A stretch of 64,000 bases of DNA from an uncultured Clostridia bacterium. GTDB taxonomy: Bacteria > Bacillota > Clostridia > Monoglobales > Monoglobaceae. The stretch is taken from positions 7,263 to 71,262 of the forward strand of contig CANRNL010000006.1 in NCBI GenBank assembly GCA_947631965.1, read 5' to 3'. The position numbers and the translations under genes are program-made. This document shows, piece by piece, positions 1-64,000 of the stretch. How positions within the stretch are numbered: the first letter of the stretch is position 1; the number at the start of each line of letters is the position of its first letter. A model generated the notes under the pieces. It had not been told where the DNA came from. It ran no database searches and saw nothing but the letters and a program-made list of their open reading frames with translations.

Positions 1-506
1 TTGGCGTCGCTGAGCAGTTTTTGAGCCGCTTCTTCGGTTTTGGCCTGCTTTCCGTGACCGCCGAGCTTGTTTATGTGCTGCGGGGTAAGCCCCAGATGTC
101 CCATAACCGGTATTCCCGCGTTTATTATGGCGCGCACCGTGTCGCATATCTCCGCGCCGCCCTCCAGCTTAACCGCGTTTGCACAGCCCTCCGAGATGAG
201 CGCACCCGCGTTTTTAACAGCGTCATACACTCCGGTGTGATAGCTGAGAAACGGCATATCCGCGACAATCAACGCGCGTTTCGCGCCGCGCGACACCGCC
301 TTTGTGTGGTGGAGCATATCCGCCATCGTGACGTGAGTGGTGTCCTCGTAGCCGAGAACGACGTTGCCGAGGGAATCCCCGACCAGAATCATATCGATTT
401 CCGCCTCGTCGAGTATTTTCGCCATCGGATAGTCATAGGCGGTCAGCATCGAAATCTTTTCGCGGCCTTTCATTTCTTTTATTGTTTTTGTGGTTATTTT
501 TTTCAT
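1..506 (-). CDS. panB: 3-methyl-2-oxobutanoate hydroxymethyltransferase (N-terminal part; gene runs off the left window edge)
   Basis: Reverse-strand ATG at comp(504..506), preceded by GGAGGG. The translation reads [71 protein letters not shown]..., a typical PanB N-terminus. There is no stop inside the window, so it is missing from the ORF track. Plus-strand ORF 21..512 is its antisense shadow. Confidence 0.9.
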
Positions 507-707
507 AGCTAAGCCCTCCGAACACGTTCTTACCTATTAAAATATATATTTTGGTATGCTAACATTTAAACAGTTTAAAATTTTTTATAAAATTATGGAA
601 CAAAATCCAGGTACGAACAGTCTAATTAAATGTAAATCCAAATTAAGTATAGCACAAAAAAATATATAAGTAAAGACAAATGCAAATATAAATAATTAAA
701 AAAAGCC

Positions 708-736
708 TTGACATATTTGGGTGATGGGGTTAGAAT
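708..736 (+). promoter_or_regulatory. sigma-A type promoter for pyrG (TTGACA - 17 bp - TAGAAT)
   Basis: TTGACA at 708..713 and TAGAAT at 731..736 with exact 17-bp spacing, sitting at the end of a roughly 200-bp very AT-rich divergent intergenic region. Confidence 0.6.
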
Positions 737-787
737 ATACTATATAATGTCATTTATTAGCAGATTTGGTTAAGGGGGGGGATTTAA

Positions 788-2398
<1,611 letters not shown>

Positions 2399-2449
2399 CT
2401 TTCTCAGATTGTAGATTTGTTACAAAATTGTTAAATCTGGAAAATAATA

Positions 2450-2479
2450 TTGACAATTCCGACCGTTTAGTGATATAAT
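2450..2479 (+). promoter_or_regulatory. strong extended -10 promoter (TTGACA - 18 bp - TGaTATAAT) with a roughly 150-nt 5' UTR ahead of the SLH gene
   Basis: TTGACA at 2450..2455, TG at 2471..2472, TATAAT at 2474..2479. The leader contains a GAGAGGAGAG...CTCTCCGAGA hairpin, and RBS AAGGAGG precedes the ATG at 2636. Confidence 0.65.
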
Positions 2480-2635
2480 CTGAATAAGTTTAGTGGCGTA
2501 TTGTGCGCAATCGCGCTTCTAAACGAGTTGCGGCGCTTGATATTGCTGAGAGGAGAGCGGTGATTTCAAGTGAAAAACATCTCTCCGAGAAAATTTGAAA
2601 AAAAATTAAAATTATTTATAAGGAGGAATTGAGAC

Positions 2636-5600
2636 ATGAAAAATCTCAAGAAAGTGATTGCTTTGGTTGCAGTATTTGCACTTGTGTTCACTACTGTAAC
2701 AGCGTTTGCATCGAGTTTCGTTGATGTTGATGACAATGCAAACTACATCGAAGCAGTCGAAGCACTTAACAAGCTCGGTATTATTACCGGCGACACGAAC
2801 GACAATGGAGAACCTGTGTATAGACCGGATGACTCTGTAACGAGAGCGGAGATGGCTGCTTTGGTTTCGAGAATGCAGGCCTTCAACGCAAGCTCGCAGT
2901 CGGCAACTCCGTTTACGGATGTTCCCACGACCCACTGGGCATCGGGATATGTTGCAGCTGCTGCACAGACCGGTATTGTTAACGGCTATGGCGACGGAAC
3001 CTTCGGTCCCGAAGATCCCGTTCTGTATGAGCAGGTTATCAAGATGGTAATGGTTACTCTCGGTTATGAGCCTTTTGCGGCTGCTAACGGCGGTTATCCG
3101 ACAGGTTACACCATCGCAGCAAGCAGATATGACGTAACTAAGGACGTTACCGGCGGCGTACCGGGACAGCCTGCTCCGAGAGCTACCATCGCTCAGATTA
3201 TTTATAACGCTATCGATACTCCTATCATGGAACCCTATTACTATGGTACAGGTAGCGAGAACTATGTAATCTACGACGGTTTGGGTAACTTCCCCCGCAG
3301 AACTCTTTTGAGCCAGAACCTTAAGGTTACAAAGCTCAGAGGTCAGCTTATCGACAACGGTATTACGGACATCAATAACAACAACGTAACTATCGACACC
3401 GATGAAGAGAGAACCGTAAGCGTAAGAATTAACGGCGTTTATAACACTGACAATTCCGACTACGCTGATTTCGATGAGAATGATGACAATTACATCAGAG
3501 ATTATCTCGCAGGTGATTCCGGTATCGAGAAGTATATCGGTCAGCAGATAGTTCTCTATGTAAAGGCTGACGAGACAAAGGCATATCCGGAAGTTATTTC
3601 GGCTGCTCCCGAGGCCGGTAAGAACAAGGTTGAATCTTTCACGGTTGACAAGTTCGATAAGGTTGAGCAGAACAACAATACAGACGTTATAAGATATTAC
3701 AGAAACGACACCGACAGAACTTCTACGAAGTGCACACTTCAGGAAGGCTATCACCTCATCTACAACAACGTTGGCGGATATTTGGTTGACGCTGTATTCG
3801 GTGAAGGACAGCCGGTTCAGAAGGATTCTAAGGTTGGCGGTAAAGTAACTCTTTATGATACCGACAGCGTTTCGGGCTATGACGTAGTTATAGTTGAAGT
3901 TGCGGCTACCGCAGTTGTTGACTCTGTTGACGGAAACTTGATTTCGTTCAAGAATTCGCCCGGTGAGAGCGTTTACAGAAATGCAGGTATGCTTGCAAAC
4001 ATCTCGGTTGACGAGAACGATTCTTCGCAGATTATCAACATAACCAAGGACGGCGCTGATGTAGCTTACACCGACCTCGCAGAGTGGGATGTTCTCTCTG
4101 TTATCTGCAACGAAGATTTTGATAACTACTATGATATCAGAGTAATTTCGAACGTTGTTGAGGGTACTATTTCTACACAGTCGGGTTCTGACACATCGGA
4201 TACCGGTTACAAGTACAGAATCGGCGACGGAACATATGATGTAGCTGTAGGCGCTTATGAGGCAGACGGTCTTGAGCCCGGTGATGCAGGTCTGTTCTAT
4301 ATCGACGAGTATGGAAAGATTGCTGCATACAGCCAGGATTACAGCGCAAGCACAGGTAACGGCAACTATGCTTATATCATTAAGGCTGTTGGCGATACCG
4401 ACGACTTTGGCAACAAGACTCTTACCATAAAGATGCTCACCGCTAAAGACGGAATCAGAACCTGGAACGTTGCTTCGAATCTTACAATAAGAGATCACAA
4501 GAACTCTACAAAGGCTAACGAAGCGATATTCGGTACTGCGGATATCAGCAGATATAAGGTTAAGGACGACGATACGCTCGGTGCTACAGCGAATGCACTT
4601 ACCGGTCAGGTAATTAAGTATTCGACCAACTCTTCGAGCCAGATATCGGCTATCGAACTTGTAGCTGATAATGATGACGACAGCAACCACCTCAGTCTGA
4701 TGTATGATTATGGTGACAGCGATGTAACATACGAAGCAGAAGACCAGAGATTTGTTGGTAGCAGGAGAACTTTTGTAGGCGAGAATGCAATCGTATTCTT
4801 CGTAAACGGTGAAAATGATGACAACGCTGAAGTTGGTACAATCGCTGACATCGCAGACAACGAAACATACAATGGCGTATCGCTCTATGATGAAGAGTCT
4901 GAAGGACCGAAGCTTATCGTTATAGATGACGAGAATGCAGCGACAGGTATTTCGACCTCCTCTTCGGCAATCGTTATCGAAGGTGTTGGTACAACCACCA
5001 ACAGCGAGGGTACAGTTGTAACAACTCTCTCGTACTATCAGGATGGTACTCTTAAGGACGCTATGGCTAGCGAGACTATCAATGAAGGAAATAACGTTAG
5101 CATCAGCGAATACAACGAAGGAGATATGGCTCTCATATCGCTCAATGCAAACGGCGAAATCAAGAGCATTAAGCCTATCGTAATGTTCGACAGCGACTAT
5201 GTAAGAGATGACGCTACTCCGGACTTCCCGACCGGTCAGATTTTCAATAACGATACTAAGAACGTTACTGACGAAGGTGTTGCGGTTAAGAAGAGCGGTT
5301 CGAGAATAACCATCACAGATGCGAACGGCGGAAATGAGCGTTCTTACAACATCTCGGGTGCAAATGTTTATGTTTATGATGTAGCTAAGGCAAGAAACAA
5401 CCTGACCGTTGGTTCTACCGGAAGCGTTCTTATAAACCAGACATTGCTCAACGGTTCGTCATTTGGTAAGGATGATGACCTCATCTACAACGTATACACC
5501 AATGATTACGGTACTATTGCTGAGACGCCGGCTTACGCACTTTGCGACTATGTATATGTAAGAACTTATGAAGACGACGTAATTGATGTACTTGTTATCA

Positions 5601-5641
5601 AGGCTGCTGACTTTGGTACACTTCGTTACGAGCCCAAATAA
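2636..5641 (+). CDS. S-layer-like surface protein: signal peptide plus three N-terminal SLH repeats, then a roughly 800-aa region of unknown fold
   Basis: Signal peptide MKNLKKVIALVAVFALVFTTVTAFA. SLH motifs include FVDVDD..LNKLGIITGD..VTRAEMAALV, FTDVPTTHWASGYV..GIVNGYGDGTFGPEDPV and a third. Paralogous to 42385..45225 and 53049..55991. Confidence 0.9.
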   Translation: MKNLKKVIALVAVFALVFTTVTAFASSFVDVDDNANYIEAVEALNKLGIITGDTNDNGEPVYRPDDSVTRAEMAALVSRMQAFNASSQSATPFTDVPTTHWASGYVAAAAQTGIVNGYGDGTFGPEDPVLYEQVIKMVMVTLGYEPFAAANGGYPTGYTIAASRYDVTKDVTGGVPGQPAPRATIAQIIYNAIDTPIMEPYYYGTGSENYVIYDGLGNFPRRTLLSQNLKVTKLRGQLIDNGITDINNNNVTIDTDEERTVSVRINGVYNTDNSDYADFDENDDNYIRDYLAGDSGIEKYIGQQIVLYVKADETKAYPEVISAAPEAGKNKVESFTVDKFDKVEQNNNTDVIRYYRNDTDRTSTKCTLQEGYHLIYNNVGGYLVDAVFGEGQPVQKDSKVGGKVTLYDTDSVSGYDVVIVEVAATAVVDSVDGNLISFKNSPGESVYRNAGMLANISVDENDSSQIINITKDGADVAYTDLAEWDVLSVICNEDFDNYYDIRVISNVVEGTISTQSGSDTSDTGYKYRIGDGTYDVAVGAYEADGLEPGDAGLFYIDEYGKIAAYSQDYSASTGNGNYAYIIKAVGDTDDFGNKTLTIKMLTAKDGIRTWNVASNLTIRDHKNSTKANEAIFGTADISRYKVKDDDTLGATANALTGQVIKYSTNSSSQISAIELVADNDDDSNHLSLMYDYGDSDVTYEAEDQRFVGSRRTFVGENAIVFFVNGENDDNAEVGTIADIADNETYNGVSLYDEESEGPKLIVIDDENAATGISTSSSAIVIEGVGTTTNSEGTVVTTLSYYQDGTLKDAMASETINEGNNVSISEYNEGDMALISLNANGEIKSIKPIVMFDSDYVRDDATPDFPTGQIFNNDTKNVTDEGVAVKKSGSRITITDANGGNERSYNISGANVYVYDVAKARNNLTVGSTGSVLINQTLLNGSSFGKDDDLIYNVYTNDYGTIAETPAYALCDYVYVRTYEDDVIDVLVIKAADFGTLRYEPK

Positions 5642-5677
5642 GTTAACGGTTGCTTAGAGCAATTAGGTTAATAAAAA

Positions 5678-5709
5678 AGCGAAACCCGTTTCGGGTTTCG
5701 CTTTTTTTA
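5678..5709 (+). terminator. rho-independent terminator
   Basis: AGCGAAACCC-gttt-CGGGTTTCGCT hairpin followed by a T-run. Confidence 0.85.
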
Positions 5710-5804
5710 TCGTTATGCAGATGATAGTATGATAGTATGTATTAAGCCGCCTCTGATATTAAGATAGCTTGGCTGTTCTTTTATCTCTCTATCGGTAAAA
5801 GAAT

Positions 5805-5836
5805 ATAAACAAAGCCCGCACCTTTTTGGTGCGGGC
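5805..5836 (-). terminator. rho-independent terminator of the pheS-pheT-ireB operon
   Basis: GCCCGCACC-ttttt-GGTGCGGGC hairpin, followed on the minus strand by TTTGTTTAT. Confidence 0.75.
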
Positions 5837-5907
5837 AACAGTTCAAGTGATTTTCTTCGCGTAATAACTTACGCTTGCGGTAGACCGAGTTTTTCAATGC
5901 CTGCCGA

Positions 5908-6183
5908 TTATTTTTCTTCAACGTAATACTTCACAAGCTCCTCCAGAATTTCATCTGTTTCGAGCTTGCGTATGAGCGAGCGCGCGTTGTCGTAAGAGGT
6001 TATATACGACGGGTCGCCCGACATAATATAGCCGACGATTTGGTTTATCGGATTGTAGCCCTTTGCCGCAAGTGCGTCGTGTACCCGAAGTATTATTTCA
6101 CGGGGAGAGAGCGCCTTCTCACGCACCGCCTCAAATTTCATCGTAGCCTGCAAATCATTGTTATTTTCAATTCCCATTGCCAT
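5908..6183 (-). CDS. ireB: IreB/UPF0297 family regulatory phosphoprotein
   Basis: Contains [59 protein letters not shown], the conserved UPF0297 core. The start is placed at the ATG (MAMGIENN) 6 nt after AAGGTG; the ORF track starts 3 codons earlier at a GTG. Confidence 0.88.
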
Positions 6184-6225
6184 TTTATACACCTTACCTT
6201 TATTAAAGTGAATTTTTATGATTTA

Positions 6226-8592
6226 TTACGCTCTGAGCGATGCTCCGAGCTTTGTTTCAAGTGCCTTTACGATTTTGTTCATAACCTCCGAAACCTCATC
6301 ATCAACCAGAGTTCTGTCCGCCGCGCGGAAGGTTATCGAATACGCGACACTCTTTTTATTCTCGCCGACCTGCTCTCCGCGATAAACGTCAAACAGCTTA
6401 TAGCTTTCGAGTATTTTGCCTGCGTTCTCTTCAATAATTTTCTCAATATCCGCAACATTTATACTGTCGTCCAGCACCATCGCAATATCGCGCGAGGTGG
6501 AGGGGAACTTCGGAAGCTGAGAATATGTTATCTCGCTTGAGCAAAGCGGCAAAATTGCCCCAAAATCAAGCTCTGCAATATATATTTCGGTGTTTATTTT
6601 GTAGTTTTTCGCCACCCTCGGATGAATCTGTCCGAGTATGCCGATTATTTTATTTTTTACGGCAATCACCGCACAGCGTCCGGGGTGGAAGGTCGGGTCC
6701 TGCTTTTCGGGCATAAATGCCGGACGCGGTACACCGAGCCTTTTAAGGAGCTGACAAACAGCGCCCTTTAAGTCGTAGAAGTCAACATCGCCGTACATAC
6801 CGAGCGACAGGGTTCCTATTTCGTCGGGAAGCTGTTGTCCCTCGACCGGTATATATCTCGTGCCAAGCTCAAATACCGCCGCGGACGGAATACGTCTGCT
6901 GTAATTCGTCTTTAGCACTTCCAGCGTCGTGGGAATAAGCGTGGTTCTCATAATGCTGTTTTCCTCGCCGAGCGGATTTATAATTTTGAGCGTGTTCCTG
7001 AGCGGACTGTCCGCGGGAACATTTATATCGTCAAAAAGCTTCGGGTCGGTAAACGAGTAAGTCATAATTTCAAAGAAGCCCAGCGAGGTCAAAATATCCT
7101 TTGTCTTGTCCTCAAGCTGCTGCTTGCGGCTCTTGCCGCCCGTAGTGACGCGGCTGTTCATAAGCACGGTCGGAATTTTGTCGTAGCCGTATATTCGCAC
7201 GATTTCCTCCGCTATGTCGGCGTATGTCTCAATGTCGCCGCGGAAAGACGGCACGATAATGGTTCCGTCGCTCTCTACTTTAAATTCAAGACTTTCAAGA
7301 ATTTTAACCATTTCTTCGCGCGGTATGTCCATACCGAGGAAGTTGTTGATTTGCCTGTCGTCCAGCTTTAATTTAAGAGGCTCTTTCGGAGCGCATCTTA
7401 CGTCTATCATTCCGCTCAGCACCGTGCCGCCCATATCGGACAACAGCTTGCAGGCGCGTTCCATAGCCTTTGATGCGTTTTCGGGGTCAAGCCCTTTTTC
7501 AAACAGCGCGGACGCGTCAGTCCTCATACCGAGCTTTTTCGCCGCGCGTCGAATTTTAACACCGCTGAACGTTGCCGCCTCAAAGAGGACGCGGGTGGTA
7601 TTTTCCGACACCTCGGTATTCGCGCCGCCCATTATTCCCGCGACGCCTATCGAGCGCTCCGTGTCCGAAATAACAATCATTGTGCTGTCCAGCTTATGCG
7701 GTTTGTCATCCAGCGTTTCGAGAAGCTCGCCGTCCTCCGCCGCGCGCACGATGATTTTTCCGCCCTTTATTTGGTCGAAGTCGTAGGAGTGCATCGGCTG
7801 CCCGTATTCAAGCATAACATAGTTGGTTATATCAACCACATTGTTTATCGGGCGCAGACCGCACTCGCGCAGTCGCTTTTGCATCCAGTCGGGTGACGGA
7901 GCTATCTTTACGTTTTCCACAAGTCTTGCGGTATAACGCGGACACAGCGAAAAGTCTTTTACTTCGACCGAAACATAGTCGGCCGCCTTTTTTTCGGATT
8001 CGGGATAGCTGTTGCCCGGCTCCGTGAATTTACGTCCGAATGTAGCCGCAGTCTCTTTTGCAAGCCCTATAACGCTCATACAGTCGGGGCGGTTGGAGGT
8101 TATTTCAAACTCAACCACGTTTTCGTCAAGCTTTAAGTATTTGCATATATCCTCGCCTATAGGCGCGTCGTCGGGCAAAATCAAAATTCCGTCGGCGCGA
8201 GTCTCGGAAATGCCAAGCTCGTCGGTCGAGCACATCATTCCCGCGCTTTCTACGCCGCGCAGCTTGCTCTTTGTTATTTTGACTCCGCCGGGGAGGGTGG
8301 ATTTATGTTTTGCAACAACAACATATGCGCCCTCAAACGCGTTAGGTGCGCCGGTAACAATTTGAAGCGGCGCTTCCTCTCCGACGTTTACCTGACATAC
8401 CACCAGCTTATCCGCGTCGGGGTGCTTTTCTATTTTCTCAATTTTACCTACGACCACGTTTTTGATTTCATCCGCGCGGTTCTCGATTTTTTCAACCTTG
8501 GAACCGCTCATGGTCATTTCGCGCTCGTAGCTTTCGGCGTCTATGCCGTCGGTATTCATATAATCTTTAAGCCATGACATTGGCAGCTTCAT
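6226..8592 (-). CDS. pheT: phenylalanine--tRNA ligase beta subunit
   Basis: 788-aa ORF. N-terminus MKLPMSWLKDYM, a tRNA-binding domain, B3/4 and B5 regions and a C-terminal anticodon-binding-like domain. Lies immediately downstream of pheS. Confidence 0.97.
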   Translation of the reverse strand: MKLPMSWLKDYMNTDGIDAESYEREMTMSGSKVEKIENRADEIKNVVVGKIEKIEKHPDADKLVVCQVNVGEEAPLQIVTGAPNAFEGAYVVVAKHKSTLPGGVKITKSKLRGVESAGMMCSTDELGISETRADGILILPDDAPIGEDICKYLKLDENVVEFEITSNRPDCMSVIGLAKETAATFGRKFTEPGNSYPESEKKAADYVSVEVKDFSLCPRYTARLVENVKIAPSPDWMQKRLRECGLRPINNVVDITNYVMLEYGQPMHSYDFDQIKGGKIIVRAAEDGELLETLDDKPHKLDSTMIVISDTERSIGVAGIMGGANTEVSENTTRVLFEAATFSGVKIRRAAKKLGMRTDASALFEKGLDPENASKAMERACKLLSDMGGTVLSGMIDVRCAPKEPLKLKLDDRQINNFLGMDIPREEMVKILESLEFKVESDGTIIVPSFRGDIETYADIAEEIVRIYGYDKIPTVLMNSRVTTGGKSRKQQLEDKTKDILTSLGFFEIMTYSFTDPKLFDDINVPADSPLRNTLKIINPLGEENSIMRTTLIPTTLEVLKTNYSRRIPSAAVFELGTRYIPVEGQQLPDEIGTLSLGMYGDVDFYDLKGAVCQLLKRLGVPRPAFMPEKQDPTFHPGRCAVIAVKNKIIGILGQIHPRVAKNYKINTEIYIAELDFGAILPLCSSEITYSQLPKFPSTSRDIAMVLDDSINVADIEKIIEENAGKILESYKLFDVYRGEQVGENKKSVAYSITFRAADRTLVDDEVSEVMNKIVKALETKLGASLRA

Positions 8593-8634
8593 AACTTACT
8601 CAATCCTTCCAAATTTATTTCGTGTATCGAATAA

Positions 8635-9657
8635 TCAAAACTGATTTAAAAATCTCAGGTCGTTTTCAAAGAACAGACGCATATCGTCAATACCGTATCT
8701 GAACAGAGCGACGCGCTCCAGTCCTATGCCGAACGCAAAGCCCGAATACTCGTCGGGGTCTATGCCGCAAATTTTCAGCACCTTCGGATGAACCATTCCG
8801 CAGCCGAGAATTTCTATCCAGCCTTCGCCCTTACAAACGCTGCAGCCTTTGCCGCCGCAGTTGAAGCAGGATATGTCAACCTCTGCGCTCGGCTCGGTAA
8901 ACGGAAAGTGGTGCGGACGGAAACGCAGTCTTGTGTCCTCGCCGTAAAGTTTGCGGGCAAATGTTTCGAGCGTTCCTTTGAGGTTCGCCATTGTGATGCC
9001 CTTATCCACAACAAGACCCTCTATCTGGTGAAATACGGGAGAATGTGTGGCGTCCACCGAGTCGCTTCGGAAAACGCGTCCCGGAGCGATAATTCGTATC
9101 GGCGGCTTATGCTGTTCCATATACCTTATCTGAACAGGAGAGGTCTGCGTTCTGAGCAGCACGTTGTCGTTTATATAAAACGTGTCCTGAGTGTCGCGCG
9201 CGGGGTGGTCGGGCGGAAGGTTGAGAGCTTCAAAGTTATAGTAGTCAAGCTCAACGTCAGGTCCCTCCGCTATGGAGTAGCCCATACCGATAAATATGTC
9301 TTTGAGGTCGTCCAGCACCGTGGTGAGCGGGTGCTTTTTGCCGAGCGATACCTCGCGCCCCGGCATAGTGACGTCAATCGTTTCGGAAGCGAGCTTCATA
9401 TTCTCAAACTTCTGAGCAAGACTTGCGCGTGTCTCCTCCAGCTTTTCCTCTATTGCCGCGCGCACCTCGTTTGCGCGCTGTCCGACTATCGGCCTTTCTT
9501 CGGGCGAAAGCGACCCCATACTTTTGAGTACGGAGGTCAGCGAGCCTTTTTTACCGAGATATTTCACGCGGAAGCTCTCCAGCGCTTCAACGCTGCCTAT
9601 CTCGCCAAGCTCCTCAATTGCCTGATTTTTTATTTTTTCCAAGGTTTCCTTTATCAT
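8635..9657 (-). CDS. pheS: phenylalanine--tRNA ligase alpha subunit
   Basis: Class II aaRS motifs ([48 protein letters not shown]). The start is moved to the ATG (MIKETLEK) 7 nt after GAGGGA; the track ORF begins 5 codons earlier at GTG 9672. Confidence 0.96.
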
Positions 9658-9706
9658 AAAATTATCCCTCACTTTGAAACCTACCGTGTGGTCTTAATAA
9701 TACTAT

Positions 9707-9736
9707 ATTCTACCACAAAAACACCTGTCTCGTCAA
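9707..9736 (-). promoter_or_regulatory. pheS promoter (TTGACG - 18 bp - TGgTAGAAT) with a short leader
   Basis: The minus strand reads TTGACGagacaggtgtttttgtggTAGAAT. About 40-50 nt remain to the pheS start. Confidence 0.6.
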
Positions 9737-9810
9737 CCGTATAGAATAATAAAAAGCAGATTTTTTGCAGGTTTTGATAGGCCGCCGTGCGGCCGCGGGC
9801 GGGCAGGGCG

Positions 9811-9853
9811 CAAAAAAGCACGCCGCGCAGTCCCCGCGCGGCGTGTCGTTTTT
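9811..9853. terminator. bidirectional GC-rich hairpin terminator (ends the cyclophilin gene on the minus strand)
   Basis: ACGCCGCGC-agtcccc-GCGCGGCGT, flanked by an A-run on the left and a T-run on the right. Confidence 0.75.
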
Positions 9854-9876
9854 ATATTGTATATAAAGCGTGAACC

Positions 9877-10461
9877 TTACTCCACAATCGTAGCGCTCTT
9901 TATAACAATAGGCGTTACGGGCTTGGACTGTTGTCCGTCCAGTCCCATTGTGCGCTCGACTTCCAAAAAGCCGTCCACTACGTCCATACCCTCAACTACC
10001 TCTCCGAATGCGGCGTAGGAGCCGTCGAGGAAAGTGCAGTCGTCATAGCAGATAAAGAACTGACTGCTTGCGCTGTCGGGGTCGTTCGCGCGCGCCATCG
10101 AAACAACGCCGCGCTTATGAGAGAGCGTGTTCTGAGTAAAGCCGTTGCTCGAAAACTCACCCTTTATTTTGTCCTTGGAGCCGCCCGTTCCGGTGCCTTC
10201 GGGGTCGCCGCCCTGAGCCATAAAGCCGTCTACTACGCGGTGGAAAGTAAGTCCGTCGTAAAATCCTTCCGAAACAAGCTTTGTAAAGTTTTCAACCGTT
10301 TCGGGAGCGTATTCGGGATGAAGCTTGATTGTGAATGTGCCGCCGTTTTCCATTTCAAATTTAACCATTGAAGCCGTCTCCTTTTTTCCGCAGGCTCCGA
10401 GCAGGAGCGTAAGCGAGATAATCATTGCAAAACACAAAAATGCCGATAAAATTCTTTTCAT
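9877..10461 (-). CDS. cyclophilin-type peptidyl-prolyl cis-trans isomerase, lipoprotein
   Basis: Lipobox LLLGAC after MKRILSAFLCFAMIISLT. Cyclophilin core FHRVVDGFMAQGGDP...SMARANDPDSASSQFFI. The start is placed at MKRIL after GGAGG; the track ORF extends 19 codons upstream. Confidence 0.93.
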   Translation of the reverse strand: MKRILSAFLCFAMIISLTLLLGACGKKETASMVKFEMENGGTFTIKLHPEYAPETVENFTKLVSEGFYDGLTFHRVVDGFMAQGGDPEGTGTGGSKDKIKGEFSSNGFTQNTLSHKRGVVSMARANDPDSASSQFFICYDDCTFLDGSYAAFGEVVEGMDVVDGFLEVERTMGLDGQQSKPVTPIVIKSATIVE

Positions 10462-10631
10462 AAAAATACCTCCAAATTCTATTGTATCTATTTTAATGCC
10501 AAATATTTTATTTGTCAATATTTTCTTATATAATCTTGAAAAGTTTTATTTTTTGTGTTATTATCATACTGTACAGAATGGTTCGGACCGTACGGGTTCG
10601 GAATATATTAGTTCGGAAAGGACTGAGTGTT

Positions 10632-11258
10632 GTGGGAAATCTTGTAGTATCAATCGGCAGACAGTACGGAAGCGGCGGTCACGAGGTCGGAGAACGGCTT
10701 GCGGAAAAACTCGGTATTTCGTTTTATGACAAAGAGATAATTACTTCGGCGGCAAAGGCGAGCGGTCTTTCGGAGGAATTTTTTAAAAACGCCGACCAGA
10801 AAAAGACGAGCAGTTTTTTGTATTCCCTGACGGTCGGAGTAAACGCCGGAAAGGGTATAGGCTTTAACTACGGCGATTTGCTGACGAGCGACACTGTTTT
10901 CAAAATACAGTCCGGCGTTATAAAAGAGCTTCGCGACAAAGAGCCGTGCGTGATAGTCGGCCGCTGTGCGGACTATGTTTTGAGCGGACACGACAATCTT
11001 GTGCGCATATTTATTCACGCCGACGAAGCGGCGCGCGTGAAGCGTATTGCGGAGCGAAACTCCCTTTCCGATAAAGAGGCGCTGTCGCAAATCAACAAGA
11101 ACGACAAGAAACGTTCCAACTACTATGAGTTTTACACGGGGAACGAGTGGGGCAATGTCACAAATTACGATATTGCGCTCAACACCACCAAGGTCGGAGT
11201 TGAAAAGGCGGCGGATATTATAGCCGACTATATAAAAATTACTCATAAATTAGTTTAG
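10632..11258 (+). CDS. cytidylate kinase-like family protein (P-loop; function not established)
   Basis: VVSIGRQYGSGGHEVGERLAEKLGISFYDKEII is typical of the CMP-kinase-like family. The start is uncertain: GTG 10632 after GAAAGGA, or ATG 10578. The track ORF begins at 10512. Confidence 0.75.
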   Translation: MGNLVVSIGRQYGSGGHEVGERLAEKLGISFYDKEIITSAAKASGLSEEFFKNADQKKTSSFLYSLTVGVNAGKGIGFNYGDLLTSDTVFKIQSGVIKELRDKEPCVIVGRCADYVLSGHDNLVRIFIHADEAARVKRIAERNSLSDKEALSQINKNDKKRSNYYEFYTGNEWGNVTNYDIALNTTKVGVEKAADIIADYIKITHKLV

Positions 11259-11319
11259 ACGCACAAAGTGTTAAATCACGCCCGACACTAATATAAATAT
11301 TAGTGTCGGTGGTGATTTT

Positions 11320-12681
11320 ATGGCAGTTTCGGCAGTGGCGAAAAACGCGTGCATACTTACTTTTTCGGGCGTTTGTGCCAAATCGGTCGAGTTTATATTC
11401 AGAGCTTACTACTCCAAGCTTTTGGGCAGCGAGGGTATGGGGCTTTTATCTCTTGTGTTCGGAGTTCACGGCATTATGCTGACGCTTGCGAGCGCGGGGC
11501 TCGGAACCGCGACGGCAACTCTCGTCTCGGCGCAGTACGCGGGGCATAATGAAGCGTCTGTTCCGAAAACAATGCGAACCGTCATCGGTATGACCGTTGT
11601 TATGAGCGCGGCGGTTATCGGTGCGGTTTTGTTTTTTTCGGACAGTATTTCGGCTTCTTTCCTAGGAGATGCGCGTACACGAATAGGAATTTGCGCTCTT
11701 GCGCCGAGTACGCTGTTTATGAGTATTTCGTATTGCATAAAGGGGTATTTTTACGCTTCGCGCAAGGTGGTGCGCCCCGCAAGCTCGGAATTTCTGGAGC
11801 AGTTTGTCAAGGTGCTTACAATGCGCGGCTTTTTGAAGCTGTTTTTGCCGTTTGGCGTAGAGTACGGCTGTGCGGGAGTGTTCCTCGGACTTTCGATAGG
11901 CGAGGCGGCGTCCTGCACATACCTGATACTTATGTTTATACCCGAATACCGGCGGCTCTTGACTCGCGGCAAGCCCGCCGCACAGTCGGGAACTCTTTCG
12001 GCGGTGCTTAAAATTTCGCTCCCGACGCTGACGGGCGCGCTTATAAGCTCGTTTTTGAGAATGTATGAGGATATAAAAATAATAAGCGGACTTACCGCCG
12101 CGAATATGCCGGCGGCGGAAGCGCTTTCGCAGTACGGACTGCTCAAGGGTATGATTATGCCGCTTTTGACGTTTCCGCTGACGCTTATCGGCTCATTTAT
12201 AACGCTTCTTGTCCCCGAAATATCAAGGACGTTTGAGGTGCGCAACAAAGTGCGCTTTCGTTCGCTTGCCTCCCGCGCTCTGCGGCTCGCGTTTGCAGCC
12301 GGAGTCGCCGTTATGCTGGTTTTTGTGATTTTTTCGAGGCAGGTTTCGGCCGCGGTTTACGGCAAGCCCGAAATTGCGGGAGCCGTGCGCTCCCTCGCTT
12401 TGCTGTGCCCGCTGATGTTTCTCGATTCGGTATCCTGCGGGATTTTGAACGGTATGAAACAGCAGCTCAGAATGTTTGTCTACAATATGTGCGACTCGGC
12501 GCTTCGCCTTTTTGTTATAATATTTTTTGTGCCGAGATACGGCTGGGCGGCGTTGATTTTTATGATTGCGGCAAGCAATATTTTTACCTGCGCGCTTTCG
12601 TTCGGCACGGTACGGCTCAGCGAAGCCTATACCGACAGGGGAGCGGGACGCGCGGGCTACGAAAGAAAAAGGGCTTTTTAG
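11320..12681 (+). CDS. MOP-superfamily polysaccharide/oligosaccharide flippase (SpoVB/Wzx/MurJ-like)
   Basis: 453-aa polytopic membrane protein. The N-terminus KNACILTFSGVCAKSVEFIFRAYYSKLLGSEGMGLLSLVF resembles polysaccharide-biosynthesis / SpoVB-type flippases. Confidence 0.7.
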   Translation: MAVSAVAKNACILTFSGVCAKSVEFIFRAYYSKLLGSEGMGLLSLVFGVHGIMLTLASAGLGTATATLVSAQYAGHNEASVPKTMRTVIGMTVVMSAAVIGAVLFFSDSISASFLGDARTRIGICALAPSTLFMSISYCIKGYFYASRKVVRPASSEFLEQFVKVLTMRGFLKLFLPFGVEYGCAGVFLGLSIGEAASCTYLILMFIPEYRRLLTRGKPAAQSGTLSAVLKISLPTLTGALISSFLRMYEDIKIISGLTAANMPAAEALSQYGLLKGMIMPLLTFPLTLIGSFITLLVPEISRTFEVRNKVRFRSLASRALRLAFAAGVAVMLVFVIFSRQVSAAVYGKPEIAGAVRSLALLCPLMFLDSVSCGILNGMKQQLRMFVYNMCDSALRLFVIIFFVPRYGWAALIFMIAASNIFTCALSFGTVRLSEAYTDRGAGRAGYERKRAF

Positions 12682-12745
12682 GGCATTATAGAAAAGCACG
12701 GTTGTCTGGGTTTAATACGATTATGACGGAAGAGAGTAGATTAAG

Positions 12746-14224
12746 GTGCGGAAGTTTATAGACCATATGAAAAAAGAAAAAGATGAGCGTCGATTTGTTT
12801 CGGCGAAGCACAGAAACGTTGAAATAGGGCTTTTTTGCACCGTTGTTCTTTTGCACATATTTAAGTTCTCGTTTTTCGGATTTGAATATTTTCCGTATCT
12901 TGACGACTATGTTCAGTACGGGCTTTATCCCCGTCTGCCAAATCTGTGGAGCGAGGTATTGCTGGGCGGCCCCGGAATTATGTTCAGCCGACCGTTCGCG
13001 GTGTTTTTTGATACTTTTATATGGGGCTGTTTTTGGAATTATCTGTGGGCGGCGGTGATTATAATTGCCGTTATCGGCGGAATTACCGCCGTGCTTTTTA
13101 AACGTTTTTTTGAGCGTATGGACATTGAGGTTTCTCCGCTGTTTATAGTGCTGTTTTTGTTTACTCCTTTGAATTTTGAGGGAACATACTGGATTTCTGC
13201 GTCGAGCCGCGTGGTGGTGTCGCTGTTTTTTACGGCGGCGTCGCTTCACGCGCTCCTCGATTATTGTGACGACGGCAAGCTGCGCTCGTTGGCTGAATTT
13301 GCGATAATCAATCTCATTTCTTACGGGTTTTACGAGCAGACGATAGTGCTGTCGTTTTTTATGATTGTTTACGTCGTGATTTCAAAGAGAAAATGGGCGG
13401 CGCTTTTGCCGATGGCGGTCAACTTGGCTTTGATTGCATCGTATTATATACTTTTTATCGGCGAGAGCAACAACAACGGCAGGATGAACGTAATGTCGCC
13501 CGATGCGCTCCCCGCCTTCTCGCTTACCGTGCTGAAAGAGATTTACACGATTTTTGTGACGCAGGGCGGCAAGATTTTTACGCGCGGATTCCGGCGCGGA
13601 CTGGAAATGATTTTGAATAACGGAGTTTCGGGAGCCGTGTGGGTCGGCGCGGGCGTTTTGCTGTGCGCGGCTTACGCGTTCTTTTCGGGTTTTAAGCCTT
13701 TCGGAAAAATTCGAATCAAAGGACTTGAGATGAATAAGCTGCGTTATGACTTAAAGAGGTTCGGACTTGAAATGCTGCTTGCCGCGCTGTTGTTTTTCGC
13801 GCCGTTCATACCGTTTGTGCTGAGCGGAAATCAGTGGCTTAACTTCCGCAACCTCGTGCCTGTGTCGGTCGGGCTTGCCCTTGCCGTAGACGCTGTTTTC
13901 CGTCTGCTCGTAAAAAACAGACGGGTGCAGGGCATTGTATCGGCGGCGGTGCTGGCGTTATTTTTGATAATGAATGTGTCAGAGCTTTATGACTATCGTT
14001 CCGTTTCGGAGACGGACTATAACCTCGCGCTTAAACTGACCGAAGAGTACCAAAGGACGGGTGAGGAAACCCTTTACTGCGAAAAGCCGTATATAGATTA
14101 TAAGTCGCAGAACGCGGCGTATCATGACCACGTCGTGAGCCAGAGCGACTCGGGCTGGGGCTTTTCCTGTACCGTGCGAGGTCTTACTCACAAGAAAAAC
14201 ATTGTTGTGGAATTTTTGGAATGA
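12746..14224 (+). CDS. polytopic membrane protein, probable GT-C-fold glycosyltransferase
   Basis: About 10 or more hydrophobic segments, a YLDDYVQYG acidic motif in the first loop (as in GT-C enzymes), and a soluble C-terminal tail. The start is uncertain (GTG 12746 or ATG 12767). Confidence 0.5.
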   Translation: MRKFIDHMKKEKDERRFVSAKHRNVEIGLFCTVVLLHIFKFSFFGFEYFPYLDDYVQYGLYPRLPNLWSEVLLGGPGIMFSRPFAVFFDTFIWGCFWNYLWAAVIIIAVIGGITAVLFKRFFERMDIEVSPLFIVLFLFTPLNFEGTYWISASSRVVVSLFFTAASLHALLDYCDDGKLRSLAEFAIINLISYGFYEQTIVLSFFMIVYVVISKRKWAALLPMAVNLALIASYYILFIGESNNNGRMNVMSPDALPAFSLTVLKEIYTIFVTQGGKIFTRGFRRGLEMILNNGVSGAVWVGAGVLLCAAYAFFSGFKPFGKIRIKGLEMNKLRYDLKRFGLEMLLAALLFFAPFIPFVLSGNQWLNFRNLVPVSVGLALAVDAVFRLLVKNRRVQGIVSAAVLALFLIMNVSELYDYRSVSETDYNLALKLTEEYQRTGEETLYCEKPYIDYKSQNAAYHDHVVSQSDSGWGFSCTVRGLTHKKNIVVEFLE

Positions 14225-14275
14225 CGCATAATTTTGCGGGTTAGCGGAGATTTTCCGAAATTTTAAAAATTTTTA

Positions 14276-14304
14276 TTGACATATCGAATGTTTTGTTGTA
14301 TAAT
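14276..14304 (+). promoter_or_regulatory. promoter of tRNA-Leu(GAG) (TTGACA - 17 bp - TATAAT)
   Basis: Consensus hexamers at 14276..14281 and 14299..14304, about 22 nt before the tRNA 5' end. Confidence 0.7.
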
Positions 14305-14326
14305 TGAAAAGTCGTGAATGAGACAC

Positions 14327-14414
14327 GCGGCCGTGGCGGAATAGGCAGACGCGCTACTTTGAGGGGGTAGTGGGCAAAACGCCTGTATGGGTTCAAGTCC
14401 CATCGGCCGCACCA
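14327..14414 (+). tRNA. tRNA-Leu (anticodon GAG), type II with long variable arm, encoded CCA
   Basis: Manual cloverleaf: acceptor GCGGCCG/CGGCCGC; anticodon stem CTACT/GGTAG with loop TTGAGGG; variable arm TGGGCAAAACGCCTGT; T arm ATGGG-TTCAAGT-CCCAT; 3' ACCA. Confidence 0.9.
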
Positions 14415-14863
14415 GCGCCGAAAACGGCGGATTTTTTCGAAGACCTTGCTATGCAAGGTCTTCTTATTTTACCGCCGTTTTCGGCGCTCTTTCGCAAAAA
14501 GCGCAAGTCGCTTTTTGCGAGATTACGCGGCAAAGCCGCGTTTTTTTATTTTTTTCAAAGTTCGCTTTGCTCCGACTTTTTTGCGCTTTGCGCGTTGGTG
14601 CGTCGAGGGCGCCGCACCCTACATCGTCGCGACACGCCCTTTTTGCTTGCTTTGCCCCATTCGGGCAAAGGCGCGCTTTCGGGCGGTCGCTTCGAATGAA
14701 CACTTAATGAGCAAGCTATATGCTTGCGAATTTAGTGTGAATTGTGCCCTGTTGGGTACTCTTTCCCAAAAAGCGCAAGTCGCTTTTTGGGAGCCCTGTA
14801 AAATTATAACAAAAGGATAGCACGCCCATTTGGTTGTACGGGACGGCGCCATCGACGTCCCGT
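14415..14863. repeat. modular hairpin-rich non-coding repeat tract (locus A), same family as 45499..46376 and 58965..58995
   Basis: Shares near-identical modules with locus B: AAAAGCGcaagtCGCTTTT hairpins; AGATTnCGCGGC...GCCGCG; CAAAGTTCGCTTTGCTCCGAC; CCCTACATCGTCGCGACACGCCCTTTTTGCTTGCTTTGCCC.ATTCGGGCAAAG; TCGAATGAACACTTAATGAGCAAG...GAATTTAGTGTGAATTGTGCCC.GTTGGGTAC; and CCATTTGGTTGTACGGGACGGCGCC.TCGACGTCCCGT. Short ORFs occur in every frame on both strands, with no coding signal. Confidence 0.85.
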
Positions 14864-14943
14864 CTTATGTAAAATATTTGTAATTTTAATATCGATATTT
14901 TGTAAAAGTCAGGTTTGACGGCGTAAACGGCAAATTTGCCGCA

Positions 14944-14972
14944 TTGAAAATATTATTGATATGTGGTACAAT
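14944..14972 (+). promoter_or_regulatory. promoter of the LytTR/HK operon (TTGAAA - 17 bp - TGgTACAAT)
   Basis: Hexamers at 14944..14949 and 14967..14972, with the TG at 14964..14965. Confidence 0.55.
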
Positions 14973-15027
14973 TAAAATAAAGGATAATAGGCTCGGACGG
15001 TTTTATGACGGGTTAGGGTGATGTTAT

Positions 15028-15744
15028 ATGCGGATTGCGATTTGCGATGATGATTTGAGAGAACAGGAACAAATTGAAGGCGCTTTGCGCGGCTGGGACC
15101 CGACGCGGAGCGCGGAAAAATTTTCAAGCGGGGCAGAGCTGCTGGATGCGGCGAAGAATCCGCCTTCGTTTGATATTGTGTTTCTGGATATATATATGCC
15201 CGACGAGAACGGTATTGCAGTTGCCAAGGAGCTTCGTGAAATCTCTCCCGAAACCGGAATCGTATTTGTCACCACCAGTCGGGAACACGCGGTGGAGGCA
15301 TTTTCGCTCTATGCTCTTCACTATTTGGTCAAGCCGGTCACCACAAAGGGAGTTGTCGAGTCGTTTCGGCGGCTTACCGAGTTTCGCTCCCGACACAGAG
15401 AGAGCATCACGCTCACGGTTGGCTCGGAGCGATATACGGTGTTTTTAGACCAGATTTGCTTTCTTGAGAGCGATAACCACACCGTGAACGTCTCGCTTTC
15501 GGACGGGCGCGTGCTGAAGGTGCGTATGTCCTTCAAGGAACTGGAGAACCAAATGGATGAAAATTTTTTGAGGATTAACCGAGGAATAGTCGTCAATATG
15601 GAATACATTGTGCGAATAGGAACCGACGTTTGCGTTTTGCGGAACGGAATACGGCTGCCAATAGCGATACGGCACAGCACCGCCGTCCGCGCGAAATATG
15701 ACGACTATGTGTTCGATAGGCTTTCGGAACGAAAGGATTTTTAG
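15028..15744 (+). CDS. LytTR-family response regulator (AgrA-like)
   Basis: Receiver domain (MRIAICDDD...DIVFLDIYMPDENG...LVKP) followed by a C-terminal LytTR DNA-binding domain (ICFLESDNHTVNV...FLRINRGIVVNMEYI). Confidence 0.93.
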   Translation: MRIAICDDDLREQEQIEGALRGWDPTRSAEKFSSGAELLDAAKNPPSFDIVFLDIYMPDENGIAVAKELREISPETGIVFVTTSREHAVEAFSLYALHYLVKPVTTKGVVESFRRLTEFRSRHRESITLTVGSERYTVFLDQICFLESDNHTVNVSLSDGRVLKVRMSFKELENQMDENFLRINRGIVVNMEYIVRIGTDVCVLRNGIRLPIAIRHSTAVRAKYDDYVFDRLSERKDF

Positions 15745-15755
15745 GAGGGAGGATT

Positions 15756-17144
15756 ATGGCGACGGATTTTTTGCGGAATATGCTTGGATTTTTCATACAA
15801 TTTTTTCCCTGTGCGATTATGATTTTCCTGACATTCCCAAAGGATACATACCGTTTTCGGCGCAGGTGGATTTTTTGCGGCATAACGCTTGCAACCCTGT
15901 TATTTGCGGCGTTGTTCTCCGCGGTGACAAACAGCGGCTTCGGCGGGAACGCGGCGTTTGCCGCCAACATCCTTATGTTTACCGCGATATTTCTCACGCT
16001 GGCGGCATATATGTTCCTTATCAGGCAGTCCCTGATGAAAAAACTGCTGGTCTTTTTCGTCATAATGTTTTATGCGGCGCTGCAGTATTGTCTGGTAAAC
16101 CTGCTGAACGGCGTTATTTCGGTGTTCTTTGGTTTTTCTCCGGAGAACGGGGCTCATTCGGTGTATTCCCTGCACGGTCTGGCGCTTTACGTTGTTACGG
16201 CTGCGGTTATGCTGCCGCCTGTGCTGACGTTTGTGCTTCACACTCTGAGGGAGTATATACGGGAAGTGGAGACGCAGGATATGCGTCGGGAGTTTTCTGT
16301 CCTGATAGTTTCGACAATCGCTTTGATTGCGATTATGATATGCGTTGACTTTACATATTATTATTTGGACTATAAGCTCTATTTGCTGGTTCTGACTCTT
16401 TTCTGGGTCTTGCTTATGTATCAGATGCTGATTTGCTGGCTGATTTTTCGGGAGTCCGTGCGGCGAAAGCGGGATGTTGAGCGCAGGCGGACGCTGGAAA
16501 TTCAGCAGCTTCAATACGAAAAGATTGTCGGCGATATGGAAAATACCAGGCGAATGCGTCACGATTTGCGGCACCATTACAACGCGCTGAACGATATGCT
16601 CGACAGGGGGCAGACAGACGAGATGAAGGCGTATCTTTCCGACGTTATAGATACGACAATCAAGCGGGACAGCGAGGCGTACTGCAAGAATATGACGGTC
16701 AACGGGCTGCTGCAATACTATGTCGGACTTGCACGCGACGAAAATATACAATGCGACGTGCGGGCGGAGTGCGGAGAGCTTGCCATTGACGCGGCGGATT
16801 TGACGGTTCTGTTCGGCAACGCGATGGAAAACGCGATAAACGCCTGTTTGAAATGTTCGGGTGAGCGATGGATAAGCATACAGGTCGGCACTGTTTCGGA
16901 CTCGCTGGCAATCGAAATATCCAATTCCTGCAAAGAGGCGCATATCAACCGCCGTTTTCAATCGGAGGACGGTTTCTTATCCGCGGAGGCGTTTTTGAGC
17001 GACCGCTCAGACGGCGGGCACGGACTGAGGAGCATAGCGCATACCGCGCAAAAATACGACGGAAGCGCAAAGTTCAGATTCAACGCAGAAAAGGAAATTT
17101 TTACAACGCGCATAAGGCTGAATATGCGGTCGGAGCAATCGTGA
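15756..17144 (+). CDS. AgrC/HPK10-like membrane sensor histidine kinase (GHKL ATPase)
   Basis: Six to seven N-terminal TM segments; H-box RMRHDLRHHYN; N-box FGNAMENAINA; G-box DGGHGLRSI. Starts 11 nt after the regulator gene. Confidence 0.9.
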   Translation: MATDFLRNMLGFFIQFFPCAIMIFLTFPKDTYRFRRRWIFCGITLATLLFAALFSAVTNSGFGGNAAFAANILMFTAIFLTLAAYMFLIRQSLMKKLLVFFVIMFYAALQYCLVNLLNGVISVFFGFSPENGAHSVYSLHGLALYVVTAAVMLPPVLTFVLHTLREYIREVETQDMRREFSVLIVSTIALIAIMICVDFTYYYLDYKLYLLVLTLFWVLLMYQMLICWLIFRESVRRKRDVERRRTLEIQQLQYEKIVGDMENTRRMRHDLRHHYNALNDMLDRGQTDEMKAYLSDVIDTTIKRDSEAYCKNMTVNGLLQYYVGLARDENIQCDVRAECGELAIDAADLTVLFGNAMENAINACLKCSGERWISIQVGTVSDSLAIEISNSCKEAHINRRFQSEDGFLSAEAFLSDRSDGGHGLRSIAHTAQKYDGSAKFRFNAEKEIFTTRIRLNMRSEQS

Positions 17145-17228
17145 GCGCGTTAAAGGCGATAAAAACAATAGGCGAAAAATAATGAAGTAAAAAATAAATA
17201 AACACAAAACAGTAAAGGAGGAAAAAAT

Positions 17229-17912
17229 ATGAAATACGATATTTTCGGAGGTACGCTTCCGGCGGTTGAAATAACGCTTGATAAAGGCGAGGGCATTTAC
17301 ACCCAGTCGGGAGGTATGGCGTGGATGACCGACGATATAGCTATGGAAACGAACACAAAAGGCGGAATTTTTAAGGGTCTTGCGCGTTCGTTTTCGGGCG
17401 ACTCGATGTTTATGGCGACATACACGGCTAATAAGGACAATGAGAGGATAACCTTTTCGGCGGCTACGCCCGGCGAAATAAGACCGATTACGATTGACTC
17501 GGCGCACGAGTACATAGCGCAAAAGGGCGCGTTTTTGTGCGCGGAGAACGGAGTAAATCTCAAATCGGTATTTACCAAATCCTTCGGAGCGGGACTTGTC
17601 GGCGGCGAGGGCTTTGTGCTTCAGGAGCTTTCGGGAAACGGCACAGCGTTTTTGGAGCTTGACGGCAGTCTTAAAGAGATAGAGCTTGCTCCCGGAGAGC
17701 GCGTAAAGGTGGATTCGGGCAACGTCGCGTTTTTTGAAAAGTCGGTTAGTTATACCGTGGAAACGGTAAAGGGCTTTAAGAATATATTTTTCGGCGGCGA
17801 GGGGCTGTTCCTTACGGTGCTTACGGGTCCCGGCAAGGTGTGGCTTCAGACGGTGAGCATCAGCGAGCTTGCCGCGAAAATCCGTAAGTACATTCCGACA
17901 AACAATAATTAA
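17229..17912 (+). CDS. AIM24 / TIGR00266-family protein (function unknown)
   Basis: MKYDIFGGTLPAVEITLDKGEGIYTQSGGMAWM...GGEGFVLQELSGNGTAFLE...FGGEGLFLTVLTGPGKVWLQT matches the conserved pattern of this family. Confidence 0.85.
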   Translation: MKYDIFGGTLPAVEITLDKGEGIYTQSGGMAWMTDDIAMETNTKGGIFKGLARSFSGDSMFMATYTANKDNERITFSAATPGEIRPITIDSAHEYIAQKGAFLCAENGVNLKSVFTKSFGAGLVGGEGFVLQELSGNGTAFLELDGSLKEIELAPGERVKVDSGNVAFFEKSVSYTVETVKGFKNIFFGGEGLFLTVLTGPGKVWLQTVSISELAAKIRKYIPTNNN

Positions 17913-17968
17913 AGTCGGACGGTTCGACAATTATTTATATATTTTATATTTTTAAGGAGGATCAAATA

Positions 17969-20296
17969 ATGAAAAAAAAGATTGTTTCATTGATTTTGAC
18001 AGCCGCGTTGGCGCTTGGAGTAATGCCGTTGGCGGTCTTTGCGGAGGATGATTATGCGACGCGCGGTGAGGTATGCGATATGCTTCTCGCGGCGGCGGAC
18101 GATTACAATTCAGGGGTTGAAAAGACGGATATATTAAAAGGCTACGAGGACGGTCAGCTTCACGAGGAACAGAGCGTAACACGCGCCGAGGCGCTGGTTA
18201 TGCTAAAGCGCGCGTTTGGCGAAATCCCCGAGATAAAAGGCTCGAACAAGTATATTGCGTTTCCAGCAGAAACGTTCACCGACATTCCCGACTGGGCTAA
18301 GACCGAGCTTTCGGATGTGTTCGACGCGGGAATAGTTGCGGGAAAGTCCGAGGGAATATTTGCGCCCGACGACAACGTGACGACCGACGAGATGAAGCTG
18401 TTTATTGAGCGTATGTACCGCGTATTCGGGACAAACCTCAAGGATAACTACTATCAGACGGTCAACAGCGACCCGCTCAACAACACGGTTATGCCCGAAG
18501 GACAGTCGTCTACCGGAACCATCAGAAACGACACGGTTGATATTCAGATAAGAGATTTGGTTAAGGAAATCGCGTCGTCAAATCCCGATAAGAACTCAAA
18601 GTCGGGCAAGATTAAGACGCTTTACGACAACTATATGAACAAAGAGGCGAGAAACGAGCAGGGCTACGAGCCGCTCAAGCCGTATCTCGATGAAATAGAC
18701 GCGGCAAAGAGCGTTGCGGACTTGGTTGACACATACGCCATAAATTCGATTATGGGCTTTACGGTCACTAACGATTATATAGACTCGAACAGCTATATAA
18801 ATATGTTCTACACGCCGTCCATATTGACAAAGGATATGTACGAGGGCAAAGCCGAGAGTCAAAAAGCGGCGATGCTTGATTATATATCCGACGTCTTTGT
18901 GCTTATAGGATACAGCGAAGCGGACGCCGAAGCGGCTGCCGATACGGTGTTTGAGTTTAACTCGGAGATAGCCGAGGCGAGCCTTTCGGCAATCGACGCC
19001 AGAGATATAAGCAAGATCTATAACATATACACGCTTGACGAGATATGTTCCGAGTTTAAAAACATTGATATTGAAAAAGTGTTTGAAAACAGCGGACTTA
19101 AGACAAAGGACAAATTCCTTGTGATAGACGTCAGCTCAATGAAAAAGCTGGCGGAGCTCCTTGATGACAAGAACCTTGAAACTATAAAGACTTTTCTCAA
19201 GTATAACCTGCTTGGCACATACGGCGAATATCTGAGCGATGATTTTACAGACGCCGAGAATAAATACGGGTCCGCCGTAGAGGGAACTCAGGGAACAATT
19301 GCCGATGATATTCAGGCGGCAGGCGTGGTAAACGATATGCTTCCGTCATATGTGGGCGAGAGGTATGCCGAAAAATATGTGGACGACGAGACTAAAGCAA
19401 AGATAACCGAAATGATAAAGGGACTCATAGAGATTTACCGAGAGAGAATAAAAAATCTTGACTGGATGAGCGAGACTACCAAGGAAAAGGCAATAAAGAA
19501 GCTTGACACAATGAGAGTAAATGTCGGCGCACCCGAAAAATACGACGAGATAACTCTCGACGGCAAGGAGCTTAAAAGCTATGCCGACGGCGGAAGTCTT
19601 CTCGAAAATATAATCACGATACAAGAGGCAGATTCGGAGGACAATGCAGCCCTTGAGGGTACTAAGGTCGACAAAACAAAGTGGTCTTCGCCTCCTCAGA
19701 CGGTAAATGCGACTTATAATTCGTTATACAACAGCGTAACGGTATATGCGGGATTTTTGGCGATGCCGGGCGTTTACAGCAAAGATGCGTCTTACGAGTC
19801 AACTATGGGCAGCATAGGCGTGGTTATCGGTCACGAAATCAGCCACGCGTTCGATAAGAGCGGTTCTCAGTTTGACGAGAACGGAAACGCGGTTAACTGG
19901 TGGACAGACGAGGACGCTAAGGCGTTTGACGAGCGTTGTCAGGCTGTCATAGACTTCTACGACGGACAGGAAGCGGCGCCGGGCATCACCACCAACGGCG
20001 AACTGACGCTCACCGAAAACACCGCCGACCTGGGCGGCTTGTCGGTTGTGACAGAGCTTGCTTCAAAGACCGAGAACTTTGACTATGACGAAATGTTCAG
20101 AAGCTGGGCAAATGTTTGGATGAGCCTGATCTATCGTGAAAGGTTGCAGCGTCAGGTTATGAGCGACAGTCACAGCCCCGACAGCGTGCGCGTGAACAGA
20201 CTGTTTGAGACCTGCGACAAATTCTTCGAGACCTACGGTATCACCGAGGGCGACGGAATGTGGGTAGCTCCCGAGGATAGAGTTTCGATTTGGTAA
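17969..20296 (+). CDS. secreted M13 (neprilysin/PepO-type) zinc metallopeptidase with N-terminal SLH-like repeats, copy 1
   Basis: Signal peptide. SLH-like GYEDGQLHEEQSVTRAEALVML and FTDIPDWAKTEL..GIVAGKSEGIFAPDDNVTTDEM. Zinc motif VIGHEISHAFD, third ligand in TENTADLGG, family-typical C-terminal W. Confidence 0.92.
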   Translation: MKKKIVSLILTAALALGVMPLAVFAEDDYATRGEVCDMLLAAADDYNSGVEKTDILKGYEDGQLHEEQSVTRAEALVMLKRAFGEIPEIKGSNKYIAFPAETFTDIPDWAKTELSDVFDAGIVAGKSEGIFAPDDNVTTDEMKLFIERMYRVFGTNLKDNYYQTVNSDPLNNTVMPEGQSSTGTIRNDTVDIQIRDLVKEIASSNPDKNSKSGKIKTLYDNYMNKEARNEQGYEPLKPYLDEIDAAKSVADLVDTYAINSIMGFTVTNDYIDSNSYINMFYTPSILTKDMYEGKAESQKAAMLDYISDVFVLIGYSEADAEAAADTVFEFNSEIAEASLSAIDARDISKIYNIYTLDEICSEFKNIDIEKVFENSGLKTKDKFLVIDVSSMKKLAELLDDKNLETIKTFLKYNLLGTYGEYLSDDFTDAENKYGSAVEGTQGTIADDIQAAGVVNDMLPSYVGERYAEKYVDDETKAKITEMIKGLIEIYRERIKNLDWMSETTKEKAIKKLDTMRVNVGAPEKYDEITLDGKELKSYADGGSLLENIITIQEADSEDNAALEGTKVDKTKWSSPPQTVNATYNSLYNSVTVYAGFLAMPGVYSKDASYESTMGSIGVVIGHEISHAFDKSGSQFDENGNAVNWWTDEDAKAFDERCQAVIDFYDGQEAAPGITTNGELTLTENTADLGGLSVVTELASKTENFDYDEMFRSWANVWMSLIYRERLQRQVMSDSHSPDSVRVNRLFETCDKFFETYGITEGDGMWVAPEDRVSIW

Positions 20297-20349
20297 TTTC
20301 TGTTTCGCAGACGCGAAAACGTGAAAATTTAAAATAAGGAGTTTTAAAA

Positions 20350-22677
20350 ATGAGGAGAAGAATTACGGCGGCGGTGCTGACTTTGGCTATGCTCATTTTG
20401 ACAGTGCCGGCGGCGGTCTTTGCGGAGGAGGATTATGCGACGCGCGGCGAGGTTTGCGATATGCTTCTTATTGCCGCGGACGACTACAATGCAGGGGTTG
20501 AAAAGACGGATATATTACAGGGCTATGAGGACGGTCAGCTTCACGAGGATTGGGGCGTGACAAGAGCCGAAGCGCTGGTTATGCTCAGGCGTGCGTTTGG
20601 CGAAATCCCCGAAATTAAAGGCTCGAATAAATATATTGCGTTTCCCGCCGAGACGTTCACCGATATTCCCGAGTGGGCTAAGACCGAGCTTGCGGACGTG
20701 TTTGACGCGGGAATAGTCGCGGGCAAGTCAGAGGGCATATTCGCGCCCGACGACAACGTGACGACCGACGAGATGAAGCTGTTTATACAGCGTATGTACC
20801 GCGTGTTTGGCACAAACCTCAAGGATGACTATTATCAGACAATTAATCACGACGCGCTTGACAGCGCCGTTATCCCCGAGGGAAAAAGCGTCACAGGCAC
20901 CACACATGGCGATCGGGTCAGCGGGCAGCTTAAAGCTGTTGTAAAAGAAGCGGCATCTTCAAATCCCGACAAGAACTCAAAGGCGGGCAAAATCAAGACG
21001 ATTTACGACAACTATATGAACAAAGAGGCGAGAAACGCACAAGGCTATGAGCCGATAAAGCCGTACCTCGACGAGATAGACGCGGTAAAGAGCGTCTCGG
21101 ACTTTGTAGGCACCGAAGCGATAGATGCTTTCGCGAGATTCCAAATTACGATTGATCAAAAGGACTCGACCAAATATATAGATATTTTTGTCACCCCGTC
21201 GATAAACACAAAGGATATGTACGAGGGAAAGAACGAAAACGCAAAAGAGGCGTATCTCAAATATGTCACAAAGCTGTTTTCCCTTATAGGTTACAGCGAG
21301 GCTGACGCCAAAGCTGCGGCGGACACCGTGTTTGATTTGGAGACTCAAATAGCCGAGGCAAGCCTTTCGCTCCCCGATACCTATGATATAAACAAAACAT
21401 ACAACATATACACGCTTGATGAAATATGCGCGAAGTTTAAAAACATTGATATTGAAAAGGTGTTTGAAAACAGCGGCTTTAAGCTCAAAGACAGATTTAT
21501 GGTTTTCGATGCGGGCGCGATGGAAAAGACGGCGGAGCTGCTTGACGACAAGAATATCGACGCCTTAAAGATTTACGCCAAATTCGCGCTGCTTAGCAAT
21601 AGCGTTCAATATCTGAGCGAGGATTTTGAAAACGCGGAGGATGAATACAACTCCGCGGTTATGGGCATTCAGGGAACCCTCGATGATGAGACGAAGGCGG
21701 TAAGCTGCATAGACAGCCTTGTTCCGGACTATCTTGGCGAGCTGTACAGCGACAAATATGTTGATGAGAAAACCAAGACCGACTTGACCGAAATGATAAA
21801 AGGTATGATCGAGATTTACCGCGAGAGGCTTGAAAACAACGATTGGATGGGCGAGGCGACAAAGCAAAAGGCGATAAAAAAGCTTGACACCATGGGTATA
21901 AAGGTCGGCTGCCCCGACGAGTACGCCGAGGTCTCCCTTGACTCCAAGGACATAAGGAGCTATGACGAGGGCGGAAGCCTCATTGAAAATATGATGACGA
22001 TAGGCGAGGCGAAGGAAGAAGACATGATAGCCAAAGAAGGCACTGTGGTAGACCGCAGTCAGTGGGCAGCGACTCCGCAGACGGTAAATGCTTTCTATGA
22101 CCCTTCGTTTAATGATGTGACAATTTGCGCGGGATTTTTGCAGGTGCCCGGAGTATACGGTACCGACGCCCCTTATGAGAGCAACCTGGGCGCCATAGGC
22201 ATGGTCGTCGGTCACGAGATCAGCCACGCGTTTGACAACAACGGCGCGCAGTATGACGAGAACGGAAACGCGGTGAATTGGTGGACTGATGAGGACGCGG
22301 CGGCGTTTGACAAGCTGTGTCAAAACGTTATAGATTTCTATGACGGCTACGAGGCGGCGCCGGGAATTGCTATGAACGGAGAACTGACTCTTACCGAAAA
22401 CACCGCCGATATGGGCGGCTTGTCGGTTGTGGTCGAGCTTGCGTCAAAGACCGAAAATTTTGACTATAAGCAAATGTTTGAAAGCTATGCCAACCTTCAG
22501 TTTAGCGCGGCGTATCGCGGTTATTTACAAATGTGTGCGACGGGCGACGTCCACAGCCTTCCGAGCGTCCGCGTGAACAGACTGTTTGAGACCTGCGACA
22601 AATTCTTCGAGACCTACGGCATCACCGAGGGCGACGGTATGTGGGTAGCTCCTGAGGACAGAGTTTCGATTTGGTAA
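20350..22677 (+). CDS. secreted M13 zinc metallopeptidase with N-terminal SLH-like repeats, copy 2
   Basis: Same architecture as copy 1: VVGHEISHAFD, TENTADMGG. The start lies exactly 2381 bp after the copy 1 start. Confidence 0.92.
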   Translation: MRRRITAAVLTLAMLILTVPAAVFAEEDYATRGEVCDMLLIAADDYNAGVEKTDILQGYEDGQLHEDWGVTRAEALVMLRRAFGEIPEIKGSNKYIAFPAETFTDIPEWAKTELADVFDAGIVAGKSEGIFAPDDNVTTDEMKLFIQRMYRVFGTNLKDDYYQTINHDALDSAVIPEGKSVTGTTHGDRVSGQLKAVVKEAASSNPDKNSKAGKIKTIYDNYMNKEARNAQGYEPIKPYLDEIDAVKSVSDFVGTEAIDAFARFQITIDQKDSTKYIDIFVTPSINTKDMYEGKNENAKEAYLKYVTKLFSLIGYSEADAKAAADTVFDLETQIAEASLSLPDTYDINKTYNIYTLDEICAKFKNIDIEKVFENSGFKLKDRFMVFDAGAMEKTAELLDDKNIDALKIYAKFALLSNSVQYLSEDFENAEDEYNSAVMGIQGTLDDETKAVSCIDSLVPDYLGELYSDKYVDEKTKTDLTEMIKGMIEIYRERLENNDWMGEATKQKAIKKLDTMGIKVGCPDEYAEVSLDSKDIRSYDEGGSLIENMMTIGEAKEEDMIAKEGTVVDRSQWAATPQTVNAFYDPSFNDVTICAGFLQVPGVYGTDAPYESNLGAIGMVVGHEISHAFDNNGAQYDENGNAVNWWTDEDAAAFDKLCQNVIDFYDGYEAAPGIAMNGELTLTENTADMGGLSVVVELASKTENFDYKQMFESYANLQFSAAYRGYLQMCATGDVHSLPSVRVNRLFETCDKFFETYGITEGDGMWVAPEDRVSIW

Positions 22678-22730
22678 TGCCCGTTTTGCGGACGAGAAAA
22701 TGTGAAGATTTAAAATAGGAGGTTTTAAAA

Positions 22731-25061
22731 ATGAGAAGAAGAATTACGGCGGCGGCTCTGGCTTTGGCTATGCTTATTTTAACAGTGCCGGCGGCGGTCT
22801 TTGCGGAGGATGATTATGCGACGCGCGGCGAGGTGTGCAATATGCTTCTCGCCTCGGCGGACGACTACAATGCAGGGGTTGAAAAGACGGATATATTACA
22901 GGGCTACGAGGACGGTCAGCTCCACGAGGACTGGGGCGTAACAAGAGCCGAAGCGCTGGTTATGCTCAGGCGCGCGTTCGGCGAGATACCCGAGATAAAA
23001 GGTGCAAACAAATACATAGCCTTTCCCGCCGAGACGTTCACCGACATACCCGACTGGGCTAAGACCGAGCTTTCGGACGTGTTTGACGCGGGAATAGTCG
23101 CGGGAAAGTCAGAGGGAATATTCGCGCCCGACGACAACGTGACCAAAGACGAGATGGAGCTTTTTATACAGCGTATGTACCGCGTGTTCGGCACAAATCT
23201 CAAGGACAACTATTATCAGACCGTTAACCTCGACGTGCTTAACAGCGCCGTTATCCCCGACGGAGAACTCAGCATGGGCACCCTGTCCGGCCTTGAGGTG
23301 CAGGATCAGATCAAGGACATCGTAAAGAACGTGGCCGCGTCAGATCCCGACAAAAACTCAAAAGAGGGAAAGATCAAGACGCTCTACGACAACTACATGA
23401 ACAAAGAGGCGAGAAACGCCCAGGGCTATGAGCCGATAAAGCCGTTTCTTGACGAGATAGACGCTATGAAAAGCGTTTCGGATCTTGTAAACTGCAAGGA
23501 GGCGATGGATATTTTCGCGAGATTTGAGGTCGGATATGATGACAAGGACTCAACTCATTACGCCGATTATTTCTCGACTCCGACGATAAACTCAAAGGAA
23601 ATGTATGAGGGAAAGGACGAAAATCGAAAAGCGGCTTCTCTGAAATACAAGGCGTCTCTCTTAAAACTGATCGGCTACAGCGAGGCCGACGCCGAAGCCG
23701 CGGCCGACAGAGCGTTTGATATAGAGAAACAGATCGCCGAGGCGAGCCTTTCGCTTACCGATACCGATGATATAAACAAAACATACAACATATACTCGCT
23801 TGATGAGATATCCGCTCTGTTTAAAAACATTGATATAAACAAGGTGTTTGAAAACAGCGGCCTTAAGAATAAGGACAGATTTATTGTTTCCGACGTCGGC
23901 GCGATGAAAAAAACAGCCGAGCTGCTTGATGATAAGAACCTTGAAGCGATCAAGGACAGCGCGAAGATCAATATTCTCTCAAGCTACAGCATATATCTGA
24001 GTGATGACTTTCATAATGCGTATAAGACGTTTACTTCCGAGGTTTACGGAATTCAGGGAGAGAGCGACGACGAGACCGACGCGATTGACTGCATTGACGG
24101 TCATCTTTCGGATTATCTCGGCGAGCTGTATACCGATAAGTATATGGACGAGAAAACAAAGACCGACGTTACCGAGATTATCAAAGACATGATAGACATC
24201 TACCGCGAGAGAATACAAAAGCTTGACTGGTTGAGTGACGCGACGAAGCAGAAGGCGATAAAGAAGCTCGACACCATGGGAATAAAGGTCGGCGGCCCCG
24301 ATAAGATCCCCGAAACGACCTTAGACAGCACAGAGCTTAAAAGCTACGCCGACGGCGGCAGCCTCGTTGAAAACATTATAGCGATCAATGACGCCGCCGA
24401 GAAAGACGAACTTAAGAACGAGGGCGGAGAGGTCGACCACAACGAGTGGGTAATGTCGCCCCAGACCGTGAACGCCTGCTACAATCCCAGCTTTAACGAT
24501 ATTACCATCACCGCCGCGATATTGCAGATACCGCACACTTACAGCTCAAGCGCCTCATATGAGGAAAATCTGGGTGGAATAGGAATCGTTATCGGCCACG
24601 AGCTCAGCCACGCGTTTGACAAATACGGCTCTCAGTTCGACGAGAACGGAAACGCGGTGAACTGGTGGACCGACGAAGACGCCGCGGCGTTTGATGAGCG
24701 CTGCAAAGCGGTTATCGACTTCTATGACGGACAGGAGAGCGCGCCCGGCATCACCACAAACGGAGAGCTGACTCTTACCGAAAACACCGCCGACATGGGC
24801 GGCCTGTCGGTGGCGACGGAGCTGGCGTCAAGAAACGAGAATTTTGATTACAAAAAGATGTTCGAGACATGGGCGCAGCTCTGGTTGGATGTTTCCTACC
24901 GTCAGTATCTTGAACAGCTAAGCATGATTGACGTGCACAGCGCGGCCGAGGTTCGCGTGAACAGACTGTTTGAGACCAGCGACAAGTTCTTCGAGACCTA
25001 CGGAATCACCGAAGACGACGGAATGTGGGTAGCTCCCGAGGACAGAGTTTCGATTTGGTAA
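22731..25061 (+). CDS. secreted M13 zinc metallopeptidase with N-terminal SLH-like repeats, copy 3
   Basis: Same architecture as copies 1 and 2: VIGHELSHAFD, TENTADMGG. The start lies exactly 2381 bp after the copy 2 start. Confidence 0.92.
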   Translation: MRRRITAAALALAMLILTVPAAVFAEDDYATRGEVCNMLLASADDYNAGVEKTDILQGYEDGQLHEDWGVTRAEALVMLRRAFGEIPEIKGANKYIAFPAETFTDIPDWAKTELSDVFDAGIVAGKSEGIFAPDDNVTKDEMELFIQRMYRVFGTNLKDNYYQTVNLDVLNSAVIPDGELSMGTLSGLEVQDQIKDIVKNVAASDPDKNSKEGKIKTLYDNYMNKEARNAQGYEPIKPFLDEIDAMKSVSDLVNCKEAMDIFARFEVGYDDKDSTHYADYFSTPTINSKEMYEGKDENRKAASLKYKASLLKLIGYSEADAEAAADRAFDIEKQIAEASLSLTDTDDINKTYNIYSLDEISALFKNIDINKVFENSGLKNKDRFIVSDVGAMKKTAELLDDKNLEAIKDSAKINILSSYSIYLSDDFHNAYKTFTSEVYGIQGESDDETDAIDCIDGHLSDYLGELYTDKYMDEKTKTDVTEIIKDMIDIYRERIQKLDWLSDATKQKAIKKLDTMGIKVGGPDKIPETTLDSTELKSYADGGSLVENIIAINDAAEKDELKNEGGEVDHNEWVMSPQTVNACYNPSFNDITITAAILQIPHTYSSSASYEENLGGIGIVIGHELSHAFDKYGSQFDENGNAVNWWTDEDAAAFDERCKAVIDFYDGQESAPGITTNGELTLTENTADMGGLSVATELASRNENFDYKKMFETWAQLWLDVSYRQYLEQLSMIDVHSAAEVRVNRLFETSDKFFETYGITEDDGMWVAPEDRVSIW

Positions 25062-25081
25062 GATAAAAAATCGGAATAATT

Positions 25082-25128
25082 AAAAGAGGCTGCCGCCTGA
25101 AGTGTTCAGGCGGCAGCCCTTATTTTTT
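25082..25128. terminator. bidirectional terminator between convergent genes
   Basis: 14-bp stem GGCTGCCGCCTGAA-gtg-TTCAGGCGGCAGCC followed by CTTATTTTTT, with an A-rich left flank. Confidence 0.85.
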
Positions 25129-25145
25129 AGTTTTGCTTCATTTAT

Positions 25146-28100
25146 TTATTCATTCGGGTATTCGGGAAAAACGCAAGGACTGCACAGCGGGGTCATATCT
25201 CCGTGCTTCCACACGAACAGCTCCGCCTTCTCGGCGTGCGCCGCGTCGGTAAAGCCGAACGTAAACTGCTCCTGCGCGCCGCTTTTTATAAATTTGTTTT
25301 GAGACTGTGCGTCGATTAGTTTGCCGTCCGCGTCGTAGAGCGCCATTATAACGTCCGCGTCCGCATCCTCCGCCGTATTTGTTACGCTCGCGATAAACGC
25401 GACGCTGCCTCCGTTTATAATACTGTCGGTGATTTCAGCGGTCACCGCGCCGATAGTGAAGGTGTAGTCGTTATAAGCGTAATCGTAAACCGAGAAGCTG
25501 AGAGTGCTCTCGTCCATATCCGTTATATCAAGCGTTATTTCGGCTTGTTGCTCCGCTTTGACGGGTGCGCTGACCATTCCTGCCGCGTCGACCGCAACCG
25601 CGCCCATAAGATAGCGGTTGTCGCTCGCCTCGAACGCCGCATATTTCTTACCGTTCTCCTCATAAATTCTCGGATTGCTTATTTTCGGCTGCTCGGAGTC
25701 GATATAAAACTTATATGTCTTTTCCTCCGACCTGCTCCTTTCTCCGTAGACGAATTTACCCGACACGGTAGCGGTATAGTCGCCGTCGGGAGCAGTCAGC
25801 CCGCCCAAGGAAATTGATTCAAAATAATCATTGTTTTCAAGCTGGCGGCACAGACCGTCGCCCCTATTTTTTTCATACACAACCTCGCCGTCCGCGTCTT
25901 TGACGGTCAAAGTCACATCGGTAAGACTGCGCAGCATACGCAGATATATTCCGCAGTCGTCGGTGTTAAAGACGGATATTCCGACATAGCTTTCGCTTTC
26001 GTATTCGCCGCTGTCTGCAAATTCGTTTGTTCCGAGCACAAGGCTGTTATATGCCAGATAGCCGTTTGCAAGGCTTCCTCCTTCCTCAAAATACGAGGGA
26101 GAGAACGCGTCAAACGCCGTCCAGTCGCCGTAAAAGCCGGTGTAGGGCATACTCGCTTTTGTCACCGAGCCGTCTTTGGAGCTTAAGGTTATATAGCCGT
26201 CCACCCAAAAGCCGTTCGTGAAAATTTGCTTATTCGCCGCGGTCTGAGCGCTGTTTAAAGTAATTTTTATCTCTATATCCCGCGTGTCTTTGGCGGGAAT
26301 GGTCACTTCCTCGGGCTTGTCGACGGCGGTAATTTCAAGCGGCACCGAGTCCGAAATGAGATTTTCGCCGTTTACGTTTTCATAGCCGTCGGTGAGCGCG
26401 CAAACCGATATGTCGTCGTAGGTCACGGGACTGTCCGTCAGGTTTTCAGCCGTGAATTTAAGCGTTATCTCGTCGCCGAGCATATCGCCGAGGCTGAGCT
26501 TCGACTTGCCGCTGTCCCCCTTTAAGATTACGGGAATTGTCAGCGCGTCTTGCAAATTCGCAAGTCCCGCGCCCTGCTTGCGCGGCGACAAGGGAAGGGA
26601 CTTTTCGTCGTCGGAGAACATAATGCTCGCCGAGCTCATCATAATATTTTCCATAAGCGCGACCTTGTCCGCCCCCGAGACGTCGGGATATTTCGCGTCG
26701 ACAAATCCGCTTATCAGCGCCATTGCGCCGGTTATATGCGGAGCCGCCATGGACGTGCCGTTGTTGTTTTCGTACATGTCGCCGTTCACCGACGACAGAA
26801 TATTTCCGCCCGGCGCGGTGATTTCGGGCTTTAGCTCAAGATTTGAACCGATCGCCCAGTTGCTGAAATAGGATATGCCCGCGTCGGGAAATTCCTTGTA
26901 GAGCGTGCATATTTCCGCGTCGGTCTTAAAGCGCTTGTCCTCGGCGTTTATCAGCTTTTCGCCGTAGGACTTGCGCACCACCAGACCGGGTATTTCATCG
27001 CTCACGGTATGCAGTCTGCCGTCAATCTCGTCGTTTTCCACAAATATCATTCCAATGGCGCCGCAATCTAAAAGATACCTGCTTGTTATTCCGCTGTTTA
27101 AAACAGAGATAACGATTTTTCCTTTTACGACATCCTCGGGCGGGGTTGTCTCACTGCCCACATACACATAGTCGTAAAATTTATCCGAGAATTTTTTGAA
27201 AAACAGCTCGCTGTACACCTCTTGGTCAACGACGATTTTCTCTCCGTCGGCGAGTGTTATTCCGCCGCCGACGAGCCACCTCTTATCCGTGTCGCACGAC
27301 GCGACCGAGGTCGACGCCGAACAGATCGCTGGATAGTCGACGTAGCTGTAATCGGGATTTTCGGCGGTCTCGGGGTATCTGTCGTCATTTCCGGCGGCGC
27401 TGACGACCGCTATACCTGCATTTCTCAGGTTATCGCAGGCGGTTGTGTACGCCGGGGAATTTGCCATTGTGGAGCCTAAGCTCAGATTGACTGCGCACAC
27501 ATCCATTTTCGCCGCATCGTCCATCGCGGCGATGATAATGGAGTTATATGTGCTGCCTTCCGAGTCGGCAATTTTCATCAAGATAAGCTGAGCCTCGGGC
27601 GCGACGCCGGAGAATGTAGTCCCTTCAAACACGCCGTTTTTGCCCGCCGCGATGCCCGCCACATGAGTGCCGTGCGACAGCTGAGGGTAATACACATCCG
27701 CGTTATTGTCTCCGTAATCATAGGCGAACGGGATTTTCGCGTTTTTATAAACCTGATTTGCCTCAGCCTTCGCGTTAAGCTCGTTGTTTTCGATAAGGTC
27801 TTTTACATAGCTTTTAGATAGTCTCGGGCTTTCAATCGGCGATGAGAAAAATTCGTGAACGACATCAAATCCCGCGTCTATGATTGCCACGGCTTGCCCG
27901 CGTCCGTCAAAGCCGTTATCATACATAGCCTGAACGTTCATCATCTGTGCGCTGAGGCTCGGCTCGCCGTCCTCGCCCGAGATTGGCGTGGGAATGCTTG
28001 CGGCTTGGGATATATACACGTTTTTGACGCCGTCTATCGACTTGATTTTCTCAATATCGCTCTCGCGGGCTTCCATCGAAAAGCCGTTTAAAACGCTCGT

Positions 28101-28385
28101 GTAGGTAAAGCCCTTGTCGGCGTTCGCACCAGTGCGTCTTTTGATGTCGGACTTGACCTCCGCCTGAGCGCTCAAAAGCTTCGCCTCGGTGTTCTTCGCC
28201 TCGGCGGTTTTCATAAACTCCGACGCGCCTATGCGGACGGCGTTTTTCGTTGCCAAAAGCGGAGCGCCCTCGGTTTCGACTATAAGCGTTACCTTTTCGT
28301 CTTCGCCCGCCGCGAACGTCGGAACGTATGCCGCGCCTAAGATTAGCGCCGCCGACAGAAGTGCCGAAATAATTTTTTTGAACAT
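25146..28385 (-). CDS. subtilisin-family (S8) cell-envelope-proteinase-like serine protease
   Basis: Signal peptide and inhibitor_I9-like propeptide. Catalytic D (AIIDAGFD), H (SHGTHVAGI) and S (NNGTSMAAPHITG). A PA-domain-like insert and a long C-terminal beta-rich region, as in lactocepin / C5a-peptidase types. The start is moved to ATG 28385 after GAGGGTG. Confidence 0.9.
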   Translation of the reverse strand: MFKKIISALLSAALILGAAYVPTFAAGEDEKVTLIVETEGAPLLATKNAVRIGASEFMKTAEAKNTEAKLLSAQAEVKSDIKRRTGANADKGFTYTSVLNGFSMEARESDIEKIKSIDGVKNVYISQAASIPTPISGEDGEPSLSAQMMNVQAMYDNGFDGRGQAVAIIDAGFDVVHEFFSSPIESPRLSKSYVKDLIENNELNAKAEANQVYKNAKIPFAYDYGDNNADVYYPQLSHGTHVAGIAAGKNGVFEGTTFSGVAPEAQLILMKIADSEGSTYNSIIIAAMDDAAKMDVCAVNLSLGSTMANSPAYTTACDNLRNAGIAVVSAAGNDDRYPETAENPDYSYVDYPAICSASTSVASCDTDKRWLVGGGITLADGEKIVVDQEVYSELFFKKFSDKFYDYVYVGSETTPPEDVVKGKIVISVLNSGITSRYLLDCGAIGMIFVENDEIDGRLHTVSDEIPGLVVRKSYGEKLINAEDKRFKTDAEICTLYKEFPDAGISYFSNWAIGSNLELKPEITAPGGNILSSVNGDMYENNNGTSMAAPHITGAMALISGFVDAKYPDVSGADKVALMENIMMSSASIMFSDDEKSLPLSPRKQGAGLANLQDALTIPVILKGDSGKSKLSLGDMLGDEITLKFTAENLTDSPVTYDDISVCALTDGYENVNGENLISDSVPLEITAVDKPEEVTIPAKDTRDIEIKITLNSAQTAANKQIFTNGFWVDGYITLSSKDGSVTKASMPYTGFYGDWTAFDAFSPSYFEEGGSLANGYLAYNSLVLGTNEFADSGEYESESYVGISVFNTDDCGIYLRMLRSLTDVTLTVKDADGEVVYEKNRGDGLCRQLENNDYFESISLGGLTAPDGDYTATVSGKFVYGERSRSEEKTYKFYIDSEQPKISNPRIYEENGKKYAAFEASDNRYLMGAVAVDAAGMVSAPVKAEQQAEITLDITDMDESTLSFSVYDYAYNDYTFTIGAVTAEITDSIINGGSVAFIASVTNTAEDADADVIMALYDADGKLIDAQSQNKFIKSGAQEQFTFGFTDAAHAEKAELFVWKHGDMTPLCSPCVFPEYPNE

Positions 28386-28441
28386 AGCAATCACCCTCTT
28401 GATTACATTTTTAAGATAGTTTCAGAATGTTTTTATGCCGA

Positions 28442-29887
28442 TTACTTTATCAGCTCTTTTCTTTTGGCAATACCGCAGCGGACTATGACCGCGCCGTAGG
28501 CGGCGGTAAGTACGCCGGCAATAGTATAGCTTGCCGCCCACGGCAGGTTAAAGCCGATAGCCGCGTTTAAAATAAAGCTCGAAATTATGAACATATAGAA
28601 CATACCCGGCACAAGAGCCATTATAAACGGCTGTTTGTGGCGCATCATATAAACCGTAATCATTGCGAACGCGAACACGGCTATGGTCTGGTTCGCCCAC
28701 GCGAAGTAGCGCCAGAGTATATTAAATCCGCCCGTGTTCAGCTTGGCGAACACCAAAATTACCGCAACGACCGCGAATATTATGATTGAGATTCCGAGAC
28801 GGTTGGTCTTTTTGGATTGGTCTATTTTTGCCGCCTCGGCAACTATGAGCCTGAGGGAGCGCAGAGCCGTGTCGCCCGATGTTATCGGAAGCACTATAAT
28901 TCCTATGATCGCGATAATTCCGCCGACGCTGCCGAGAAGGTTATTTGAGACAATGCCCACTATGCTCGTGGCTTCGGTATGCGCGTCGGCAAGTCCGAGC
29001 TTCATAACGCCCATTGCGGCGGCAGCCCAAATCATTGCGATAAAGCCCTCCGCAATCATCATATTGTAAAACGTCGTACGACCCTCTTTTTCACTGCTTA
29101 TGGTTCGGGAAATCAGCGTTGACTGCGTGGAGTGAAAGCCCGAAACTATTCCGCAGGCGACGGTTACAAAAAATATCGGTATAAAGTGAAGTCCTTCGGG
29201 GTGAATACCGGTAACTCCTGTCGTCCATATATTGTCAAGGGGATAGCCCTTTACGAACAAGCCGATAAACACGCCTATCGCCGACAGGATGAGCAAGCCG
29301 CCGAAGAACGGGTAAACCTTGCCGATAATTTTGTCGATTGGGAACAGCGTGGCGATTATATAATATACGAAAATCGCGCCGTACACTATCCAAACGATTG
29401 GATTTGCGGCTCCGTTGTCGACTCTTAAAATCTGAGTGATGAACAAGTCGCCGGGCGTATATATAAACACCGTGCCGACGAGCAGCATCGTAAGGCATAC
29501 AAATATATTATAAATCGGATACGCGTATTTTCCGAGGTATTTGCGTATCAGGCTCGGCATCTGCGCGCCGTCGTTTCGCACCGAAATCATACCGCTCATA
29601 TAGTCGTGAAGCGCGCCGCCTATTACGCAGCCTATGGGTATGGTCAAAAACGCTATAGGTCCGAACAAAATACCCTGTATCGGTCCCAGAATCGGGCCCG
29701 TACCTGCGATATTCAAAAGTTCGATAAGCGAGTTTTTCCACTTTTTCATCGGGACGTAGTCCACGCCGTCATTAAGCCGCACGGCGGGCGTTTCGCGGTC
29801 GTCGGGTCCGAACGCCTTTTCGCACACCTTGCCGTACAGAGCGCCGCCCACGGCGAGAATAACCAGTCCGATAATAAATGTAATCAT
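28442..29887 (-). CDS. cstA: carbon starvation protein A family transporter (peptide/pyruvate uptake)
   Basis: 481-aa polytopic protein. N-terminus GALYGKVCEKAFGPDDRETPA...DGVDYVPMKKWKN and overall pattern typical of CstA. Confidence 0.88.
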   Translation of the reverse strand: MITFIIGLVILAVGGALYGKVCEKAFGPDDRETPAVRLNDGVDYVPMKKWKNSLIELLNIAGTGPILGPIQGILFGPIAFLTIPIGCVIGGALHDYMSGMISVRNDGAQMPSLIRKYLGKYAYPIYNIFVCLTMLLVGTVFIYTPGDLFITQILRVDNGAANPIVWIVYGAIFVYYIIATLFPIDKIIGKVYPFFGGLLILSAIGVFIGLFVKGYPLDNIWTTGVTGIHPEGLHFIPIFFVTVACGIVSGFHSTQSTLISRTISSEKEGRTTFYNMMIAEGFIAMIWAAAAMGVMKLGLADAHTEATSIVGIVSNNLLGSVGGIIAIIGIIVLPITSGDTALRSLRLIVAEAAKIDQSKKTNRLGISIIIFAVVAVILVFAKLNTGGFNILWRYFAWANQTIAVFAFAMITVYMMRHKQPFIMALVPGMFYMFIISSFILNAAIGFNLPWAASYTIAGVLTAAYGAVIVRCGIAKRKELIK

Positions 29888-29934
29888 TGTAAGTCATCTC
29901 CTTAAATAATATATTTATGATTGGCTTTAATAAT

Positions 29935-30513
29935 TTAACTTCGTTCGAGTTCGTCCTGCGCGTCAAAACACTCCATTGCTTCGCGGAGTATGCCGTCCGC
30001 GTCCGCGCCGACTATATCAAGCCCCTCGGCTGAAATAAAACGAGTTTCGCCTATGCCGTAAAATTCTTTTGCTAAAGCGTCGACATATTCAAATCCGAAA
30101 TTGTGGACTATCTCTCCGCCCGACGTCGTCACATAATACAGCTGCTTTGCGCGGCACAAGCCTTTCGGAACGCCGCTTTCGGTATAGTAGAATGTCACTC
30201 CGCACACCGTGACGTTTTCGAGATATATTTTGAGCAGAGACGGAAACGTCAAATCCCAGTACGGCGCGGCTATCAGTATTATGTCGGCGTTTGCTAATTC
30301 CCGCGCCGCCGCGAACTCAGAAGCCGAAAAGTCCTTTTCTTCGAGTAATTTGTCGCGTCGGGCGAGAGAGTCTTCGTCCAGTGGCAGAAGTCCGCTCAAA
30401 TCCGGTCGCACCTCGGTCACCTCGCCGTCCAGCCTTTCGAGAATATGCCGCGCCAGCTTGCCTGTGCGCGACTCCTTTCGAACGCAGGCGTTTATAAACA
30501 AAATTTTCTTCAT
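29935..30513 (-). CDS. flavodoxin-fold NAD(P)H-dependent oxidoreductase (azoreductase/quinone reductase-like)
   Basis: MKKILFINACVRKESRTGKLA...ADIILIAAPYWDLTFPSLLKIYLENV matches the Flavodoxin_2 type. The start is placed at MKKILF after GGAGGG. Confidence 0.8.
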   Translation of the reverse strand: MKKILFINACVRKESRTGKLARHILERLDGEVTEVRPDLSGLLPLDEDSLARRDKLLEEKDFSASEFAAARELANADIILIAAPYWDLTFPSLLKIYLENVTVCGVTFYYTESGVPKGLCRAKQLYYVTTSGGEIVHNFGFEYVDALAKEFYGIGETRFISAEGLDIVGADADGILREAMECFDAQDELERS

Positions 30514-30818
30514 AATCAGCCCTCCGTTAATAGTGTACGTTTCTCTTGATTTCCGCCGGAGGCATAAAATAAAACTACACATCTTATTTTATCACATCTT
30601 CTATCATCTTTTCAAGAGTAATTCACGCCATATATACCATATTTCGCGTTTTAATATCCGCCTTTGCGGCGGCTCTTTGACGTAAATCACGCCTTTTTTG
30701 GCGTGAAACGTATAGACATCACGGCGGTTTTGTGATAAAATATATTGATGAAATATATTATTGTTCGCGGATTTTCGAGAGTTATCCGTGAGTTGACAAT
30801 GAAAAGAGGTAGCGTTAT

Positions 30819-32951
30819 ATGAAAAAAGTATTTGCAAAACGAATCACGGCAGTTTTGCTTGCCGCAACTATGCTTTCGGTTTGCGCGCCGTCGTTTGCGG
30901 CGGACGAACCCGAAGCGGAACTGCATTTCGCCGCTTATTACGACAGCGCGGGCAAGCTCATAGGCGCGAGAGCGGTAAAGGGTACGCTCAGCGCGGATGA
31001 GGTCGATACGTTCGTCGATATTTACGAGCCGGAAAACACGGCGGTGGCGAAGGTCTTTGAATGGACCAAGGAGCTAAAACCGATAAACGACAGCGGCAGA
31101 GAGGTTGACGTGTCGGATGACGCGGACGTGGTTATTTTGCACACGAACGATATGCACGGCGCGCTTGCCGGCTCGTCGTCTGTGATAGGCTCCGACAGTG
31201 TTGCGGCGCTTAAAAAGCTTGACGACGCTATTTTGGCGGACGGCGGAGACGCTACGCAGGGCATTGCTCTCGCTTCGCAGTCGAAGGGCGAGGACGTAAT
31301 AAAAATTATGAACGCGGCGGGATACGACGTTATGGCGGTCGGAAACCACGAGTTCGACTACGGTCTTGACCAGTTCGCAAAGCTCAGAGGTATGGCGGAT
31401 TTTCCGGTCATATCAGCCAACACATATGTGGGAGACAAGCTCTTGTGCGCGGACGAGAACAACAACGGCGCGAATGTTATTATAGACAAAAACGGTATAA
31501 AAGTGGGATTTTTCGCCCTCACAACGCGTGATACCAAGACCGCCACAAAGCCCGAAAACCTGCTCGGCGTGGAATTTAAGGACGAGGTCGAAACGGCGAA
31601 GGCGCAGACCGAGGCTCTCGACGAGGCGGGCGCGGACGTAATAATCGCGATTACGCATATGGGTGTTATGAAATACAATTCATACACAAGCGAGGAGCTT
31701 GCCGAGGCTATGGCGGGTACCGAGCTTGACGCAATCATAGACGCTCACAGTCACACCGAGATAAACAAAAATGTCGACGGTATTACCGTCGCGCAGACCG
31801 GCACGGGCGGCGCAAAGGTCGGCAGAATGGAAATAGACGTAGCCGAGGACGGCACGGTTTCGATAAACGAAACTATGCTCTCCCGCGCGTTTTTTGACAA
31901 CATAACTCCCGACGCGGAGGTAACAGAGGTAATAAACGACACAAACGCGGAGCTTAGCGAAACGCTCAAAAAAGAGATAGGCAAGACCAAAACCACTCTT
32001 TGGGGCGGCTCGATAAGAAATGTTATCGCGGAAGGACGAGTTGGTGAAACGAACTTCGGCGACCTTATCTGCGACGCGATGATAGAGGATGCGAAGAATA
32101 TCGTACCCGAGGAATATAACAATCTTCCGATAGTGGCGATTGAAAACGGCGGCGGCTACCGCGCGAGCGTGCCGAACGGCACAATTACGCTCGGACATAT
32201 TATAAACGCACTGCCGTTTTCCAACACCGTAAGAATTAAGGCAATTACTCCTAAGATGCTGTACTCGGTGCTTGAGGAATTTGTCTCGTCGGTAAGCGCA
32301 CAGGATGAGAAAACGGGATTTCTCACCGCGGGTTACAACGGTTCGTTCCCGCAGATAGGCGGTATGCGTTTAAGATACAATCCGAATAATCCAAAGGATG
32401 AAAAAATCGAAAGTATTTCGCTGATTGCCGGCAACGAGGATTTGGACAGAAATGACGATACGACAAAGCTGATTATCGCCTCAAACGATTATGTTATGGG
32501 GCTTGACGAGCTTGCAAATTTGCCGATGATTGCCGAGGGAAGCGGTCTTACCGAGGCTGTTATCGCCTATATCAACCTGCTTACCGAGAACGGGGCGGAG
32601 CCGCTTGAAATACCCGTTAGTATGGGCAGAATTGCGGCTGTCGCGCATAATCCCGACAATTACACATATACCGCTCACATCAGCCTTTTGAACGCCGGCT
32701 CGCTTTCCGACGGAGATACGGTCGCGGTGTATGTCGACGGAGAGCCTTATGATAAGGCGGGCACGGTAAGCGGCGGCTTGCTCGACGTTGAACTTCCCGA
32801 CGGACCTCACGCAATAAAGCTGTTTCCGGAGCAGGAGGAAGTATATGTAAATAACTACAGCGGCAACGGCATAATCGACGTATACGGAGATTTGCAGCTC
32901 GGCTATCCGGAGCTTGATTACAGCTTTGAGGTTGAAAACCCCGTAGGCTAA
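30819..32951 (+). CDS. secreted bifunctional metallophosphatase / 5'-nucleotidase
   Basis: Signal peptide. Metallophosphatase motifs ILHTNDMHG, GDATQG, GNHEFDYG, ITHMG. A C-terminal 5'-nucleotidase substrate-binding domain plus an extra beta-rich tail. Confidence 0.9.
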   Translation: MKKVFAKRITAVLLAATMLSVCAPSFAADEPEAELHFAAYYDSAGKLIGARAVKGTLSADEVDTFVDIYEPENTAVAKVFEWTKELKPINDSGREVDVSDDADVVILHTNDMHGALAGSSSVIGSDSVAALKKLDDAILADGGDATQGIALASQSKGEDVIKIMNAAGYDVMAVGNHEFDYGLDQFAKLRGMADFPVISANTYVGDKLLCADENNNGANVIIDKNGIKVGFFALTTRDTKTATKPENLLGVEFKDEVETAKAQTEALDEAGADVIIAITHMGVMKYNSYTSEELAEAMAGTELDAIIDAHSHTEINKNVDGITVAQTGTGGAKVGRMEIDVAEDGTVSINETMLSRAFFDNITPDAEVTEVINDTNAELSETLKKEIGKTKTTLWGGSIRNVIAEGRVGETNFGDLICDAMIEDAKNIVPEEYNNLPIVAIENGGGYRASVPNGTITLGHIINALPFSNTVRIKAITPKMLYSVLEEFVSSVSAQDEKTGFLTAGYNGSFPQIGGMRLRYNPNNPKDEKIESISLIAGNEDLDRNDDTTKLIIASNDYVMGLDELANLPMIAEGSGLTEAVIAYINLLTENGAEPLEIPVSMGRIAAVAHNPDNYTYTAHISLLNAGSLSDGDTVAVYVDGEPYDKAGTVSGGLLDVELPDGPHAIKLFPEQEEVYVNNYSGNGIIDVYGDLQLGYPELDYSFEVENPVG

Positions 32952-32969
32952 AATTAAATAAAACAAAAA

Positions 32970-33007
32970 CAAAAGTCTTGAAGCTCAAAGAGCTTCAAGA
33001 CTTTTTA
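32970..33007. terminator. bidirectional terminator
   Basis: AGTCTTGAAGCT-caaag-AGCTTCAAGACT flanked by an A-run and a T-run. Confidence 0.85.
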
Positions 33008-33027
33008 AAATTCGTTTATATTTTATA

Positions 33028-33531
33028 TTACTCCGTAACCTCTCGCACGTCGCTGACAGTGCCGGAGGTGCTGGCAAGCTTGCTCGTGAAGTTGTAATGT
33101 GAACCCGGGGCAATCTGCTTATTTTGCTTGGTGTAGAATCCGTCCGCCGAAATTTTGCCGTTTACGCGCACCGTTACCGTGACGTCGTATCTGTCGGGCA
33201 CTTCGGCGTTTCGATAAGAGCCGTCCGCCATAATGTGAGCGTCGTATGCGGGTCTTTCCGTAACCGAAACAATCTCGCCCATTTCCTCCTTGGTAGAAAG
33301 GTCGGTGACGGGTCCGCCCGCTTTTAGCGCCTCAACGGTGCCGATACGAACCGTGTTTACGTCTATGTCGTACTCGAAAACGGATGAGGAAGCGCCTGTG
33401 TCCACGCCTGTGTCGTCGGGCTTAACGAAGCGCATATATACGCCGATAATCAGAACCAATACGGCGACGATTGCCAGAATATCTATAATGCTGACCTTTC
33501 CGAACAGCTTTCCTTGTTTATTTATTATCAT
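33028..33531 (-). CDS. single-pass membrane protein, DUF4330-like (copy 2)
   Basis: N-terminus MIINKQGKLFGKVSIIDILAIVAVLVLIIGVYMRF followed by a beta-rich ectodomain. Paralog of the upstream gene. Confidence 0.65.
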   Translation of the reverse strand: MIINKQGKLFGKVSIIDILAIVAVLVLIIGVYMRFVKPDDTGVDTGASSSVFEYDIDVNTVRIGTVEALKAGGPVTDLSTKEEMGEIVSVTERPAYDAHIMADGSYRNAEVPDRYDVTVTVRVNGKISADGFYTKQNKQIAPGSHYNFTSKLASTSGTVSDVREVTE

Positions 33532-33543
33532 AGCCTTGTCCTC

Positions 33544-34014
33544 CTATTCCTCGGTGTAAATTTGGGTGACATAACCGGAACCCGCGCATTCGCGTCCTTT
33601 TATGACTGCCGACATACCGACGCGTATCGCCGTGTCGTTTGAGTTGACCGAACTCGCGCTTTCGGTACCCTCCGACATAAGAGTTACGATAATATCGTAT
33701 TTGTCCGGAATTTCCGTTTCGATAAACTTACCGCCCACTCCGTCGAACGAGTTTTGGGTCGCGGGTCTTACTTCGCTTTTTACAATGGTTGCGGGAACTT
33801 TTTCCTTTTCTCCGACAGTCACCTTTTCGCCCACGGCAAATCGGTCGGTCATATATTCCTCGCACTCGGTAATGTCAACATCATAAAAGATTTTAACGCT
33901 TTTGTCTGTAGATGTGACTTCCGAGCGGTTGCTAAGGAACATAAAGCCTGCCGCGCCCACCGCCAGAATCAGCAGTATTATTATCGCGTCGATAACATTA
34001 AATTTAGCCTTCAT
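33544..34014 (-). CDS. single-pass membrane protein, DUF4330-like (copy 1)
   Basis: MKAKFNVIDAIIILLILAVGAAGFMF followed by an ectodomain. Its start overlaps the GT4 stop by 4 nt. Confidence 0.65.
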   Translation of the reverse strand: MKAKFNVIDAIIILLILAVGAAGFMFLSNRSEVTSTDKSVKIFYDVDITECEEYMTDRFAVGEKVTVGEKEKVPATIVKSEVRPATQNSFDGVGGKFIETEIPDKYDIIVTLMSEGTESASSVNSNDTAIRVGMSAVIKGRECAGSGYVTQIYTEE

Positions 34015-35168
34015 ATTGAGTTTCCTCCTTTGCTTTTCCGTACGTTTCCTTGTTTTTCTTCGTAAACGGCGTCATAGACAGCCTGTATATTTTCGGCATA
34101 TTTTTCGGATGTAAATACCGAATTGTAAATTTCACGGCTTTCCGCGCTCATTTTTTTATACAGAGCTTCATCCGAGAGCAGGCGTATTATCGCCTGCGCG
34201 ATTTCGCCCGCGCTGTGAGTGGGAACGAGGAATCCGTTTCGCCCGTTCTTTATAACTCCCGGATTGCCGCCGAAATCGGTGACGACCGCGGGCTTTCCGA
34301 GGCTCATTCCCTCCAGCAGCGAAAGGCTTGTAGCCTCTGTGCCGAAGGAGCAGTTGACCTGTACGTCCATCAGATTCATAAGCGGCGTTACGTCCGAGAC
34401 GAAGCCCGCCATAACGACCGTATCTTCAAGACCAAGCTCTGCTATGTGCCGCCGTATATTTTCCTCTTCGCCGCCGGTACCCGCTATTATGAATTTGACG
34501 GGTATGCCGCTTTCTTTGACAATTTTTGCCGCTTCGACAAAGTATTTATGCCCTTTGACCTCGTTGAGCCGCGCTATGATTGCGGCGACGCGTTCGCCGG
34601 GGCTTACTCCGTACCGATTTTCCGCAAGCAGAAATTCCGCGTCACGCCGCATTTCCTTGAGCGGGTCAACTCCGTTTAACACGACCGTAATTTTTTTCTC
34701 GTCAACTCCGGTGTCGACAAGGTTTTGCTTTGCCGCCTCCGCCACCGCGATTATAGCGTCGGCGGTGTGGTTGTTGACAAAGCCGTTTATCTTTTTGCCT
34801 ATTCCCGACGACAATCTCTTCGAGGGAGGGAAAACGCTGTGCCGCGTATAAACTATTCCCGCGCCGCAAAGCTTTGCGGCGATACGCGCCGACATACTCG
34901 CGTGGGTATGCACTATGTCGGGCTTCAATTCGTCAAAACACTTTTTCAGCTTGCCTATCGAGCCGATACTGAGCGACTTTTCGGCTATGCCGTCTATTTC
35001 AACCACGGGAAAGCCAAGTTCCTCAACGAGCGGTTTTAAAAGACTGTTTGGCGGCAGTACCGTCGTAATGTCAAATTTTTTTCTGTCGCAGCGGCGCAAA
35101 AAGGTGAGAATACATTTCCCCGCGCCGCCTATGTTGGTGTCGCTCGAAACCTCAATGACCTTTATCAA
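34011..35168 (-). CDS. GT4-family (GT-B fold) glycosyltransferase
   Basis: N-terminus GGAGKCILTF and C-terminal EX7E region GTEATSLSLLEGMSLGKPAVVTDFGGNPGVIKNGRNGFLVP. Confidence 0.9.
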   Translation of the reverse strand: MIKVIEVSSDTNIGGAGKCILTFLRRCDRKKFDITTVLPPNSLLKPLVEELGFPVVEIDGIAEKSLSIGSIGKLKKCFDELKPDIVHTHASMSARIAAKLCGAGIVYTRHSVFPPSKRLSSGIGKKINGFVNNHTADAIIAVAEAAKQNLVDTGVDEKKITVVLNGVDPLKEMRRDAEFLLAENRYGVSPGERVAAIIARLNEVKGHKYFVEAAKIVKESGIPVKFIIAGTGGEEENIRRHIAELGLEDTVVMAGFVSDVTPLMNLMDVQVNCSFGTEATSLSLLEGMSLGKPAVVTDFGGNPGVIKNGRNGFLVPTHSAGEIAQAIIRLLSDEALYKKMSAESREIYNSVFTSEKYAENIQAVYDAVYEEKQGNVRKSKGGNSI

Positions 35169-37096
35169 CCGCGTTCACCGCCAATCCTTCTTTTTTCGGG
35201 TTTCCCGTTTTCAATCTTGCAGTTTTCTTTCGCAATATTAACGCCGACCGAGCCGAGCGCGATAACCATCCAGAAAATCATAAATACACGGTAGTTATAG
35301 AAGCAGTTGTCAAACATTCCCTGCAGCAGAAAACCGCTGACCGCGGAAGCGATAGCAACAAGCGCCGTTGCGACCGGCGCACCCTTTCCGCCCGCGGGGC
35401 GGTGTGCCGAGCATATCTTTTTAAAGAAGAAGAACAGCAAAAGCAGAAATACCGCCGTTCCGACTATTCCCAGTTCCACGGTAATTTGCAGGAACAGGTT
35501 GTGAGAATGGGGCGCGACTACCGCGTTATACGAATAAAACGGATAAACCTCGGTGAACGCGTCGCTTCCCATACCTATACCCGATACGAAAAAGTCTTTG
35601 AGCAACGCGAGAGTGCCCATCCAGATATACACTCGGTAAGAGGTGGACGAGTCTTTCATATTGCCTATGCTCGTAAATCTGCTGATTATGCTTTCGGGAA
35701 TTATGAACGGCAGAATCGGGAGCGCGATAAGCGCCAGACCCCACAGCTTACCCGCCGCAAAGGTGATAAATACCGCCGCGCTCGCCATAAAGCCTATCCA
35801 GCAGCCGCGCGACATTGTGAGAATAAGCGCCGCAAAGTCCACGCAGAAAATCGCCGCGTATAAAAGGCGCGGCAACGCCTTTTTGTTCGTGAAAAACAGT
35901 GCGGCGGTAATCGGAATAACCAAAAGTATGTATTCTCCGAGGACGTTCGGGTTTCCGAGCGTCGAGTAGATGCGCATTTTAAGTTCGGAAAACATACCCT
36001 CGTCCAGCCACGACTGAGCAATATCCCAGCCAAAGACGTACTGCGCGATGCCGTAGGCGCAAACGCAAAATCCCGATATTGCAAACACCGTGAGCAGGTC
36101 GAAAAACTGCTTTTTGCTTTTAACCGTGTTTGTGATAACAAAGTAGAACGCCATAAACACAAAGTATATTGCGAAAATTTTAAGACTGCTTTCGGGAGCA
36201 AACGACAGCACGCCCGAAATAAGGTAGAGCGCGAGCATAGCGACAATTAGAAGCCCTACCGCGTCGAATTTCCACACGAATTTTTTAGTGGTAAGCGCGC
36301 GTATTATCAGCGACGCTATGCAAAGGAGCGCAAGACCCGCCATTGCCATTGTCGGAAGAAGCGGAGCAAAGAACACCGCCGCAAACACGCCGACCTCAAC
36401 CTTATACAAAACAAGGAATACCGCAAACGAACCGACCAGGAACGCCGCGCCGTACAGCGGGGAGAAAAACGCCGCGATAAACGCCGCAGCCGCGCCGAAA
36501 AATATCGCTGCGGGAACTCTCTTTTTGGAAAGGCATCTCGATTTATAAAAAAAGTCAAATGAAAATTCGGTGCCGAGAGCGTACTCTATAAAGCGGACGA
36601 GCAGCGAGCCCTTGAAGAACTCGGTCACGTTTACGCCGTCTATAAAATACAGGATAACGCCGATTGCCACTCCGACGAGAGCAACAAGCGAAAAAGTCCT
36701 GCCCGCCAAAAGTCCGAAAATTATGTAAAACACCGAGCCGGATGCGCACAGCGTACCTATAAAACGCAGATTTAAACCGAGCAGATTGTGGAGATACAGC
36801 TTGCACAAAAGCACAAAACCGCTGTTTTCCACGAGGTCGTTTGCGCCGTCGCCGCATTTTTTGCCGACAAAGCTCAAAAACGTAAACACAGAGCGCGCGG
36901 CGCGTCCGAAAAGGCTCTGAGATATGCACTCGGCCGAAAAATGCTCTTTTCGGAACAGGTTTGTTATTAAGCTTTGCTGCCACTTACGCGAAATAAAGTC
37001 ATACACTCCGCGCACGGCTTTATAGATAAGGCTGTTTCGAATTATATTCAGGATGAAAAACCAGGCTGCCTGAAAATATCCAATCTGTTTGTCCAT
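35165..37096 (-). CDS. O-antigen ligase/polymerase-like (Wzy_C domain) membrane protein, unusually long (643 aa)
   Basis: More than 12 TM segments. Wzy_C-like core LTMSRGCWIGFMASAAVFI ... PHSHNLFLQITVELG. 4-nt overlap with the GT4 gene. Confidence 0.8.
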   Translation of the reverse strand: MDKQIGYFQAAWFFILNIIRNSLIYKAVRGVYDFISRKWQQSLITNLFRKEHFSAECISQSLFGRAARSVFTFLSFVGKKCGDGANDLVENSGFVLLCKLYLHNLLGLNLRFIGTLCASGSVFYIIFGLLAGRTFSLVALVGVAIGVILYFIDGVNVTEFFKGSLLVRFIEYALGTEFSFDFFYKSRCLSKKRVPAAIFFGAAAAFIAAFFSPLYGAAFLVGSFAVFLVLYKVEVGVFAAVFFAPLLPTMAMAGLALLCIASLIIRALTTKKFVWKFDAVGLLIVAMLALYLISGVLSFAPESSLKIFAIYFVFMAFYFVITNTVKSKKQFFDLLTVFAISGFCVCAYGIAQYVFGWDIAQSWLDEGMFSELKMRIYSTLGNPNVLGEYILLVIPITAALFFTNKKALPRLLYAAIFCVDFAALILTMSRGCWIGFMASAAVFITFAAGKLWGLALIALPILPFIIPESIISRFTSIGNMKDSSTSYRVYIWMGTLALLKDFFVSGIGMGSDAFTEVYPFYSYNAVVAPHSHNLFLQITVELGIVGTAVFLLLLFFFFKKICSAHRPAGGKGAPVATALVAIASAVSGFLLQGMFDNCFYNYRVFMIFWMVIALGSVGVNIAKENCKIENGKPEKRRIGGERG

Positions 37097-37135
37097 AATA
37101 TCTTTACCTCTTTATTTTTTTGCTCTTTGTTTTTG

Positions 37136-38716
37136 TTAATTATCCTGCGCGCCTTTGCCGAAAAATTCCCGTATTGACGCACATTCGTCGGTTTTTAAAA
37201 TAAATGTCGTAATTAAGTATATCACAAGAGCGGGCGCGGACGCAATACAAAGTTTTAAAAGCAGTAACAAAAATGTATTTGCGAAAATTCCGTCCGCCCA
37301 AACATATATCAACTTTGCCGCCGCAAACGCCGCCGCCGCGCAAATCAGGGTCTTTGCCATATTGATTATAAAATGCGCCGTTATCACGCCGGGCTTGCGT
37401 TTGTTTATCATAATTACCAGCATGGCCGCTATCGCGACAGAGCTTATTGCGCTCGCAAGCGCAAGTCCGCCGATTTGCATATTCAGTCCGCGTACCAGAA
37501 GCAGAGCCGCCGCGAAATTGACCAGAATTCCGAAGATAGAGCTGAGCATCGGCGTTTTGCCGTCCTCAATCGCGTAAAAGCTCTTGTTCAGAACCTCACA
37601 CATCGCGTAGCCGACCATACCGAACGAGTAAAAGAAGAGCGCCTCGCCGGTTATGCTCGCGTCGCTCGCGTTAAAGCTGCCATGCTCAAAAACCACCTTG
37701 ATTATCGGGTTTGCGAGGGCGAGAAACAGCGCCGAAACAAAACCTATGATGAATACCACCCAGCCGATTGAGACGCGCGTTGCTTCGGCAAAGCCGCTTC
37801 CGTCGTCGTCGGATGCGGAAAGGCGGGAGAGCTTCGGAAATATAAAATTGGTTATTGCGTATGCAAAAACTCCTACCATTATAATATATATCTTGTACGA
37901 CCAGTTAAGCCCCGAAACTATACCGTCTCCCATCTCGGAGCCGAAGCGCATATTTATTATACTGCAAATCGGGTTTACCCACGAGCTTATCAGCACGGGC
38001 AGAGCGAGCTTCGCCGCGTCTTTTATTCCGCTGTCCTTAAAGTTCAGCTTAAAACGGTAACGGAAGCCCTTTTTCGCAAGCGAGGGTATCTGGATGAAAA
38101 ACTGCAGCGACCACGCGACAAGCATAGAGATTATCACGCCCTGCAAACCGTACTTGTTTCCGAACAAGGCAAGATACAAAATCATTACCATATTTGAAAC
38201 AAGGCTTATGAGCGAGGGTATCGTAAATTCGCCGAACGACTGCAAAAAGCCGACCGAAACGTATGCCATTGTGGTAAATATAATCGAAGGGAAAAGTATT
38301 TTAAGGAGCGCGCCCGTCTGCGCGACCTTAGCCGCGTCGTAGCCGGGAGCCATAATATGCACTATCGGGTTTGAGAAAATCATACCCAAAAGAGCCGCCG
38401 CGCCCGCAATGAGAGTGACTATCGTGATAAAGTTGTTCGCAAAGTCCATCGCACGCTCCCGTCCTTCGCGTTCGAGCCGTTTGTTGAAAACGGGTACAAA
38501 GGTCGACAGTATTGCGACGCCGAGCGTCATATCGAAAAACAGGAGCGGGATCTGAGTGGATGTGTTTATAATATCCGCCGCCTCGCCTTTGCCGTAAACC
38601 GCCGCAATCATAGTTTCGCGCAGGAGCCCCGCAAACTTTGCAACAAATATTATAACCGCCATAATGCTTATGGTCTTGACCGCCTTCTTTTGCGTAACCT
38701 CACCCAAAATAATCAC
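37136..38716 (-). CDS. murJ: lipid II flippase MurJ (MviN family)
   Basis: 526-aa polytopic protein. VAKFAGLLRETMIAAVYG, followed by the typical MurJ helix pattern. The exact start is uncertain (GTG 38716 or a nearby TTG). Confidence 0.88.
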   Translation of the reverse strand: MIILGEVTQKKAVKTISIMAVIIFVAKFAGLLRETMIAAVYGKGEAADIINTSTQIPLLFFDMTLGVAILSTFVPVFNKRLEREGRERAMDFANNFITIVTLIAGAAALLGMIFSNPIVHIMAPGYDAAKVAQTGALLKILFPSIIFTTMAYVSVGFLQSFGEFTIPSLISLVSNMVMILYLALFGNKYGLQGVIISMLVAWSLQFFIQIPSLAKKGFRYRFKLNFKDSGIKDAAKLALPVLISSWVNPICSIINMRFGSEMGDGIVSGLNWSYKIYIIMVGVFAYAITNFIFPKLSRLSASDDDGSGFAEATRVSIGWVVFIIGFVSALFLALANPIIKVVFEHGSFNASDASITGEALFFYSFGMVGYAMCEVLNKSFYAIEDGKTPMLSSIFGILVNFAAALLLVRGLNMQIGGLALASAISSVAIAAMLVIMINKRKPGVITAHFIINMAKTLICAAAAFAAAKLIYVWADGIFANTFLLLLLKLCIASAPALVIYLITTFILKTDECASIREFFGKGAQDN

Positions 38717-39072
38717 CTTTTAAAGTTTGATAAAAATATGAAATAATTTTATCATAACGTATTTGAAATGTCAAACCCGCGAAACGGTATTTCGACGCGG
38801 CGTAATCGTTTTGTAATCTTGCCTTAAAAAATCCGCAAACGAACCATAATACTTGCGAAAAATTCTTTAAGTTTACATAAAGCAAAAGAATATTCCCGAA
38901 ATATGCTCAAAAAAAGCGCGCTTTATCGCTAAATGGCTGAAAAGCGCGGTTTTGCAAGGGTTTGCGCGAACGAAAGGAATAGAAATTTTGTACGAGCCGT
39001 GGTAAAATATGTATTGTAAACAAAAAGGAAATGCATTTCACAAAAGAAAAATATGAAAAAGGAGAGATAACT

Positions 39073-39330
39073 ATGTATTTTGTAAAAAGCGAGTATATAG
39101 AAGAGCTTGAGGACACGGCGGACTACTTCATAATAATAGATATGGACAACCTTGACCGACCGTTTGGAGTCAAAGTAGAGCTTCACGGAGGCGGGAGCGA
39201 GGAGGCGCACCACGCTTACACGACTGCTTCCGAGGCTTATTCGGCGGCGCTCCGCTTTGCCGAGTGTCAGGTTTTGCCCCATACCTTGCGGGATATAATC
39301 AGAGATGAAATAATATCTATGATAAGTTGA
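39073..39330 (+). CDS. small acidic hypothetical protein (85 aa)
   Basis: ATG at 39073 lies 7 nt after AGGAGAG; a TGgTAAAAT promoter lies about 60 nt upstream. No family recognised. Confidence 0.55.
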   Translation: MYFVKSEYIEELEDTADYFIIIDMDNLDRPFGVKVELHGGGSEEAHHAYTTASEAYSAALRFAECQVLPHTLRDIIRDEIISMIS

Positions 39331-39415
39331 CGCTAAGGCTCGGCAAATATTCCGCGCTTTGTGCCGGAAAAGGCGCTTTTTTGTCGGAGCGGGGCAAGTT
39401 TTCTGAAATTAGGGC

Positions 39416-39444
39416 TTGAAAAATTGTGAAAAGTGTGGTAAAAT
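39416..39444 (+). promoter_or_regulatory. promoter of the SLH-amidase gene (TTGAAA - 17 bp - TGgTAAAAT)
   Basis: Hexamers at 39416..39421 and 39439..39444. Confidence 0.6.
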
Positions 39445-39525
39445 GATACTGTAATCTACTGTTTTATAAAAAAGGGCAAAAATAAGGGAGTTGAAAACTT
39501 ACGCTTGGTGCGAGGAGGGTTTACT

Positions 39526-40875
39526 TTGCGAAAGTTTATAATTACTTTAATTGCGGCGGCGCTGTTGCTTTCGCCGACGGTTGCGTTTGCCTCTTTTCCC
39601 GATATTCCGCTTAATGCGACATACAGGAGTGCGGTCGATCAGCTTGTTTCGGACGGCACTTTAACCGGCTATACCGACGGTACATTTCGTCCTGACGCGA
39701 GCATAACCCGCGCGGAGTTTTCCACCGTACTGTCGCGCGCTATGAGGCTGAACACCGACTTTACATCTTCGTCTTTGCGCAGTATTCCGTTCAGCGACAT
39801 TGATTCGTCGAACTGGGCGGCGCCTTATATTTACGCATGTTATGAAAACGGTTACATAGACGGTATGGGCGACGGAACTTTCCGCCCCACCCAGGACGTG
39901 ACGCTCGAACAGGCGGTAAAAATGATTGTCTGTGCCGCAAACATCTCGGTTGACAACGAAAGCAATTCGGGAAAGTGGTATGACAAATACATATCCGCCG
40001 CAAATCAAAGCGAGCTGCTGACAAATGTCAACGGCTCGACCGGTACGGCTATTTCGCGCGGAAACGTGGCGCAGATTCTCTATAATACCGAAAAGAACGT
40101 TTCGTCGGAGTCCGCTGCGGAAGCGGTATCCACGCCTACGCCTACGCCCGTTCCCACGGTCGAGGCTACGCCGACCCCGACTCCGGTATCTACTCCGGCG
40201 GCTACCCCTGTGTCTGCGCCGAAAGCTACGCAGGCGGCAGCTCCTGCCGCGACGGCGAAGGCTACACCGACGCCCCAGCCCTCATATGTTCCGCAAAATC
40301 CGAATCTGATAGTTATAGACGCGGGACATAATTATTCGGGCGCGGACACCGGTGCGTCGTCTCCGGACGGCACGGTGAAAGAGCAGATAGCGACGTGGGG
40401 GATAGCGAACAAGGTTAAAGAGCGCTTGGAAAAAAGCGGATACAGCGTTATACTTACAAGACCGAGTGAAACGTCGAATATTGCCAATACATCGGTAAAC
40501 GACAGCCTTCAGGCGCGCTGCGACGCGGCAAACTCCAACGGAGCGAGTTTGTTCGTTTCGATACACTGTAACGCGGGCGGCGGCACGGGTACGGAAGTTT
40601 ACTATTACGACGGAAACGAGAGCGGCAAAAGTCTGGCTCAGCTTATAGCCAAGAAGGTTTCGGAAAGCACAACGCTGAGAAATCGTGGCGCAAAAAGCAC
40701 CACGGGCTTGTATGTAATAAAAGGCACGCTTTCGACCTCAGTCTTGGTTGAAACCGCGTTTATAGACGCTGCCGAGGACTATCCCGACTTGAAGCTGCTG
40801 TCAACGAACGATGGGCAGACCCAAATAGCCAACGCGATAGCCGACGCAATTATCGAGTACAAACAGAAAAATTAA
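39526..40875 (+). CDS. SLH-anchored N-acetylmuramoyl-L-alanine amidase (Amidase_3)
   Basis: TTG start 6 nt after GAGGAGGG. Signal peptide, SLH repeats (FPDIPLNATYRSAVDQL..GYTDGTFRPDASITRAEF; FSDIDSSNWAAPYI..GMGDGTFRPTQDV), a Pro/Thr/Ala linker, and an Amidase_3 core (LIVIDAGHNYSGADTGA...FVSIHCNAGGGTGTEVYYY). Confidence 0.9.
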   Translation: MRKFIITLIAAALLLSPTVAFASFPDIPLNATYRSAVDQLVSDGTLTGYTDGTFRPDASITRAEFSTVLSRAMRLNTDFTSSSLRSIPFSDIDSSNWAAPYIYACYENGYIDGMGDGTFRPTQDVTLEQAVKMIVCAANISVDNESNSGKWYDKYISAANQSELLTNVNGSTGTAISRGNVAQILYNTEKNVSSESAAEAVSTPTPTPVPTVEATPTPTPVSTPAATPVSAPKATQAAAPAATAKATPTPQPSYVPQNPNLIVIDAGHNYSGADTGASSPDGTVKEQIATWGIANKVKERLEKSGYSVILTRPSETSNIANTSVNDSLQARCDAANSNGASLFVSIHCNAGGGTGTEVYYYDGNESGKSLAQLIAKKVSESTTLRNRGAKSTTGLYVIKGTLSTSVLVETAFIDAAEDYPDLKLLSTNDGQTQIANAIADAIIEYKQKN

Positions 40876-40904
40876 ATCAGGCGACATACGGAAGTGATGG
40901 AATT

Positions 40905-42143
40905 ATGAAATCTCTGAAAAAGCCCGAACTGCTTGCTCCCGCGGGGAATCTTGACAAGCTTAAAACCGCTGTGATATACGGCGCGGATGCGGTGTATGTG
41001 GGCGGGGAGGAATTTTCTCTGCGCGTTGCCGCCGATAATTTTTCGGCGGAGGATATGAGGCGCGGGGCGGAGTATGCTCACGAGCATGGAAAGAGGGTCT
41101 ATCTTGCCGCCAATATAATACCCCACAATTCGGATATAAACGAGTTCCCCGACTTTCTCTACGAAATGACCAAGGCGGGTATAGACGCGGTGATTTTGTC
41201 GGATTTGGGAATGTTTAAGATAGCGAAAGAGGTGTCGCCCGAACTGGATATTCATATCAGCACGCAGGCGAACATAGTTAATAAAAGAACAGCGCAGGCG
41301 TGGTACGATTTGGGCGCGAAGCGCGTTATAACGGCGCGGGAAATGTCTTTGTCGGAAATCGGAGAGATGCGCCGATATGTGTCCGACGAGCTTGAAATAG
41401 AGGCGTTTGTCCACGGCGCGATGTGCATTTCGTATTCGGGCAGATGTCTTTTGAGCAACTATATGGCAAACCGCGAGAGCAATCTCGGCGCGTGCGCCCA
41501 TCCGTGCAGATGGAAATACTATCTTATGGAAGAGCAGCGACCGGGCGAATATATGCCTGTGTTTGAAAACGAGCGCGGAACATTTATATACAACTCAAAG
41601 GATTTGTGTATGATTGAGCATATAGACAAGCTGATACGCGCGGGTGTGGACAGCTTTAAGATAGAGGGCAGAGTAAAGTCGGAATACTATGTCGCGGCGG
41701 TCGTTAAGGCGTACCGCGAGGCTATTGACAGATGTATGGAAAATCCGGATGCGTTCCGAGCCGACCCCGAATGGCTTGAAGAACTGGAAAAGGTCAGCCA
41801 CAGAGGTTACACCACCGGCTTTTATCTCGACCGTCCTTCCGAAACCGAGCAGAATTACAAGAGCAGCTCGTATATTCGGGAGTATGACCTTGTGGGAATT
41901 GTAAAGGCATACGACGAAAAGAGCGGAATTGCGGATGTTTTGCAGAAAAACAGGTTTTTCAGAGGCGAAGCGATAGAGTTTGTGCGCCCCGTGGGTAAAT
42001 TTTTCGAGCAGAAGATAGATTATCTGACCGACAGCAACGGAATTGACATAGATGTTGCGAACAAGCCGCAGAGTATTGTTAAAATAAAAACCCGCGAGCC
42101 GCTCGAAGAAGGAAGTATGCTCCGCCGCCGCGTCTCGAAATAA
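40905..42143 (+). CDS. peptidase U32 family protein
   Basis: PELLAPAGNLDKLKTAVIYGADAVYVGGEEFSLR...AFVHGAMCISYSGRCLLSNY is the conserved U32 signature region. Confidence 0.92.
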   Translation: MKSLKKPELLAPAGNLDKLKTAVIYGADAVYVGGEEFSLRVAADNFSAEDMRRGAEYAHEHGKRVYLAANIIPHNSDINEFPDFLYEMTKAGIDAVILSDLGMFKIAKEVSPELDIHISTQANIVNKRTAQAWYDLGAKRVITAREMSLSEIGEMRRYVSDELEIEAFVHGAMCISYSGRCLLSNYMANRESNLGACAHPCRWKYYLMEEQRPGEYMPVFENERGTFIYNSKDLCMIEHIDKLIRAGVDSFKIEGRVKSEYYVAAVVKAYREAIDRCMENPDAFRADPEWLEELEKVSHRGYTTGFYLDRPSETEQNYKSSSYIREYDLVGIVKAYDEKSGIADVLQKNRFFRGEAIEFVRPVGKFFEQKIDYLTDSNGIDIDVANKPQSIVKIKTREPLEEGSMLRRRVSK

Positions 42144-42184
42144 GATGTATATATAAATATGTAATAATGCAAATTTTTCCAAAA

Positions 42185-42216
42185 ACGGCAAAGCGTCCAC
42201 CGCTTCGCCGTTTTTT
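42185..42216 (+). terminator. rho-independent terminator
   Basis: ACGGCAAAGCG-tccac-CGCTTCGCCGT (one mismatch) followed by TTTTTT. Confidence 0.75.
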
Positions 42217-42259
42217 ACCCTTTCGGGTCAGAATGAAACAGACATTGAATGTTTATATA

Positions 42260-42288
42260 TTGACTTTTTTGGAAAATGGTGATAGAAT
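42260..42288 (+). promoter_or_regulatory. promoter (TTGACT - 17 bp - TGaTAGAAT) with a roughly 95-nt leader ahead of the SLH gene
   Basis: Hexamers at 42260..42265 and 42283..42288. RBS GGAGG before ATG 42385. Confidence 0.6.
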
Positions 42289-42384
42289 AATAATGTATTG
42301 TATCGGGGCGGCAGGACAAACCCCGAATCAGCTTTGTTAAATTCAGGAAAATATTAAAATTTTAAATTTACGGAGGTACAGAAA

Positions 42385-45225
42385 ATGAAAGGCATTAAAA
42401 AAGTTTTGAGCGTTGTTCTCGCAGTCGCTCTGCTTATGACAAGCCTTGTTGTAACCGCTTCGGCAAGCGCGTTCCCCGACGTTGACGACAACGCGAGTTA
42501 CGCAAACGCGGTTTCGGTCCTCAGCAAGCTCGGAATCATAAAGGGCTACGCGGAGGACGGCACGTTTAAGCCCGAGAACGACGTTACTCGTGCTGAATTT
42601 ACTGCGATGCTTATGAGAGTACTCAATGTTGCGCAGGACGACACAACCGTTTGGGCGGATTCACCGTTCTATGATTTGTCGGACGCGACATGGGCTATCG
42701 GAAATATCCGCACGGCTTACGGTATGGGTATTATCAACGGCTACGGAGACGGTACATTCAGACCGAACGACAATGTTAAGTATGAGGAAGCATTAAAGAT
42801 GATTGTCTGCGCCCTCGGTTACGGTCAGTATGTCAGCAACGACGGCGCTTCATGGTACACCGGATATTATACTCAGGCAATGACGCTCGGAATTACGAAC
42901 AACGTGAACGGTACGCTGGAAACCAACGCAACGCGTTCCTGCATAGCTCAGCTCATATTCAACTCTCTTGAGGTTGATATAATAGAGAACAACACCGTTT
43001 CGGGCAAGACGCTTTTGGACTATCTCGGTCTTATAAAGAACACGGGCAGAATTTCGGCGAACAACGACACAAGCATTAATTCGCCCGATGTTAACCTTGC
43101 GGCAAATCAAGTTGAGATTTACGCCAAGGATGAGGGTTCCTCGGAGTATACCACAAACGTATATACGACAGACGATACCAGCATAAAGAATTTGCTCGGA
43201 TATCAGGTAACTTTCTACTACAGGTTAAACCGCGGAACAAACGAGAGAGAGCTTATTCTCGCCGAGACGAGGTCGCCCAAGGAACTCACCATAGATGCTA
43301 ATCTTCTTGAGATTAACGACTCGACCAATACCTCGATTAGATATTATCAGGATTTGAACGCCGAAAGGACGTCGTCCGTTTCGCTTTCAAACGACAATAT
43401 AGTAATTTACAACGGTAAGCTCTACGGTGCGAACGCCGAGGCAAGCCGATTTACAAAGGATATGCTTCCCAAAATCGGAAGTGTAAGGCTTGTTGACTCC
43501 GGTTCGAGCGGTTCATACAATATGGTATTCATAGAGAGCTATATTCCCTATTATGTATCCTCCATATCGGCTTCGACCAAATCGATTACCGATACCCTCA
43601 CAAGACCCGCTACTTTTAAAGAAAAGACGGTGGAGCTTGACGAGGATTCGTCGGATTACACACTCTCTATCGTTGACGCGGACGGAAAAGCAATGAGCTT
43701 CAGCTCTATCTCAAGGGGCGATGTTGTAAACGTCAAGGAAAGCAGAAACGATAACGGCGGCACGGTTCTCAAGACCGCGGTCGTTACCGACGAAAAAGCG
43801 TCGGGCTCGGTTACTTCGATAAGCAAGGACGTTATTGTTGTGGGAGGAAAGGCTTATGATTGCTCGCCGTACGCTCCTTGGGAGATGTACGATTCGGCAA
43901 CGGCTACTCTTGCGGCTCCGTCGGTCGGCGACAACGCCACTTATTCGCTTGATATAAACGGAAACATTTTTGCATATGAAAAGACCGCGACAAGCAGCAA
44001 CGTATCTTACGGATACATTATGGCGGTCGGCACGGGAATGGTTGACAATGTGGACACGCTCCGCATTTATATGCTCACCATGTCGAGCAAAAAAGAGGAG
44101 ATGGACGTTTACACGACTTTGAAGCTCAACGGCAAGTCGTATAAGCCGGCGTCTCAGATGAACGAAATCCTCGACGCGCTTGCGCTTTCGGCAGCCGACC
44201 AGAATCAGGATGTCGGCGCTTCGGGTGCGCAGTACACCCAGCTCGTTAAATATGAAACGCGTTCCGACGGCAAGATAAGCAGTATTGTTACCGCGAATTT
44301 GGTATCTCAGCCCACGAATATAACTACCGATTCGCTTTCGCTCTATGATGGAATCGGCGGCGTTTCGATGTCCTGCAACTCGAATAAGCAGCTTTCGGGC
44401 AACGGCATCACGATAAGCACGAGTAGCGCGGCGGTATTCGTTGTTCCGACGAACAGACAGGATTTTGATTCTTATAAAAAGTCGTCCTCGACAGAGTTCA
44501 AAAGCGGTAACTCTTATGCAATTGATGCGTATGACCTTTCTTCGAGCAGAAGCGCGGCGGCAATCGTTCTTTACGGCAAGGATGCTTCAGAGGCGGTTGA
44601 TACCGAAACGCCCGTATATCAGATTTCCGAGGTTTACTCGACGTCTGTTGACGGCGAGACCAGAATGAAAGTAAGAGGAACGATGTTCAGGTCAGGTTAC
44701 TCATCCGGCACGACAGACTTTGATGAGATTGTTTCAACAAGGTCTGAAAGTTTGGTAGAAGACCTTTCGGAAGGCGACCTTGTGAGATTCGGCAGCGATA
44801 CCGAAGGTTATCTCTCGCTTGAAAGTGAGGATATACTTTGGACAAACGGTCAGGACGGATATATTACGGTGGAGGACTCCAATCCGGCAGTAGACCCGTA
44901 TTCGTCCGAGTTTGTCGCGATATACGGCAGCGTTCTCTATGCCGACAGCGGAGACGATATAGTTCTTACCAAAGAGCTTATTAACGGAAGCTACTCCGGC
45001 GACAAGGAATACACGATTGCAAGAAACGATTTCTCCTCTGCAAAAGCGTTTATCTACAGATTGGATAATAACGGCAGAGTTTCGGAAATAATTGAAGAAG
45101 GCAGTGACTTCCTTGACCTGCTTTCGCCTTACGGCAACGCGGAGAACTTCGACCCGAGCAAGGTCTTTGTATATATGTCGAAGGGCAGAGTTAAGGCAGT
45201 CGTGATATTTGAATATGAATATTGA
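42385..45225 (+). CDS. S-layer-like surface protein: signal peptide, three N-terminal SLH repeats, roughly 750-aa unknown region
   Basis: Signal peptide ending TASASA; FPDVDDNASYANAVSVLSKLGIIKGY..VTRAEFTAML and two further SLH repeats. Paralog of 2636..5641 and 53049..55991. Confidence 0.9.
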   Translation: MKGIKKVLSVVLAVALLMTSLVVTASASAFPDVDDNASYANAVSVLSKLGIIKGYAEDGTFKPENDVTRAEFTAMLMRVLNVAQDDTTVWADSPFYDLSDATWAIGNIRTAYGMGIINGYGDGTFRPNDNVKYEEALKMIVCALGYGQYVSNDGASWYTGYYTQAMTLGITNNVNGTLETNATRSCIAQLIFNSLEVDIIENNTVSGKTLLDYLGLIKNTGRISANNDTSINSPDVNLAANQVEIYAKDEGSSEYTTNVYTTDDTSIKNLLGYQVTFYYRLNRGTNERELILAETRSPKELTIDANLLEINDSTNTSIRYYQDLNAERTSSVSLSNDNIVIYNGKLYGANAEASRFTKDMLPKIGSVRLVDSGSSGSYNMVFIESYIPYYVSSISASTKSITDTLTRPATFKEKTVELDEDSSDYTLSIVDADGKAMSFSSISRGDVVNVKESRNDNGGTVLKTAVVTDEKASGSVTSISKDVIVVGGKAYDCSPYAPWEMYDSATATLAAPSVGDNATYSLDINGNIFAYEKTATSSNVSYGYIMAVGTGMVDNVDTLRIYMLTMSSKKEEMDVYTTLKLNGKSYKPASQMNEILDALALSAADQNQDVGASGAQYTQLVKYETRSDGKISSIVTANLVSQPTNITTDSLSLYDGIGGVSMSCNSNKQLSGNGITISTSSAAVFVVPTNRQDFDSYKKSSSTEFKSGNSYAIDAYDLSSSRSAAAIVLYGKDASEAVDTETPVYQISEVYSTSVDGETRMKVRGTMFRSGYSSGTTDFDEIVSTRSESLVEDLSEGDLVRFGSDTEGYLSLESEDILWTNGQDGYITVEDSNPAVDPYSSEFVAIYGSVLYADSGDDIVLTKELINGSYSGDKEYTIARNDFSSAKAFIYRLDNNGRVSEIIEEGSDFLDLLSPYGNAENFDPSKVFVYMSKGRVKAVVIFEYEY

Positions 45226-45279
45226 TTTCCTATAAGTAAGATAAGTAAGGAAATTAACGATTGATAACGGTTATAATTC

Positions 45280-45319
45280 GGCAACGGCATAGCTTCGGCT
45301 ATGCCGTTGCCTTGTTTGT
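45280..45319 (+). terminator. rho-independent terminator
   Basis: GGCAACGGCATAGC-ttcg-GCTATGCCGTTGCC followed by TTGTTTGT. Confidence 0.8.
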
Positions 45320-45363
45320 ACGGCTGCCGAATGTGCGGTTTTAATAATTTTTGAAATTTACTA

Positions 45364-45392
45364 TTGCAAAGGAGAAAAATTTGTGGTAAAAT
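45364..45392 (+). promoter_or_regulatory. promoter of tRNA-Leu(CAA) (TTGCAA - 17 bp - TGgTAAAAT)
   Basis: Hexamers at 45364..45369 and 45387..45392, about 19 nt before the tRNA. Confidence 0.65.
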
Positions 45393-45411
45393 AACCAAGT
45401 ATTTGAAATAT

Positions 45412-45498
45412 GCCGCTGTGATGGAATTGGCAGACGTAGCGGACTCAAAATCCGCCGGTAGCGATACCGTGCCGGTTCGACTCCGGCCAGCGGCACCA
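45412..45498 (+). tRNA. tRNA-Leu (anticodon CAA), type II, encoded CCA
   Basis: Acceptor GCCGCTG/CAGCGGC; anticodon stem GCGGA/TCCGC with loop CTCAAAA; long variable arm CGGTAGCGATACCGT; T arm GCCGG-TTCGACT-CCGGC; 3' ACCA. Confidence 0.9.
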
Positions 45499-45910
45499 GC
45501 GAAACGGCAAGCCTTTTGTGCTTGCCGTTTTTTCTTTTGAAAAAACGGGCGCGCTTGCAGGCTGCCGTTTCGCTTTCCCGAAAAGCGCAAGTCGCTTTTC
45601 GGGAGATTGCGCGGCTTCGCCGCGGTTATTTCTATTTTTGCAAAGTTCGCTTTGCTCCGACGAATTTTTTTGCAAAAAATCCGTCTTTCGCCCGCTTCCT
45701 TGCTCCTTCGAATGAACACTTAATGAGCAAGTTTTATATGCTTGCGAATTTAGTGTGAATTGTGCCCCGTTGGGTACTTTTTCCCAAAAAGTCTTTAGGA
45801 CTTTTTGGGAGCCCTATGGGAGCGGCTTTTAACGCCGTTTTCGGCGCGCTTGCAGGCTGCCGTTTCGCTTTCTTTTCTTGCTATCAAGAAAAGAATATAT
45901 CCCCGCTCAT
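45499..45910. repeat. modular hairpin-rich non-coding repeat tract (locus B, unique-order part)
   Basis: Contains the same modules as 14486..14790 in a partly different order. See the findings for the alignment landmarks. Confidence 0.85.
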
Positions 45911-46376
45911 GCGGAGCGTGGGCATTGCGGGCGAACAAGGTTCGCTCCCTACATCGTCGCGACACGCCCTTTTTGCTTGCTTTGCCCTATTCGGGCAAAG
46001 TCGCGCTTTTGAGCGGTCGCTCCTCTCCGACAAAAATCTGTGGATTTTTGTCGGTTAAAATAAATAAATTGTCCCCATTTGGTTGTACGGGACGGCGCCC
46101 TCGACGTCCCGTGCCCGCGCGGAGCGCGGGCATTGCGGGCGAACAAGGTTCGCACCCTACATCGTCGCGACACGCCCTTTTTGCTTGCTTTGCCCTATTC
46201 GGGCAAAGTCGCGCTTTTGGGCGGTCGCTCCTCTCCGACAAAAATCTGTGGATTTTTGTCGGTTAAAATAAATAAATTGTCCCCATTTGGTTGTACGGGA
46301 CGGCGCCCTCGACGTCCCGTGCCCGCGCGGAGCGTGGGCATTGCGGGCGAACAAGGTTCGCCCCTACATTGTCGCA
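45911..46376. repeat. tandem repeat, 208-bp unit, about 2.2 copies
   Basis: GGCATTGCGGGCGAACAAGGTTCGC starts at 45921, 46129 and 46337, an exact 208-bp period. By eye, units 1 and 2 differ at about three positions. Each unit holds at least five hairpins. Confidence 0.95.
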
Positions 46377-46611
46377 ACTCACGCTTTTCGAGAGTTATTA
46401 TACGACTTTTGGCGGTGCGCTTGCGGATTTGCTTTGCGGATTTCGGCGGCATATCAAGCCCCGACGCGGGGACTGATTTTTTAAAAAATATTTTTTCTGT
46501 ACAGCTTGCACAAAAATTATTCCTAAATTTATAAAAACTTCAAAATTTTTGTATAGAATCACTAAAAATCGCTCAAATTGAAAAATATTTTTTTAAGGCT
46601 TTTTTTACTTA

Positions 46612-46640
46612 TTGACAAATGGATATTTTAATTATATAAT
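46612..46640 (+). promoter_or_regulatory. promoter (TTGACA - 17 bp - TATAAT) with a roughly 90-nt leader for the giant SLH-lyase operon
   Basis: Consensus hexamers at 46612..46617 and 46635..46640. RBS AGGAGG before ATG 46739. Confidence 0.65.
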
Positions 46641-46738
46641 TGTATATGTATGAAAATAGGTGTTGTATGTATTCGACTATATACAACGTCTGTATTTGTT
46701 TTGTAAAATTATATAAATTTATAATAGGAGGTTACATA

Positions 46739-49700
46739 ATGAAAGGGAAAATGAGCAGAAGTTTATTTTCACTGATACTCGCTGTTTGCTTTATGCTTCA
46801 GGGCGTTTATGTTACGGCGTTTGCCGATGACGCGCTCTCTGCCGAGGAACAGCAGGATGAGCAGGAAGTCTCATTCGCTGTCGATTCAAACGGTGAGTAT
46901 GTTGAACTTGGCGACGATTTCGACTATGATGCCGAAACGCAGGGAGGTTTTGAAGAGGTCGACAGCGAGGCGTTCTTTGATTACAGCGGCGATGTAAGTC
47001 TCTTCGACGCCGATACCACCAAGGGTACGCTGGTAGCGTCCGCCAACTTTCAAAATTCGGCGGTAGGAGATACGGCGGTTGACGGTTGGCTTTTTAACTG
47101 CGTTCCGGAAGAAGGAGGAAACGCGAGTACCATTCAGGTAATCAGCGACACCGAAAACGGTGGCAACGTACTTGAACTGTCAAAGAAAGCCAACGGGGTT
47201 AAAAACGGTGATTATGCTGCCGGAGACGAGCGTGTATCGGCGGAATTTCCGATTGAGGGCGTTTCGGGTAAGATTGTCATTGTTGCGGAAGTGAAGATGA
47301 CCCAGACCGGTCGTCTCGGTATGTACACGTTCTCGTCTATTGACGAAACGACCGGAGTGCCGGCATATGGCGGACGTTTTTATTCGTGGGATACAGCTGC
47401 CGAAAAAGCTGACCCCACTAAAACAGAGCCGCTCAGATATACCGCTTATGATAGCAAAAGCACCCCAAATAAGGTTGAGAGTACCACCAGCCCCAAGAGT
47501 AAGGACTCTTCGGCGAAAATGACCAAGAACAAGTGGTACACTTGGCTGTTTGATATGGATTATGACAACGGCACTTATGATGTTTATATAGACGGAGAAT
47601 GTTTGTTTGAGGGACTTGGAATTACCGGCTCTCAAAACGGCTTCGGCGGTGTGGGCTTTGAAATTCAGAACGATATAAAGTCACTCGGAACCATGCTTGT
47701 AGGCTCTTTTGCCGTTTACGATATGAACGAGGCGGCTCAGAACGATGAGAATGCAAACGCGGATGCTGCGGCTTTGCAGCTCGGTATTGACGCAAACATG
47801 GTTACCGAAAGCTTTACTGTTCCCACAAGCGGACAGTACAACAACTCGACGATTACATGGGAGTCGTCTAACACGGCGGTTGCTTCTATAGTTCCGCGAG
47901 ATGATAAAACGGCTCTTGTTACGATTACCAGACCCGAATACAGCGGCGCCGGAAAAGTCAATGTAACGCTTACGGCAAACGTTGCGAGCGGCAAATCGGT
48001 CGTTCAAAAACATTTTACCATTACGGTTTACGAAAAGGAACCCGAAAATGATGGAGATAGGGTTCAGGTTGACGTGGACAGTCTTTCGCTTCCTCCTTCG
48101 GTGCAGGGTAATATTACCGAAGGCTTTACGGTTGACACGAAAGGCGCTGTTTGCGGCTCCGAGATTACCTGGGAATCGTCAAATCCGTCTGTCGTTTCGG
48201 TAGACAACGCTACCGGCAATGTTACGGTTACACGTCCGCCGTTTGACGGCAACGGCACGACTGTGGTCACTCTTACCGCTACCGTAAAGAGCGGCAGTGC
48301 AAGAGTTACCAAGACGTTTACGGTTACGGTTGTTCAGCTTGACCCCGCCAACGACACCGAAAAGGCACAGTATGCGGCGAGAATGTTGTTTATCGGCGGT
48401 ATCGATGAGGACAACATCAAACTTGAGAGCTTCTATCTTGCGGACACCGGACTTTATGATTCGTCAATTTCATGGGTATCCTCAAATGAGAAATACATTG
48501 AAATAGATAACAATTATGAGGAAGACCCGGAAACCGGAAATCAAACTCAGGTTGATGGCTACAGAGCGAAGGTTACCCGTCCTGCGGTAGGACAGGCGCC
48601 TGTTTCGGTTACTCTTACGGCTACAGTAAATGTAAACGGGGAGATTTCAACAAAGGATTTTGTACTTATGGTACAGCCGGAAGACCAGCTTAAAGCATTC
48701 CCCGGTGTTGAGGGTTACGGTGCATACTCAACAGGCGGCAGAGGCGGCAGAGTTTACCATGTTACCAACCTTAACGCAACGGGCGAAGGAAGTCTTACTT
48801 ATGGTATTGAGGAGCTTAAAGGTCCCAGAACGATAGTATTTGATGTTGCGGGCGTTATAGATATGACGAAGCGCGGCGCAGGAATCAAGTTCAAGGGTGA
48901 GCAGGGCTCCAATGTAACGGTTGCGGGTCAGACCGCTCCGTTCCCCGGAATAGAGCTTAAAGGCTACGGCGTTACTTTCTCGAACGTACATGATGTAGTA
49001 TTCAGAAATATAAGAATTCGTATAGGCGACACCAAGCCGGATAATGACGTTTATCAGGAAGACCCGATGAGCATAGGAAACTGCCGTGACTTGGTAGTTG
49101 ACCATTGCACGATGCAGTGGGCGATAGATATGTGCTTCCGTGCAACGGGTTCGGACGTTACTTTGTCGAACATAATATTCGGCAAGTCGCTTCTTGAAAA
49201 CTCGCCTCACGAAAAAGGCGGTCACGCTTACGTCGGAATGATAAACGAGGGCGCGAGCAAGATTTCGTTCATTAAGAACTTCGTCGGAGACAGTACACAG
49301 CGTTCGCCGCGTATTACCGACGCCGACTGGATTGACGCATACAACAACGTCCTCTTTAACTCCGGTAACGGCTTCGATATTTACAACTACGAGTGGCAGG
49401 ACAAGAACTCGAAGATGAACGTATATAATAACTACGCGAGAAAGGGTCCGAACGTATTGAACGGTACACCGTACCGTGCGGGCCGCGGACGAAACTACTC
49501 CGGCGGCGCGATGGTTTACTTCGTTGAAAACTATGGTCAGGGCTCGAATGACACTCTCCAGCAGACCGCTACAAACGAGAACACTTCTTTTGCTAAGGTA
49601 CTGTATTTCGGTCAGGAAAATACGAGCGCGGGTGCAGCGTATGACCTTTCAAACGTAACGCTTGATGAGTGGAACAACAACCCGCTCTCATATGACAACA

Positions 49701-52700
49701 ACAACAAGAGTCAAAGCGCGGCAACTCTTACTTATATGAATTATCCGTTCCCCGCGCCGCGCGGCTATGTTCTGCCCGGCGACAAGGACAGCCTTATGAG
49801 CTACGTTAAGAACGACCGCGGCGACGGTCGTACGATGGGCGCGACCAAGCCTACGCGTGACTTATACGACCAGATGATAATTCAGGAAGCTCGCTCGGCA
49901 AGCTCCAAGGCAAGCTTGGACGAGTCGGTTACAAGCGCATACTTCCAAAAGTTAGAGGACAGAACGGGTCTGGATTACAGTAATTTCAAGACCGCAAGAA
50001 ACTGGACGGTAAGACAGGGCGAAGGTCCCGTTAAGACCGGAGCGACGTCGAAGTATACAGAACCGGTTTACTGGGATAATTATCTCGACGTTAATACAAA
50101 GACCAACTCTGCGGCCAAGAGCACATACACATATACAACCGATTTTGAAATAGGCACAAGCTGGTGGGGTGAGTTTACCGGCTATCCCGGAATGGATACG
50201 GTTTACTCGTTCAGCGACGGAACCCGTCTTGTGGAATATTCGGAGAGTCAGCTTGCGGCGATGGCTGAAGCAGCGTATGAAGCGGCTGTTCCCGAGGCTG
50301 AGAGAAACGACGAAGTGAGAGCGGCGTACATTGCCGAGTATTGGCAGAACTTCAACAAAACATTCGGTACGCACATCAGTGATGACGGCGCTATCTCGAC
50401 GACCGACAGCGGACTTAAGGGAATAGACACATCATATGTTACGGTTTACAGAACCATTACCGACCTCTATCCCGAAAGCTACTACGATAAATTCAGAGAA
50501 GATTATCCCGCTGAAGCGGCTGCTATGGATAACTACCGTATCCGCAACTACCCGAAGGCTCCGAGAACGCTGGAAGAAGGTCGCTTGGAAAATAGCAGTA
50601 AACTGCCTCTGAACTATCAGATAGTTTGGGATTCAATGGGCGACGGTATTCCGGACTGGTACAAGGAGTTCAAGGGCTGGCCGACAAATCAGGCTCTTAA
50701 TAGGATGATAGACCCCGAAACGGGTTACACCTATCTTGAGATTTACCTCGCATTTGCGGCAGGCGACAAAGAGCTTGAAACAGACGATACTCCGGCTTCT
50801 ATTGAGAACTTTAAGTACAATAAGCTCGGTTATTCGACGGTACAGCTCTTCTGGAACACCGATTACAGAACATCGTGCGTTATAGAGTACGGTACCGAGC
50901 CGGGTAACTACACCCATTCGATACCGCTCGAATATACCGATGCGACAGACTATTATCATACCTATCACGCAATTACTCTCAGCGAGCTTGAACCGGACAC
51001 CACCTATTATTATAAGGTAACTGCGGTTGACGAGCTGAGTAACGTGACTGTTGCGGAGTATGACCCAAGTGATGATACGGAAAAGGCGATGACCTTTAAG
51101 ACCACGATAGCTCCCGAAGGCGCGGAGGGCATGGTTCCTTCAAAACCTGCCATTACAAGTACGGTTCCTTACCTCAACCAGGTAAGACTTAACTGGGAGG
51201 GCGACGTTGCGACCGATACGGGTTATGAAATATACTATGATACAAAGAGCCATAACGGTATTATCGGAGATTATGCAAACTCGATAACCGGTCTTTCGGC
51301 TCAGACCTATAAACAGATTGTAACCGGTCTTGAAAACTACACGCCGTACTACTTTGTGGTAGTTGCAACGAATGCAAACGGCAAGACGGCTTCGGATGAA
51401 GTTGAGGTTACGCCTACCGGAACACTCTTCAGCTACGATTTCGATAAGATGACCCCCGAAGAGAGGGCTGCGTTTGAAAAGAGCCAGTATATGTATGTAC
51501 TCGGCGGCTCGATGTCGATAAAACCCGATCCCGATACCGGCAAGTATGTTCTTGAAATGCTGGACGATACGAACAGCCACGGCGTTAACACCAAGTGGAG
51601 CTTCCCGGTTACTCAGACCGATAAGTTTACAACGACGGTTAAGTTCAAGATTATGTGGCAGAAGCAGACCGATAACCTCAACTATCAGAATGGTATTGAC
51701 GAGGTTGCAACTAACTTGAAGAATACGTTCCAGTTCAACTTCTATATGGATTCGAACGTGAATGAGGACCTTGATTCGTCGGATGCAGGTCTTTGGGACA
51801 GTGCTTTCAACGTATACTTTGAGGGAACTTCCACTCCGTTGAGCATTGATTCCGCCGGACGAAGAAACGGTACTACCGACACCGGAAGAATAACATTCTC
51901 CAACCACGAAATCGGAACATACACGCCGGGCAGAACCATCAAGGGTACCGAAGGCGGAATTCTGCCGACCGGAAAGAGCTATCCGAGAACTACGGCTTAC
52001 GGCGACGGTGTTTACAGCGCCAAGCCGGACAATAGCGACAAGACGTTGCAGGGCGTTTGGTACTATGAACCGAACTCTTCACAATATATGACCCTCAAGG
52101 TCGTAACCGACATCGAACAGAACAACGTAAGAGTTTTCCTCGACGATAAGCTGCTCTATGCACAGGGCGAGTTCAACGAAGACCTTGAAGAGCCTTACAA
52201 TATCGGACGTTTTGAGATTAAATCGCGTAACGACGGATATTCGTGGGTAGATGTTGCAAGCGTTTCAATTGTCGGCGGCGAAGACAGCGATTCCGATAAC
52301 ACGGGTGGCAATAAGATTCCGCCTGTTATTGTTCCTGCTGATAAGGGCGGCGGCACCGGCGGCGGCAGTGCTGTCGGCAGCGGAACGGTTGCTACTCCGA
52401 GTCAGTCAAGCGAACCGAGTCAGTCAAGCGAACCAAGCACATCGGCTGACCCGAACGCATCTAATGCTCCGACCACAGCTCCCGATGTAAATTCGGCTGA
52501 CGACTTCACCGACCTCGACGGTTCCGAATGGGCAAAAGAGGCTATTGACGCACTTGTTAAGGACGGAATAGTACAGGGAACCGGCGACGGCAAGTTTGAG
52601 CCGAACCGCGAGGTTACCCGCGCCGAGTATATCTCGATGCTTATGCGTACAGTTCCCGACATGGAAGTAGATACATCAAGCGTAAGCGGCTTCAGCGATG

Positions 52701-53062
52701 TAGGTGACGGCGACTGGTATCACGACACAATTTACCGCGCATCTGCGCTCGGTATTGTAAACGGTGTGGGCGACGGCAGCTTCGGCGTTAATGAGCCTAT
52801 ATCCCGTGAGGATATGATGGTTATGGCGTCCAGATTTATGGATGCTACCGGCGTGCAGGTAGAGGCTGTACGCGAGATGGATGCATTTACCGACAGCGCT
52901 GAGGTAAGCGATTACGCAACTCAGGCTATTGAGAAAATGTACTGTGCAGGTATTATTAACGGTATGGGCGACGGAAAGCTTGAGCCTAAGGGTGTTGCGA
53001 ACCGCGCGCAAGCCGCGAAAATAATTTATGAAATTATGGGAGGTAACAATGATGAGAAGTAA
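46739..53062 (+). CDS. 2107-aa multidomain surface protein. Domain order: signal peptide; acidic region; LamG-like module; 3 short Ig-like repeats; PL1-like pectate-lyase beta-helix; unknown region; 2 FN3; second LamG-like module; Ser/Pro linker; 3 C-terminal SLH repeats.
   Basis: The start is moved to MKGKMSRS after AGGAGG. The lyase region reads [33 protein letters not shown]...[13 protein letters not shown]...STQRSPRIT...AYNNVLFN. The Ig-like repeats are of the ITWESSN...VTLTATV type. FN3 region: [22 protein letters not shown]...[11 protein letters not shown]. The SLH tail reads [42 protein letters not shown], followed by further repeats. Confidence 0.88.
   Translation: [2107 protein letters not shown]
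52400..52435 (+). repeat. 18-bp in-frame tandem duplication in the Ser/Pro linker (SQSSEP x2)
   Basis: AGTCAGTCAAGCGAACCG is followed immediately by AGTCAGTCAAGCGAACCA. Confidence 0.8.
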
Positions 53063-55991
53063 TGTCAAAAAGATATTCGCGTTTTTAATCGCGTTATCTA
53101 TGGTATTCACTATGTCAGCCGTGTTTGTATACGCGGCTGACGAGGAAGTGCCTGCAGCCGACGCCGCACCCGCGGCTTCGGCAGAGGCAACGGCTGTACC
53201 CGATACGGAAGCGGCACCCGAAGCATCGGAAGCGACCGATGAGACTGCGGACGCTGCCGTTACGGACGAAGAGGCGGAAGCTATTTCAGAGGTTCTCGGT
53301 ACGACCGAACAGGTTACAAATCTTCCGAGCCTTGATTTGGAATATGCTTCTGAGTACAGATTTGTAAACGCACTCGGTATATTTGAATTTCTTGATGAGA
53401 ATTTCTGGCAGACCGAGCAGGTAACTCGTGCGCAGTTTGCGACTATCGTTGCTAAGATGATTAAGGCGCAGACCGAAGGCTATCCGCTTTACGACGCTTC
53501 GCCGTTTATCGATATCGACAGCAGCAACTTTGCTTATCCGGCAGTATGCTTCCTGACCGATATAGGAATTATCAACGGCGACGGAAACTCAACGTTCAGA
53601 CCGAACGACGCTATCACGGTTGCAGAGGCTACCAAGATGATTATGTGCGCTCTCGGATACAAAGAGGCGGCTGAAAACTATGCGGGCGGTTATCCCATGG
53701 GATACATCTCATACGCACAGATTTACAACGTATATGACGGACTTAACATTGCGGCAGGCGCTACCATTGACGCGCTTACAACCGGTAAGCTCGTTAAGAA
53801 CGCTTTGAGAGCGGAGCTTCTTGAAGGTGTTGTTTATACTCAGAGCGGTGTTGAGTACACATTTACCGGCAAATCGCTGCTGTCACAGACCTACAAGGTT
53901 GAGCAGGAGCACGGTATTGTAAACGGAACATATTATGCATATATTAACGACAACGAGATTGCCGAGAAAGACGAAGTTGATATTGCAGGTTCGATTTATC
54001 AGGTTGCGGAAGGAATCGACCCCGAACAGTACCTCGGTTATATAGTTGATTATTACTATATGACGGACGTCACCGGCGCAAAGCGTTATATAATTATTTA
54101 TATGGAGCCCAGAGAAGGACAAAACTCCATCGTAACAATTAACGCTCAGGATATATACAAGTTTGACAATAACCAAATAACCTATGCCGATGCAAAAACC
54201 AACAGAGAAAAGAAGATAACCGTTACAGAGAACACGGTTGTTGCTCTCAACGGTCAGCCTTATTACACCTATGCACAGGAAGACCTTAAACTAAAAGAAG
54301 GAAATATGACCATTATTTCTCATCACTCTCATGTCGGCGATGCTGATGTAGTACTTATTAACGAATTCTACGACGGCATTGTTGAGAGAGTTGCAAGCTC
54401 AAGCAAGCAGGTTATCTTTAAGAATAATTCGGGTGCATCGTCGACGCTCAAGCTTCCTACCCTTGTTCTCGACGACGAAGACGATTCTTACAGAGCAAGA
54501 CTTACCATGAACAATCAGGACGTTAAAGCGGACGACCTTGTAAAGGGCGATGTTATCACATACACCGTAAGCAAGGACGGAAGATATATCCGCGGATATG
54601 TTTCCAAGGACGAAGTTTATGATGTGGTAAAAGAAATAAAAACCGAAAAGACCGCGGCAGGCGAAGTTCAGAAGATTAAGGTTGGAGACGGTGAGTATTA
54701 TGTATCGAAATATTGTGTTGCAAATATCACCGCGGGAGCAACGCTTGACTTTGTAATCAGCTTTGACGGCAGAATTGTCGGCACAAAATCGACCGCGGCA
54801 AACGGCGGAAACTATGCGTTCCTTATTGCGGCAAGTATGGATTCCGACGAGTTTGACGACGCTCAAATTAAACTGAAGCTGTTCACAAAAGACGGCGAAG
54901 TTAAGATTTTTGACGGCGCTGACAAGATTAAGTCGAACATCGGCAACGAAATCAGAAATTACAAGGCTTCGGAGATTGTGGAACGTGCTAACGCATTTGC
55001 AAATCCGACACTGATTGTTTATGAGACAAACAGTGCGGGTCTTATCAAGACTCTCTATGTACCTGCCGACTACACTACGTCTTATAATCCGTACGACGAG
55101 CTTGGCTTCGGTAAGTATTATGAGAACAAGAGCGCAAGACTCAGCAACAGAATTATAGGAACCTGCGCTATCGACGACAGCACGGTTATCTTCAAGGTTC
55201 CGCTTATTGACAGAAATCGCGAGAGCGACTATCAGGTAACCGATATGGAAAGCCTTGAGAATGGCTCGTACAACGTTCAAATCTATGACATCGACAGAGG
55301 TATTGCCGGTGCTATGGTAATAACATACAGCGATGCAAGTTCATTGAGCGATACGGCAAATGTTCTTGTTGTTGATGAACTTATTACATCATATAATCCC
55401 GATACCGAAGAAACTCTTACTCAGATTAAGGGCTTCTCGGGCGGCAAAGAAGTAACATACACGATTGATGAGGATGTTACTATGTCCAGTACGGGCGGCG
55501 GTATAAATATACCTACGCTGATTACTGATGTTGAGAGGGGCGATGTAGTTCAGTATACTCTCGGCTCAAACGACTACATCAGTATTTACAGAGTGCTGTA
55601 TGATTACGGCAACGATGATTACAACTACTATTTCGAGTTTGATGAAGACTCTCAAGTGCGTGAGGTGCTTCCCAACAGCGATTTCTACGAAATATACGGC
55701 GAAATATTTGATGTATATGACTTCTATATACTTGTAAGCTCAAGAGTTGTCGGTAAGGATTACTGTGAGGTTGCTACTGACGGTGCTAAAAAAGATGATC
55801 CGGTAGTATTTACTGATGAGCTTAAATACAAGAAGGCTATTCCGACGACTAACGCAAACATCTATCAGTATGATGTTGAGAAGGATGAGCTCACGCTCTG
55901 CGACCAGTATGAGATTGAGCCGGAAAGCAAAGTATTTATCCATACCAAGAATATTGATGAGGTTGTGGACATACTCGTTATCAAAGAGTAA
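53049..55991 (+). CDS. S-layer-like surface protein: signal peptide, acidic/Ala-rich spacer, three SLH repeats, roughly 700-aa unknown region
   Basis: ATG 53049 lies 5 nt after GGAGG and overlaps the upstream stop (53060..53062) by 14 nt. Signal peptide MMRSNVKKIFAFLIALSMVFTMSAVFVYA. Third paralog of 2636..5641 and 42385..45225 (shared GIINGDGNSTFRPND..KMIMCALGY..GGYPMGY). Confidence 0.88.
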   Translation: MMRSNVKKIFAFLIALSMVFTMSAVFVYAADEEVPAADAAPAASAEATAVPDTEAAPEASEATDETADAAVTDEEAEAISEVLGTTEQVTNLPSLDLEYASEYRFVNALGIFEFLDENFWQTEQVTRAQFATIVAKMIKAQTEGYPLYDASPFIDIDSSNFAYPAVCFLTDIGIINGDGNSTFRPNDAITVAEATKMIMCALGYKEAAENYAGGYPMGYISYAQIYNVYDGLNIAAGATIDALTTGKLVKNALRAELLEGVVYTQSGVEYTFTGKSLLSQTYKVEQEHGIVNGTYYAYINDNEIAEKDEVDIAGSIYQVAEGIDPEQYLGYIVDYYYMTDVTGAKRYIIIYMEPREGQNSIVTINAQDIYKFDNNQITYADAKTNREKKITVTENTVVALNGQPYYTYAQEDLKLKEGNMTIISHHSHVGDADVVLINEFYDGIVERVASSSKQVIFKNNSGASSTLKLPTLVLDDEDDSYRARLTMNNQDVKADDLVKGDVITYTVSKDGRYIRGYVSKDEVYDVVKEIKTEKTAAGEVQKIKVGDGEYYVSKYCVANITAGATLDFVISFDGRIVGTKSTAANGGNYAFLIAASMDSDEFDDAQIKLKLFTKDGEVKIFDGADKIKSNIGNEIRNYKASEIVERANAFANPTLIVYETNSAGLIKTLYVPADYTTSYNPYDELGFGKYYENKSARLSNRIIGTCAIDDSTVIFKVPLIDRNRESDYQVTDMESLENGSYNVQIYDIDRGIAGAMVITYSDASSLSDTANVLVVDELITSYNPDTEETLTQIKGFSGGKEVTYTIDEDVTMSSTGGGINIPTLITDVERGDVVQYTLGSNDYISIYRVLYDYGNDDYNYYFEFDEDSQVREVLPNSDFYEIYGEIFDVYDFYILVSSRVVGKDYCEVATDGAKKDDPVVFTDELKYKKAIPTTNANIYQYDVEKDELTLCDQYEIEPESKVFIHTKNIDEVVDILVIKE

Positions 55992-56008
55992 TAAAACGGT
56001 TTGATTTT

Positions 56009-56042
56009 GCCAAAGCCGAACGTTATGTGTTCGGCTTTTGGC
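56009..56042 (+). terminator. strong hairpin between operon genes (partial terminator or RNA-processing/stability element)
   Basis: GCCAAAGCCGAAC-gttatgt-GTTCGGCTTTTGGC. There is no clean downstream U-tract, so termination is uncertain. Confidence 0.45.
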
Positions 56043-56082
56043 AGAATTAAATAAGGTTTTAAAAGCGAACGGAGGTTTGGAA

Positions 56083-58809
56083 ATGATAAAAAAATGCAGG
56101 TTTTTAGCCGGCTGTTTGACGCTTTCAATGATTTTTGCAAGCGCGGTACCCGCCGTTTTCGCGGAGGATGCGGCTGTGTCTGAGGACGAAACGACGGTTG
56201 TGGAAGCGGTAGATGAAATCTCTGACGAAGCTGTCGTTGATGAAGCGGTCGTTGACGAGAGCGAGGAAGTTGACGTCCTTTCGGAGGACGATGCGGATGT
56301 TTCGGTAGCGGCTGTTGATTACAGCGCGTGGGTTAAGGGCGATGCAAATGCTAATGACAACAGTCCCGGCGCTATCACGCCGAACGTTGAGTATAACGGC
56401 AAAGACGCGCTCTACATTGAAAACAGAAACGCATACACCGTTTTCCCTGAGCCTGTTACGGAGGGCAAAGTCACCTTTTCGCTGGATTTGTATCTCGAAA
56501 AGGGCGCAAGAAACTTCAGAGTTTATTTTGAAAATGCAGAGTCAACCTATACTAATAAAGACAATGTTTTTGCCGAGGTTATAAACAACGACAAAGAGGG
56601 CGCTGTTTACTTCGGACCCACGACTGAAGCTCATACTGACAACGCGCACAAGCTGTTTGACATTACGTCGGACGGCTGGTATCACTTTGATTTGGCTCTC
56701 GATTACGGTGAGCTTCAGGACGGCAGCGTTAGTGATAAATTTATCACAATAAATGCGACCGACGCAAACGGCAATCCGATGTGCGAAGAAATGACCATCG
56801 GTGCAATCAGCGGCAAAGATGTTTCTTTGAAGTCAATTCGTATAGTAAAGACCGTGAGCGGACTTTATGCCGCTAATATGACAATAGAGCAGGGCGGCGA
56901 TATGATTTTTGCCGAGAGCAGCAACTTTGCGGATGCGGAGCTTGGCGATAGCAATATCCCCTCTAACTGGACTATATCGGCGGGCGGCAACAATAAGGGC
57001 GAAATAGTTAATGATGACGAAAAGGGTCACGTCCTTATGCTTCAAAAGAATTATGACGACGATGAGCAGACAACTTCGAAAAGCGCTGTGTTTGCAAGAT
57101 ATAAGCTGAACAAGACTTACAGCGGCAATACCGAGATTGAGGCTGATATTAAGCTTACTTACGGCGGCAGAATCGGTATGTTCGCGGCAAGTCAGTCAAG
57201 CGAGACAAGCACATCTACTCTTTCCCCGAGACTTTTTGCTTGGAGTGATAATGATTTCCCGAGTATTTGCAATCACTATGAGGCGTATAACCCGACGAGC
57301 GCATCTTCGTCTAACAGAAATAAGAATAACGCGGTTCCTCCGATGAATACGTGGACGACATGGAAATTTGTCATAAACGGAAACGCGCTTACCTATGATG
57401 TATATATCGACGGTAATTTGATGTTCGAGGGGTTGAACGCGCAAAGTGATATGTTCAACGGAAATGTAGGTCAGGTAGGCTTCCAGATTCAGAGTGCGGA
57501 GGGTACTCTCGGAACCATTCTTGTTTCGGAAGTAAGAGTTTATAACGACTCTATTGTTGACCCCGAAAAGGAAAAGGCAAAAATCAACGCTGCGCTTGAC
57601 GGGATAACTCTTCCGACCGAGACAGCGGGTGAAGACATCATACTTCCCACTCAGGCGGCAGGACACGATATAGTATGGACGTCAAGCAATCCCGATGTTA
57701 TAGCTAATATCGGTGGTATCGGACGCGTTGTTCGCAAGGACTCCGTTATAGGAGACGTAGAAGTAGTTCTCACGGCTACCGTAACATATGAGGATATGAT
57801 TATCACGCGCGAATTTACGGTTAAGTCGATAGACAACCGTGACACGGATTCGCTTGTTAAGTCGCAGATTTTGACCGACCTTATGGACCTTGGTCTTACC
57901 AACGGCGAAACTCTTTACTCTGATATAGAGCTTCCCACCGTCGGCAGAACTTACGGCACGAAGATTTCCTGGATAACCAGCAACGCGTCGGTTATCTCGG
58001 CAAAAGGTAATGTTAAACGTCCTAACGTAATCGGCGCAAAGACGGTTACGCTGACCGCTGTCGGTGAGCTTGAAGGCACTAACGGACCCGTTAAGGAAAC
58101 ATATGCTTATACATTTAAGGTTGTCGGCAGAGGTTCGAGCAGCGTATCGAGCGGAGGCGGCGGAGGCGGATTTGTTGCCTATTCGCCGGGAACACCAACG
58201 AGCAACACCACTTCCACGGCTGCGCCGTCGGGCAACACGACGGACGAAAACGGAAACGGTACACAAGGCACGAGCAGCGTCGGATTTACAGACCTTGACA
58301 ATGTCGGCTGGGCTCAGGAGGCAATAGACTATATGTTCTCTAAGGGCTATGTTAACGGCGTTGGCGACGGAAAGTTTGCTCCGAACGATGCGGTAACGCG
58401 TGAGCAGTTCGTTAAGATGCTCGTTAACGTATTCGGTCTTGAGGCGGCTTCCGACAGTGCGGCATCGTTCTCGGACGTACAGCCCGGAGCTTGGTATGCA
58501 GAGTATGTAAATATTGCGGCAAGCCTCGGAATTGTTTCGGGTATGGGCGACGGCAGTTTTGGCGTAGGCACTCCGATTTCAAGACAGGATATGGCGGTTA
58601 TGATTGCCCGCTGCACCAATGTTGAGGGCGGCGACGCGGCAGAGTTCGCGGATGATTCGGCTATTTCCGACTATGCGGCGGACGCGGTACACGCTATGAA
58701 ATCGGCAGGTTATATTTCGGGCGACGAGAAAGGCAACTTCAACCCGAAGAACACCGCTACCCGTGCAGAAACCGCAACTGTTCTTTACAGAATTTCGGCA
58801 GGCAAATAA
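56083..58809 (+). CDS. 908-aa surface protein: signal peptide, acidic spacer, two LamG-like modules, two short Ig-like repeats, Gly/Ser/Thr linker, 3 C-terminal SLH repeats
   Basis: The start is moved to MIKKCRF after GGAGG. The module ending [53 protein letters not shown] parallels [50 protein letters not shown] in the 2107-aa protein. SLH tail: [42 protein letters not shown]... Confidence 0.88.
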   Translation: [908 protein letters not shown]

Positions 58810-58856
58810 ATTTTAAACCGATATTTTGTGATTTTTGCAAATCATAATTAAATTAA

Positions 58857-58895
58857 AGAGAAGCGTCACTTTGACGCTTCTCTTTTGCTTTTTTG
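58857..58895 (+). terminator. rho-independent terminator
   Basis: AGAGAAGCGTCA-ctt-TGACGCTTCTCT followed by TTTGCTTTTTT. Confidence 0.85.
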
Positions 58896-58964
58896 TGGGT
58901 GTACTCACGCAAAAACTCAAACAGAAACGGTAAAATTGGGTTTCAACCTTACCGTTTTTGGGAG

Positions 58965-58995
58965 TTTGTACGGGACGGCGCCCTCGACGTCCCGT
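58965..58995. repeat. solo copy of the ACGGGACG-GCGCCCTCGA-CGTCCCGT hairpin element
   Basis: TTTGTACGGGACGGCGCCCTCGACGTCCCGT is identical in its core to 46084..46112 and 46292..46320, and one base different from 14835..14863. Confidence 0.9.
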
Positions 58996-59019
58996 CCGCG
59001 TATAAGGCAAAAAATATTT

Positions 59020-59052
59020 AAAAAACAAAAATGCCCGCGTGGAACGCGGGCA
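59020..59052 (-). terminator. rho-independent terminator of the aminotransferase operon
   Basis: TGCCCGCG-tggaa-CGCGGGCA, with a minus-strand T-run from the A-tract at 59020..59031. Confidence 0.8.
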
Positions 59053-59074
59053 AAACAAACAAAGCAAAAAACTA

Positions 59075-60250
59075 TTATTTTAATTCTTCAATAAACTCAC
59101 CTATTCTGTCAAGTGCAACCTGTATATCCTTTACCGAATACGCGTAGGAACATCGTATGAAGCCCTCGCCGCTATCTCCGAAGGCATTTCCCGGCACAAC
59201 CGCTACTTTTTTTGAATAGAGTAGTTTTTCGCAGAAATCGTCGCTGTTTAATCCGGTTGAGCTTATGTTGGGGAAGCAGTAGAACGCGCCGAGCGGCTCG
59301 AAGCAGTGAAGCCCCATTTTATTAAAGCCGTCCACTATCATACGTCTGCGTCCGTCGTACTCCTCGCGCATCATCAAAATGTCGTCGTCGCCGTTTCGGA
59401 GCGCCTCTATCGCCGCGTACTGCGCGGTGGTGGGCGCGGACATTATCGCAAACTGATGCACCTTGGTCATAGCCTTAATAATATCGGGACAGCCGCAGGC
59501 GTAACCGAGCCTCCAGCCGGTCATCGCGTACGCCTTTGAAAATCCGCTCACTATTATGGTTTGGTCGTACATACCGTCGATTTCGGCTATCGAAATATGG
59601 CGGCTTTCGCCGTATGTAAGCTCGGCGTAAATCTCGTCCGAAAGCACAAAAATATCCTTGTCGCGTATTACCTCCGCGATTTCCTCAAGGTCTGACTTCT
59701 CCATAATCGCGCCGGTCGGGTTGTTCGGAAACGGCAGAACCAAAACCTTTGTATTCGGCGTTATCGCGGCGCGAAGCTCGTCCGCTTTCAGCCTGAAATT
59801 ATTTTCCTCTTTAAGCACTATCGGCACCGGCGTACCGCCCGCCAAACTCGTGAGCGGGGCATAGCACACAAAGCTCGGCTCCGGTATCAGCACCTCGTCG
59901 CCCTTTTCCAAAACGGTGCGCAAAAAGAGGTCTATCGCTTCGCTGCCGCCGACCGTAACAAGCACCTGGCTTAGTCCGTCGTACTCAAGATTGAAGCGGC
60001 GGCGCATATAGTTTGCAATCTCAATGCGAAGCTCTTTGAGTCCCGCGTTGGCGGTATAGTGCGTGTATCCCTTTTCGAGCGTGTATATACCTTCGTCGCG
60101 GATATGCCACGGGGTCACAAAGTCAGGCTCTCCCACGCCGAGCGAAACCGCGTCTTTCATTTCGGACGCAATTCCGAAGTATCGGCGTATGCCCGAAGGC
60201 TTTATGCCCGAAACCACGTCGTTTATATATTCCTTAGGAGGTTTCGTCAT
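59075..60250 (-). CDS. class I/II PLP-dependent aminotransferase (AlaT/YugH-like)
   Basis: 391 aa. IKPSGIRRYFGIASEMKDAVSLGVGEPDFVTP...SGFSKAYAMTGWRLGY (PLP lysine motif SKAY). Confidence 0.9.
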   Translation of the reverse strand: MTKPPKEYINDVVSGIKPSGIRRYFGIASEMKDAVSLGVGEPDFVTPWHIRDEGIYTLEKGYTHYTANAGLKELRIEIANYMRRRFNLEYDGLSQVLVTVGGSEAIDLFLRTVLEKGDEVLIPEPSFVCYAPLTSLAGGTPVPIVLKEENNFRLKADELRAAITPNTKVLVLPFPNNPTGAIMEKSDLEEIAEVIRDKDIFVLSDEIYAELTYGESRHISIAEIDGMYDQTIIVSGFSKAYAMTGWRLGYACGCPDIIKAMTKVHQFAIMSAPTTAQYAAIEALRNGDDDILMMREEYDGRRRMIVDGFNKMGLHCFEPLGAFYCFPNISSTGLNSDDFCEKLLYSKKVAVVPGNAFGDSGEGFIRCSYAYSVKDIQVALDRIGEFIEELK

Positions 60251-60738
60251 ATTGTGATTACCTCCCTGTCGTCCTTATTTTCGGATTTAAACATAACTCC
60301 GCGCTCCTTGTACTTTTTAAGCACAAAATGCGTAGCCGTGCTTATGACCGCCTCCATTGACGCAAGGTGGTCTGCCACAAAGAAAGCGATTTCTTTCATA
60401 GTCTTTCCCTCAACCACAAGCGCGAGGTCGTAACCGCCGCTCATCAGGTACAGCGACTTGACCTGCGGATACTGATAGATGCGCTCGGCAATTCTGTCAA
60501 AGCCCAAATTGCGGTGCGGGGTAACTTTAAGCTCGATGATTGCGTTCACGTTCTCCCACTGAGTGCGCTCCCAGTTTATAATCGCGCTCTTTCCGACTAT
60601 AATCTGCTGCTTTTTAAGCTCGTCAATGGTTTCGGCAACTTCGGCGGCTGTGGCGCCCAGCATTGCCGCGGCGGTTTCAAGTGAGATTTCGCCGTCCTTT
60701 TCAAGGAGTTCAAGCAATTTTTCGGAATTTTCAATCAT
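60247..60738 (-). CDS. Lrp/AsnC-family transcriptional regulator (AlaR/YugG-like)
   Basis: N-terminal HTH and a C-terminal AsnC-type effector domain (AIIELKVTPHRNLGFDRIAERIYQYPQVKSLYLMSGGYDLALVVEG). 4-nt overlap with the aminotransferase start. Confidence 0.88.
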   Translation of the reverse strand: MIENSEKLLELLEKDGEISLETAAAMLGATAAEVAETIDELKKQQIIVGKSAIINWERTQWENVNAIIELKVTPHRNLGFDRIAERIYQYPQVKSLYLMSGGYDLALVVEGKTMKEIAFFVADHLASMEAVISTATHFVLKKYKERGVMFKSENKDDREVITI

Positions 60739-60761
60739 AAGATAACCTCCAATTTACGCTG

Positions 60762-61505
60762 TTAAATCTCCAGCGTTTTAAATTTAAAATATCCAATCAT
60801 AAAGAACATAATGTCGTATGCCGCCGTAATTATACCCGTTTGAACCAGCTTTATGACCGGCGACTGCTCCGCCCAGAGTATATGCCACACCAGATATTTT
60901 GTAAAGACAAAATTTTCGGCAATCGGCACGAATACCTGAAGCGCGTATATGCCCAAAAATATCACGGCGCACAGAAAAATCGACATTCCCGCGCTGCTCG
61001 AAAACTGGTTCACAAACGACGCGAACATCACAACGGTGATAAGCGGTATAAAATTCAGCGCATAATACAGGGCGACGCTTAAACTGTTTTCAACGGTATG
61101 AATAACCGCGAATTCCATAATAATCGACGAGACGAACATTCCCGCGAGAAATACCGCCGTTATTACCAAAAGCGCCATTATCTTTGAAACATAAATTTTC
61201 ATTCTGCTTATGGGGCGGACGAACAAAACCTGAAGCGAATAGTCGTACAGCTCGCCCGAAAACAAATCTCCCGCCGCGATAAACACCACCGCGGGAACAA
61301 ACATAAGCGAAGCGGTGTAGAGCATATTTACCGGAATACCCGCGGCGGCCTCCGCCGCATCGCCGTATGTAATCTTGATGACGGCGATATTTACAAGCAT
61401 ACTCAATAAGCAGATGAGCAGTTCGAGAAATAAGAAGAGCAGATACTTTGGGTGCATAAACAATTTTTGAAGCTCGTTTTTAAAATTACCCATTAAAACC
61501 TTCAT
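60762..61505 (-). CDS. ABC-2 type transporter permease
   Basis: 247 aa from MKVLMGNFKNELQKLF, with 6 hydrophobic segments. The ATG overlaps the TGA of the ATPase gene (ATGA). The track ORF extends 52 codons upstream into the ATPase gene. Confidence 0.8.
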   Translation of the reverse strand: MKVLMGNFKNELQKLFMHPKYLLFLFLELLICLLSMLVNIAVIKITYGDAAEAAAGIPVNMLYTASLMFVPAVVFIAAGDLFSGELYDYSLQVLFVRPISRMKIYVSKIMALLVITAVFLAGMFVSSIIMEFAVIHTVENSLSVALYYALNFIPLITVVMFASFVNQFSSSAGMSIFLCAVIFLGIYALQVFVPIAENFVFTKYLVWHILWAEQSPVIKLVQTGIITAAYDIMFFMIGYFKFKTLEI

Positions 61506-62260
61506 TCGTCCGCCTCGTCCTCCTCTGTACCGCCCGACATCCTGATACCTATTGACTCCTCGAAAAGACGCTCGCCTTCCCGCAGTTCCATTTCGGTGAT
61601 ATTTTCGGGGATGTCGAACGCGGTAATGCGCCCTTTCTCCATAACTCCCACCTTGTCGCACAAACCGTCAAAATCGGTCAGCTCGCGTGAAGTTATGAGA
61701 AACGTTGTGCCAAATTCCTCGTTCATTTCCAGCACTGTATGTTTAAGAATTTCGCGGTCGGTGTCCGAAAGCGCCTTAAAAGGTTCGTCGAGCAGGACTA
61801 TTCGGGGGTTTGTAAGAAACGCAAGCCCTATTGCGAGCTTCATACGCATAGCGGGCGAAAAGTCGCAGACTTTATCATCCGCGCAAAGGCTCAGTCCCAT
61901 ATTTTCCAAAACCTCGTCAATTCTGTACTCGTCCACATCGCGGCAAATTCTTGCTATCACGTTCATATTTTGCCGAGCCGTCATATATTCGTAAAAAGTC
62001 GGTTCCTCGATGACCGTTCCGAGTTTTGAAACGGCAGCGACATGCTCGCGCCGAGCGTCATATCCCATAACGCTCGCCTGCCCGCTGTCCGCTTCGCACA
62101 GACCGGCGATTATACGCAAAAGGGTGGTTTTGCCCGACAGACTTTCTCCGAAAATGCCGACTATTTCGCCGCATTCAACGTCAAACGTCACGTCAAATAT
62201 ACCTGAGTTTCTGCGGTATTTGCGCGTCAGCCCGATAACTCTCAACGCATTTTCAGACAT
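61502..62260 (-). CDS. ABC transporter ATP-binding protein with atypical signature and H-loop
   Basis: Walker A GESLSGKTT; Walker B IVLLDEP. The signature position reads FSPAMRMKL instead of LSGGQ/YSKGM, and the H-loop position reads TSRE (Arg where His is expected). The start is placed at MSENALRV after GGGAGGG. Confidence 0.85.
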   Translation of the reverse strand: MSENALRVIGLTRKYRRNSGIFDVTFDVECGEIVGIFGESLSGKTTLLRIIAGLCEADSGQASVMGYDARREHVAAVSKLGTVIEEPTFYEYMTARQNMNVIARICRDVDEYRIDEVLENMGLSLCADDKVCDFSPAMRMKLAIGLAFLTNPRIVLLDEPFKALSDTDREILKHTVLEMNEEFGTTFLITSRELTDFDGLCDKVGVMEKGRITAFDIPENITEMELREGERLFEESIGIRMSGGTEEDEADE

Positions 62261-62309
62261 TTTTTCATACACCCTCCCATTTTGTATAAGCATATAATCT
62301 TCACTATAC

Positions 62310-62339
62310 ATTTTAATGCGTAACCGCAACACTTGTCAA
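62310..62339 (-). promoter_or_regulatory. promoter of the ABC/alaR/aminotransferase operon (TTGACA - 18 bp - TAAAAT)
   Basis: The minus strand reads TTGACAagtgttgcggttacgcatTAAAAT. Confidence 0.55.
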
Positions 62340-62379
62340 TAAAAATAAGTCGTTGTTACATAAATTTAATAAAGCGATA

Positions 62380-62408
62380 TTGATATTTTGCGCGACTATT
62401 GGTATAAT
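62380..62408 (+). promoter_or_regulatory. promoter of ade (TTGATA - 17 bp - TGgTATAAT)
   Basis: Hexamers at 62380..62385 and 62403..62408. Confidence 0.6.
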
Positions 62409-62482
62409 TAAATATATTCTACTTAAAAATATTAAGTATACAAAATTTAAATTTTGGTAAATTTGTCGGGCGGTGTGTTGAA

Positions 62483-64000
62483 TTGAGCAAAACAAGAGAT
62501 ATTATTTCGGTAGCGGCGGGACGCGAGCAGGCGGACATTGTCTTTAAAGACGCAAATATAGTTGATGTGTTCGGCAGACGCATAATCCGCGGAGACGTTG
62601 CCGTGTTCGGCGACAGGATAGCGGGTATCGGCGAGTACAACGGTAAGTGTGAGATAGACGTAGGCGGCGGATATATTATGCCCGGTTTCATTGACGCGCA
62701 CATACATATAGAGTCGTCAATGATAACTCCGTCGGAGTACGCGCGTGCTGCTGTGCCTCTCGGCGTGACGGGAATTGTATGTGACCCGCACGAGATTGCC
62801 AACGTATGCGGTATTGACGGAATTAAATTTATGATGGACTGCGCGCGTAATCTGCCTATGGATATTAGGTTTATGCTTCCGTCCTGCGTACCCGCGGCGG
62901 ATTTTGAAGACGCCGGAGCTGTCTTTACCGCCGCCGACACCGAAAAGTTTATGAGGGAATATCCGTTTCACGGACTTGCCGAAATGATGAATTATCCCGC
63001 CGTGATTGCGGGCGACAAAGAGGTTTTGAGAAAGGTTGCGTCGGCGGAGCTTACGGACGGACACGCTCCGTCGGTCAGCGGGCGGGAGCTTTGCGCATAT
63101 GTCGCGAGCGGGATACGCACAGACCACGAGTGTACGAGCGCGGAAGAAATGATTGAGAAGATTTCAAACGGAATGTATGTGCTGATGCGGGAGGGAACTC
63201 TCGCGCGGGATATTGAAAAGCTGATAAGCGGCGTAACGCCCGCTAATCTGCGCCGCGTGGCGTTCTGTACCGACGACGGCGACGTTCTGCGCGGTATAAG
63301 CGCCGCGAACTGCGTTATTCGTGCGACAGAGCTGGGACTTGACCCGATAGACGCGATAACCGCCGCGACGCTCAACGCCGCCGAGTGTCAGAAGCTCGGC
63401 AGGGTGGGCGCGATTGCTCCGGGATATTTTGCCAATCTCGTTATATCAAACGATATTGTGCCGAGAGAGGTAAAAGCGGTTTACTACCACGGCGCTCTTG
63501 CAGCGAAGGACGGCGTGGCGCTGTTTGACTCGTCCGCGCCGAGGCATATGAAGTCTGTTCTCAAAACAGTTCATACGGGCAAAATAACTCCCGAAATGCT
63601 CGGCAGGGATTTTGACGCGAATACTCCGGTGATTGAAGTTTCGGCGGGGTCTATCGTTACGAAAAAGACGTTTAAAAACTCGGCGGACGGCCTTAGCCGT
63701 CTGGCTGTGATAGAGAGGCATAAAAATACCGGCAGAATAGGACGGGCATTTGTCAGCGGATATGGGATAAAGGGAGGCGCGATTGCGTCTACCATAGGTC
63801 ACGATTCGCACAATATAACCGTTATAGGAGATAACACCGAGGATATGGCGGCGGCTGTTTCGGCGCTCGGACGTATCGGAGGAATTGCGGTATGTGCCGG
63901 CGGAGAGATAACCTATTTGCCGCTTCCCATAGCGGGACTTATGTCGGACAAGCCCGCGGCGGAGGTCAAGGAGAAGCACGGCGAACTGCGTCTTGCGGCG
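62483..64000 (+). CDS. ade: adenine deaminase (N-terminal roughly 505 aa; runs off the right window edge)
   Basis: The plus-strand frame from TTG 62483 reads LSKTRDIISVAAGREQADIVFKDANIVDVFGRRIIRGDVAVFGDRIAGIG...YIMPGFIDAHIHIESSMITPSEYARAAVPLGVTGIVCDPHEIANV...TDGHAPSVSGRELCAYVASGIRTDHEC, with no stop up to position 64000. It is absent from the ORF track because it is open-ended. The start codon is tentative. Confidence 0.88.
   Translation, partial: MSKTRDIISVAAGREQADIVFKDANIVDVFGRRIIRGDVAVFGDRIAGIGEYNGKCEIDVGGGYIMPGFIDAHIHIESSMITPSEYARAAVPLGVTGIVCDPHEIANVCGIDGIKFMMDCARNLPMDIRFMLPSCVPAADFEDAGAVFTAADTEKFMREYPFHGLAEMMNYPAVIAGDKEVLRKVASAELTDGHAPSVSGRELCAYVASGIRTDHECTSAEEMIEKISNGMYVLMREGTLARDIEKLISGVTPANLRRVAFCTDDGDVLRGISAANCVIRATELGLDPIDAITAATLNAAECQKLGRVGAIAPGYFANLVISNDIVPREVKAVYYHGALAAKDGVALFDSSAPRHMKSVLKTVHTGKITPEMLGRDFDANTPVIEVSAGSIVTKKTFKNSADGLSRLAVIERHKNTGRIGRAFVSGYGIKGGAIASTIGHDSHNITVIGDNTEDMAAAVSALGRIGGIAVCAGGEITYLPLPIAGLMSDKPAAEVKEKHGELRLAA

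Follow-up and report, generated by a model that had tools for sequence, protein, structure and literature searches.

The roughly 450 bases 3' of the tRNA-Leu(GAG) gene in this Clostridia genome (locus A, positions 14415-14861) are probably one cluster of a genome-wide set of short, hairpin-forming intergenic repeats, a mosaic of the REP/BIME kind that lies in a tRNA 3' flank. Positions are those of the window, that is, the whole 64,000-nucleotide stretch of DNA that was analyzed, which corresponds to C6:7263-71262. The assembly searched comprises 1.95 Mb in 48 contigs and is 81% complete; it is referred to below as G000, and the sequenced congener as G001. The window holds two tRNA-Leu genes according to ARAGORN, tRNA-Leu(GAG) at 14327-14414 and tRNA-Leu(CAA) at 45412-45498, and the mosaic of locus A begins directly at the base after the CCA of the former. 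The features of locus A and its surroundings are as follows:

14276-14304, plus strand: promoter-like site of tRNA-Leu(GAG), TTGACA-17-TATAAT, 12 of 12 consensus matches.
14327-14414, plus strand: tRNA-Leu(GAG), CCA encoded (ARAGORN).
14415-14487, plus strand: module A1, with a 16-bp outer palindrome (arms 14415-14430 and 14472-14487).
14439-14463, plus strand: A1 inner terminator-like hairpin, then TTATTTT, ending at about 14470.
14487-14521, plus strand: module H1a, an 11-bp hairpin CGCAAAAAGCG-caagt-CGCTTTTTGCG at 14493-14519, of the CGC/GCG-base subtype.
14525-14556, plus strand: module H2, CGCGGC-aaa-GCCGCG (14526-14540) and a TTTTTTT run, a second terminator-like site about 60 nt beyond the A1 terminator.
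14556-14576, plus strand: module A4, CAAAGTTCGCTTTGCTCCGAC, a truncated copy equal to the right half of the T1d tRNA/tmRNA trailer hairpin.
14597-14622, minus strand: REP-type element, reading GTAG-GGTGCG-GCGCCCTCGA-CGCACC on the minus strand (hairpin GGTGCG-TCGAGGGCGC-CGCACC at 14597-14618).
14624-14690, plus strand: module A6, first bases TCGTCGCGAC as in the T1 trailers, closing stem GCGAC.ACGCCC/GGGCG.GTCGC around the hairpin TTTGCCC-cattc-GGGCAAA; 18 copies in this genome.
14691-14759, plus strand: module A7, a long imperfect hairpin ACACTTAATGAGCAAGC-tatat-GCTTGCGAATTTAGTGT; 15 copies in this genome, found in this genus only.
14759-14798, plus strand: module H1b, hairpin CCCAAAAAGCG-caagt-CGCTTTTTGGG at 14765-14791, of the CCC/GGG-base subtype.
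14836-14861, plus strand: REP-type element, GTAC-GGGACG-GCGCCATCGA-CGTCCC (hairpin at 14840-14861).
14944-14972, plus strand: promoter-like site of the downstream LytTR/GHKL two-component genes, outside the repeat, at the end of the repeat tract's neighbourhood.

Modules A6, A7 and H1b move as one block of about 190 nt. The hairpins named in an earlier note on this DNA are real, although two of them had been placed one base off (H1a lies at 14493-14519, not 14492-14518, and the GGTGCG hairpin at 14597-14618, not 14598-14619). A GC-rich hairpin followed by a T-run, which is the criterion for an intrinsic terminator, is found in the A1 inner hairpin and in H2; the T-run is absent after the hairpins of H1, A6, A7 and the REP copies. 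The predicted intrinsic terminator of tRNA-Leu(GAG) is the A1 inner hairpin with its T-run, and tRNA transcription probably stops within the first 140 nt, the remaining tract being repeat DNA.

Fourteen module queries against the whole assembly returned about 62 loci, so the two loci that had been taken to make up this repeat family were an undercount. Each module of locus A has between 2 and about 37 copies, on up to 20 contigs, and the modules occur in many orders and on both strands. The loci are mostly intergenic (5 of the 62 fall inside crude gene calls, and 10 are at contig ends), and convergent or divergent gaps hold 26 of the 47 scorable loci, against 25% of all gaps. Their module strings consist of REPs in alternating orientation and a small set of other motifs, which is the criterion for a BIME. 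The A6-A7-H1 block, aligned over thirteen copies, ends sharply but shows neither the TIR nor the TSD of a MITE, and a search of the mosaics for constant terminal modules found none. Module orientation relative to GC skew or gene-strand majority, a replication-strand test for single-stranded DNA transposition, is 86:86 overall and 37:66, a weak opposite trend, at non-tRNA loci; in both tallies the counts within a locus are non-independent. The chain in locus A would have been assembled by repeated copying and ectopic recombination among the approximately 62 loci.

The tRNA-Leu flank comparison proposed in the earlier note, carried out with the congener, found the whole of locus A missing at the orthologous site. 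There, tRNA-Leu(GAG) is followed by a plain terminator and then a 545-amino acid gene, with no modules, and homology to the window resumes at about 14855-14868. Thus, locus A is lineage-specific and young relative to the species split, and it may have been built after the split from the congener, from sources other than the second locus in the window. The modules themselves are as similar between species as within them (94.1 / 94.0 / 94.0% for A7 and 82.5 / 81.9 / 81.4% for A6), whereas the orthologous, mostly coding flanks of the two congeners are 87-88% identical. Because neutral orphan repeats would be expected to diverge more, this similarity suggests either sequence-level constraint or recent exchange between species. 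Phage records searched by blastn in distant mode gave no match, and module A7 was not found on IMG/VR viral contigs. The REP pattern is present on 26 IMG/VR viral contigs, which would be compatible with a phage route.

The GGTGCG and GGGACG hairpins of locus A are a single REP-type element on opposite strands. The loop of the latter had been described as recurring in inverted orientation on a different stem; the inverted recurrence stands, but both hairpins have the same 10-nt loop because they are the same element read from the two strands. The unit consists of 5'-GTA(G/C) followed by a 6-bp stem whose two strands enclose the loop GCGCCCTCGA. The plus-strand copy in locus A, GCGCCATCGA, is one base off this consensus loop, and the consensus form of the GGGACG hairpin is present in the second locus. 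The two copies in locus A are inverted to each other and lie 214 nt apart, on either side of three other modules; elsewhere, some inverted pairs are closer, at about 46-50 nt (for example C11:3996/4042, C4:80800/80847 and C23:23756/23806), and many other copies are solitary. The family has 47 copies in this genome; its two stem variants are distinguished by two pairs, both fully compensated. Among 48 regex matches, 25 have a GTAG head and 18 a GTAC head. A second REP class, GTAG-GGGCGAAC-CGT-GTTCGCCC, has about 45 copies, and GC-rich hairpins with a GTAG head number 83 in all, compared with 8-32 for control tetramers.

The exact REP pattern occurs in 40 copies in this genome, in 20 in the congener, and in 11-49 copies in seven species of the Monoglobus-labelled genus; a few other genomes have 1-2 copies, giving 14 of the 121 family genomes in all. 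The exact 26-nt pattern was found in at least 120 stretches, which come from one isolate and many MAGs of gut Clostridia; the carriers include Monoglobus, Faecousia, Acutalibacteraceae, Oscillospiraceae, Ruminococcus and Hominimerdicola aceti. Among 90 such copies from other genomes, the two free stem positions show seven Watson-Crick-compensated forms, and pairing is possible in 89. Covariation of the REP stem is robust and multi-event.

REPs are associated with RAYT-like genes in relatives of this organism. A profile of five RAYT-like proteins matches 56 of the 121 family genomes, neither G000 nor G001 being among them; the RAYT-like protein of one Monoglobus genome (G007) scores 57.8 bits against the NCBIfam model 'REP-associated tyrosine transposase', the cut-off of which is 80. 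In four genomes of the Monoglobus genus, a RAYT-like paralog has two inverted copies of the REP described here inside its ORF, where they encode VVGDGALDVP and SGTSRAPSPT. A related REP lies upstream of another RAYT-like gene (G049), and other RAYT-like genes are adjoined by related or different GTAG hairpins; a canonical rayt flanked by two inverted REPs was not seen among them. Judged by these arrangements, the REP is tied to RAYT-like genes in the Monoglobus relatives.

The genome under study differs in this respect. No Y1 transposase (Y1_Tnp, PF01797) was found in the 81% complete assembly, no RAYT in that assembly or the congener, and no reverse transcriptase (PF00078) in either; more generally, the assembly yielded no transposase or other enzyme that could be identified as moving the modules. 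A PF01797 search of this genome and 40 relatives found none of the 14 modules around 20 Y1 loci. The Y1 gene of the congener proved to be an ordinary IS200 with unrelated ends, and the sole match of a Monoglobus RAYT-like protein to this genome by tBLASTn was spurious, lying within a histidine kinase. As RAYT was not found in the genus, its REP copies are probably orphans, which probably no longer transpose and are reshuffled by host recombination only.

The mosaics are strongly associated with tRNA genes. Mosaic sequence is found within 250 nt downstream of 12 of the 25 terminal tRNAs, compared with 50 of about 1318 other gaps (odds ratio 23, p = 1e-10), and nine of the ten largest loci are tRNA-linked. 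Across the 13 loci linked to a tRNA or tmRNA, modules are co-oriented with that gene in a ratio of 68:4. For the REP by itself, tested in other taxa, none of 90 copies was within the 700 nt that follow a tRNA; thus, the tRNA habit belongs to the trailer, H1 and A7 modules, not to the REP. Two families of trailer cassettes directly adjoin the tRNA end. All four copies of A1 in the genome abut a tRNA CCA (Leu-GAG, Pro-TGG, Ser-GCT and Pro-CGG), and a second family, T1a-d, adjoins the CCA of about a dozen tRNAs and of tmRNA. Full-length copies start 0-1 nt from the CCA (four of four for A1, eight of nine for T1), behind unrelated tRNAs and tmRNA. Truncated cassette pieces are also found inside mosaics and away from tRNAs, and A1 adjoins a tRNA 3' fragment in Monoglobus G007. 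The congener shows the same linkage between mosaics and tRNAs, with different cassettes on orthologous genes:

tRNA-Tyr: T1a in G000, an A1 variant in G001.
tRNA-Pro-TGG: A1 in G000, T1d in G001.
tRNA-Trp: T1b in G000, T1c in G001.
tRNA-Cys: T1c in G000, a plain terminator in G001.
tRNA-Pro-GGG: T1a in G000, T1b in G001.

Homologous recombination does not explain how unrelated cassettes (A1 versus T1) come to share the exact CCA junction on orthologous tRNAs. One explanation would be a dedicated mechanism that places the trailer cassettes exactly at the CCA of any tRNA or tmRNA gene, with the mosaic as secondary debris. Such targeting might proceed through recombination with a cDNA, made by a template switch from the 5' end of the processed trailer RNA to the mature tRNA CCA-3', or through a structure-specific nuclease, recombinase or transposase that recognizes the acceptor end in single-stranded DNA. 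It would account for the start of nearly all full-length copies within one base of the CCA, for the non-homologous cassettes at the same junction of tRNA-Tyr, Pro-TGG and Trp in the two congeners, for the strict polarity of the modules and for the A1 copy beside a tRNA fragment in Monoglobus. We nevertheless consider it unlikely. The candidate enzymes that either route might use (reverse transcriptase, RAYT, Y1 transposase) were not found in the 81% complete genome, the CCA is the only feature common to the target ends, and the truncated pieces lie inside mosaics and also away from tRNAs. Moreover, the junction is not peculiar to the cassettes. A terminator stem begins 0-2 nt after the CCA in 16 (plus 4 with A1) of the 25 terminal tRNAs, compared with 4.4% of random sites, and unique, non-repeated terminators also begin at this distance, both in this genome and in Monoglobus G007. 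Thus, selection on the architecture of the tRNA 3' end can yield the junction without targeting.

The pattern of unique terminators makes a functional constraint on the tRNA 3' end, shared across the lineage, the more likely source of the exact junction. The lineage may require a terminator stem 0-2 nt after the CCA, and its tRNA 3' flanks would be long and gene-free; given both properties, repeat-borne terminators would be retained at tRNA ends. They would be recruited and exchanged under this constraint, and further modules would accumulate behind the retained terminators in the same polarity.

The pairing of the hairpins bears on a further explanation, which is concerned with their function. 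The claim that they keep pairing while changing sequence was borne out, the examples being present as quoted and the strongest cases being H1, the REP and the A1 palindrome. An alignment of H1, the AAAAAG hairpin, comprised 65 copies, 44 of them distinct, from the two congeners. In it, 96.3% of the cells are paired, both sides have changed at 4 of the 11 pairs, and none of 500 shuffles matched the observed pairing or covariation. The double changes are CG/GC at pair 8:32, CG/UA and GC/CG at the top, and AU to GC or CG once each. The outer palindrome of A1 has four sequence variants, each with 14-18 bp paired, one of which is at the orthologous tRNA-Pro(CGG) site of the congener; the inner terminator stem is invariant. 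We infer that hairpin pairing is actively maintained, and the number of independent events within this genome is small. Seven of the 44 distinct H1 rows are chimeras that join the left side of one base subtype to the right side of the other, which is direct evidence of recombination within the hairpin.

Paired substitutions had been read as the signature of selection on secondary structure. Pairing is indeed kept, but RNA selection is not the only process that would produce such double changes; DNA-level recognition, as in the REP/RAYT paradigm, and template-switch correction would do so too. Pairing might be kept at the DNA level, by recognition, by extrusion of hairpins or by correction of quasi-palindromes through template switching; at the RNA level, through termination, protection or processing of the tRNA trailer; or at both. 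A purely RNA-level account would make the modules functional elements of the tRNA 3' trailer, selected for RNA structure and dispersed only as a by-product, with candidate roles as terminator back-ups, RNase processing sites, exonuclease blocks or insulators against read-through into the LytTR operon. Two terminator-like hairpins directly behind a tRNA with a consensus promoter speak for it, as do the co-orientation of modules with tRNAs, the covariation of the H1, REP and A1 stems, and a between-species conservation of modules that exceeds that of coding flanks. In Monoglobus G007, moreover, an A1-like architecture followed by an H1-like hairpin recurs behind several tRNAs with diverged sequence. 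We judge this account to be improbable, and slightly more so than targeted placement, for several reasons. Forty-nine of the 62 loci are away from any tRNA or tmRNA, and the modules there often oppose the flanking genes; H1, A6, A7 and the REP have no T-runs; and the tRNA-Leu(GAG) of the congener manages without the whole locus. H1 also shows no strand asymmetry between G.U and A.C mismatches (5 versus 4 distinct rows). Finally, a working A1 terminator leaves the right arm of the palindrome untranscribed, yet this arm covaries with the left.

A single large structured non-coding RNA gene of about 450 nt behind the tRNA, with the second locus as its paralog, would fit the compensatory changes and the very low folding energy (z = -12.1 for a 456-nt stretch, relative to dinucleotide shuffles). 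It is, however, close to refuted. The low energy comes from a string of local hairpins, each module is found independently of the others at between 2 and about 37 places, on either strand and in many different orders, the locus is missing from the orthologous site of the congener, and two terminator-like sites fall within the first 130 nt. In an Rfam 15 scan of both loci (E <= 1), the tRNAs alone passed the gathering score, other matches being far below. What covaries is a set of small, mutually independent hairpins in dispersed repeats rather than a single structured RNA tied to the tRNA.

The second locus in the window (locus B) carries related modules in another arrangement:

45412-46390, plus strand: tRNA-Leu(CAA) with its own trailer and the same module set reordered (mosaic at 45499-46390).

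A repeat finder and a reading of both loci confirmed that A and B share blocks in different order. In locus A, the block CCCTACATCGTCGC...GGGCAAAG (14617-14670) precedes TTCGAATGAACACTT...GTTGGGTAC (14691-14759); in locus B, the latter (45709-45777) comes first and the former follows twice (45947-, 46155-). Locus B also contains a 208-bp tandem duplication (45911-46326) and three copies of the second REP class (GGGCGAAC..GTTCGCCC-CTAC), and its counterpart of the H2 hairpin is CGCGGC-ttc-GCCGCG. The five blocks common to the two loci are 82-97% identical (repeat families D10, D12, D13, D17 and D19), which might suggest that a single segmental duplication took place recently and that drift and rearrangement then separated the copies; this scarcely merits belief, and is excluded as a sole origin, because all nine modules of locus A have their best match elsewhere in the genome than locus B, A1, H1a, H2 and H3 have no qualifying match in B, and copies that are 96-98% identical to the A6-A7-H1b block lie on C11 and C21 and in the congener. 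Mosaic assembly, as originally proposed in place of simple duplication, is therefore upheld by the best matches outside B, by the many orders on both strands and by the H1 chimeras.

Locus A, read as one cluster of the genome-wide repeats, belongs to a known general kind of bacterial repeat; what is new is the anchoring at tRNA and tmRNA ends with exchange of cassettes. REP/BIME-type repeats are textbook for Proteobacteria, and to our knowledge they have barely been described in gut Clostridia. By the published definition (PMC2817692), a REP has a GT(A/G)G head and a palindrome that is unpaired in the middle, and its dimorphic variants preserve complementarity; the features of our element fit this definition, the GTAC head being a deviation. 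The likeness to the REP/REPIN-RAYT systems of Stenotrophomonas, Pseudomonas and E. coli (Nunvar et al. 2010, PMC2817692; Bertels and Rainey 2011, PMC3116915) extends from the head of GT(A/G)G type before a short GC-rich palindrome with unpaired middle, and the complementary changes that keep the palindrome in dimorphic variants, to the tens of extragenic copies on both strands, clustered in mosaics, and the link to RAYT-like Y1 transposase genes, here in relatives. In contrast to those systems, the hosts here are gut Clostridia of the Monoglobus family, the head is GTAC in about 40% of copies, neither this genome nor its congener yielded a RAYT, and the Monoglobus-genus REP lies twice inside a RAYT-like ORF rather than flanking it. 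In addition, the exact 26-nt pattern is common to several Clostridia families, whereas described REPs are lineage-specific.

The BIMEs of E. coli (as cited in PMC2817692) likewise combine intergenic REPs in alternating orientation with a few motifs in variable order and number, and multiply units in tandem, as in the 208-bp repeat of locus B. They differ in that most of the length here consists of non-REP hairpin modules (H1, A6, A7 and the T1/A1 trailers) and in that the clusters are concentrated, with fixed polarity, behind tRNA and tmRNA genes. In Methanopyrus kandleri, roughly half of the tRNA genes are followed, at about 10 bp, by a palindromic motif that is a possible 3'-maturation signal (Tong et al. 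2017, PMC5217627). It, too, is a palindrome at a fixed short distance behind many unrelated tRNAs of one genome, but this is an archaeon with a single short motif, without a mosaic, dispersal away from tRNAs or evidence of exchange between loci.

Mosaics of hairpin-forming units are also known from other bacteria. The NIMEs of Neisseria are dRS3 repeats that bracket RS units, and the pneumococcal BOX elements have the structure boxA-boxB-boxC. In both, as here, a few hairpin-forming units are combined in numbers and orders that differ from locus to locus and from strain to strain. They are not known to be related to the present modules in sequence, however, and both have fixed terminal modules (dRS3; boxA and boxC), of which none were found here. 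We know of no description of a tRNA-end preference for NIMEs or BOX.

Also new are the REP copies inside RAYT-like genes, a REP class common to several Clostridia families, and genomes that keep dozens of REP copies in which no RAYT was found. In practical terms, loci of this kind interrupt assemblies and, in covariation screens, look like large structured RNAs. Should the tRNA-end habit stem from a mechanism, this would give bacterial non-coding DNA a new route of movement, and tRNA 3' flanks would be exchanged between unrelated tRNA genes within the genus. If it instead reflects selection, it would point to a lineage-specific rule for the tRNA 3' end, namely a terminator stem at +1 after the CCA.

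At the site in the congener G001 that is orthologous to the hairpin-repeat mosaic behind tRNA-Leu(GAG) (window 14415-14861), we found a plain terminator and a gene for a 545-aa protein, which is absent from the window. The G001 protein is secreted-looking, with a C-terminal repeat region resembling copper-amine-oxidase-N. The 492-aa ORF upstream of the tRNA has no Pfam match, and its DNA is 87% identical to that of the G001 ortholog.

Window 12746-14224: 492-aa ORF upstream of tRNA-Leu(GAG)
L034 (G001:C12:26500-30700), 1227-3280, reverse strand: plain terminator and 545-aa protein gene in G001

Locus B, the cluster behind tRNA-Leu(CAA), contains a tandem duplication of a 208-bp unit at 99% identity, together with a third, partial unit (window 45911-46326); the 208-bp unit comprises the repeat modules REP-1 and A6, a hairpin, and REP-2. 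Elsewhere in the same genome, tandem arrays with a 130-bp period, composed of an A6 fragment and the H1c hairpin, extend to contig ends (C29:20672-21036 and C40:1-256), and copies of the H1 module also lie at the ends of several other contigs. Because these arrays and H1 copies sit at contig ends, the H1 and A6-H1c repeats break the assembly.

The REP module (a GTAG or GTAC head, 6-bp stem and 10-nt loop) was also observed away from the two mosaics. A solitary plus-strand copy, GTAC-GGGACG-GCGCCCTCGA-CGTCCC, occupies a convergent gap distant from any tRNA (window 58968-58993; C6:66230-66255), and exact matches to the REP pattern are present, with at most three copies per contig, on 26 IMG/VR contigs predicted to be viral (L229-L254), where they may lie in phage DNA proper or in flanking host sequence. 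In four genomes of the genus Monoglobus, two inverted copies (GTAGGGGACGGCGCCCTCGACGTCCC), spaced ca. 178 nt apart, lie within the ORF of a paralog resembling the REP-associated tyrosine transposase (RAYT). They encode the peptides VVGDGALDVP and SGTSRAPSPT, and the reading frame remains open.

L101, 993-1505 (G007:C1), and L102, L103 and L104: RAYT-like paralogs with internal REP copies

In the window's own genome, trailer cassette T1d directly adjoins the 3' end of the tmRNA gene, with further modules and a copy of the REP beyond it. In G001 and the Monoglobus genome G007, tRNA 3' fragments of 25-45 nt, ending in CCA, adjoin coding DNA of foreign appearance and have trailer cassettes behind them. 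The fragments resemble att remnants left by elements that integrated into tRNA genes; they also show the trailer cassette remaining with the displaced tRNA end.

C11:69573 (region C11:69440-69800): tmRNA 3' end, ...CACCTCCACCA, own genome
L043, ca. 1085-1110 (G001:C5): tRNA 3' fragment
L003 (G007:C1, ca. 118070): tRNA 3' fragment

Among the 25 terminal tRNAs of the window's own genome, 16, plus four with the trailer cassette A1, have a terminator stem that starts 0-2 nt past the encoded CCA, against a baseline of 4.4% at random positions. Unique, non-repeat terminators are among those starting at this distance.

Window 14414/14415 and 45498/45499: example CCA/trailer junctions

Terminator stems in Monoglobus G007 (loci L255-L284) likewise tend to begin 0-2 nt behind the CCA; the placement may reflect a rule, specific to this lineage, for how tRNA 3' ends are formed.

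Follow-up and report, generated by a model that had tools for sequence, protein, structure and literature searches.

The three tandem genes examined here lie in a 64,000-nt stretch of DNA (the window) from an uncultured Clostridia bacterium. We consider it fairly probable that they form an operon of wall-anchored M13 metallopeptidases with catalytic cores of old paralog types, shaped by gene conversion at the ends and by exchange of cores, and that the products trim peptides in a complementary way. Within a genome the anchors are kept alike by recombination, which, if the exchange reading is true, also carries catalytic bodies from one gut species to another.

The array consists of three intact forward-strand ORFs, A, B, and C, of 775, 775, and 776 aa (Table 1). 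Their start codons (17969, 20350, and 22731) are spaced exactly 2381 bp, the period given by the first-pass annotation, because A and B are equal in length and both intergenic spacers are 53 bp. The claimed relatedness of the spacers was confirmed by a position-by-position count, in which 42 of 53 positions matched. No terminator was found in either spacer, and a strong one follows gene C, before the S8 gene that converges on it. The array transcript likely starts near the AT-rich region 17925-17960 and ends at the terminator 25088-25118, and the three genes are probably co-transcribed as one operon.

Table 1. Features of the array and its surroundings (window positions)
Feature	Position	Strand	Remarks
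LytTR response regulator	15028-15744	+	upstream of array
GHKL (HATPase_c_5) histidine kinase	15756-17144	+	upstream of array
Region 5' of gene A	17913-17968	+	small hairpin after AIM24, promoter-like hexamers, RBS; consensus matches only
Small hairpin after AIM24	17914-17928	+	upstream of gene A
AT-rich promoter-like hexamers	17924-17952 and 17943-17970	+	consensus match only
RBS AAGGAGG of gene A	17954-17960	+	consensus match only
Gene A	17969-20296	+	775 aa: signal peptide, SLH module, M13 peptidase with A-type core
Signal peptide of A	17969-18043	+	aa 1-25; cleavage motif VFA/E (cut at the slash), without lipobox Cys
N-terminal anchor module of A	18044-18463	+	aa 26-165
Catalytic core of A	18464-20179	+	aa 166-737, type A
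Motifs of gene A	19832-19846; 20015-20029	+	HEISH; ENTAD
C tail of A	20180-20296	+	aa 738-775 plus stop; conserved
A-B spacer	20297-20349	+	53 bp, RBS AAGGAG; identical in L002
Gene B	20350-22677	+	775 aa, B-type core; HEISH 22213-22227, ENTAD 22396-22410
B-C spacer	22678-22730	+	53 bp, RBS GGAGG; 42/53 positions shared with A-B spacer
Gene C	22731-25061	+	776 aa, recombinant; HELSH 24597-24611, ENTAD 24780-24794
Anchor module equivalents	B 20425-20844; C 22806-23225	+	
C tail equivalents	B 22561-22677; C 24945-25061	+	
Replaced segment of gene C	23180-25030	+	about aa 152-765; from 20-codon identity profile
Intrinsic terminator	25088-25118	.	strong, bidirectional; 14-15 bp G+C-rich stem, T runs on both strands
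S8 subtilase	25146-28394	-	Fn3-like and I9 domains
CstA-family transporter	28442-29887	-	convergent to array; neighbour of arrays in L001, L005, and L006 too

All three products matched Peptidase_M13_N (E 1e-76 to 1e-81), Peptidase_M13 (E about 1e-42 to 1e-45), and SLH (27-32 bits, cut-off 20.8), and HExxH, ENTAD, and the C-terminal W are kept in each. A signal peptide and an intact M13 set were thus read correctly in the first-pass annotation, which also counted two SLH-like repeats; only one (aa 103-138) passes the Pfam cut-off, the other (aa 53-75) being a half-repeat of 14.6 bits. The anchor module of A has one full SLH repeat and earlier degenerate repeats with TRGE and TRAE helices. Besides the Pfam match, the N-terminal region scores as SLH through profile matches of the N module to the SbsB and Sap SLH domains (E 6e-12 to 6e-11). 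An AF2 model of the gene A product (pLDDT 92.4) matched PgPepO with a TM of 0.90. In a secondary match, its N module aligned with the whole SLH domain of Sap (6bt4; TM 0.59, 169 columns), and such structural matching to a three-repeat SLH domain was weak (E 0.03-0.13, TM 0.5-0.6). No pyruvyl transferase gene (csaB) was seen within the window. The products are predicted to be secreted M13 (PepO/neprilysin-type) zinc oligopeptidases, which would be tethered to the cell wall via the N-terminal SLH module.

The mosaic conservation described earlier, with homogenized ends and a diverged middle, was borne out, and uniform divergence was contradicted. Nucleotide identity between the copies was 88-90% in the N module, 65-71% in the core (aa 166-615), and 89-93% in the C tail. 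At sites with the same amino acid, the fraction of identical codons was highest in the C tail (0.81-0.85), followed by the N module (0.72-0.78) and the core (0.59-0.62), with 0.43 expected by chance, and the ends differed from the middle in all comparisons (Fisher, p = 0.003, 0.0009, and 0.0001). Some details had to be corrected: the last 110 nt do have a synonymous-site excess and are not nearly identical, at the 89-93% just given, and the N-terminal identity of about 90% applies to the N module and not to the signal peptide of A, which shares just 47% identity with its B and C counterparts. Synonymous divergence (dS) between the copies was 0.26-0.39 in the C tail and 1.2-1.7, saturated, in the core. 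The longest exact match between array copies is 50 nt.

The comparison drew on 12 contigs from related gut MAGs, most of them produced by a single rabbit-gut study; every sequence is metagenome-assembled. Here, W denotes the window and L-numbered contigs its relatives; L002, the sister genome, is the closest relative of W. The catalytic cores sort into at least five paralog types (A-E) common to several species, and in trees and identities they cluster by type across genomes. The window has types A, B, and C, and L002 has A, B, and D. Between types, identity is 64-72% and dS 1.2-1.7. The A core of the window is 99% identical to L002_10001 (dS 0.036 to L002) and 95% to L001_10001 (dS 0.154 to L001), the B core is 98% identical to L002_12382 and 87-88% to Monoglobus B types, and the C core is 93-94% identical to Monoglobus genes. 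Since core dS is saturated and orthologues occur in other species at 88-99% nucleotide identity, the paralog types predate those species. On these distances, the window copies are old paralog types, not recent duplicates. The residues aligned with the neprilysin substrate subsites form signatures that are invariant inside each type across species; in 7/7 B-type genes examined, Gln instead of Trp occupies the position aligned with neprilysin W693.

Our results showed that the N module clusters by genome and the core by paralog type. In the quartet of W_C and W_B with the L006 pair, the N module had 43 by-genome and 4 by-type informative sites, whereas the core had 4 and 310 (Fisher 3e-46). Four further inter-lineage quartets gave the same contrast. 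In synonymous-only columns of the N module, 12-27 sites grouped by genome versus 0-3 by type; evolution of the anchor ends is thus concerted. The N modules of W_A and L001_A are 80% identical versus 91% for the L001 paralogs, and the core is reversed (95% vs. 65%). Along most of aa 1-141, the L001 paralog pair shows 92-100% identity (77-88% at aa 82-121), which falls to 48-83% thereafter. L002_A, unlike W_A, has a signal peptide of the B/C kind, and near-identical C-type proteins bear either a C-like or a B-like signal peptide; such swaps are evidently short, recent conversion tracts. Between the window copies, N-module dS was 0.40-0.59, which exceeds that of W-L002 orthologous N modules (0.17-0.36) and points to episodic, short-tract conversion rather than a continuous process. 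Gene conversion at the ends, as first proposed, is thus well grounded for the N module; for the C tail the case is weak, as few sites there can tell conversion from constraint. As these groupings show, gene conversion among array members keeps the signal-peptide and SLH module lineage-specific.

Gene C differs from the gene at the same position of L002 throughout its core (66% identity, dS 2.6), whereas the N modules of the two are orthologous (about 90%); part of the mosaic thus comes from core replacement, not from end conversion alone. The replaced segment is 93-100% identical to C-type genes of Monoglobus sp. MAGs and 47-80% to the resident copies. In L002, the same segment is a D-type core, and W-L002 identity falls to 67-77%. 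Core dS is 0.11-0.18 to Monoglobus C types versus 2.6 to the L002 gene. These alignments show gene C as a recombinant, with the signal peptide and SLH module of the resident lineage and a C-type core that replaced a D-type core in situ. The chimera recurs as three non-identical variants on other contigs.

In general, synonymous divergence is 3-10 times lower in the cores than in flanking genes, one to seven of which per pair served as genome background (NG86 dS above about 1 is saturated and imprecise). Between W and Monoglobus, dS was 1.4-2.3 for the flanks, 0.84-1.07 for the N module, 0.39-0.43 for the B core, and 0.11-0.18 for the C core. Between W and L001, it was 1.67 for CstA, 1.50 for the A N module, and 0.154 for the A core, and between W and L002, 0.19-0.61 for the flanks, 0.036 for the A core, and 0.065 for the B core. 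The trend was also found in L005-L008, L005-L006, and L002-L001, and was weaker in L005-L009. A lowered core dS in all pairs is also expected from a locus-specific low synonymous rate. Conversion and core exchange share recurrent breakpoints, which fall near the junction of the SLH and M13 domains (about aa 142-160) and within the final ~20 codons; those of W_C and L001_A coincide. From the dS values, we infer an exchange of cores between species: cores would pass from one co-resident species to another, or one core would take the place of another in situ, via homologous recombination through the conserved ends.

The first-pass annotation had explained the array by a head-to-tail triplication, here taken as recent and local, with functional diversification of the cores while gene conversion kept the ends alike. 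The exact period, the related spacers, and the higher synonymous identity at the ends agree with this, but the saturated core dS, the much closer orthologue of every core in another species, the clustering of cores by type, and an L002 array with the same period and another core type at position 3 make it very improbable. Without any recombination, purifying selection could hold the ends (anchor, C-terminal fold, or mRNA features) while the cores were less constrained. Both the N module and the C tail are conserved at the protein level family-wide, and a dN-dS correlation is common; nevertheless, orthologous N modules are less alike than paralogous ones in the same genome while cores behave in the opposite way, the by-genome signal remains at synonymous sites, and identity changes sharply within 10-20 codons. 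We regard this explanation as extremely unlikely.

The mosaics could also be artefacts of short-read metagenome assembly, with strain or species switches inside conserved segments. The sequences are all MAG contigs, largely from a single study, and the conserved ends are where an assembler could switch. However, exact matches between paralogs reach at most 50 nt, assemblies with separate names, covering at least seven samples, show the same pattern, other contigs carry the W_C architecture in three sequences that are not identical, and a second contig record covers the W_C junctions, with a match that spans the B-C junction and continues downstream. Moreover, the nearest relatives of the recombinant cores match them at 93-95% rather than at about 100%, so the data contain no donor. 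An artefact is thus hardly credible. Somewhat less remote, though still unlikely, is a history in which the N module evolved in concert and the cores vertically, the low core dS being a local rate and the high N-module dS reflecting the fixation of different ancestral modules. It would account for the lowered dS of every core type in every genome pair, and N-module distances between orthologues can be inflated when diverged paralogs act as conversion donors. However, codon bias does not explain the low core dS, as the ENC of the M13 genes (42.6-48.7) is similar to that of their neighbours, and between W and L006 the dS of the C and B cores (0.107 vs. 0.385) is 3-4 fold apart. The array composition and order also vary by genome (A-B-C, A-B-D, D-A, and C-E-x-B), and the difference in core type between W and L002 at a syntenic position requires a replacement event.

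Of the S8 and CstA context noted earlier, CstA is a conserved neighbour, as are the LytTR genes; the LytTR/GHKL pair is also directly upstream of the M13 arrays in Monoglobus loci. Only in the lineage of the window and L002 does the S8 gene adjoin the array; it is absent from that position in L001 and the Monoglobus loci, and its product had no SLH match in the domain search. The array most likely encodes a co-transcribed set of wall-anchored oligopeptidases that differ in subsite residues. With complementary specificities, the enzymes would trim extracellular oligopeptides at the wall, and the trimmed peptides would feed uptake, possibly via CstA. The adjacent LytTR two-component system would control the array.

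An SLH-M13 array had been thought unusual, but SLH-M13 fusions are common (over 460 protein clusters), this N-module type was found in 39 and 741 clusters in cluster searches, and tandem arrays recur in Monoglobus-like rabbit-gut MAGs. As to the arrays being already characterized, a literature search found no paper characterizing any member of the SLH-M13 subfamily. The array enzymes look like ordinary members of a common, unstudied family, and the evolutionary processes at the array are of already known kinds.

Like neprilysin and the PepO/M13 enzymes (Lactococcus and Lactobacillus PepO, Mycobacterium tuberculosis Zmp1, PgPepO, TfPepO), the products have a two-domain M13 fold and carry HExxH, ExxxD, NAxY, and the C-terminal-lobe His/Arg. 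The closed M13 chamber limits substrates to oligopeptides. Porphyromonas gingivalis PgPepO and Tannerella forsythia TfPepO are lipoproteins displayed on the cell surface (PMC12686026). The array products have an SLH module after an SPase-I signal peptide instead of such a lipid anchor or a membrane helix, and their loci hold two or three co-oriented paralogs of distinct types, whereas the known systems have one gene. Among SLH proteins, the N-module profile matches Bacillus anthracis Sap/EA1, Geobacillus stearothermophilus SbsB, and Paenibacillus alvei SpaA (E 6e-12 to 3e-10). TRAE-type motifs are retained in two of the three pseudo-repeats and the third is degenerate (TTDE or TKDE); compared with those proteins, the module is only about 130 aa, with a truncated first repeat and a second below the Pfam cut-off.

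Shared anchoring or 5' modules are also known from the S-layer cassette and cwp paralogs of Clostridioides difficile and from the sap homologues of Campylobacter fetus, with their conserved 5' ends; there, homologous recombination, either from strain to strain or inside the locus, exchanges the variable functional parts. Their variable part is an antigenically variable structural domain, whereas that of the array genes is a conserved enzyme core, which comes in discrete old types. Each array copy has its own start codon and RBS, so the copies appear to be co-expressed, unlike genes expressed alternately, and the exchange, unlike that at the C. difficile and C. fetus loci, appears to cross species boundaries. 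As in the lactococcal system (PrtP envelope S8 proteinase, Opp, and intracellular PepO), an S8 enzyme with Fn3-like domains, M13 enzymes, and a candidate peptide transporter are grouped together. In contrast to that system, the M13 enzymes have a predicted extracellular location, the S8 gene is convergent and encodes no detected anchor, and the transporter is CstA rather than Opp.

The feature reported in the first-pass annotation is real: the window holds three intact SLH-M13 ORFs in one orientation, genes A, B and C. Their start codons are spaced by exactly 2381 bp, as had been read, because A and B are equal in length and both spacers measure 53 bp. The spacers are indeed related (42 of 53 positions match by manual count), and each has an AGGAG-type RBS.

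All three products are predicted M13 (neprilysin/PepO) zinc oligopeptidases, judged by profile, residues and two-lobed fold. Pfam Peptidase_M13_N (257–273 bits) and Peptidase_M13 (142–153 bits) matched 3 of 3 proteins above the gathering score and with full-length profile coverage. The zinc and catalytic set is intact in A, B and C, as had been claimed (HEISH or HELSH, ENTAD, VNA(T/F/C)Y, and D-x-HS followed by VRVNR), and so are the C-terminal His, Arg and Trp; H622, E623, H626, E683, N580 and H735 were invariant among 64 homologues. The AlphaFold2 model of A, built from 64 homologues (pLDDT 92.4, pTM 0.89), was matched by Foldseek to 9fma and 9kn2 (TM(target) 0.90, E 5e-42) and to Zmp1 and neprilysin (TM 0.79–0.88). 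It superposes on P. gingivalis PepO with TM 0.90 and also on Lactobacillus PepO, and a PDB sequence search gave the same families (E 2e-81 and weaker). Each product keeps the reported signal peptide, which is of Sec type, ends in VFA followed by E, and has no lipobox cysteine. The nearest characterised surface-displayed bacterial M13 enzymes, PgPepO and TfPepO, are lipoproteins (PMC12686026).

Instead of the two SLH repeats described earlier, Pfam gives one and a half. In each protein the repeat at aa 103–138 scored 27.5–31.8 bits against a gathering cut-off of 20.8, and the one at aa 53–75 covered half of the profile at 14.6 bits, below the cut-off. The N-terminal region does score as SLH, through the repeat at aa 103–138 and through a profile match to the SLH regions of SbsB and Sap among PDB sequences (E 6e-12 to 6e-11). 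In the AlphaFold2 model this N module (aa ~28–155) is confident, with block-mean pLDDT of 82–94, and contains three TRxE-type helices (TRGE, TRAE, and TTDE). Foldseek aligned the whole module, weakly, to the three-repeat SLH domain of B. anthracis Sap over 150–169 columns (E 0.03–0.13, TM 0.51–0.59; best structures 6bt4, E 0.03, TM 0.59, and 3pyw, TM 0.51), and in tblastn searches aa 3–146 of the M13 protein matched two further proteins of the window, in the SLH regions at their N termini. The weak Sap alignment, the SbsB/Sap profile matches and the tblastn matches therefore indicate an SLH-type module, probably a compact degenerate three-repeat unit. From its sequence and model, it is a putative wall anchor. 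No PS_pyruv_trans (csaB) match was found among the scanned ORFs of the 64-kb window.

SLH also occurs in at least six further window ORFs; one of their products has 2140 aa and bears Big_2/aBig_2 as well as a purple-acid-phosphatase N domain, and another combines SLH with Amidase_3. SLH tethering looks like the organism's general way of surface display. Two neighbouring DUF4330 genes adjoin a glycosyltransferase, a Wzy_C O-antigen-ligase-like gene and MurJ. This cell-envelope polysaccharide cluster might produce the polymer recognised by the SLH modules.

Coordinates of the SLH-M13 arrays and associated features (L-numbers are comparison loci from metagenome-assembled genomes, MAGs)
Feature	Locus	Position	Remark
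Gene A	window	17969–20296	775 aa
Gene B	window	20350–22677	775 aa
Gene C	window	22731–25061	776 aa
LytTR response regulator and GHKL kinase	window	15028–17144	upstream of array
CstA-family transporter	window	28442–29887	downstream, convergent
Bidirectional terminator	window	25088–25118	strong
Terminator-like hairpins	window	20038–20021, 22419–22402, 24803–24786	minus strand
Collinear with L002	window	9577–30270
Identity drop against L002	window	~23080–24880
DUF4330 genes	window	33028–33531, 33544–34014
Glycosyltransferase, Wzy_C gene, MurJ	window	34011–38716
Other SLH ORFs	window	2636–5641, 39505–40875, 42385–45225, 46640–53062, 53028–55991, 56038–58809
Two-component pair	L005	5054–7281
CstA	L005	18050–19489
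~1000-aa SLH protein	L005	12380–15379	inside array
~1000-aa SLH protein	L008	9526–12594	inside array
~1000-aa SLH protein	L009	10333–13380	inside array
Tandem SLH-M13 genes	L020	2–4570	distant Clostridia MAG

Conservation between the three copies is mosaic. Nucleotide identity was 88–90% in the N module (aa 26–165), 65–71% in the core (aa 166–615) and 89–93% in the C tail (aa 738–775). The fraction of identical codons at sites with the same amino acid was 0.72–0.78, 0.59–0.62, and 0.81–0.85, respectively, where 0.43 is expected by chance (ends versus middle, Fisher p = 0.003 to 0.0001). The mosaic first seen by eye was thus confirmed, with synonymous identity higher at the ends than in the middle. 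Two details needed correction: the first ~165 aa are alike, but the signal peptide of A differs, and the last 110 nt are conserved at ~90% identity (89–93%) and are not near-identical.

The first-pass annotation explained this pattern by a triplication with gene conversion at the ends and divergence of the cores. We built region-wise trees and identity matrices from 29 full-length genes of 14 loci, plus the three of the window, and assessed recombination by quartet informative-site counts, region trees, and sliding identity profiles. The region trees cluster the cores (aa 166–737) by paralog type across genomes, with 87–99% identity within a type and 64–72% between types. Type A comprises the cores of gene A, the sister genome L002, and L001; type B those of gene B, L002, and five Monoglobus-clade MAGs; type C those of gene C and seven Monoglobus-clade MAGs; type D the third gene of L002 and the first of L001; and type E genes from five Monoglobus-clade MAGs. 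Triplication followed by divergence is wrong, since the cores group by these old types across genomes and between-type core dS within the same genome is 1.05–1.7.

Unlike the core, the N module clusters by genome lineage. In a quartet of genes C and B with the C- and B-type genes of L006 (a Monoglobus-like MAG), the N module had 43 informative sites grouping by genome and 4 by type; the core had 4 and 310 (Fisher 3e-46 versus the N module). Four further inter-lineage quartets showed the same contrast, and the by-genome signal of the N module was kept at synonymous-only columns. N modules of paralogs in one genome are therefore more alike than those of orthologues, also at synonymous sites, which is concerted evolution; for the N module, conversion at the ends was a correct reading. 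The C tail gave few informative sites in the quartet counts. Between close relatives (the window and L002; L005 and L008) N modules mostly follow orthology, so homogenisation is episodic. Short recent tracts were also seen. Gene A of L002 begins with ~70 nt of the B/C kind, whereas the window has a quite different sequence there, and among near-identical C-type proteins on other contigs the signal peptide is C-like in some and B-like in others.

Replacement of a core can be followed within gene C. The window is collinear with L002 across the array at about 85–96% identity, falling to 67–77% over most of this gene. Profiled in 20-codon identity windows, gene C is 85–100% identical to the L002 gene at the equivalent position up to aa ~150. 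From aa ~152 to ~765 it matches C-type genes of the Monoglobus clade (93–100% in most windows, 78–90% in a few) and is only 47–80% identical to the resident copies; after aa ~765 it is of resident type again. The resident core was replaced in situ by a C-type core. The A-type gene of L001, compared with the D-type gene beside it, switches at the same two points, and the 5′ breakpoint coincides with the place where the SLH module ends and Peptidase_M13_N begins (aa 158). It is unlikely that this mosaic is an assembly artefact: no exact match between copies exceeds 50 nt, the B–C junction and the sequence downstream are found unchanged in a second contig record, and the gene C chimera recurs elsewhere as three non-identical variants. 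The array is a clean, quantifiable example of recombination that keeps to a domain boundary.

Synonymous divergence (NG86; few flanking genes were available and all sequences are from MAGs) points to exchange between species. Between the window and Monoglobus sp., dS was 1.4–2.3 for flanking genes (response regulator, kinase, CstA), 0.84–1.07 for the N module, and 0.11–0.18 and 0.39–0.43 for the C and B cores. Against L001 it was 1.67 for CstA, 1.50 for the N module of A, and 0.154 for the A core; against L002, 0.19–0.61 for seven flanking genes, 0.17–0.36 for the N module, and 0.036 and 0.065 for the A and B cores. Flank dS also exceeded M13 dS in the pairs L005–L008, L005–L006, and L002–L001; in L005–L009 the ranges nearly meet (0.29–0.47 versus 0.14–0.21). 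The main rival explanation is a reduced synonymous rate specific to this locus, which would lower core dS without exchange. Codon bias does not supply its cause: ENC (42.6–48.7) and GC3 of the M13 genes are like those of their neighbours. Moreover, two cores of one array differ 3- to 4-fold in dS within one genome pair. Low dS relative to the flanks, incongruence and breakpoints were found together, within the limits of few flanking genes and MAG sequences, and the simplest reading is that co-resident species have repeatedly exchanged cores by homologous recombination. The wall anchor co-evolves with the genome, and enzyme bodies of old, fixed types are swapped, apparently across species, in one gut habitat.

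More tentatively, and with the balance slightly against it, at least five M13 catalytic cassettes may circulate as a common pool among gut Monoglobales species and plug into lineage-specific SLH modules, the boundary segment and the C tail (with the spacers) serving as recombination arms. The array would then be a reshufflable set of surface oligopeptidase specificities, its anchor matched to the wall polymer of the host.

Residues at neprilysin-aligned subsite positions are fixed within types and different between them; the alignment to NEP F544, M579/V580, and V692/W693 uses what we take to be the NEP sequence and is a lead. The x of the NAxY motif is T in type A; types C and D have C at this position, B has F, and E has F in most genes and C in one. 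The pair before HExxH in types A to E is VV, MV, I(A/V), VA, and IV, and the VW pair is VW, LQ, LW, LW, and VW. The Trp aligned with neprilysin S1′ W693 is >90% conserved in the family and is Gln in 7 of 7 B-type genes (B aa 716–717; region 22213–22410 of the window), a candidate specificity switch. With such differences at predicted S1′/S2′ positions, types A–E are ready targets for specificity assays. Core dN/dS within type was 0.15–0.19 for the window A and B pairs and 0.30–0.44 for gene C against L005_7353, L006_947, and L008_3873; the higher value of the imported core could reflect relaxed or adaptive change after transfer.

Neither intergenic spacer (A–B, B–C) contains a terminator and a strong one stands at the end of the array, which makes a single A-B-C transcript likely from sequence. 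The spacers hold only weak AT-rich or short hairpins (−4.8 to −10.8 kcal/mol) that are not conserved between the two, and we make no regulatory claim for them. The antisense terminator-like hairpins, one per copy, are not real terminators: they are coding sequence of the conserved TAD(L/M)GG motif, hence their 2381-bp recurrence.

The two-component pair and CstA stay beside the M13 arrays in L005, and also in L001, L003, L006, L008, and L009. This conservation, despite flanking genes saturated at synonymous sites in these genomes, suggests a regulatory or transport link. A putative functional link with the array is plausible: oligopeptides would be trimmed at the surface and then taken up, under peptide-responsive control. 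These fibre-associated gut bacteria are predicted to handle peptides at their surface as well. Among the neighbours, the S8 subtilase and AIM24 occur only in the lineage of the window and L002. L001 and the Monoglobus loci have no S8 gene at the equivalent position, and S8 was rejected as a conserved functional partner; a Pfam scan detected no SLH in it. The Monoglobus arrays contain, after their second M13 gene and before their third, a gene for a protein of ~1000 aa whose only Pfam domains are three C-terminal SLH repeats. Its between-genome dS (about 0.5) is intermediate between M13 genes and flanks.

An array of SLH-anchored M13 enzymes had been taken as unusual; rarity is wrong for them. 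A protein search gave >460 clusters at E ≤ 1e-10 among scored candidates, and SLH plus both M13 domains are listed for 115 of the 120 best. Their sources are uncultured Clostridia, among them Monoglobus, Ca. Ornithomonoglobus, and Oscillospiraceae, and their names go no further than "M13-type metalloendopeptidase" or "S-layer homology domain-containing protein." Tandem arrays also recur in the species-representative genomes surveyed. L002 has a triple array with the 2381-bp period of the window, L001 has two copies, and the rabbit-gut Monoglobus-like MAGs L003 (titled "uncultured Clostridia bacterium"), L005, L006, L008, and L009 have two or three. The distant L020 (about 40% identity) has three genes in tandem, only ~20–30 bp apart; arrays therefore extend beyond the Monoglobus-like clade. 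Literature searches on SLH-linked M13/PepO enzymes found no paper, and those on SLH/S-layer in Monoglobus and on SLH-domain gene conversion nothing relevant. Both the enzymes and the ways of recombining belong to known kinds. The new elements are a large subfamily, so far uncharacterised, of predicted extracellular, SLH-tethered M13 oligopeptidases in Monoglobus-like Clostridia, with discrete predicted specificity types, and a well-supported picture of modular evolution at a domain boundary.

With the N module alone as query, 39 clusters (50% identity level) had E ≤ 1e-30, and with a threshold of 1e-10 the number rose to 741. Among the closest matches, the full-length ones were mostly ~780-aa proteins with the module N-terminal, and many of the others were short fragments. 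Three proteins, P0125 (1269 aa), P0138 (644 aa), and P0172 (675 aa), have an M13-type N module at residue ~520–650 instead of N-terminally, which could reflect fusions of adjacent array genes (by read-through or mis-calling) or other architectures.

Follow-up and report, generated by a model that had tools for sequence, protein, structure and literature searches.

What occupies the long gap of about 1240 bp between a tRNA-Leu(CAA) gene and the next credible start codon in this stretch of 64,000 nucleotides (the window)? We conclude that the tract is probably a BIME-like accretion of palindromic DNA modules, in which REPs are combined with accessory palindromes. Its left boundary is the tRNA-Leu(CAA) gene itself (45412-45498, + strand), which is called by ARAGORN and by Rfam (RF00005, 49.7 bits) and has a promoter-like site at 45364-45392 in a promoter scan. 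An intrinsic terminator (45501-45531, + strand), with a 12-bp stem followed by TTCTTTTG, parts the tRNA from the mosaic. On the right, the first start codon that looks credible is the ATG at 46739, which has an AGGAGG ribosome-binding site and opens a gene for a 2107-aa SLH/Ig-domain protein. This gene is served by a consensus sigma-70 promoter (46612-46640, + strand; perfect TTGACA-17-TATAAT), which marks the functional end of the gap. The tRNA call, the ribosome-binding site and the promoter thus bear out the size of the gap as given in the sequence-only reading of this DNA.

The same reading held the tract to be non-coding, and this is upheld. A Pfam search with six ORFs of the tract returns no match, and one frame can be compared with its copy at a second locus (L092), where seven nucleotide changes lead to six amino-acid changes, so the frame is not coding. 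The second locus was reached through an ORF (P0242) in an exhaustive HMMER search with a spurious 153-aa ORF, whose second match is an unrelated low-complexity repeat protein. Tracts of this kind yield spurious ORF calls, P0242 being one and a 196-aa 'gene' that spans the tRNA another. A RAYT pseudogene within the tracts was considered and rejected, because no HMM match extends past the peptide that the hairpin encodes, each ending at the hairpin itself.

The right part of the tract is a tandem array of a 208-bp unit (45911-46388), in which two full units are followed by 62 bp of a third. TRF reports a period of 208, 2.2 copies and 97% matches (score 891) over 45911-46375, and self-BLAST of the array gives 96.3% identity over 271 nt. 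The landmark GGCATTGCGGGCGAAC is exact at 45921, 46129 and 46337, and the two full units differ at exactly three positions (45946, 46012 and 46127). The unit length, copy number, landmark positions and approximate number of differences first read from the letters are therefore all correct, and each of the five hairpins listed then was found in a hairpin scan. The modules follow the order A(-), D-H, G, F(+), K, twice over, and then A(-) and D'. Within each unit, A(-) and F(+) are REP-type hairpins that face opposite ways, and lineage-specific palindromes (D-H, G and K) make up the rest.

Hairpin F (46085-46112 and 46293-46320, + strand) has the form GTAC-GGGACG-GCGCCCTCGA-CGTCCC-GT, and the hairpin scan finds perfect stems for the F copies in the window. 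Its foot in this lineage is GTAC, compared with the canonical GT[AG]G; across the F family, 40 of 58 copies have GTAG and 15 have GTAC. Stem covariation, a check proposed along with the original reading, is clear in this family. The scan pattern left two stem positions per arm free, and both free pairs are complementary in 29 of the 31 matches of the unbiased set, in four combinations, as against about two matches expected by chance.

The F hairpin is also tied to RAYT-like genes. It occurs twice in frame inside such genes, and again just outside them, in L001, L004, L005, L006, L095 and L096; in L094, related GTAG hairpins flank the RAYT-like gene, with the motif VRDGAHDVP in frame. The RAYT-like proteins match NCBIfam REP_Tyr_transpos (NF047646, E 1e-15 to 1e-16) and Pfam Y1_Tnp, and their sole PDB match is E. 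coli TnpA-REP (4ER8). The family has 723 homologues at E below 1e-10. Nearly all of 120 aligned members have two inverted REP copies at fixed positions, and the motifs that the in-gene copies encode, VGDGALDVP and GTSKAPSPT, are conserved. A RAYT gene that carries or is flanked by the same REP, which is one criterion for a REP, is thus found for F in related genomes. The transposase that had been suggested as a mobilizing agent therefore exists with F in relatives, but a profile search finds no RAYT gene within the 64-kb window; the GTAC-type RAYTs P0100 and P0107 come from other samples and not from this organism. High copy number (tens to hundreds), a second REP criterion, is seen neither in the window nor among 185,579 representative genomes, where the exact F pattern occurs at most twice per genome, at eight loci in seven genomes. 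JGI metagenomes contain one isolated exact copy. The window has five F/F' and three A copies, which are intergenic and dispersed over three loci.

Hairpin A is intact once (46345-46367, - strand), as GTAG-GGGCGAAC-ctt-GTTCGCCC, and has the canonical REP form of a GTAG foot and a GC-rich stem of 8 bp. The other two copies (45929-45952 and 46137-46160, - strand) are chimeric. In these, the left arm and loop of A are joined to the end GC(A/T)CCCTAC of an F'-type REP, and comparison with the orthologous tract of a sister species (L008) reveals a 57-nt deletion across a shared CCCTAC. The A stem family has 70 occurrences in 49 public contigs, and in other Clostridia-like contigs it is found partly in arrays of GTAG hairpins spaced by about 60 nt. 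The exact A hairpin has no match in viral contigs. If A-type REPs are encoded in another RAYT subfamily, they would be expected there as VGANLVRP / GRTRFAPT.

The combination of alternating REPs, fixed linkers and tandem amplification by which a BIME is recognized is present in the 208-bp unit and its 2.2 copies. An inverted pair of the same REP forming one long hairpin, as in a REPIN, is absent from the window, and A and F cannot form such a hairpin because their stems differ. The proposal of a REP/BIME-like mosaic thus stands for F and A, which are REP-type and alternate in orientation, but it does not extend to the remaining modules. Roughly 75% of the unit (D-H, G, K and an AT spacer) does not resemble a REP, nor does most of the left part, and these modules could be linked to no transposase.

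Within the unit, module D-H (45956-46020 and 46164-46228) is a long imperfect hairpin of about 65 nt that includes CTTTGCCC-tattc-GGGCAAAG. Further copies lie at 14613-14691, in L008 and in L092. The G hairpin (46027-46054 and 46235-46262), with the 12-bp stem CCGACAAAAATC-tgtg-GATTTTTGTCGG, has further copies in L002, L008 and L092. Hairpin K (46112-46132; GCCCGCGC-gga-GCGCGGGC) lies at the unit junction and is imperfect at the second junction (46320-46340).

The left part of the tract (45499-45910) is composed of other modules. M1 is a 30-nt exact direct repeat found by self-BLAST (45548-45577 and 45843-45872). M2 (45573-45661) comprises a 12-bp hairpin (45576-45604), a GC hairpin (45610-45624) and GCAAAG-ttcg-CTTTGC; it matches 14489-14576 at 85%, and variants of M2-type hairpins carry compensatory changes (TCCCG/CGGGA, TCGCA/TGCGA and TCCCA/TGGGA). 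M3 (45662-45705) has two copies in L008 and none in the tract behind tRNA-Leu(GAG). M4 (45706-45791) is 94% identical to 14690-14773 and is missing at the corresponding L008 position, and thus behaves like an indel. A hammerhead-like core in M4 (CTTAATGAG...CGAA) was rejected, being without Rfam support and differing in key core bases. The M5 hairpin (45782-45810), with the 12-bp stem TCCCAAAAAGTC-tttag-GACTTTTTGGGA, recurs twice in L008 and once in L092, and an AT-rich 11-bp hairpin (45870-45895) is found in this tract alone.

A sister mosaic lies behind tRNA-Leu(GAG) (14415-14865), with the order M2, F'(-), D-H, M4, an M2-type hairpin and F(+). It includes a terminator with an 11-bp stem and T-run (14439-14463), F'(-) at 14597-14622 and F(+) at 14836-14863. 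That the two tRNA-Leu tracts have modules in common was noted at the outset and is borne out by identities of 85-97% to 14467-14863. Among the 37 perfect hairpins in the window with stems of at least 8 bp, 13 are in 45499-46400 and five in 14439-14863. The consistent position 3' of tRNA genes claimed for the elements is partly correct: mosaics lie behind three tRNA loci, but the position is not exclusive. An isolated F REP (about 58966-58995) and a K-like hairpin (59032-59052) are situated between convergent genes with no adjoining tRNA; L002 is another such exception, and F, K and G are all found away from tRNAs too.

Searches farther afield yield few copies. The D module has no match in a metagenome scan, and neither the M2 hairpin core nor the D/H module has one in viral-contig scans. 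BLAST of the tract against plasmids and phages gives no match, and nothing scored when a concatenated six-frame translation of the tract was used as a protein query for other copies. Through viral contigs, metagenomes and the ORF route, the non-REP modules are found solely in this lineage. The search for module copies in relatives, as proposed earlier, thus recovers the REP F and A families and the copies in L002, L008 and L092, but only few copies of the other modules. Exact-protein matches are solely from the same strain (99.99% identity), and a species with a 71% identical U32 peptidase lacks synteny.

In the orthologous tract L008 these modules are arranged differently, and the tandem duplication there is of another segment, 218 bp long. 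The modules are 88-98% identical between the two species, compared with 84% for the flanking genes and 63% for the adjacent spacer without modules (46372-46485), which we took as a neutral yardstick. The D-H-G-F block matches L008 at 175 of 178 positions. The copies agree throughout the stems of G and F and the inner 8-bp stem of H, and vary in the loops of these hairpins. The modules are far better conserved between species than the surrounding DNA, which is unusual. Mobility alone can hardly account for an identity of 98% between species, which hints at a function of some kind. Module order, copy number and even presence vary between sister strains. In a sister-species contig (L087), the tRNA and the next 41 nt (128 nt) are 99% identical, and the contig ends in the terminator; it is 95.8% identical to L008 as far as the tRNA end, and then the two diverge. 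In L008, an M2 3' hairpin and T-run take the direct place of the terminator. Three contigs (L010, L011 and L087) break off within the tract.

The excess of module identity over the neighbouring spacer raises the possibility that the modules are cis-acting DNA or RNA sites that are under selection and whose role is unrelated to transposition, perhaps a stack of back-up terminators, roadblocks or protein-binding hairpins that shields the downstream gene from transcripts reading through from a strongly transcribed tRNA gene. The mosaics lie behind three different tRNA genes, each after a first terminator, and the M2 hairpin that substitutes for a terminator in L008 is suggestive of such a role, as are the 11 terminator-like sites in 45200-46800 (three of them outside the tract), where 3.0 are expected. 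However, most of the hairpins lack a T-run, and an insulator that had been tuned would not be expected to vary so between sister strains. The occurrence of F, K and G away from tRNAs also argues against this explanation, which leaves the RAYT link of F unexplained and which we regard as unlikely.

Alternately, the tract might be the source of structured small RNAs (one or more), or might act as a functional 3' trailer of a transcript shared with the tRNA. Predicted structure is indeed very strong and far beyond chance, with RNA folding z-scores over 45532-46470 of -10.9 (+ strand) and -14.1 (- strand), and with a DNA folding z-score of -5.55 for one 208-bp unit. However, both strands are equally structured, and by inspection the mismatches show no consistent G-U strand bias. 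Substitutions are somewhat rarer at paired sites (4/64) than at unpaired sites (7/42), and the D-H-G-F block is highly conserved in sequence, but the arrangement differs between sister strains. A sigma-70 promoter scan finds no promoter-like site on either strand of 45532-46470. In an Rfam search of 45300-46800 and of the tract behind tRNA-Leu(GAG), the two tRNAs pass and no other family does, even at E up to 10; the best other scores are 20 bits for 45300-46800 and 30.3 bits for the tRNA-Leu(GAG) tract, where the gathering score is 76. This test covers CRISPR repeats and IS605/HEARO-type RNAs. A CRISPR array was rejected (20 bits against a threshold of 42, and no spacer structure), as was an integron attC site, whose R''/R' consensus by inspection does not fit and for which there is no integrase. 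The tract has neither an Rfam nor a Pfam match, in agreement with the initial statement that no named family could be assigned. Two other suggestions of the sequence-only reading find no support. Small-RNA genes have no backing in an Rfam match, an internal promoter or a strand bias, and the sequence does not speak for co-transcription with the tRNA or for a part in its 3' processing, because a strong terminator (with a stem of 12 bp or 11 bp and a T-run) lies directly behind each tRNA. An RNA explanation is thus improbable.

The decayed remnant of an integrative element with its attachment site at the tRNA 3' end is very improbable and, for the 64-kb window, already largely refuted. In its favour, integration at the 3' ends of tRNAs is a classical pattern, and a more distant relative (L091) has a second copy of the tRNA-Ser 3' end and terminator about 200 bp downstream. 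However, the window has no partial copy of either tRNA-Leu 3' end (at most 3 mismatches in 20), there is no integrase or other gene remnant and no similarity to phage or plasmid records, and the same modules recur behind different tRNAs.

We therefore return to a BIME-like accretion. The genome is that of an uncultured, Acutalibacteraceae-like member of the Clostridia, and the mosaic occupies a stretch with no predicted promoter, bounded by the tRNA-Leu terminator and by the promoter that serves the next gene. The REPs may be, or may once have been, substrates of a RAYT-type HUH/Y1 enzyme that acts on single-stranded hairpin DNA. Such action would account both for the spread of the REPs to other intergenic sites and for the conserved foot and loop. 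Local recombination between repeats would then reshape the mosaic. A deletion across the shared CCCTAC foot could have produced the chimeric A copies, and the recent 2.2-copy array could have come from slippage, or from unequal exchange, between two direct segments of about 35 nt that contain A and lie 208 bp apart. The sister species presumably duplicated another segment, of 218 bp, by the same kind of event. The modules seem to be held under sequence constraint rather than drifting as junk, perhaps because of recognition by RAYT or another DNA-binding protein, or because of service as back-up terminators.

It is conceivable, though doubtful, that the modules represent an undescribed lineage-specific structured family that specifically colonizes, or is selectively kept at, sites just behind tRNA terminators in Acutalibacteraceae. 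Between species and between paralogous tRNA loci the modules have kept an identity of 94-98%, against a divergence of 37% in nearby spacer DNA. If so, this pattern would point to an active function, either as a system that depends on a RAYT and is directed at the 3' flanks of tRNAs or as a protein- or RNA-based insulator, and the modules would be the first REP partners of a Clostridial RAYT family whose ORF encodes the inverted substrate pair.

To our knowledge, REPs and RAYTs have been studied almost entirely in Proteobacteria. The locus is a concrete Clostridial case of REP-type hairpins associated with a large RAYT family, within a mosaic that is rearranged between strains and whose modules are nonetheless conserved far above the local neutral level. 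The question of whether REP clusters are junk, mobile DNA or functional sites thereby becomes testable in a gut anaerobe. As a practical matter, such tracts break metagenome assemblies and yield spurious ORF calls.

Several known systems resemble the tract. The pneumococcal BOX element (boxA-boxB(n)-boxC) is a modular, hairpin-forming intergenic mosaic in which one module is tandemly repeated in variable number. The likeness is one of organisation, both being Gram-positive modular mosaics with a tandem module. We know of no transposase for BOX elements, whereas two of the modules here are REP-like. The distal region of E. coli tyrT has a 178-bp unit repeated 3.14 times behind tRNA-Tyr, and each repeat has a copy of the tRNA 3' end. 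Both loci therefore have a tandem repeat of about 200 bp directly downstream of a tRNA gene, but there is no copy of the tRNA 3' end here (at most 3 mismatches in 20 nt).

The E. coli BIME-2 elements ([Y-s-Z2-S] units) share more features with the tract. Both consist of GC-rich imperfect palindromes, with two REP types that alternate in orientation, are joined by fixed linkers and occupy intergenic 3' regions; a GTAG-type foot is shared by hairpin A. In both, the whole unit is amplified in tandem with variable copy number, and both are linked to Y1/HUH RAYTs, the family here being the one that matches 4ER8 and NF047646. In contrast to BIME-2, the unit here is much longer (208 bp), and three quarters of it are other palindromes; copy number is low, the foot of F in this lineage is GTAC, the host belongs to the Clostridia and the RAYT is known from relatives.

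In Pseudomonas, the REP hairpins of REPIN-RAYT systems go with a RAYT that is inherited vertically and present in a single copy (Bertels and Rainey, PMC3337134, PMC5581495). Relatives of the present organism likewise have inverted REP doublets (L007, 7216-7291, and inside RAYT genes), and the repeat sequences are conserved over the long term in both cases. However, the inverted A and F hairpins of the window have unlike stems and cannot pair, and copies number tens at most, not hundreds. A systematic survey of RAYTs (PMC6006769) lists no REPs for subclasses 2.1 and 2.3, and subclass 2.1 includes Clostridia. The same work (Quentin et al. 2018, PMC6006769) describes REPs inserted in frame in tnpAREP genes of subclass 2.4. 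The in-frame REPs of the RAYT-like genes described here differ from these in that there are two inverted copies, which lie at fixed positions and encode conserved motifs.

The tract behind tRNA-Leu(CAA) (45412-45498) is a mosaic of hairpin modules that lies before the next start codon, ATG 46739, which is preceded by an AGGAGG ribosome binding site. It contains a tandem array at 45911-46375, for which Tandem Repeats Finder reports a period of 208 bp, 2.2 copies and 97% matches. The landmark GGCATTGCGGGCGAAC occurs at 45921, 46129 and 46337, and the two full units differ at exactly three positions. All five hairpins listed in the sequence-only reading are present, with perfect 8-12-bp stems. 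The 64 kb window has 37 perfect hairpins whose stems reach 8 bp or more; 13 of these are inside 45499-46400 and 5 more are behind tRNA-Leu(GAG), so the density in the tract is far above chance. Folding z-scores are -10.9 for + strand RNA, -14.1 for - strand RNA and -5.55 for a single unit as DNA. The earlier description was correct in each detail checked (tRNA, start codon, array, landmark and hairpins), and the modules it saw as common to the tract behind the other tRNA-Leu are found there at 14467-14863 with 85-97% identity.

The 208-bp unit begins with hairpin A on the - strand (foot 45949-45952), followed by D-H, a long imperfect hairpin of ~65 nt (45956-46020), and G, a 12-bp AT-rich hairpin (46027-46054). 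An AT spacer separates G from hairpin F on the + strand (46085-46112), and K, a hairpin at the unit junction (46112-46132), is last. Comparison with L008, the orthologous tract of a sister species, reveals chimeric A copies in units 1 and 2, with the A left arm fused to the GC(A/T)CCCTAC end of an F'-type REP, which matches the loss of 57 nt across the CCCTAC foot common to both. Intact A is found in the third copy (46345-46367). Direct A-containing segments ~35 nt long lie 208 bp apart at both sides of the array. Slippage or unequal exchange between these segments would explain a recent duplication with only three differences per 208 nt.

Among 185,579 representative genomes scanned, hairpin F is found at eight loci in seven metagenome-assembled genomes (MAGs) of uncultured Clostridia or Acutalibacteraceae. 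At four of the eight (contigs L001, L004, L005 and L006), F lies within a gene for a ~180-aa protein that matches the NCBIfam model "REP-associated tyrosine transposase" (RAYT) with E-values of 1e-15 to 1e-16, below the curated cut-off, and also Pfam Y1_Tnp; its sole PDB match is E. coli TnpA-REP, 4ER8. Two further RAYT loci (L095 and L096) carry F in the gene and again just past the stop codon, and a third (L094) has related GTAG hairpins that flank the gene. A generalised F pattern, in which two stem positions per arm were left unconstrained, was scanned in IMG/VR contigs. Of its 31 matches, 29 form Watson-Crick pairs at both free positions, with four combinations among them, where ~2 would be expected by chance. 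Most lineages have GTAG as the foot of F, and the window's lineage has GTAC. From this stem covariation and the presence of F in RAYT genes of relatives, we infer that F is a REP-type hairpin (repetitive extragenic palindrome) with a cognate RAYT family. The 64 kb window holds no RAYT gene or pseudogene, and RAYT profile matches in the tracts are confined to the 9-10 residues that the hairpin itself encodes.

The RAYT genes tied to F carry an inverted in-frame pair of their own REP at two fixed positions of the ORF (L001 5620-6159; L004 6899-7435; L006 7716-7177, - strand; L095 1161-1643; L096 342-824). The sequence GTAGGGGACGGCGCCCTCGACGTCCCC translates as VGDGALDVP and its reverse complement as GTSRAPSPT, and the corresponding family motifs, VG(D/G)GAxD(V/A)P and GTS(K/R/W)APSPT, are kept in almost every one of 120 aligned homologues (P0001-P0120). 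Two stem-encoded residues covary almost perfectly, with 61 G...A, 45 D...V, no G...V or D...A, and five other single variants, which implies that the whole protein family maintains the DNA hairpin. In-frame REPs have been published only for RAYT subclass 2.4, as insertions, and none were found in subclasses 2.1 and 2.3 (PMC6006769).

On the - strand, hairpin A, the other GC-rich hairpin of the unit, has the canonical form of a REP, GTAG-GGGCGAAC-ctt-GTTCGCCC. In all, 49 contigs carry this foot and stem, at 70 sites. Part of these occurrences are arrays of different GTAG hairpins spaced ~60 nt apart, as in contig L056 (1300-2300, - strand), where the stems are GGGCGGCA, GGCGGGGCC and GGGCGAAC and CGTCATCCCTC precedes each hairpin. 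Contig L001 has a separate REP type, GTAG-GGGCGACC..GGTCGCCC, at 940 and 7527/7553, including an inverted doublet. Genomes of these Clostridia therefore each carry several REP types.

A second mosaic is found at 14415-14865, behind tRNA-Leu(GAG). After the terminator, its modules are M2, F', D-H, M4, an M2-type hairpin and F (14836-14863); the F' variant (14597-14622, - strand) has a compensated stem, GGTGCG/CGCACC. A spurious ORF of the tract, used as query in an exhaustive HMMER search, led to one more locus, L092 (ENA ERZ27249252 NODE_21438), which is from one of the ENA samples that also contain the sister species. Positions 1-480 comprise M5, M2, D-H, G, half an F and D', with GTACGGGACGGCGCC fused to CTACATCGTCGCAAC at the half-F/D' junction, and begin just past a tRNA 3' end and terminator. 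ARAGORN makes no call on this truncated tRNA, which on our reading of its last ~55 nt is tRNA-Ser-like. The gene caller annotates the L092 mosaic as a 163-aa protein (P0242). Mosaics are thus found behind three different tRNA genes in the window's lineage.

The tRNA association is not exclusive. An isolated F (58966-58995) with a K-like hairpin, TGCCCGCGT-gga-ACGCGGGCA, occupies 58966-59052, between convergent genes at 56038-58809 (+) and 59075-60250 (-) and with no tRNA nearby. In contig L002, F occurs with G and K-like hairpins in a gap not beside a tRNA, and single F copies lie at gene ends in other places. The non-REP modules are found only in the window's lineage. In a more distant relative (L091 16300-16790, - strand), the tRNA 3' end and terminator recur ~200 bp beyond tRNA-Ser(GGA) and its own terminator, and several GTAG-footed hairpins come next; this duplication looks like the att-type footprint of an integrated element. 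Neither tRNA-Leu has an att-like copy of its 3' end in the window, and a decayed integrative element is therefore unlikely at the tract. As a separate observation, three tandem paralogous genes of 775-776 aa each occupy 17969-25061, the first and third of which have the 12-nt repeat motif GCGGGAATAGTT at equivalent relative positions.

The syntenic L008 locus (rabbit-gut MAG Lapin-004 bin86; flanking genes 84% identical) has the same modules in a different order. There, the tandem duplication affects another segment, M5-M1-M2-M3 (218 bp), the D-H-G-F block is single, and a module hairpin with a T-run lies directly 3' of the tRNA, in place of the window's terminator. Contig L087 is 95.8% identical to L008 through the last tRNA base and then has the window-type terminator, so the tract is structurally polymorphic at about the strain level. 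Three independent contigs from metagenomes (L010, L011 and L087) end within the tract or at its start, at window positions 46001, 45914 and 45539, which implies that the mosaic breaks short-read assemblies and that tracts of this kind are under-represented in MAGs.

Between the window and L008, D-H-G-F is identical at 175 of 178 positions (98.3%), the other modules are 88-98% identical, and the next gene's promoter and leader 86-90%, in contrast to only 63% for the module-free adjoining spacer (46372-46485). Identity between paralogous copies that follow different tRNAs is 93-96%. Because orthologous copies resemble each other more than paralogous ones, within-genome homogenisation does not account for this conservation, which would require purifying selection on sequence or recent exchange between species. 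The G stem, F stem and inner 8-bp H stem are invariant among copies and their loops vary; differences among M2-type hairpins are compensatory. Variable sites in D-H-G fall at 4 of 64 paired and 7 of 42 unpaired positions, which is suggestive only. Most interestingly, the tract combines a structure that turns over fast with ~98% conservation of sequence and a bias towards the flanks 3' of tRNA genes.

The tract is not protein-coding. Six ORFs spanning both tracts have no Pfam match, and in the only frame comparable with a second copy (P0242), seven nucleotide changes cause six amino acid changes. A 196-aa "gene" in public ENA annotations (45129-45719, - strand) has no Pfam match, overlaps the end of an SLH gene, runs antisense across the tRNA into the mosaic and is almost certainly spurious. 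Plasmid and phage records have no similarity to the tract. Nor is it a known RNA: at Rfam gathering thresholds only the two tRNAs are found, and at E up to 10 the best other match is 20 bits behind tRNA-Leu(CAA) and 30 bits, versus a gathering score of 76, behind tRNA-Leu(GAG). The suggestion of a small-RNA-encoding element is unsupported.

Co-transcription with the tRNA, or a part in tRNA 3' processing, was also proposed and likewise draws no support from the sequence. Strong intrinsic terminators lie directly behind tRNA-Leu(CAA) (45501-45531; 12-bp stem and T-run) and tRNA-Leu(GAG) (14439-14463; 11-bp stem and T-run). Consensus scans, rather than expression data, define the transcription layout: each tRNA-Leu has a promoter-like site of its own, no sigma-70-like promoter occurs within 45532-46470 on either strand, and a perfect TTGACA-17-TATAAT promoter for the 46739 gene is at 46612-46640. 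This places the mosaic between a terminator and the promoter that follows. The predicted 5' leader of this 2107-aa SLH/Ig-domain gene includes a 16-bp hairpin with a T-rich run behind it (46656-46693), conserved only in part in L008, which could be a leader attenuator.

The REP/BIME-like part of the sequence-only reading holds. No representative genome has more than two exact F copies, short of the high copy number of a REP family. Because F is low in copy number, the non-REP modules are lineage-limited, the window has no RAYT and A lacks a RAYT link, we file the tract as BIME-like (bacterial interspersed mosaic element) by architecture and mechanism, and not as a proven member of a classical REP family. 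Fixed linkers separate A (-) from F (+) within the 208-bp unit, and the two hairpins alternate in orientation, like the REPs of E. coli BIME-2.

Follow-up and report, generated by a model that had tools for sequence, protein, structure and literature searches.

In a gut bacterium of the Monoglobus lineage, which is known to specialise in pectin, a two-gene transcription unit probably yields a secreted, wall-anchored pectate/pectin lyase, predicted to be strongly expressed, along with an S-layer-like protein as its dedicated partner. The locus was analysed within a DNA stretch of 64 kb, called the window in the following. Three secreted SLH proteins are encoded between positions 46739 and 58809, downstream of a perfect sigma-70 promoter and a leader of about 90 nt (Table 1). 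A consensus promoter and leader ahead of three large genes had been proposed in a first-pass annotation; the site with 12 of 12 matching positions and the three open reading frames were located, and the peptide motifs quoted in that annotation were found verbatim in the translations. Full-length orthologues of gene 1, with 44-74 % identity, were present only in Monoglobus-like MAGs, and none of them carries a name in public sources.

Table 1. Positions of the promoter, the genes, the protein modules and the RNA hairpins of the locus, counted from the first nucleotide of the window
Feature	Position	Strand	Remarks
Sigma-70 promoter, TTGACA-17 nt-TATAAT	46612..46640	+	Consensus scan, 12/12 match
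Leader, ~90 nt	46647..46738	+	A/U-rich 5'-proximal stem-loop 46656-46693; AGGAGG 46726-46731
Gene 1, secreted SLH-anchored multimodular protein of 2107 aa, putative PL1_2 lyase	46739..53062	+	Stop 53060-53062; signal peptide aa 1-29
ConA/LamG-like beta-sandwich module (sub-threshold), gene 1 aa 95-340	47021..47758	+	Common to gene 3
Three aBig_2 (atrophied bacterial Ig) repeats, gene 1 aa 341-648	47759..48682	+	PF20578, E 1.4e-39, 3 stretches
Putative PL1 subfamily-2-type parallel beta-helix, gene 1 aa 650-960	48686..49618	+	Matches to 9buj, PelZ, PF00544
Mostly helical conserved extension of the lyase module, gene 1 aa 961-1345	49619..50773	+	Many invariant residues among orthologues
Two FN3-type domains, gene 1 aa 1352-1560	50792..51418	+	PF16656, 33.5 bits vs cut-off 30; PF00041 sub-threshold
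Conserved C-module of 285 aa, gene 1 aa 1563-1847	51425..52279	+	Orthologue conservation; no family match
Three SLH repeats (wall anchor), gene 1 aa 1919-2103	52493..53047	+	PF00395, E 1.4e-35, 3 stretches
Gene 2, S-layer-type protein of 979 aa	53052..55991	+	Length equals public gene call
Long hairpin after gene 2	55999..56052	+	Followed by only four U; weak/partial terminator
Gene 3, SLH protein of 908 aa	56083..58809	+	Singleton cluster
Intrinsic terminator, 14-bp stem and T-run	58855..58885	+	Bidirectional

Perfect TTGACA-17-TATAAT sites occurred twice in the 64-kb window, with none expected by chance, and TTGACT-17-TATAAT stood at an equivalent distance (-114 to -118) in four of five related loci. 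The AGGAGG motif is located 7 nt 5' of the ATG of gene 1. A TTG at 46640 was rejected as start of this gene, since it falls within the promoter and leader, lacks a ribosome-binding site and represents an upstream in-frame artefact. Taken alone, the stem-loop of the leader did not reach significance (z -1.6); each of the relatives had a hairpin at the matching place, with covariation examined across five sequences only. No known RNA was matched in an Rfam search of the locus. Internal promoter-like sites, with 10 of 12 matches, were observed at 52929 and 55531.

The catalytic part of gene 1 is assigned by alignment to the PL1 lyases, with an intact catalytic residue, Arg855. Residues 650-905 had their best PDB match in PfPL1 (PDB 9buj; E 1.6e-30, about 255 residues aligned), and the best NCBIfam match of the beta-helix was the PelZ model (E 2e-30). 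On the excised lyase segment PF00544 scored 28 bits (cut-off 24), and the Pfam scan of the full-length protein missed the domain. VexL, a PL1_13 enzyme, was the second PDB match (E 1e-4, weaker by 26 orders of magnitude); no further PL1 structure matched. These results bear out the PL1-like beta-helix proposed before, and as judged by best hit only, the domain is closer to PL1 subfamily 2 than to other subfamilies. The motif R855-S-P-R858 aligned with SRTPR of PfPL1, which includes Arg220, and with QRNPR of VexL. Arg220 has been described as the proton-abstracting base, and catalysis in PL1_2 enzymes, likewise in VexL, was proposed to be metal-independent (PMC11229556). The first-pass annotation had named the catalytic arginine as a residue to be checked; with R855 opposite Arg220 it is retained, being 99 % conserved in 90 PL1_2-type homologues and invariant in nine orthologues of gene 1. 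In the same 90 sequences, which come from several phyla, the residues conserved to at least 85 % were D775, D788, H789, W794, D797, H829, R855 and N869, all of them invariant among the nine orthologues. D775, D788-H789 and D797 of the acidic vWiDH region are thereby present and family-conserved, as judged by sequence alignment only. The number published for the second catalytic residue of PfPL1, Arg235, falls on no arginine in the alignment, so only R855 is firmly equated. An AlphaFold2 model of residues 640-1345, computed from the nine-sequence orthologue alignment, was poor (mean pLDDT 46.6), and a Foldseek search with this low-confidence lyase region returned 9buj as top and only match, a weak one. 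Fold and active-site geometry are therefore taken from the alignment.

About 340 residues following the beta-helix were restricted to gene 1 orthologues, with 14 clusters among 1.84 billion representatives. The model had helices at pLDDT 70-87 for residues 1150-1340 only, and a single-sequence PDB search with residues 900-1350 had no match. The extension ends in a DGIPDWYKE...YLEIYL motif common to the C-termini of Bacteroidota PL1_2 enzymes. With a Rikenellaceae PL1_2 enzyme as intermediate, the alignment to PfPL1 extended no further than chain residue 364, so that we can only infer that DGIPDWYKE corresponds to the pseudo-EF-hand of PfPL1. Residues 1100-1500 had been noted as a region without recognisable domain; this stretch is accounted for by the lineage-restricted helical extension of the PL1_2 module, up to about residue 1345, and by two FN3 domains.

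The Ig-like repeats, FN3 domains and C-terminal SLH repeats predicted for gene 1 were recovered with Pfam as three aBig_2 repeats, two FN3-type domains and three SLH repeats. LamG-like modules had been suggested as well. The first of these is a weak, sub-threshold candidate for the ConA/LamG group, the second (residues 1563-1847) matches no named family: Pfam scans of all orthologous C-modules gave nothing consistent, and a profile search with the C-module against PDB sequences had no match. The sharing of a LamG-like module between genes 1 and 3 was confirmed by comparison of residues 101-530 of gene 1 with residues 279-677 of gene 3 (E 1.8e-26; hhalign probability 99.6 %). All Pfam matches of this module were sub-threshold: PF13385 matched three of eight members, at best with E 1.5e-4, PF06439 reached 22.5 bits (cut-off 26.8; E 1.3e-4) and PF14099 had E 0.009. 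Its profile matched nothing among PDB sequences and only one fragment of 171 aa in an index of 5.8 billion proteins. A placement in the ConA/LamG superfamily is thus weakly suggested by these sequence matches. The module was missing from two gene 1 orthologues, P0008 and P0009. Neither the C-module nor the first module of gene 3 was linked to it by hhalign (probability at most 16 %).

Gene 2 encodes a signal peptide, an acidic disordered linker, an SLH trimer (aa 90-255) and a series of small beta domains that spans about 720 aa. Pfam detected one SLH stretch, yet the predicted structure had a complete SLH trimer fold, which matched SpaA and Sap (Foldseek TM 0.64-0.78, normalised to the target); the domains following it matched no solved S-layer structure in Foldseek. 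As the earlier annotation stated, the gene is paralogous to two other SLH proteins of the window, encoded at 42385-45225 (E 4e-36) and 2636-5641 (E 3e-28), the former being the stand-alone S-layer-type gene that is conserved at this locus. Paralogy and the modelled multi-domain beta architecture classify the gene 2 product as a putative S-layer-type protein. Its orthologues, 29 proteins with E <= 1e-180, make up a distinct set; a gap sets them apart from the paralogues at E >= 1e-33.

Gene 2 begins within the final codons of gene 1, with an overlap of 11 nt, and has GGGAGG at 53038-53043; in relatives, the overlap of stop and start amounts to 8 nt. Alternative ATG codons of gene 2 occur at 53028 or 53049. 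Genes 1 and 2 were adjacent in every related locus examined (L001-L004, L006-L008, L085-L087), all of which belong to Monoglobus-like MAGs. The translational coupling proposed for the two genes agrees with these observations, and its maintenance in every related locus examined strengthens the idea of a functional link.

The hairpin reported between genes 2 and 3 was verified with a folding energy of -38.3 kcal/mol (z -7). Only about 30 nt separate it from the ribosome-binding site of gene 3, a distance too short to accommodate a promoter. Gene 3, behind a terminator-like hairpin and without its own promoter, is therefore regarded as an add-on expressed by read-through. The related loci differ: a canonical terminator followed gene 2 in all five that were checked, and no gene 3 orthologue was found downstream of gene 2. 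As a singleton cluster missing from the related loci, gene 3 is confined to this genome. Consequently, the three-gene operon of the first-pass annotation was not upheld, and the conserved transcription unit comprises two genes. The gene 3 product consists of a first module (aa 80-278), the ConA/LamG-like module (aa 279-496), two aBig_2 repeats and three SLH repeats. Of the composition described before, the Ig-like repeats, the C-terminal SLH and one shared module persisted, while the supposed first LamG-like module could not be related to the shared one by hhalign and matched no named family. No catalytic domain was found in gene 3.

Dockerin and cohesin domains were absent from the three proteins (Pfam, E <= 0.01), so the three secreted SLH proteins belong to a non-cellulosomal system, as had been proposed. 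The neighbours in the window are envelope genes, coding for an SLH-amidase, a U32 peptidase, SLH-M13 peptidases, MurJ, Wzy_C and GT4, and the position of the pair beside the amidase, U32 and S-layer genes was kept in relatives. Canonical SLH ligands are pyruvylated secondary wall polymers, which require the pyruvyl transferase CsaB; a CsaB or PF04230-type protein was not among the window ORFs scanned. The 64-kb window contained no pectin uptake or catabolism genes. In related loci, KduI and another PL1 were located near the gene pair. An abundance of PL1 and CE8 has been reported for M. pectinilyticus (PMC12163728).

From these observations we infer substrate, anchoring, protein contacts and expression levels in the following working model. 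The gene 1 product would be secreted by the Sec system and bind non-covalently to a secondary cell-wall polymer via its C-terminal SLH trimer. The PL1_2 beta-helix would act by beta-elimination on pectin of the homogalacturonan type, Arg855 serving as the base, and the ConA/LamG-like, aBig_2 and FN3 domains and the C-module may serve as spacers or glycan-binding arms reaching out from the wall. As the start codon of gene 2 is placed within the end of the gene 1 reading frame, translation of gene 2 would be coordinated with that of gene 1. The N-terminally SLH-anchored, all-beta product most likely provides a local surface environment or scaffold beside the lyase. Gene 3 may be a recent addition in this genome that duplicates the ConA-like and aBig_2 arm of gene 1, probably as a non-catalytic, wall-anchored glycan binder that is expressed at a reduced level by transcripts reading through the hairpin behind gene 2. 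More tentatively, and with doubt prevailing, the gene 2 product might be a lattice or scaffold subunit reserved for the lyase and made in a constant ratio to it, both co-assembling into enzyme-bearing S-layer patches with the lyase extension or the C-module as contact.

A different role would be envelope maintenance instead of nutrition, with the lyase acting on an anionic surface polymer of the own or a neighbouring cell (capsule, EPS or secondary wall polymer), as VexL does on the Vi antigen. The surroundings suit this role, since the pair is embedded among the SLH-amidase, U32 peptidase, probable main S-layer, MurJ, Wzy_C and GT4 genes with a placement partly retained in relatives, and the capsule-acting VexL is the second PDB match. 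We consider it improbable, because the similarity to the pectin-active PL1_2 enzyme is far stronger (1.6e-30 vs 1e-4), the lineage is a pectin specialist with KduI and another PL1 close to the pair in related loci, and enzymes for nutrient harvesting typically carry CBM-like and spacer modules. A main function of gene 1 as adhesin or lectin, its beta-helix binding galacturonan without cleavage, would account for the roughly 1,400 of 2,107 residues that are non-catalytic and for the failure of Pfam to detect the lyase in the full-length scan; the retention of all family-wide active-site residues, invariant among orthologues of 44-74 % identity, renders it very improbable.

The number of partners is the other point of dispute. 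An obligate capture-and-degradation complex of all three proteins, encoded by one operon and incorporated in the lattice of the S-layer, would match the one strong promoter, the lack of an evident promoter for gene 3, the common strand, the clear terminator after gene 3 and the module common to genes 1 and 3. Related loci, however, lack gene 3 and terminate after gene 2, the gene 3 product stands as a singleton cluster and the hairpin of -38 kcal/mol parts it from gene 2, which leaves such a complex a low probability. A physical complex of the products or their integration into the S-layer lattice is purely conjectural. The two-gene unit of lyase and S-layer-like partner is thus the reading that we prefer.

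PfPL1 from Pseudoalteromonas fuliginea belongs with PelZ and BT_4115/4116/4119 to the relatives in CAZy PL1 subfamily 2. It shares with gene 1 the GG-R-GG-VY-V N-terminal cap, the DH-C...W..D motif, the catalytic R-x-P-R motif and a helical C-terminal adornment after the beta-helix. This adornment has about 385 aa in gene 1, the lineage-only part included, compared to about 125 aa in PfPL1, and PfPL1 is a single-module enzyme of 436 residues from a Gram-negative pectin locus, whereas gene 1 carries the domain as one module inside an SLH-anchored protein. VexL of Achromobacter denitrificans (6fi2, PL1_13), a Vi-antigen depolymerase, has the parallel beta-helix and the R-x-P-R motif as well, but is periplasmic, consists of a single domain and acts on the capsule of its own cell. 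Sap of B. anthracis and SpaA of Paenibacillus alvei resemble gene 2 in the N-terminal three-repeat SLH trimer and the long multi-domain beta region. Gene 2 is distinct from the stand-alone gene at 42385-45225; it forms a separate orthologue group and follows the lyase in every locus examined. Cellulosomes and the SLH-anchored glycoside hydrolases of thermophilic Clostridia, such as the multidomain SLH enzymes of Caldicellulosiruptor, are also very large, multimodular polysaccharide degraders on a Gram-positive wall; gene 1 differs from them by the absence of dockerin and cohesin, by a lyase in place of a hydrolase and by the S-layer paralogue as partner. Comparable too are the pectinolytic surface proteins with SLH domains in Monoglobus pectinilyticus, which were reportedly described by Kim and coworkers in 2019. 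They have the lineage and the logic in common with gene 1: extracellular PL1-type enzymes are tethered by SLH domains instead of being organised in cellulosomes or PULs. A search of full-text literature on Monoglobus together with SLH or S-layer yielded nothing useful.

Few Firmicutes make dietary pectin accessible in the human and animal colon, and Monoglobus is among them. Only the outline is known of how pectinases are retained on the surface of a Gram-positive cell that has neither cellulosomes nor PULs. As SLH-tethered pectinases of Monoglobus are already in the literature, the gain lies in detail and testability and not in a new principle; the locus fits the existing view of a pectin-specialist genus and hence is a solid annotation without surprise. 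It offers a concrete target, a putative PL1_2 giant with a consensus promoter and an S-layer-type partner, conserved across the Monoglobus-like genomes found. The two sequence-orphan modules could explain substrate range or surface organisation. If true, patches formed by the products of genes 1 and 2 would be an undescribed way to build a polysaccharide-degrading surface machine free of cohesin and dockerin.

Three large plus-strand ORFs lie at 46.6-58.9 kb of the window, which stems from an 87.9-kb contig of a metagenome-assembled genome (MAG): gene 1 for an SLH-anchored PL1 lyase, gene 2 for an S-layer-type SLH protein and gene 3 for a further SLH protein, all with typical N-terminal signal peptides. 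The length of gene 1 in the first-pass annotation agrees with the ORF from its ATG, and the consensus promoter described there is confirmed. Perfect sites of this type occur twice in the 64-kb window, with none expected by chance; the only other one serves a tRNA, thus the gene 1 promoter is of tRNA-promoter quality. The start codon of gene 2 is located within the final codons of gene 1 and preceded by GGGAGG.

Features of the three-gene region and its surroundings (window positions)
Feature	Position	Strand	Remarks
Promoter TTGACA-17-TATAAT	46612-46640	+	12/12 match
Gene 1	46739 (ATG)-53062	+	2107 aa; AGGAGG 7 nt before ATG
SLH-proximal linker, gene 1	52397-52434		18-bp tandem repeat encoding SQSSEP units
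Gene 2	53052-55991	+	979 aa, identical to public-data gene call
Acidic linker, gene 2	53130-53320		aa ~27-90
Gene 3	56083-58809	+	908 aa
T-run terminator, strong	58855-58885		downstream of gene 3
Gene 2 paralogues	42385-45225; 2636-5641		SLH proteins
Second perfect TTGACA-17-TATAAT	14276-14414		drives tRNA-Leu(GAG)
tRNA-Leu(CAA)	45412-45498
208-bp tandem repeat	45911-46375		2.2 copies, 97 % identical, internal palindromes
30-nt repeats	45548; 45843; 46414
M13 metallopeptidases	17969-25061		three tandem paralogues, ~775 aa each
S8 subtilase	25146-28394	-	1082 aa
Envelope cluster	33028-38716	-	two tandem DUF4330, GT4 glycosyltransferase, Wzy_C/O-antigen-ligase-like, MurJ

The beta-helix of gene 1 (aa 650-960) gave no Pfam match in the full-length scan; taken alone, the segment scored above the Pfam cut-off for PF00544. 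It matched PfPL1 (9buj, a solved PL1 subfamily-2 enzyme; E 1.6e-30), a PelZ model (E 2e-30) and VexL (E 1e-4), in line with the pectate-lyase-type fold proposed at first. In these alignments R855-S-P-R858 falls on the R-x-P-R motif, whose first arginine serves PfPL1 and VexL as the base that abstracts the proton (PMC11229556). Ninety sequences of the PL1_2 type (CAZy PL1 subfamily 2) from Bacteroidota, Verrucomicrobiota, Planctomycetota, Acidobacteriota and Bacillota were retrieved by two motif patterns, so that conservation is circular within the motifs and independent at other positions; essentially all residues conserved to at least 85 % are kept in gene 1, among them D775, D788, H789, W794, D797, H829, R855 and N869. 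With the conserved residues intact and R855 aligned and conserved, the loss of the catalytic arginine, named earlier as an argument against a lyase, was thus not observed. Judged by its residues, the PL1 domain looks active.

Full-length gene 1 orthologues share 44-74 % identity, none bearing a name in public sources. The complete lyase-plus-extension module was present in only four genomes of the species-representative set: Candidatus Monoglobus merdigallinarum, uncultured Monoglobus sp., Clostridiales MAG UMGS491 and Clostridiales MAG HRGM_Genome_3419. A gene 2 orthologue lay directly 3' of the gene 1 orthologue in every locus examined (L001-L004, L006-L008, L085-L087), with an overlap of 8 nt wherever gene calls were available (L001-L004, L085-L087); the translational coupling postulated earlier is therefore conserved. 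In the loci with visible upstream region (L001-L004, L007, L008), the U32-peptidase gene and the S-layer-type (42385-like) gene again preceded the pair, and the SLH-amidase was present in L001 as well. Four of five relatives carried TTGACT-17-TATAAT at the same start distance and with the same leader length, and all five checked had a canonical GC-hairpin plus U-run terminator directly after gene 2. No gene 3 orthologue followed gene 2 in the relatives examined, and gene 3 formed a singleton cluster. Since the relatives terminate after gene 2 and lack gene 3 there, genes 1 and 2 are the ancestral unit. At the corresponding window position the hairpin already noticed between genes 2 and 3 (-38 kcal/mol) is followed by just four U, and the ribosome-binding site of gene 3 lies ~30 nt past it, leaving no room for a promoter; gene 3 is probably expressed by read-through. 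Of the single-promoter operon of three genes in the first-pass annotation, the pair stands as a conserved unit, while gene 3 is set apart by the hairpin and its absence from relatives. After the pair, L001-L004 and L085-L087 carry a conserved set of two HGD-D/DUF2229, BcrAD_BadFG and TSCPD genes, a 2-hydroxyacyl-CoA-dehydratase-like activator system; gene 3, then a convergent aminotransferase gene and an AsnC regulator gene, take its place in the window, which points to a local rearrangement.

One module is truly common to genes 1 (aa 95-340) and 3 (aa 279-496; hhalign probability 99.6 %), and together with the following aBig_2 repeats it gave a blastp E of 1.8e-26. All its matches to Laminin_G_3, 3keto-disac_hyd and Polysacc_lyase, which we take to be members of the Pfam concanavalin-like clan, were sub-threshold, and the PDB held no sequence match. 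The name LamG-like is reasonable but unproven at superfamily level. Family assignment failed for the C-module of gene 1 (aa 1563-1847) and the first module of gene 3 (aa 80-278). Two orthologues miss the N-terminal, shared-type module of gene 1, as would be expected of an accessory binding arm; gene 3, a later addition, duplicates this arm.

Pfam placed three aBig_2, two FN3-type (aa 1352-1560) and three C-terminal SLH domains on gene 1. The stretch aa 1100-1500, formerly considered devoid of recognizable domains, consists of the FN3 pair preceded by an extension of the beta-helix (aa 961-1345), strongly conserved among orthologues and predicted mostly helical, with pLDDT 70-87 at aa 1150-1340 only. 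The C-terminal adornment of PfPL1 is likewise helical, yet just ~125 residues long. When 1.84 billion representatives were searched exhaustively with HMMER, only 14 clusters contained the segment; 12 matched beyond the terminal motif (proteins of ~1300-2100 aa or short fragments), two just the last ~50 residues. This end (IVWDSMGDGIPDWYKE...YTYLEIYL) is also matched by PL1_2 proteins of Bacteroidota, at their very C-termini. We read the extension as a putative expanded, lineage-specific form of the PL1_2 adornment, and infer that its end corresponds to the Ca-binding pseudo-EF-hand of PfPL1. In a Rikenellaceae MAG locus (L064, 9494-13113), a 634-aa protein combining FN3 and PL1_2 has this motif, too, at its end (DGDGMPDWFEKE...LEIYMHYL); the next protein (554 aa) looks, by eye, like an SGNH esterase-pectinesterase fusion.

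Gene 2 is an S-layer-like paralogue, as claimed before, of two SLH proteins in the window. Its orthologue group comprises 29 proteins (36-81 % identity, E <= 1e-180), separated by a gap from paralogues at E >= 1e-33. The model from a 38-sequence alignment was usable (mean pLDDT 78.5): a disordered N-terminal acidic stretch, an SLH trimer (aa 90-255) superposing on SpaA-SLH and Sap-SLH (target-normalised TM 0.64-0.78), then ~720 residues of predicted small beta domains with no convincing PDB match. The stretch between signal peptide and trimer is a ~60-residue Ala/Glu/Thr-rich linker with pLDDT < 50.

tRNA-Leu(CAA) and the repeats lie in the 1.5 kb of non-coding DNA that separates the S-layer-type gene from the promoter of gene 1, where inserts of relatives vary (1350-aa SLH/Flg_new protein, SNF transporter). 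The SLH-anchored, neprilysin-type M13 peptidases with the adjoining subtilase are a second, proteolytic set of wall-tethered hydrolases. The envelope cluster, upstream of SLH-amidase and U32 peptidase genes, may make the wall polymer bound by SLH domains; CsaB was not seen in the window.

SLH-tethered pectinases are reportedly the published model for M. pectinilyticus, from Kim et al. 2019; the tethering is already known, and gene 1 is an uncharacterised further case. In the literature accessible to us, we found no description of a translational coupling, strictly conserved, between such a lyase and a separate family of S-layer paralogues, of a 340-aa extension confined to gene 1 orthologues, or of the orphan C-module.

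Three points suggest a pectin substrate: characterised PL1_2 members are active on pectin, homogalacturonan or apiogalacturonan; the Monoglobus lineage specialises in pectin and is rich in PL1 and CE8 (PMC12163728); and in related loci KduI and another PL1 are encoded close to the pair. The main alternative, an acidic polymer of endogenous or microbial origin as the substrate, has the purely envelope-type neighbourhood of gene 1 and the precedent of VexL in its favour, but seems improbable. That lyase and gene 2 form an S-layer-integrated, dockerin-free enzyme patch is a tentative idea, rather unlikely at present. With good confidence, gene 1 would encode a highly expressed, Sec-exported PL1_2 pectate/pectin lyase, tethered to the wall by SLH, for the cleavage of homogalacturonan-type pectin at the surface of the cell; an S-layer-type partner dedicated to it would be made in step, and the gene 3 product would be a wall-anchored accessory glycan binder.
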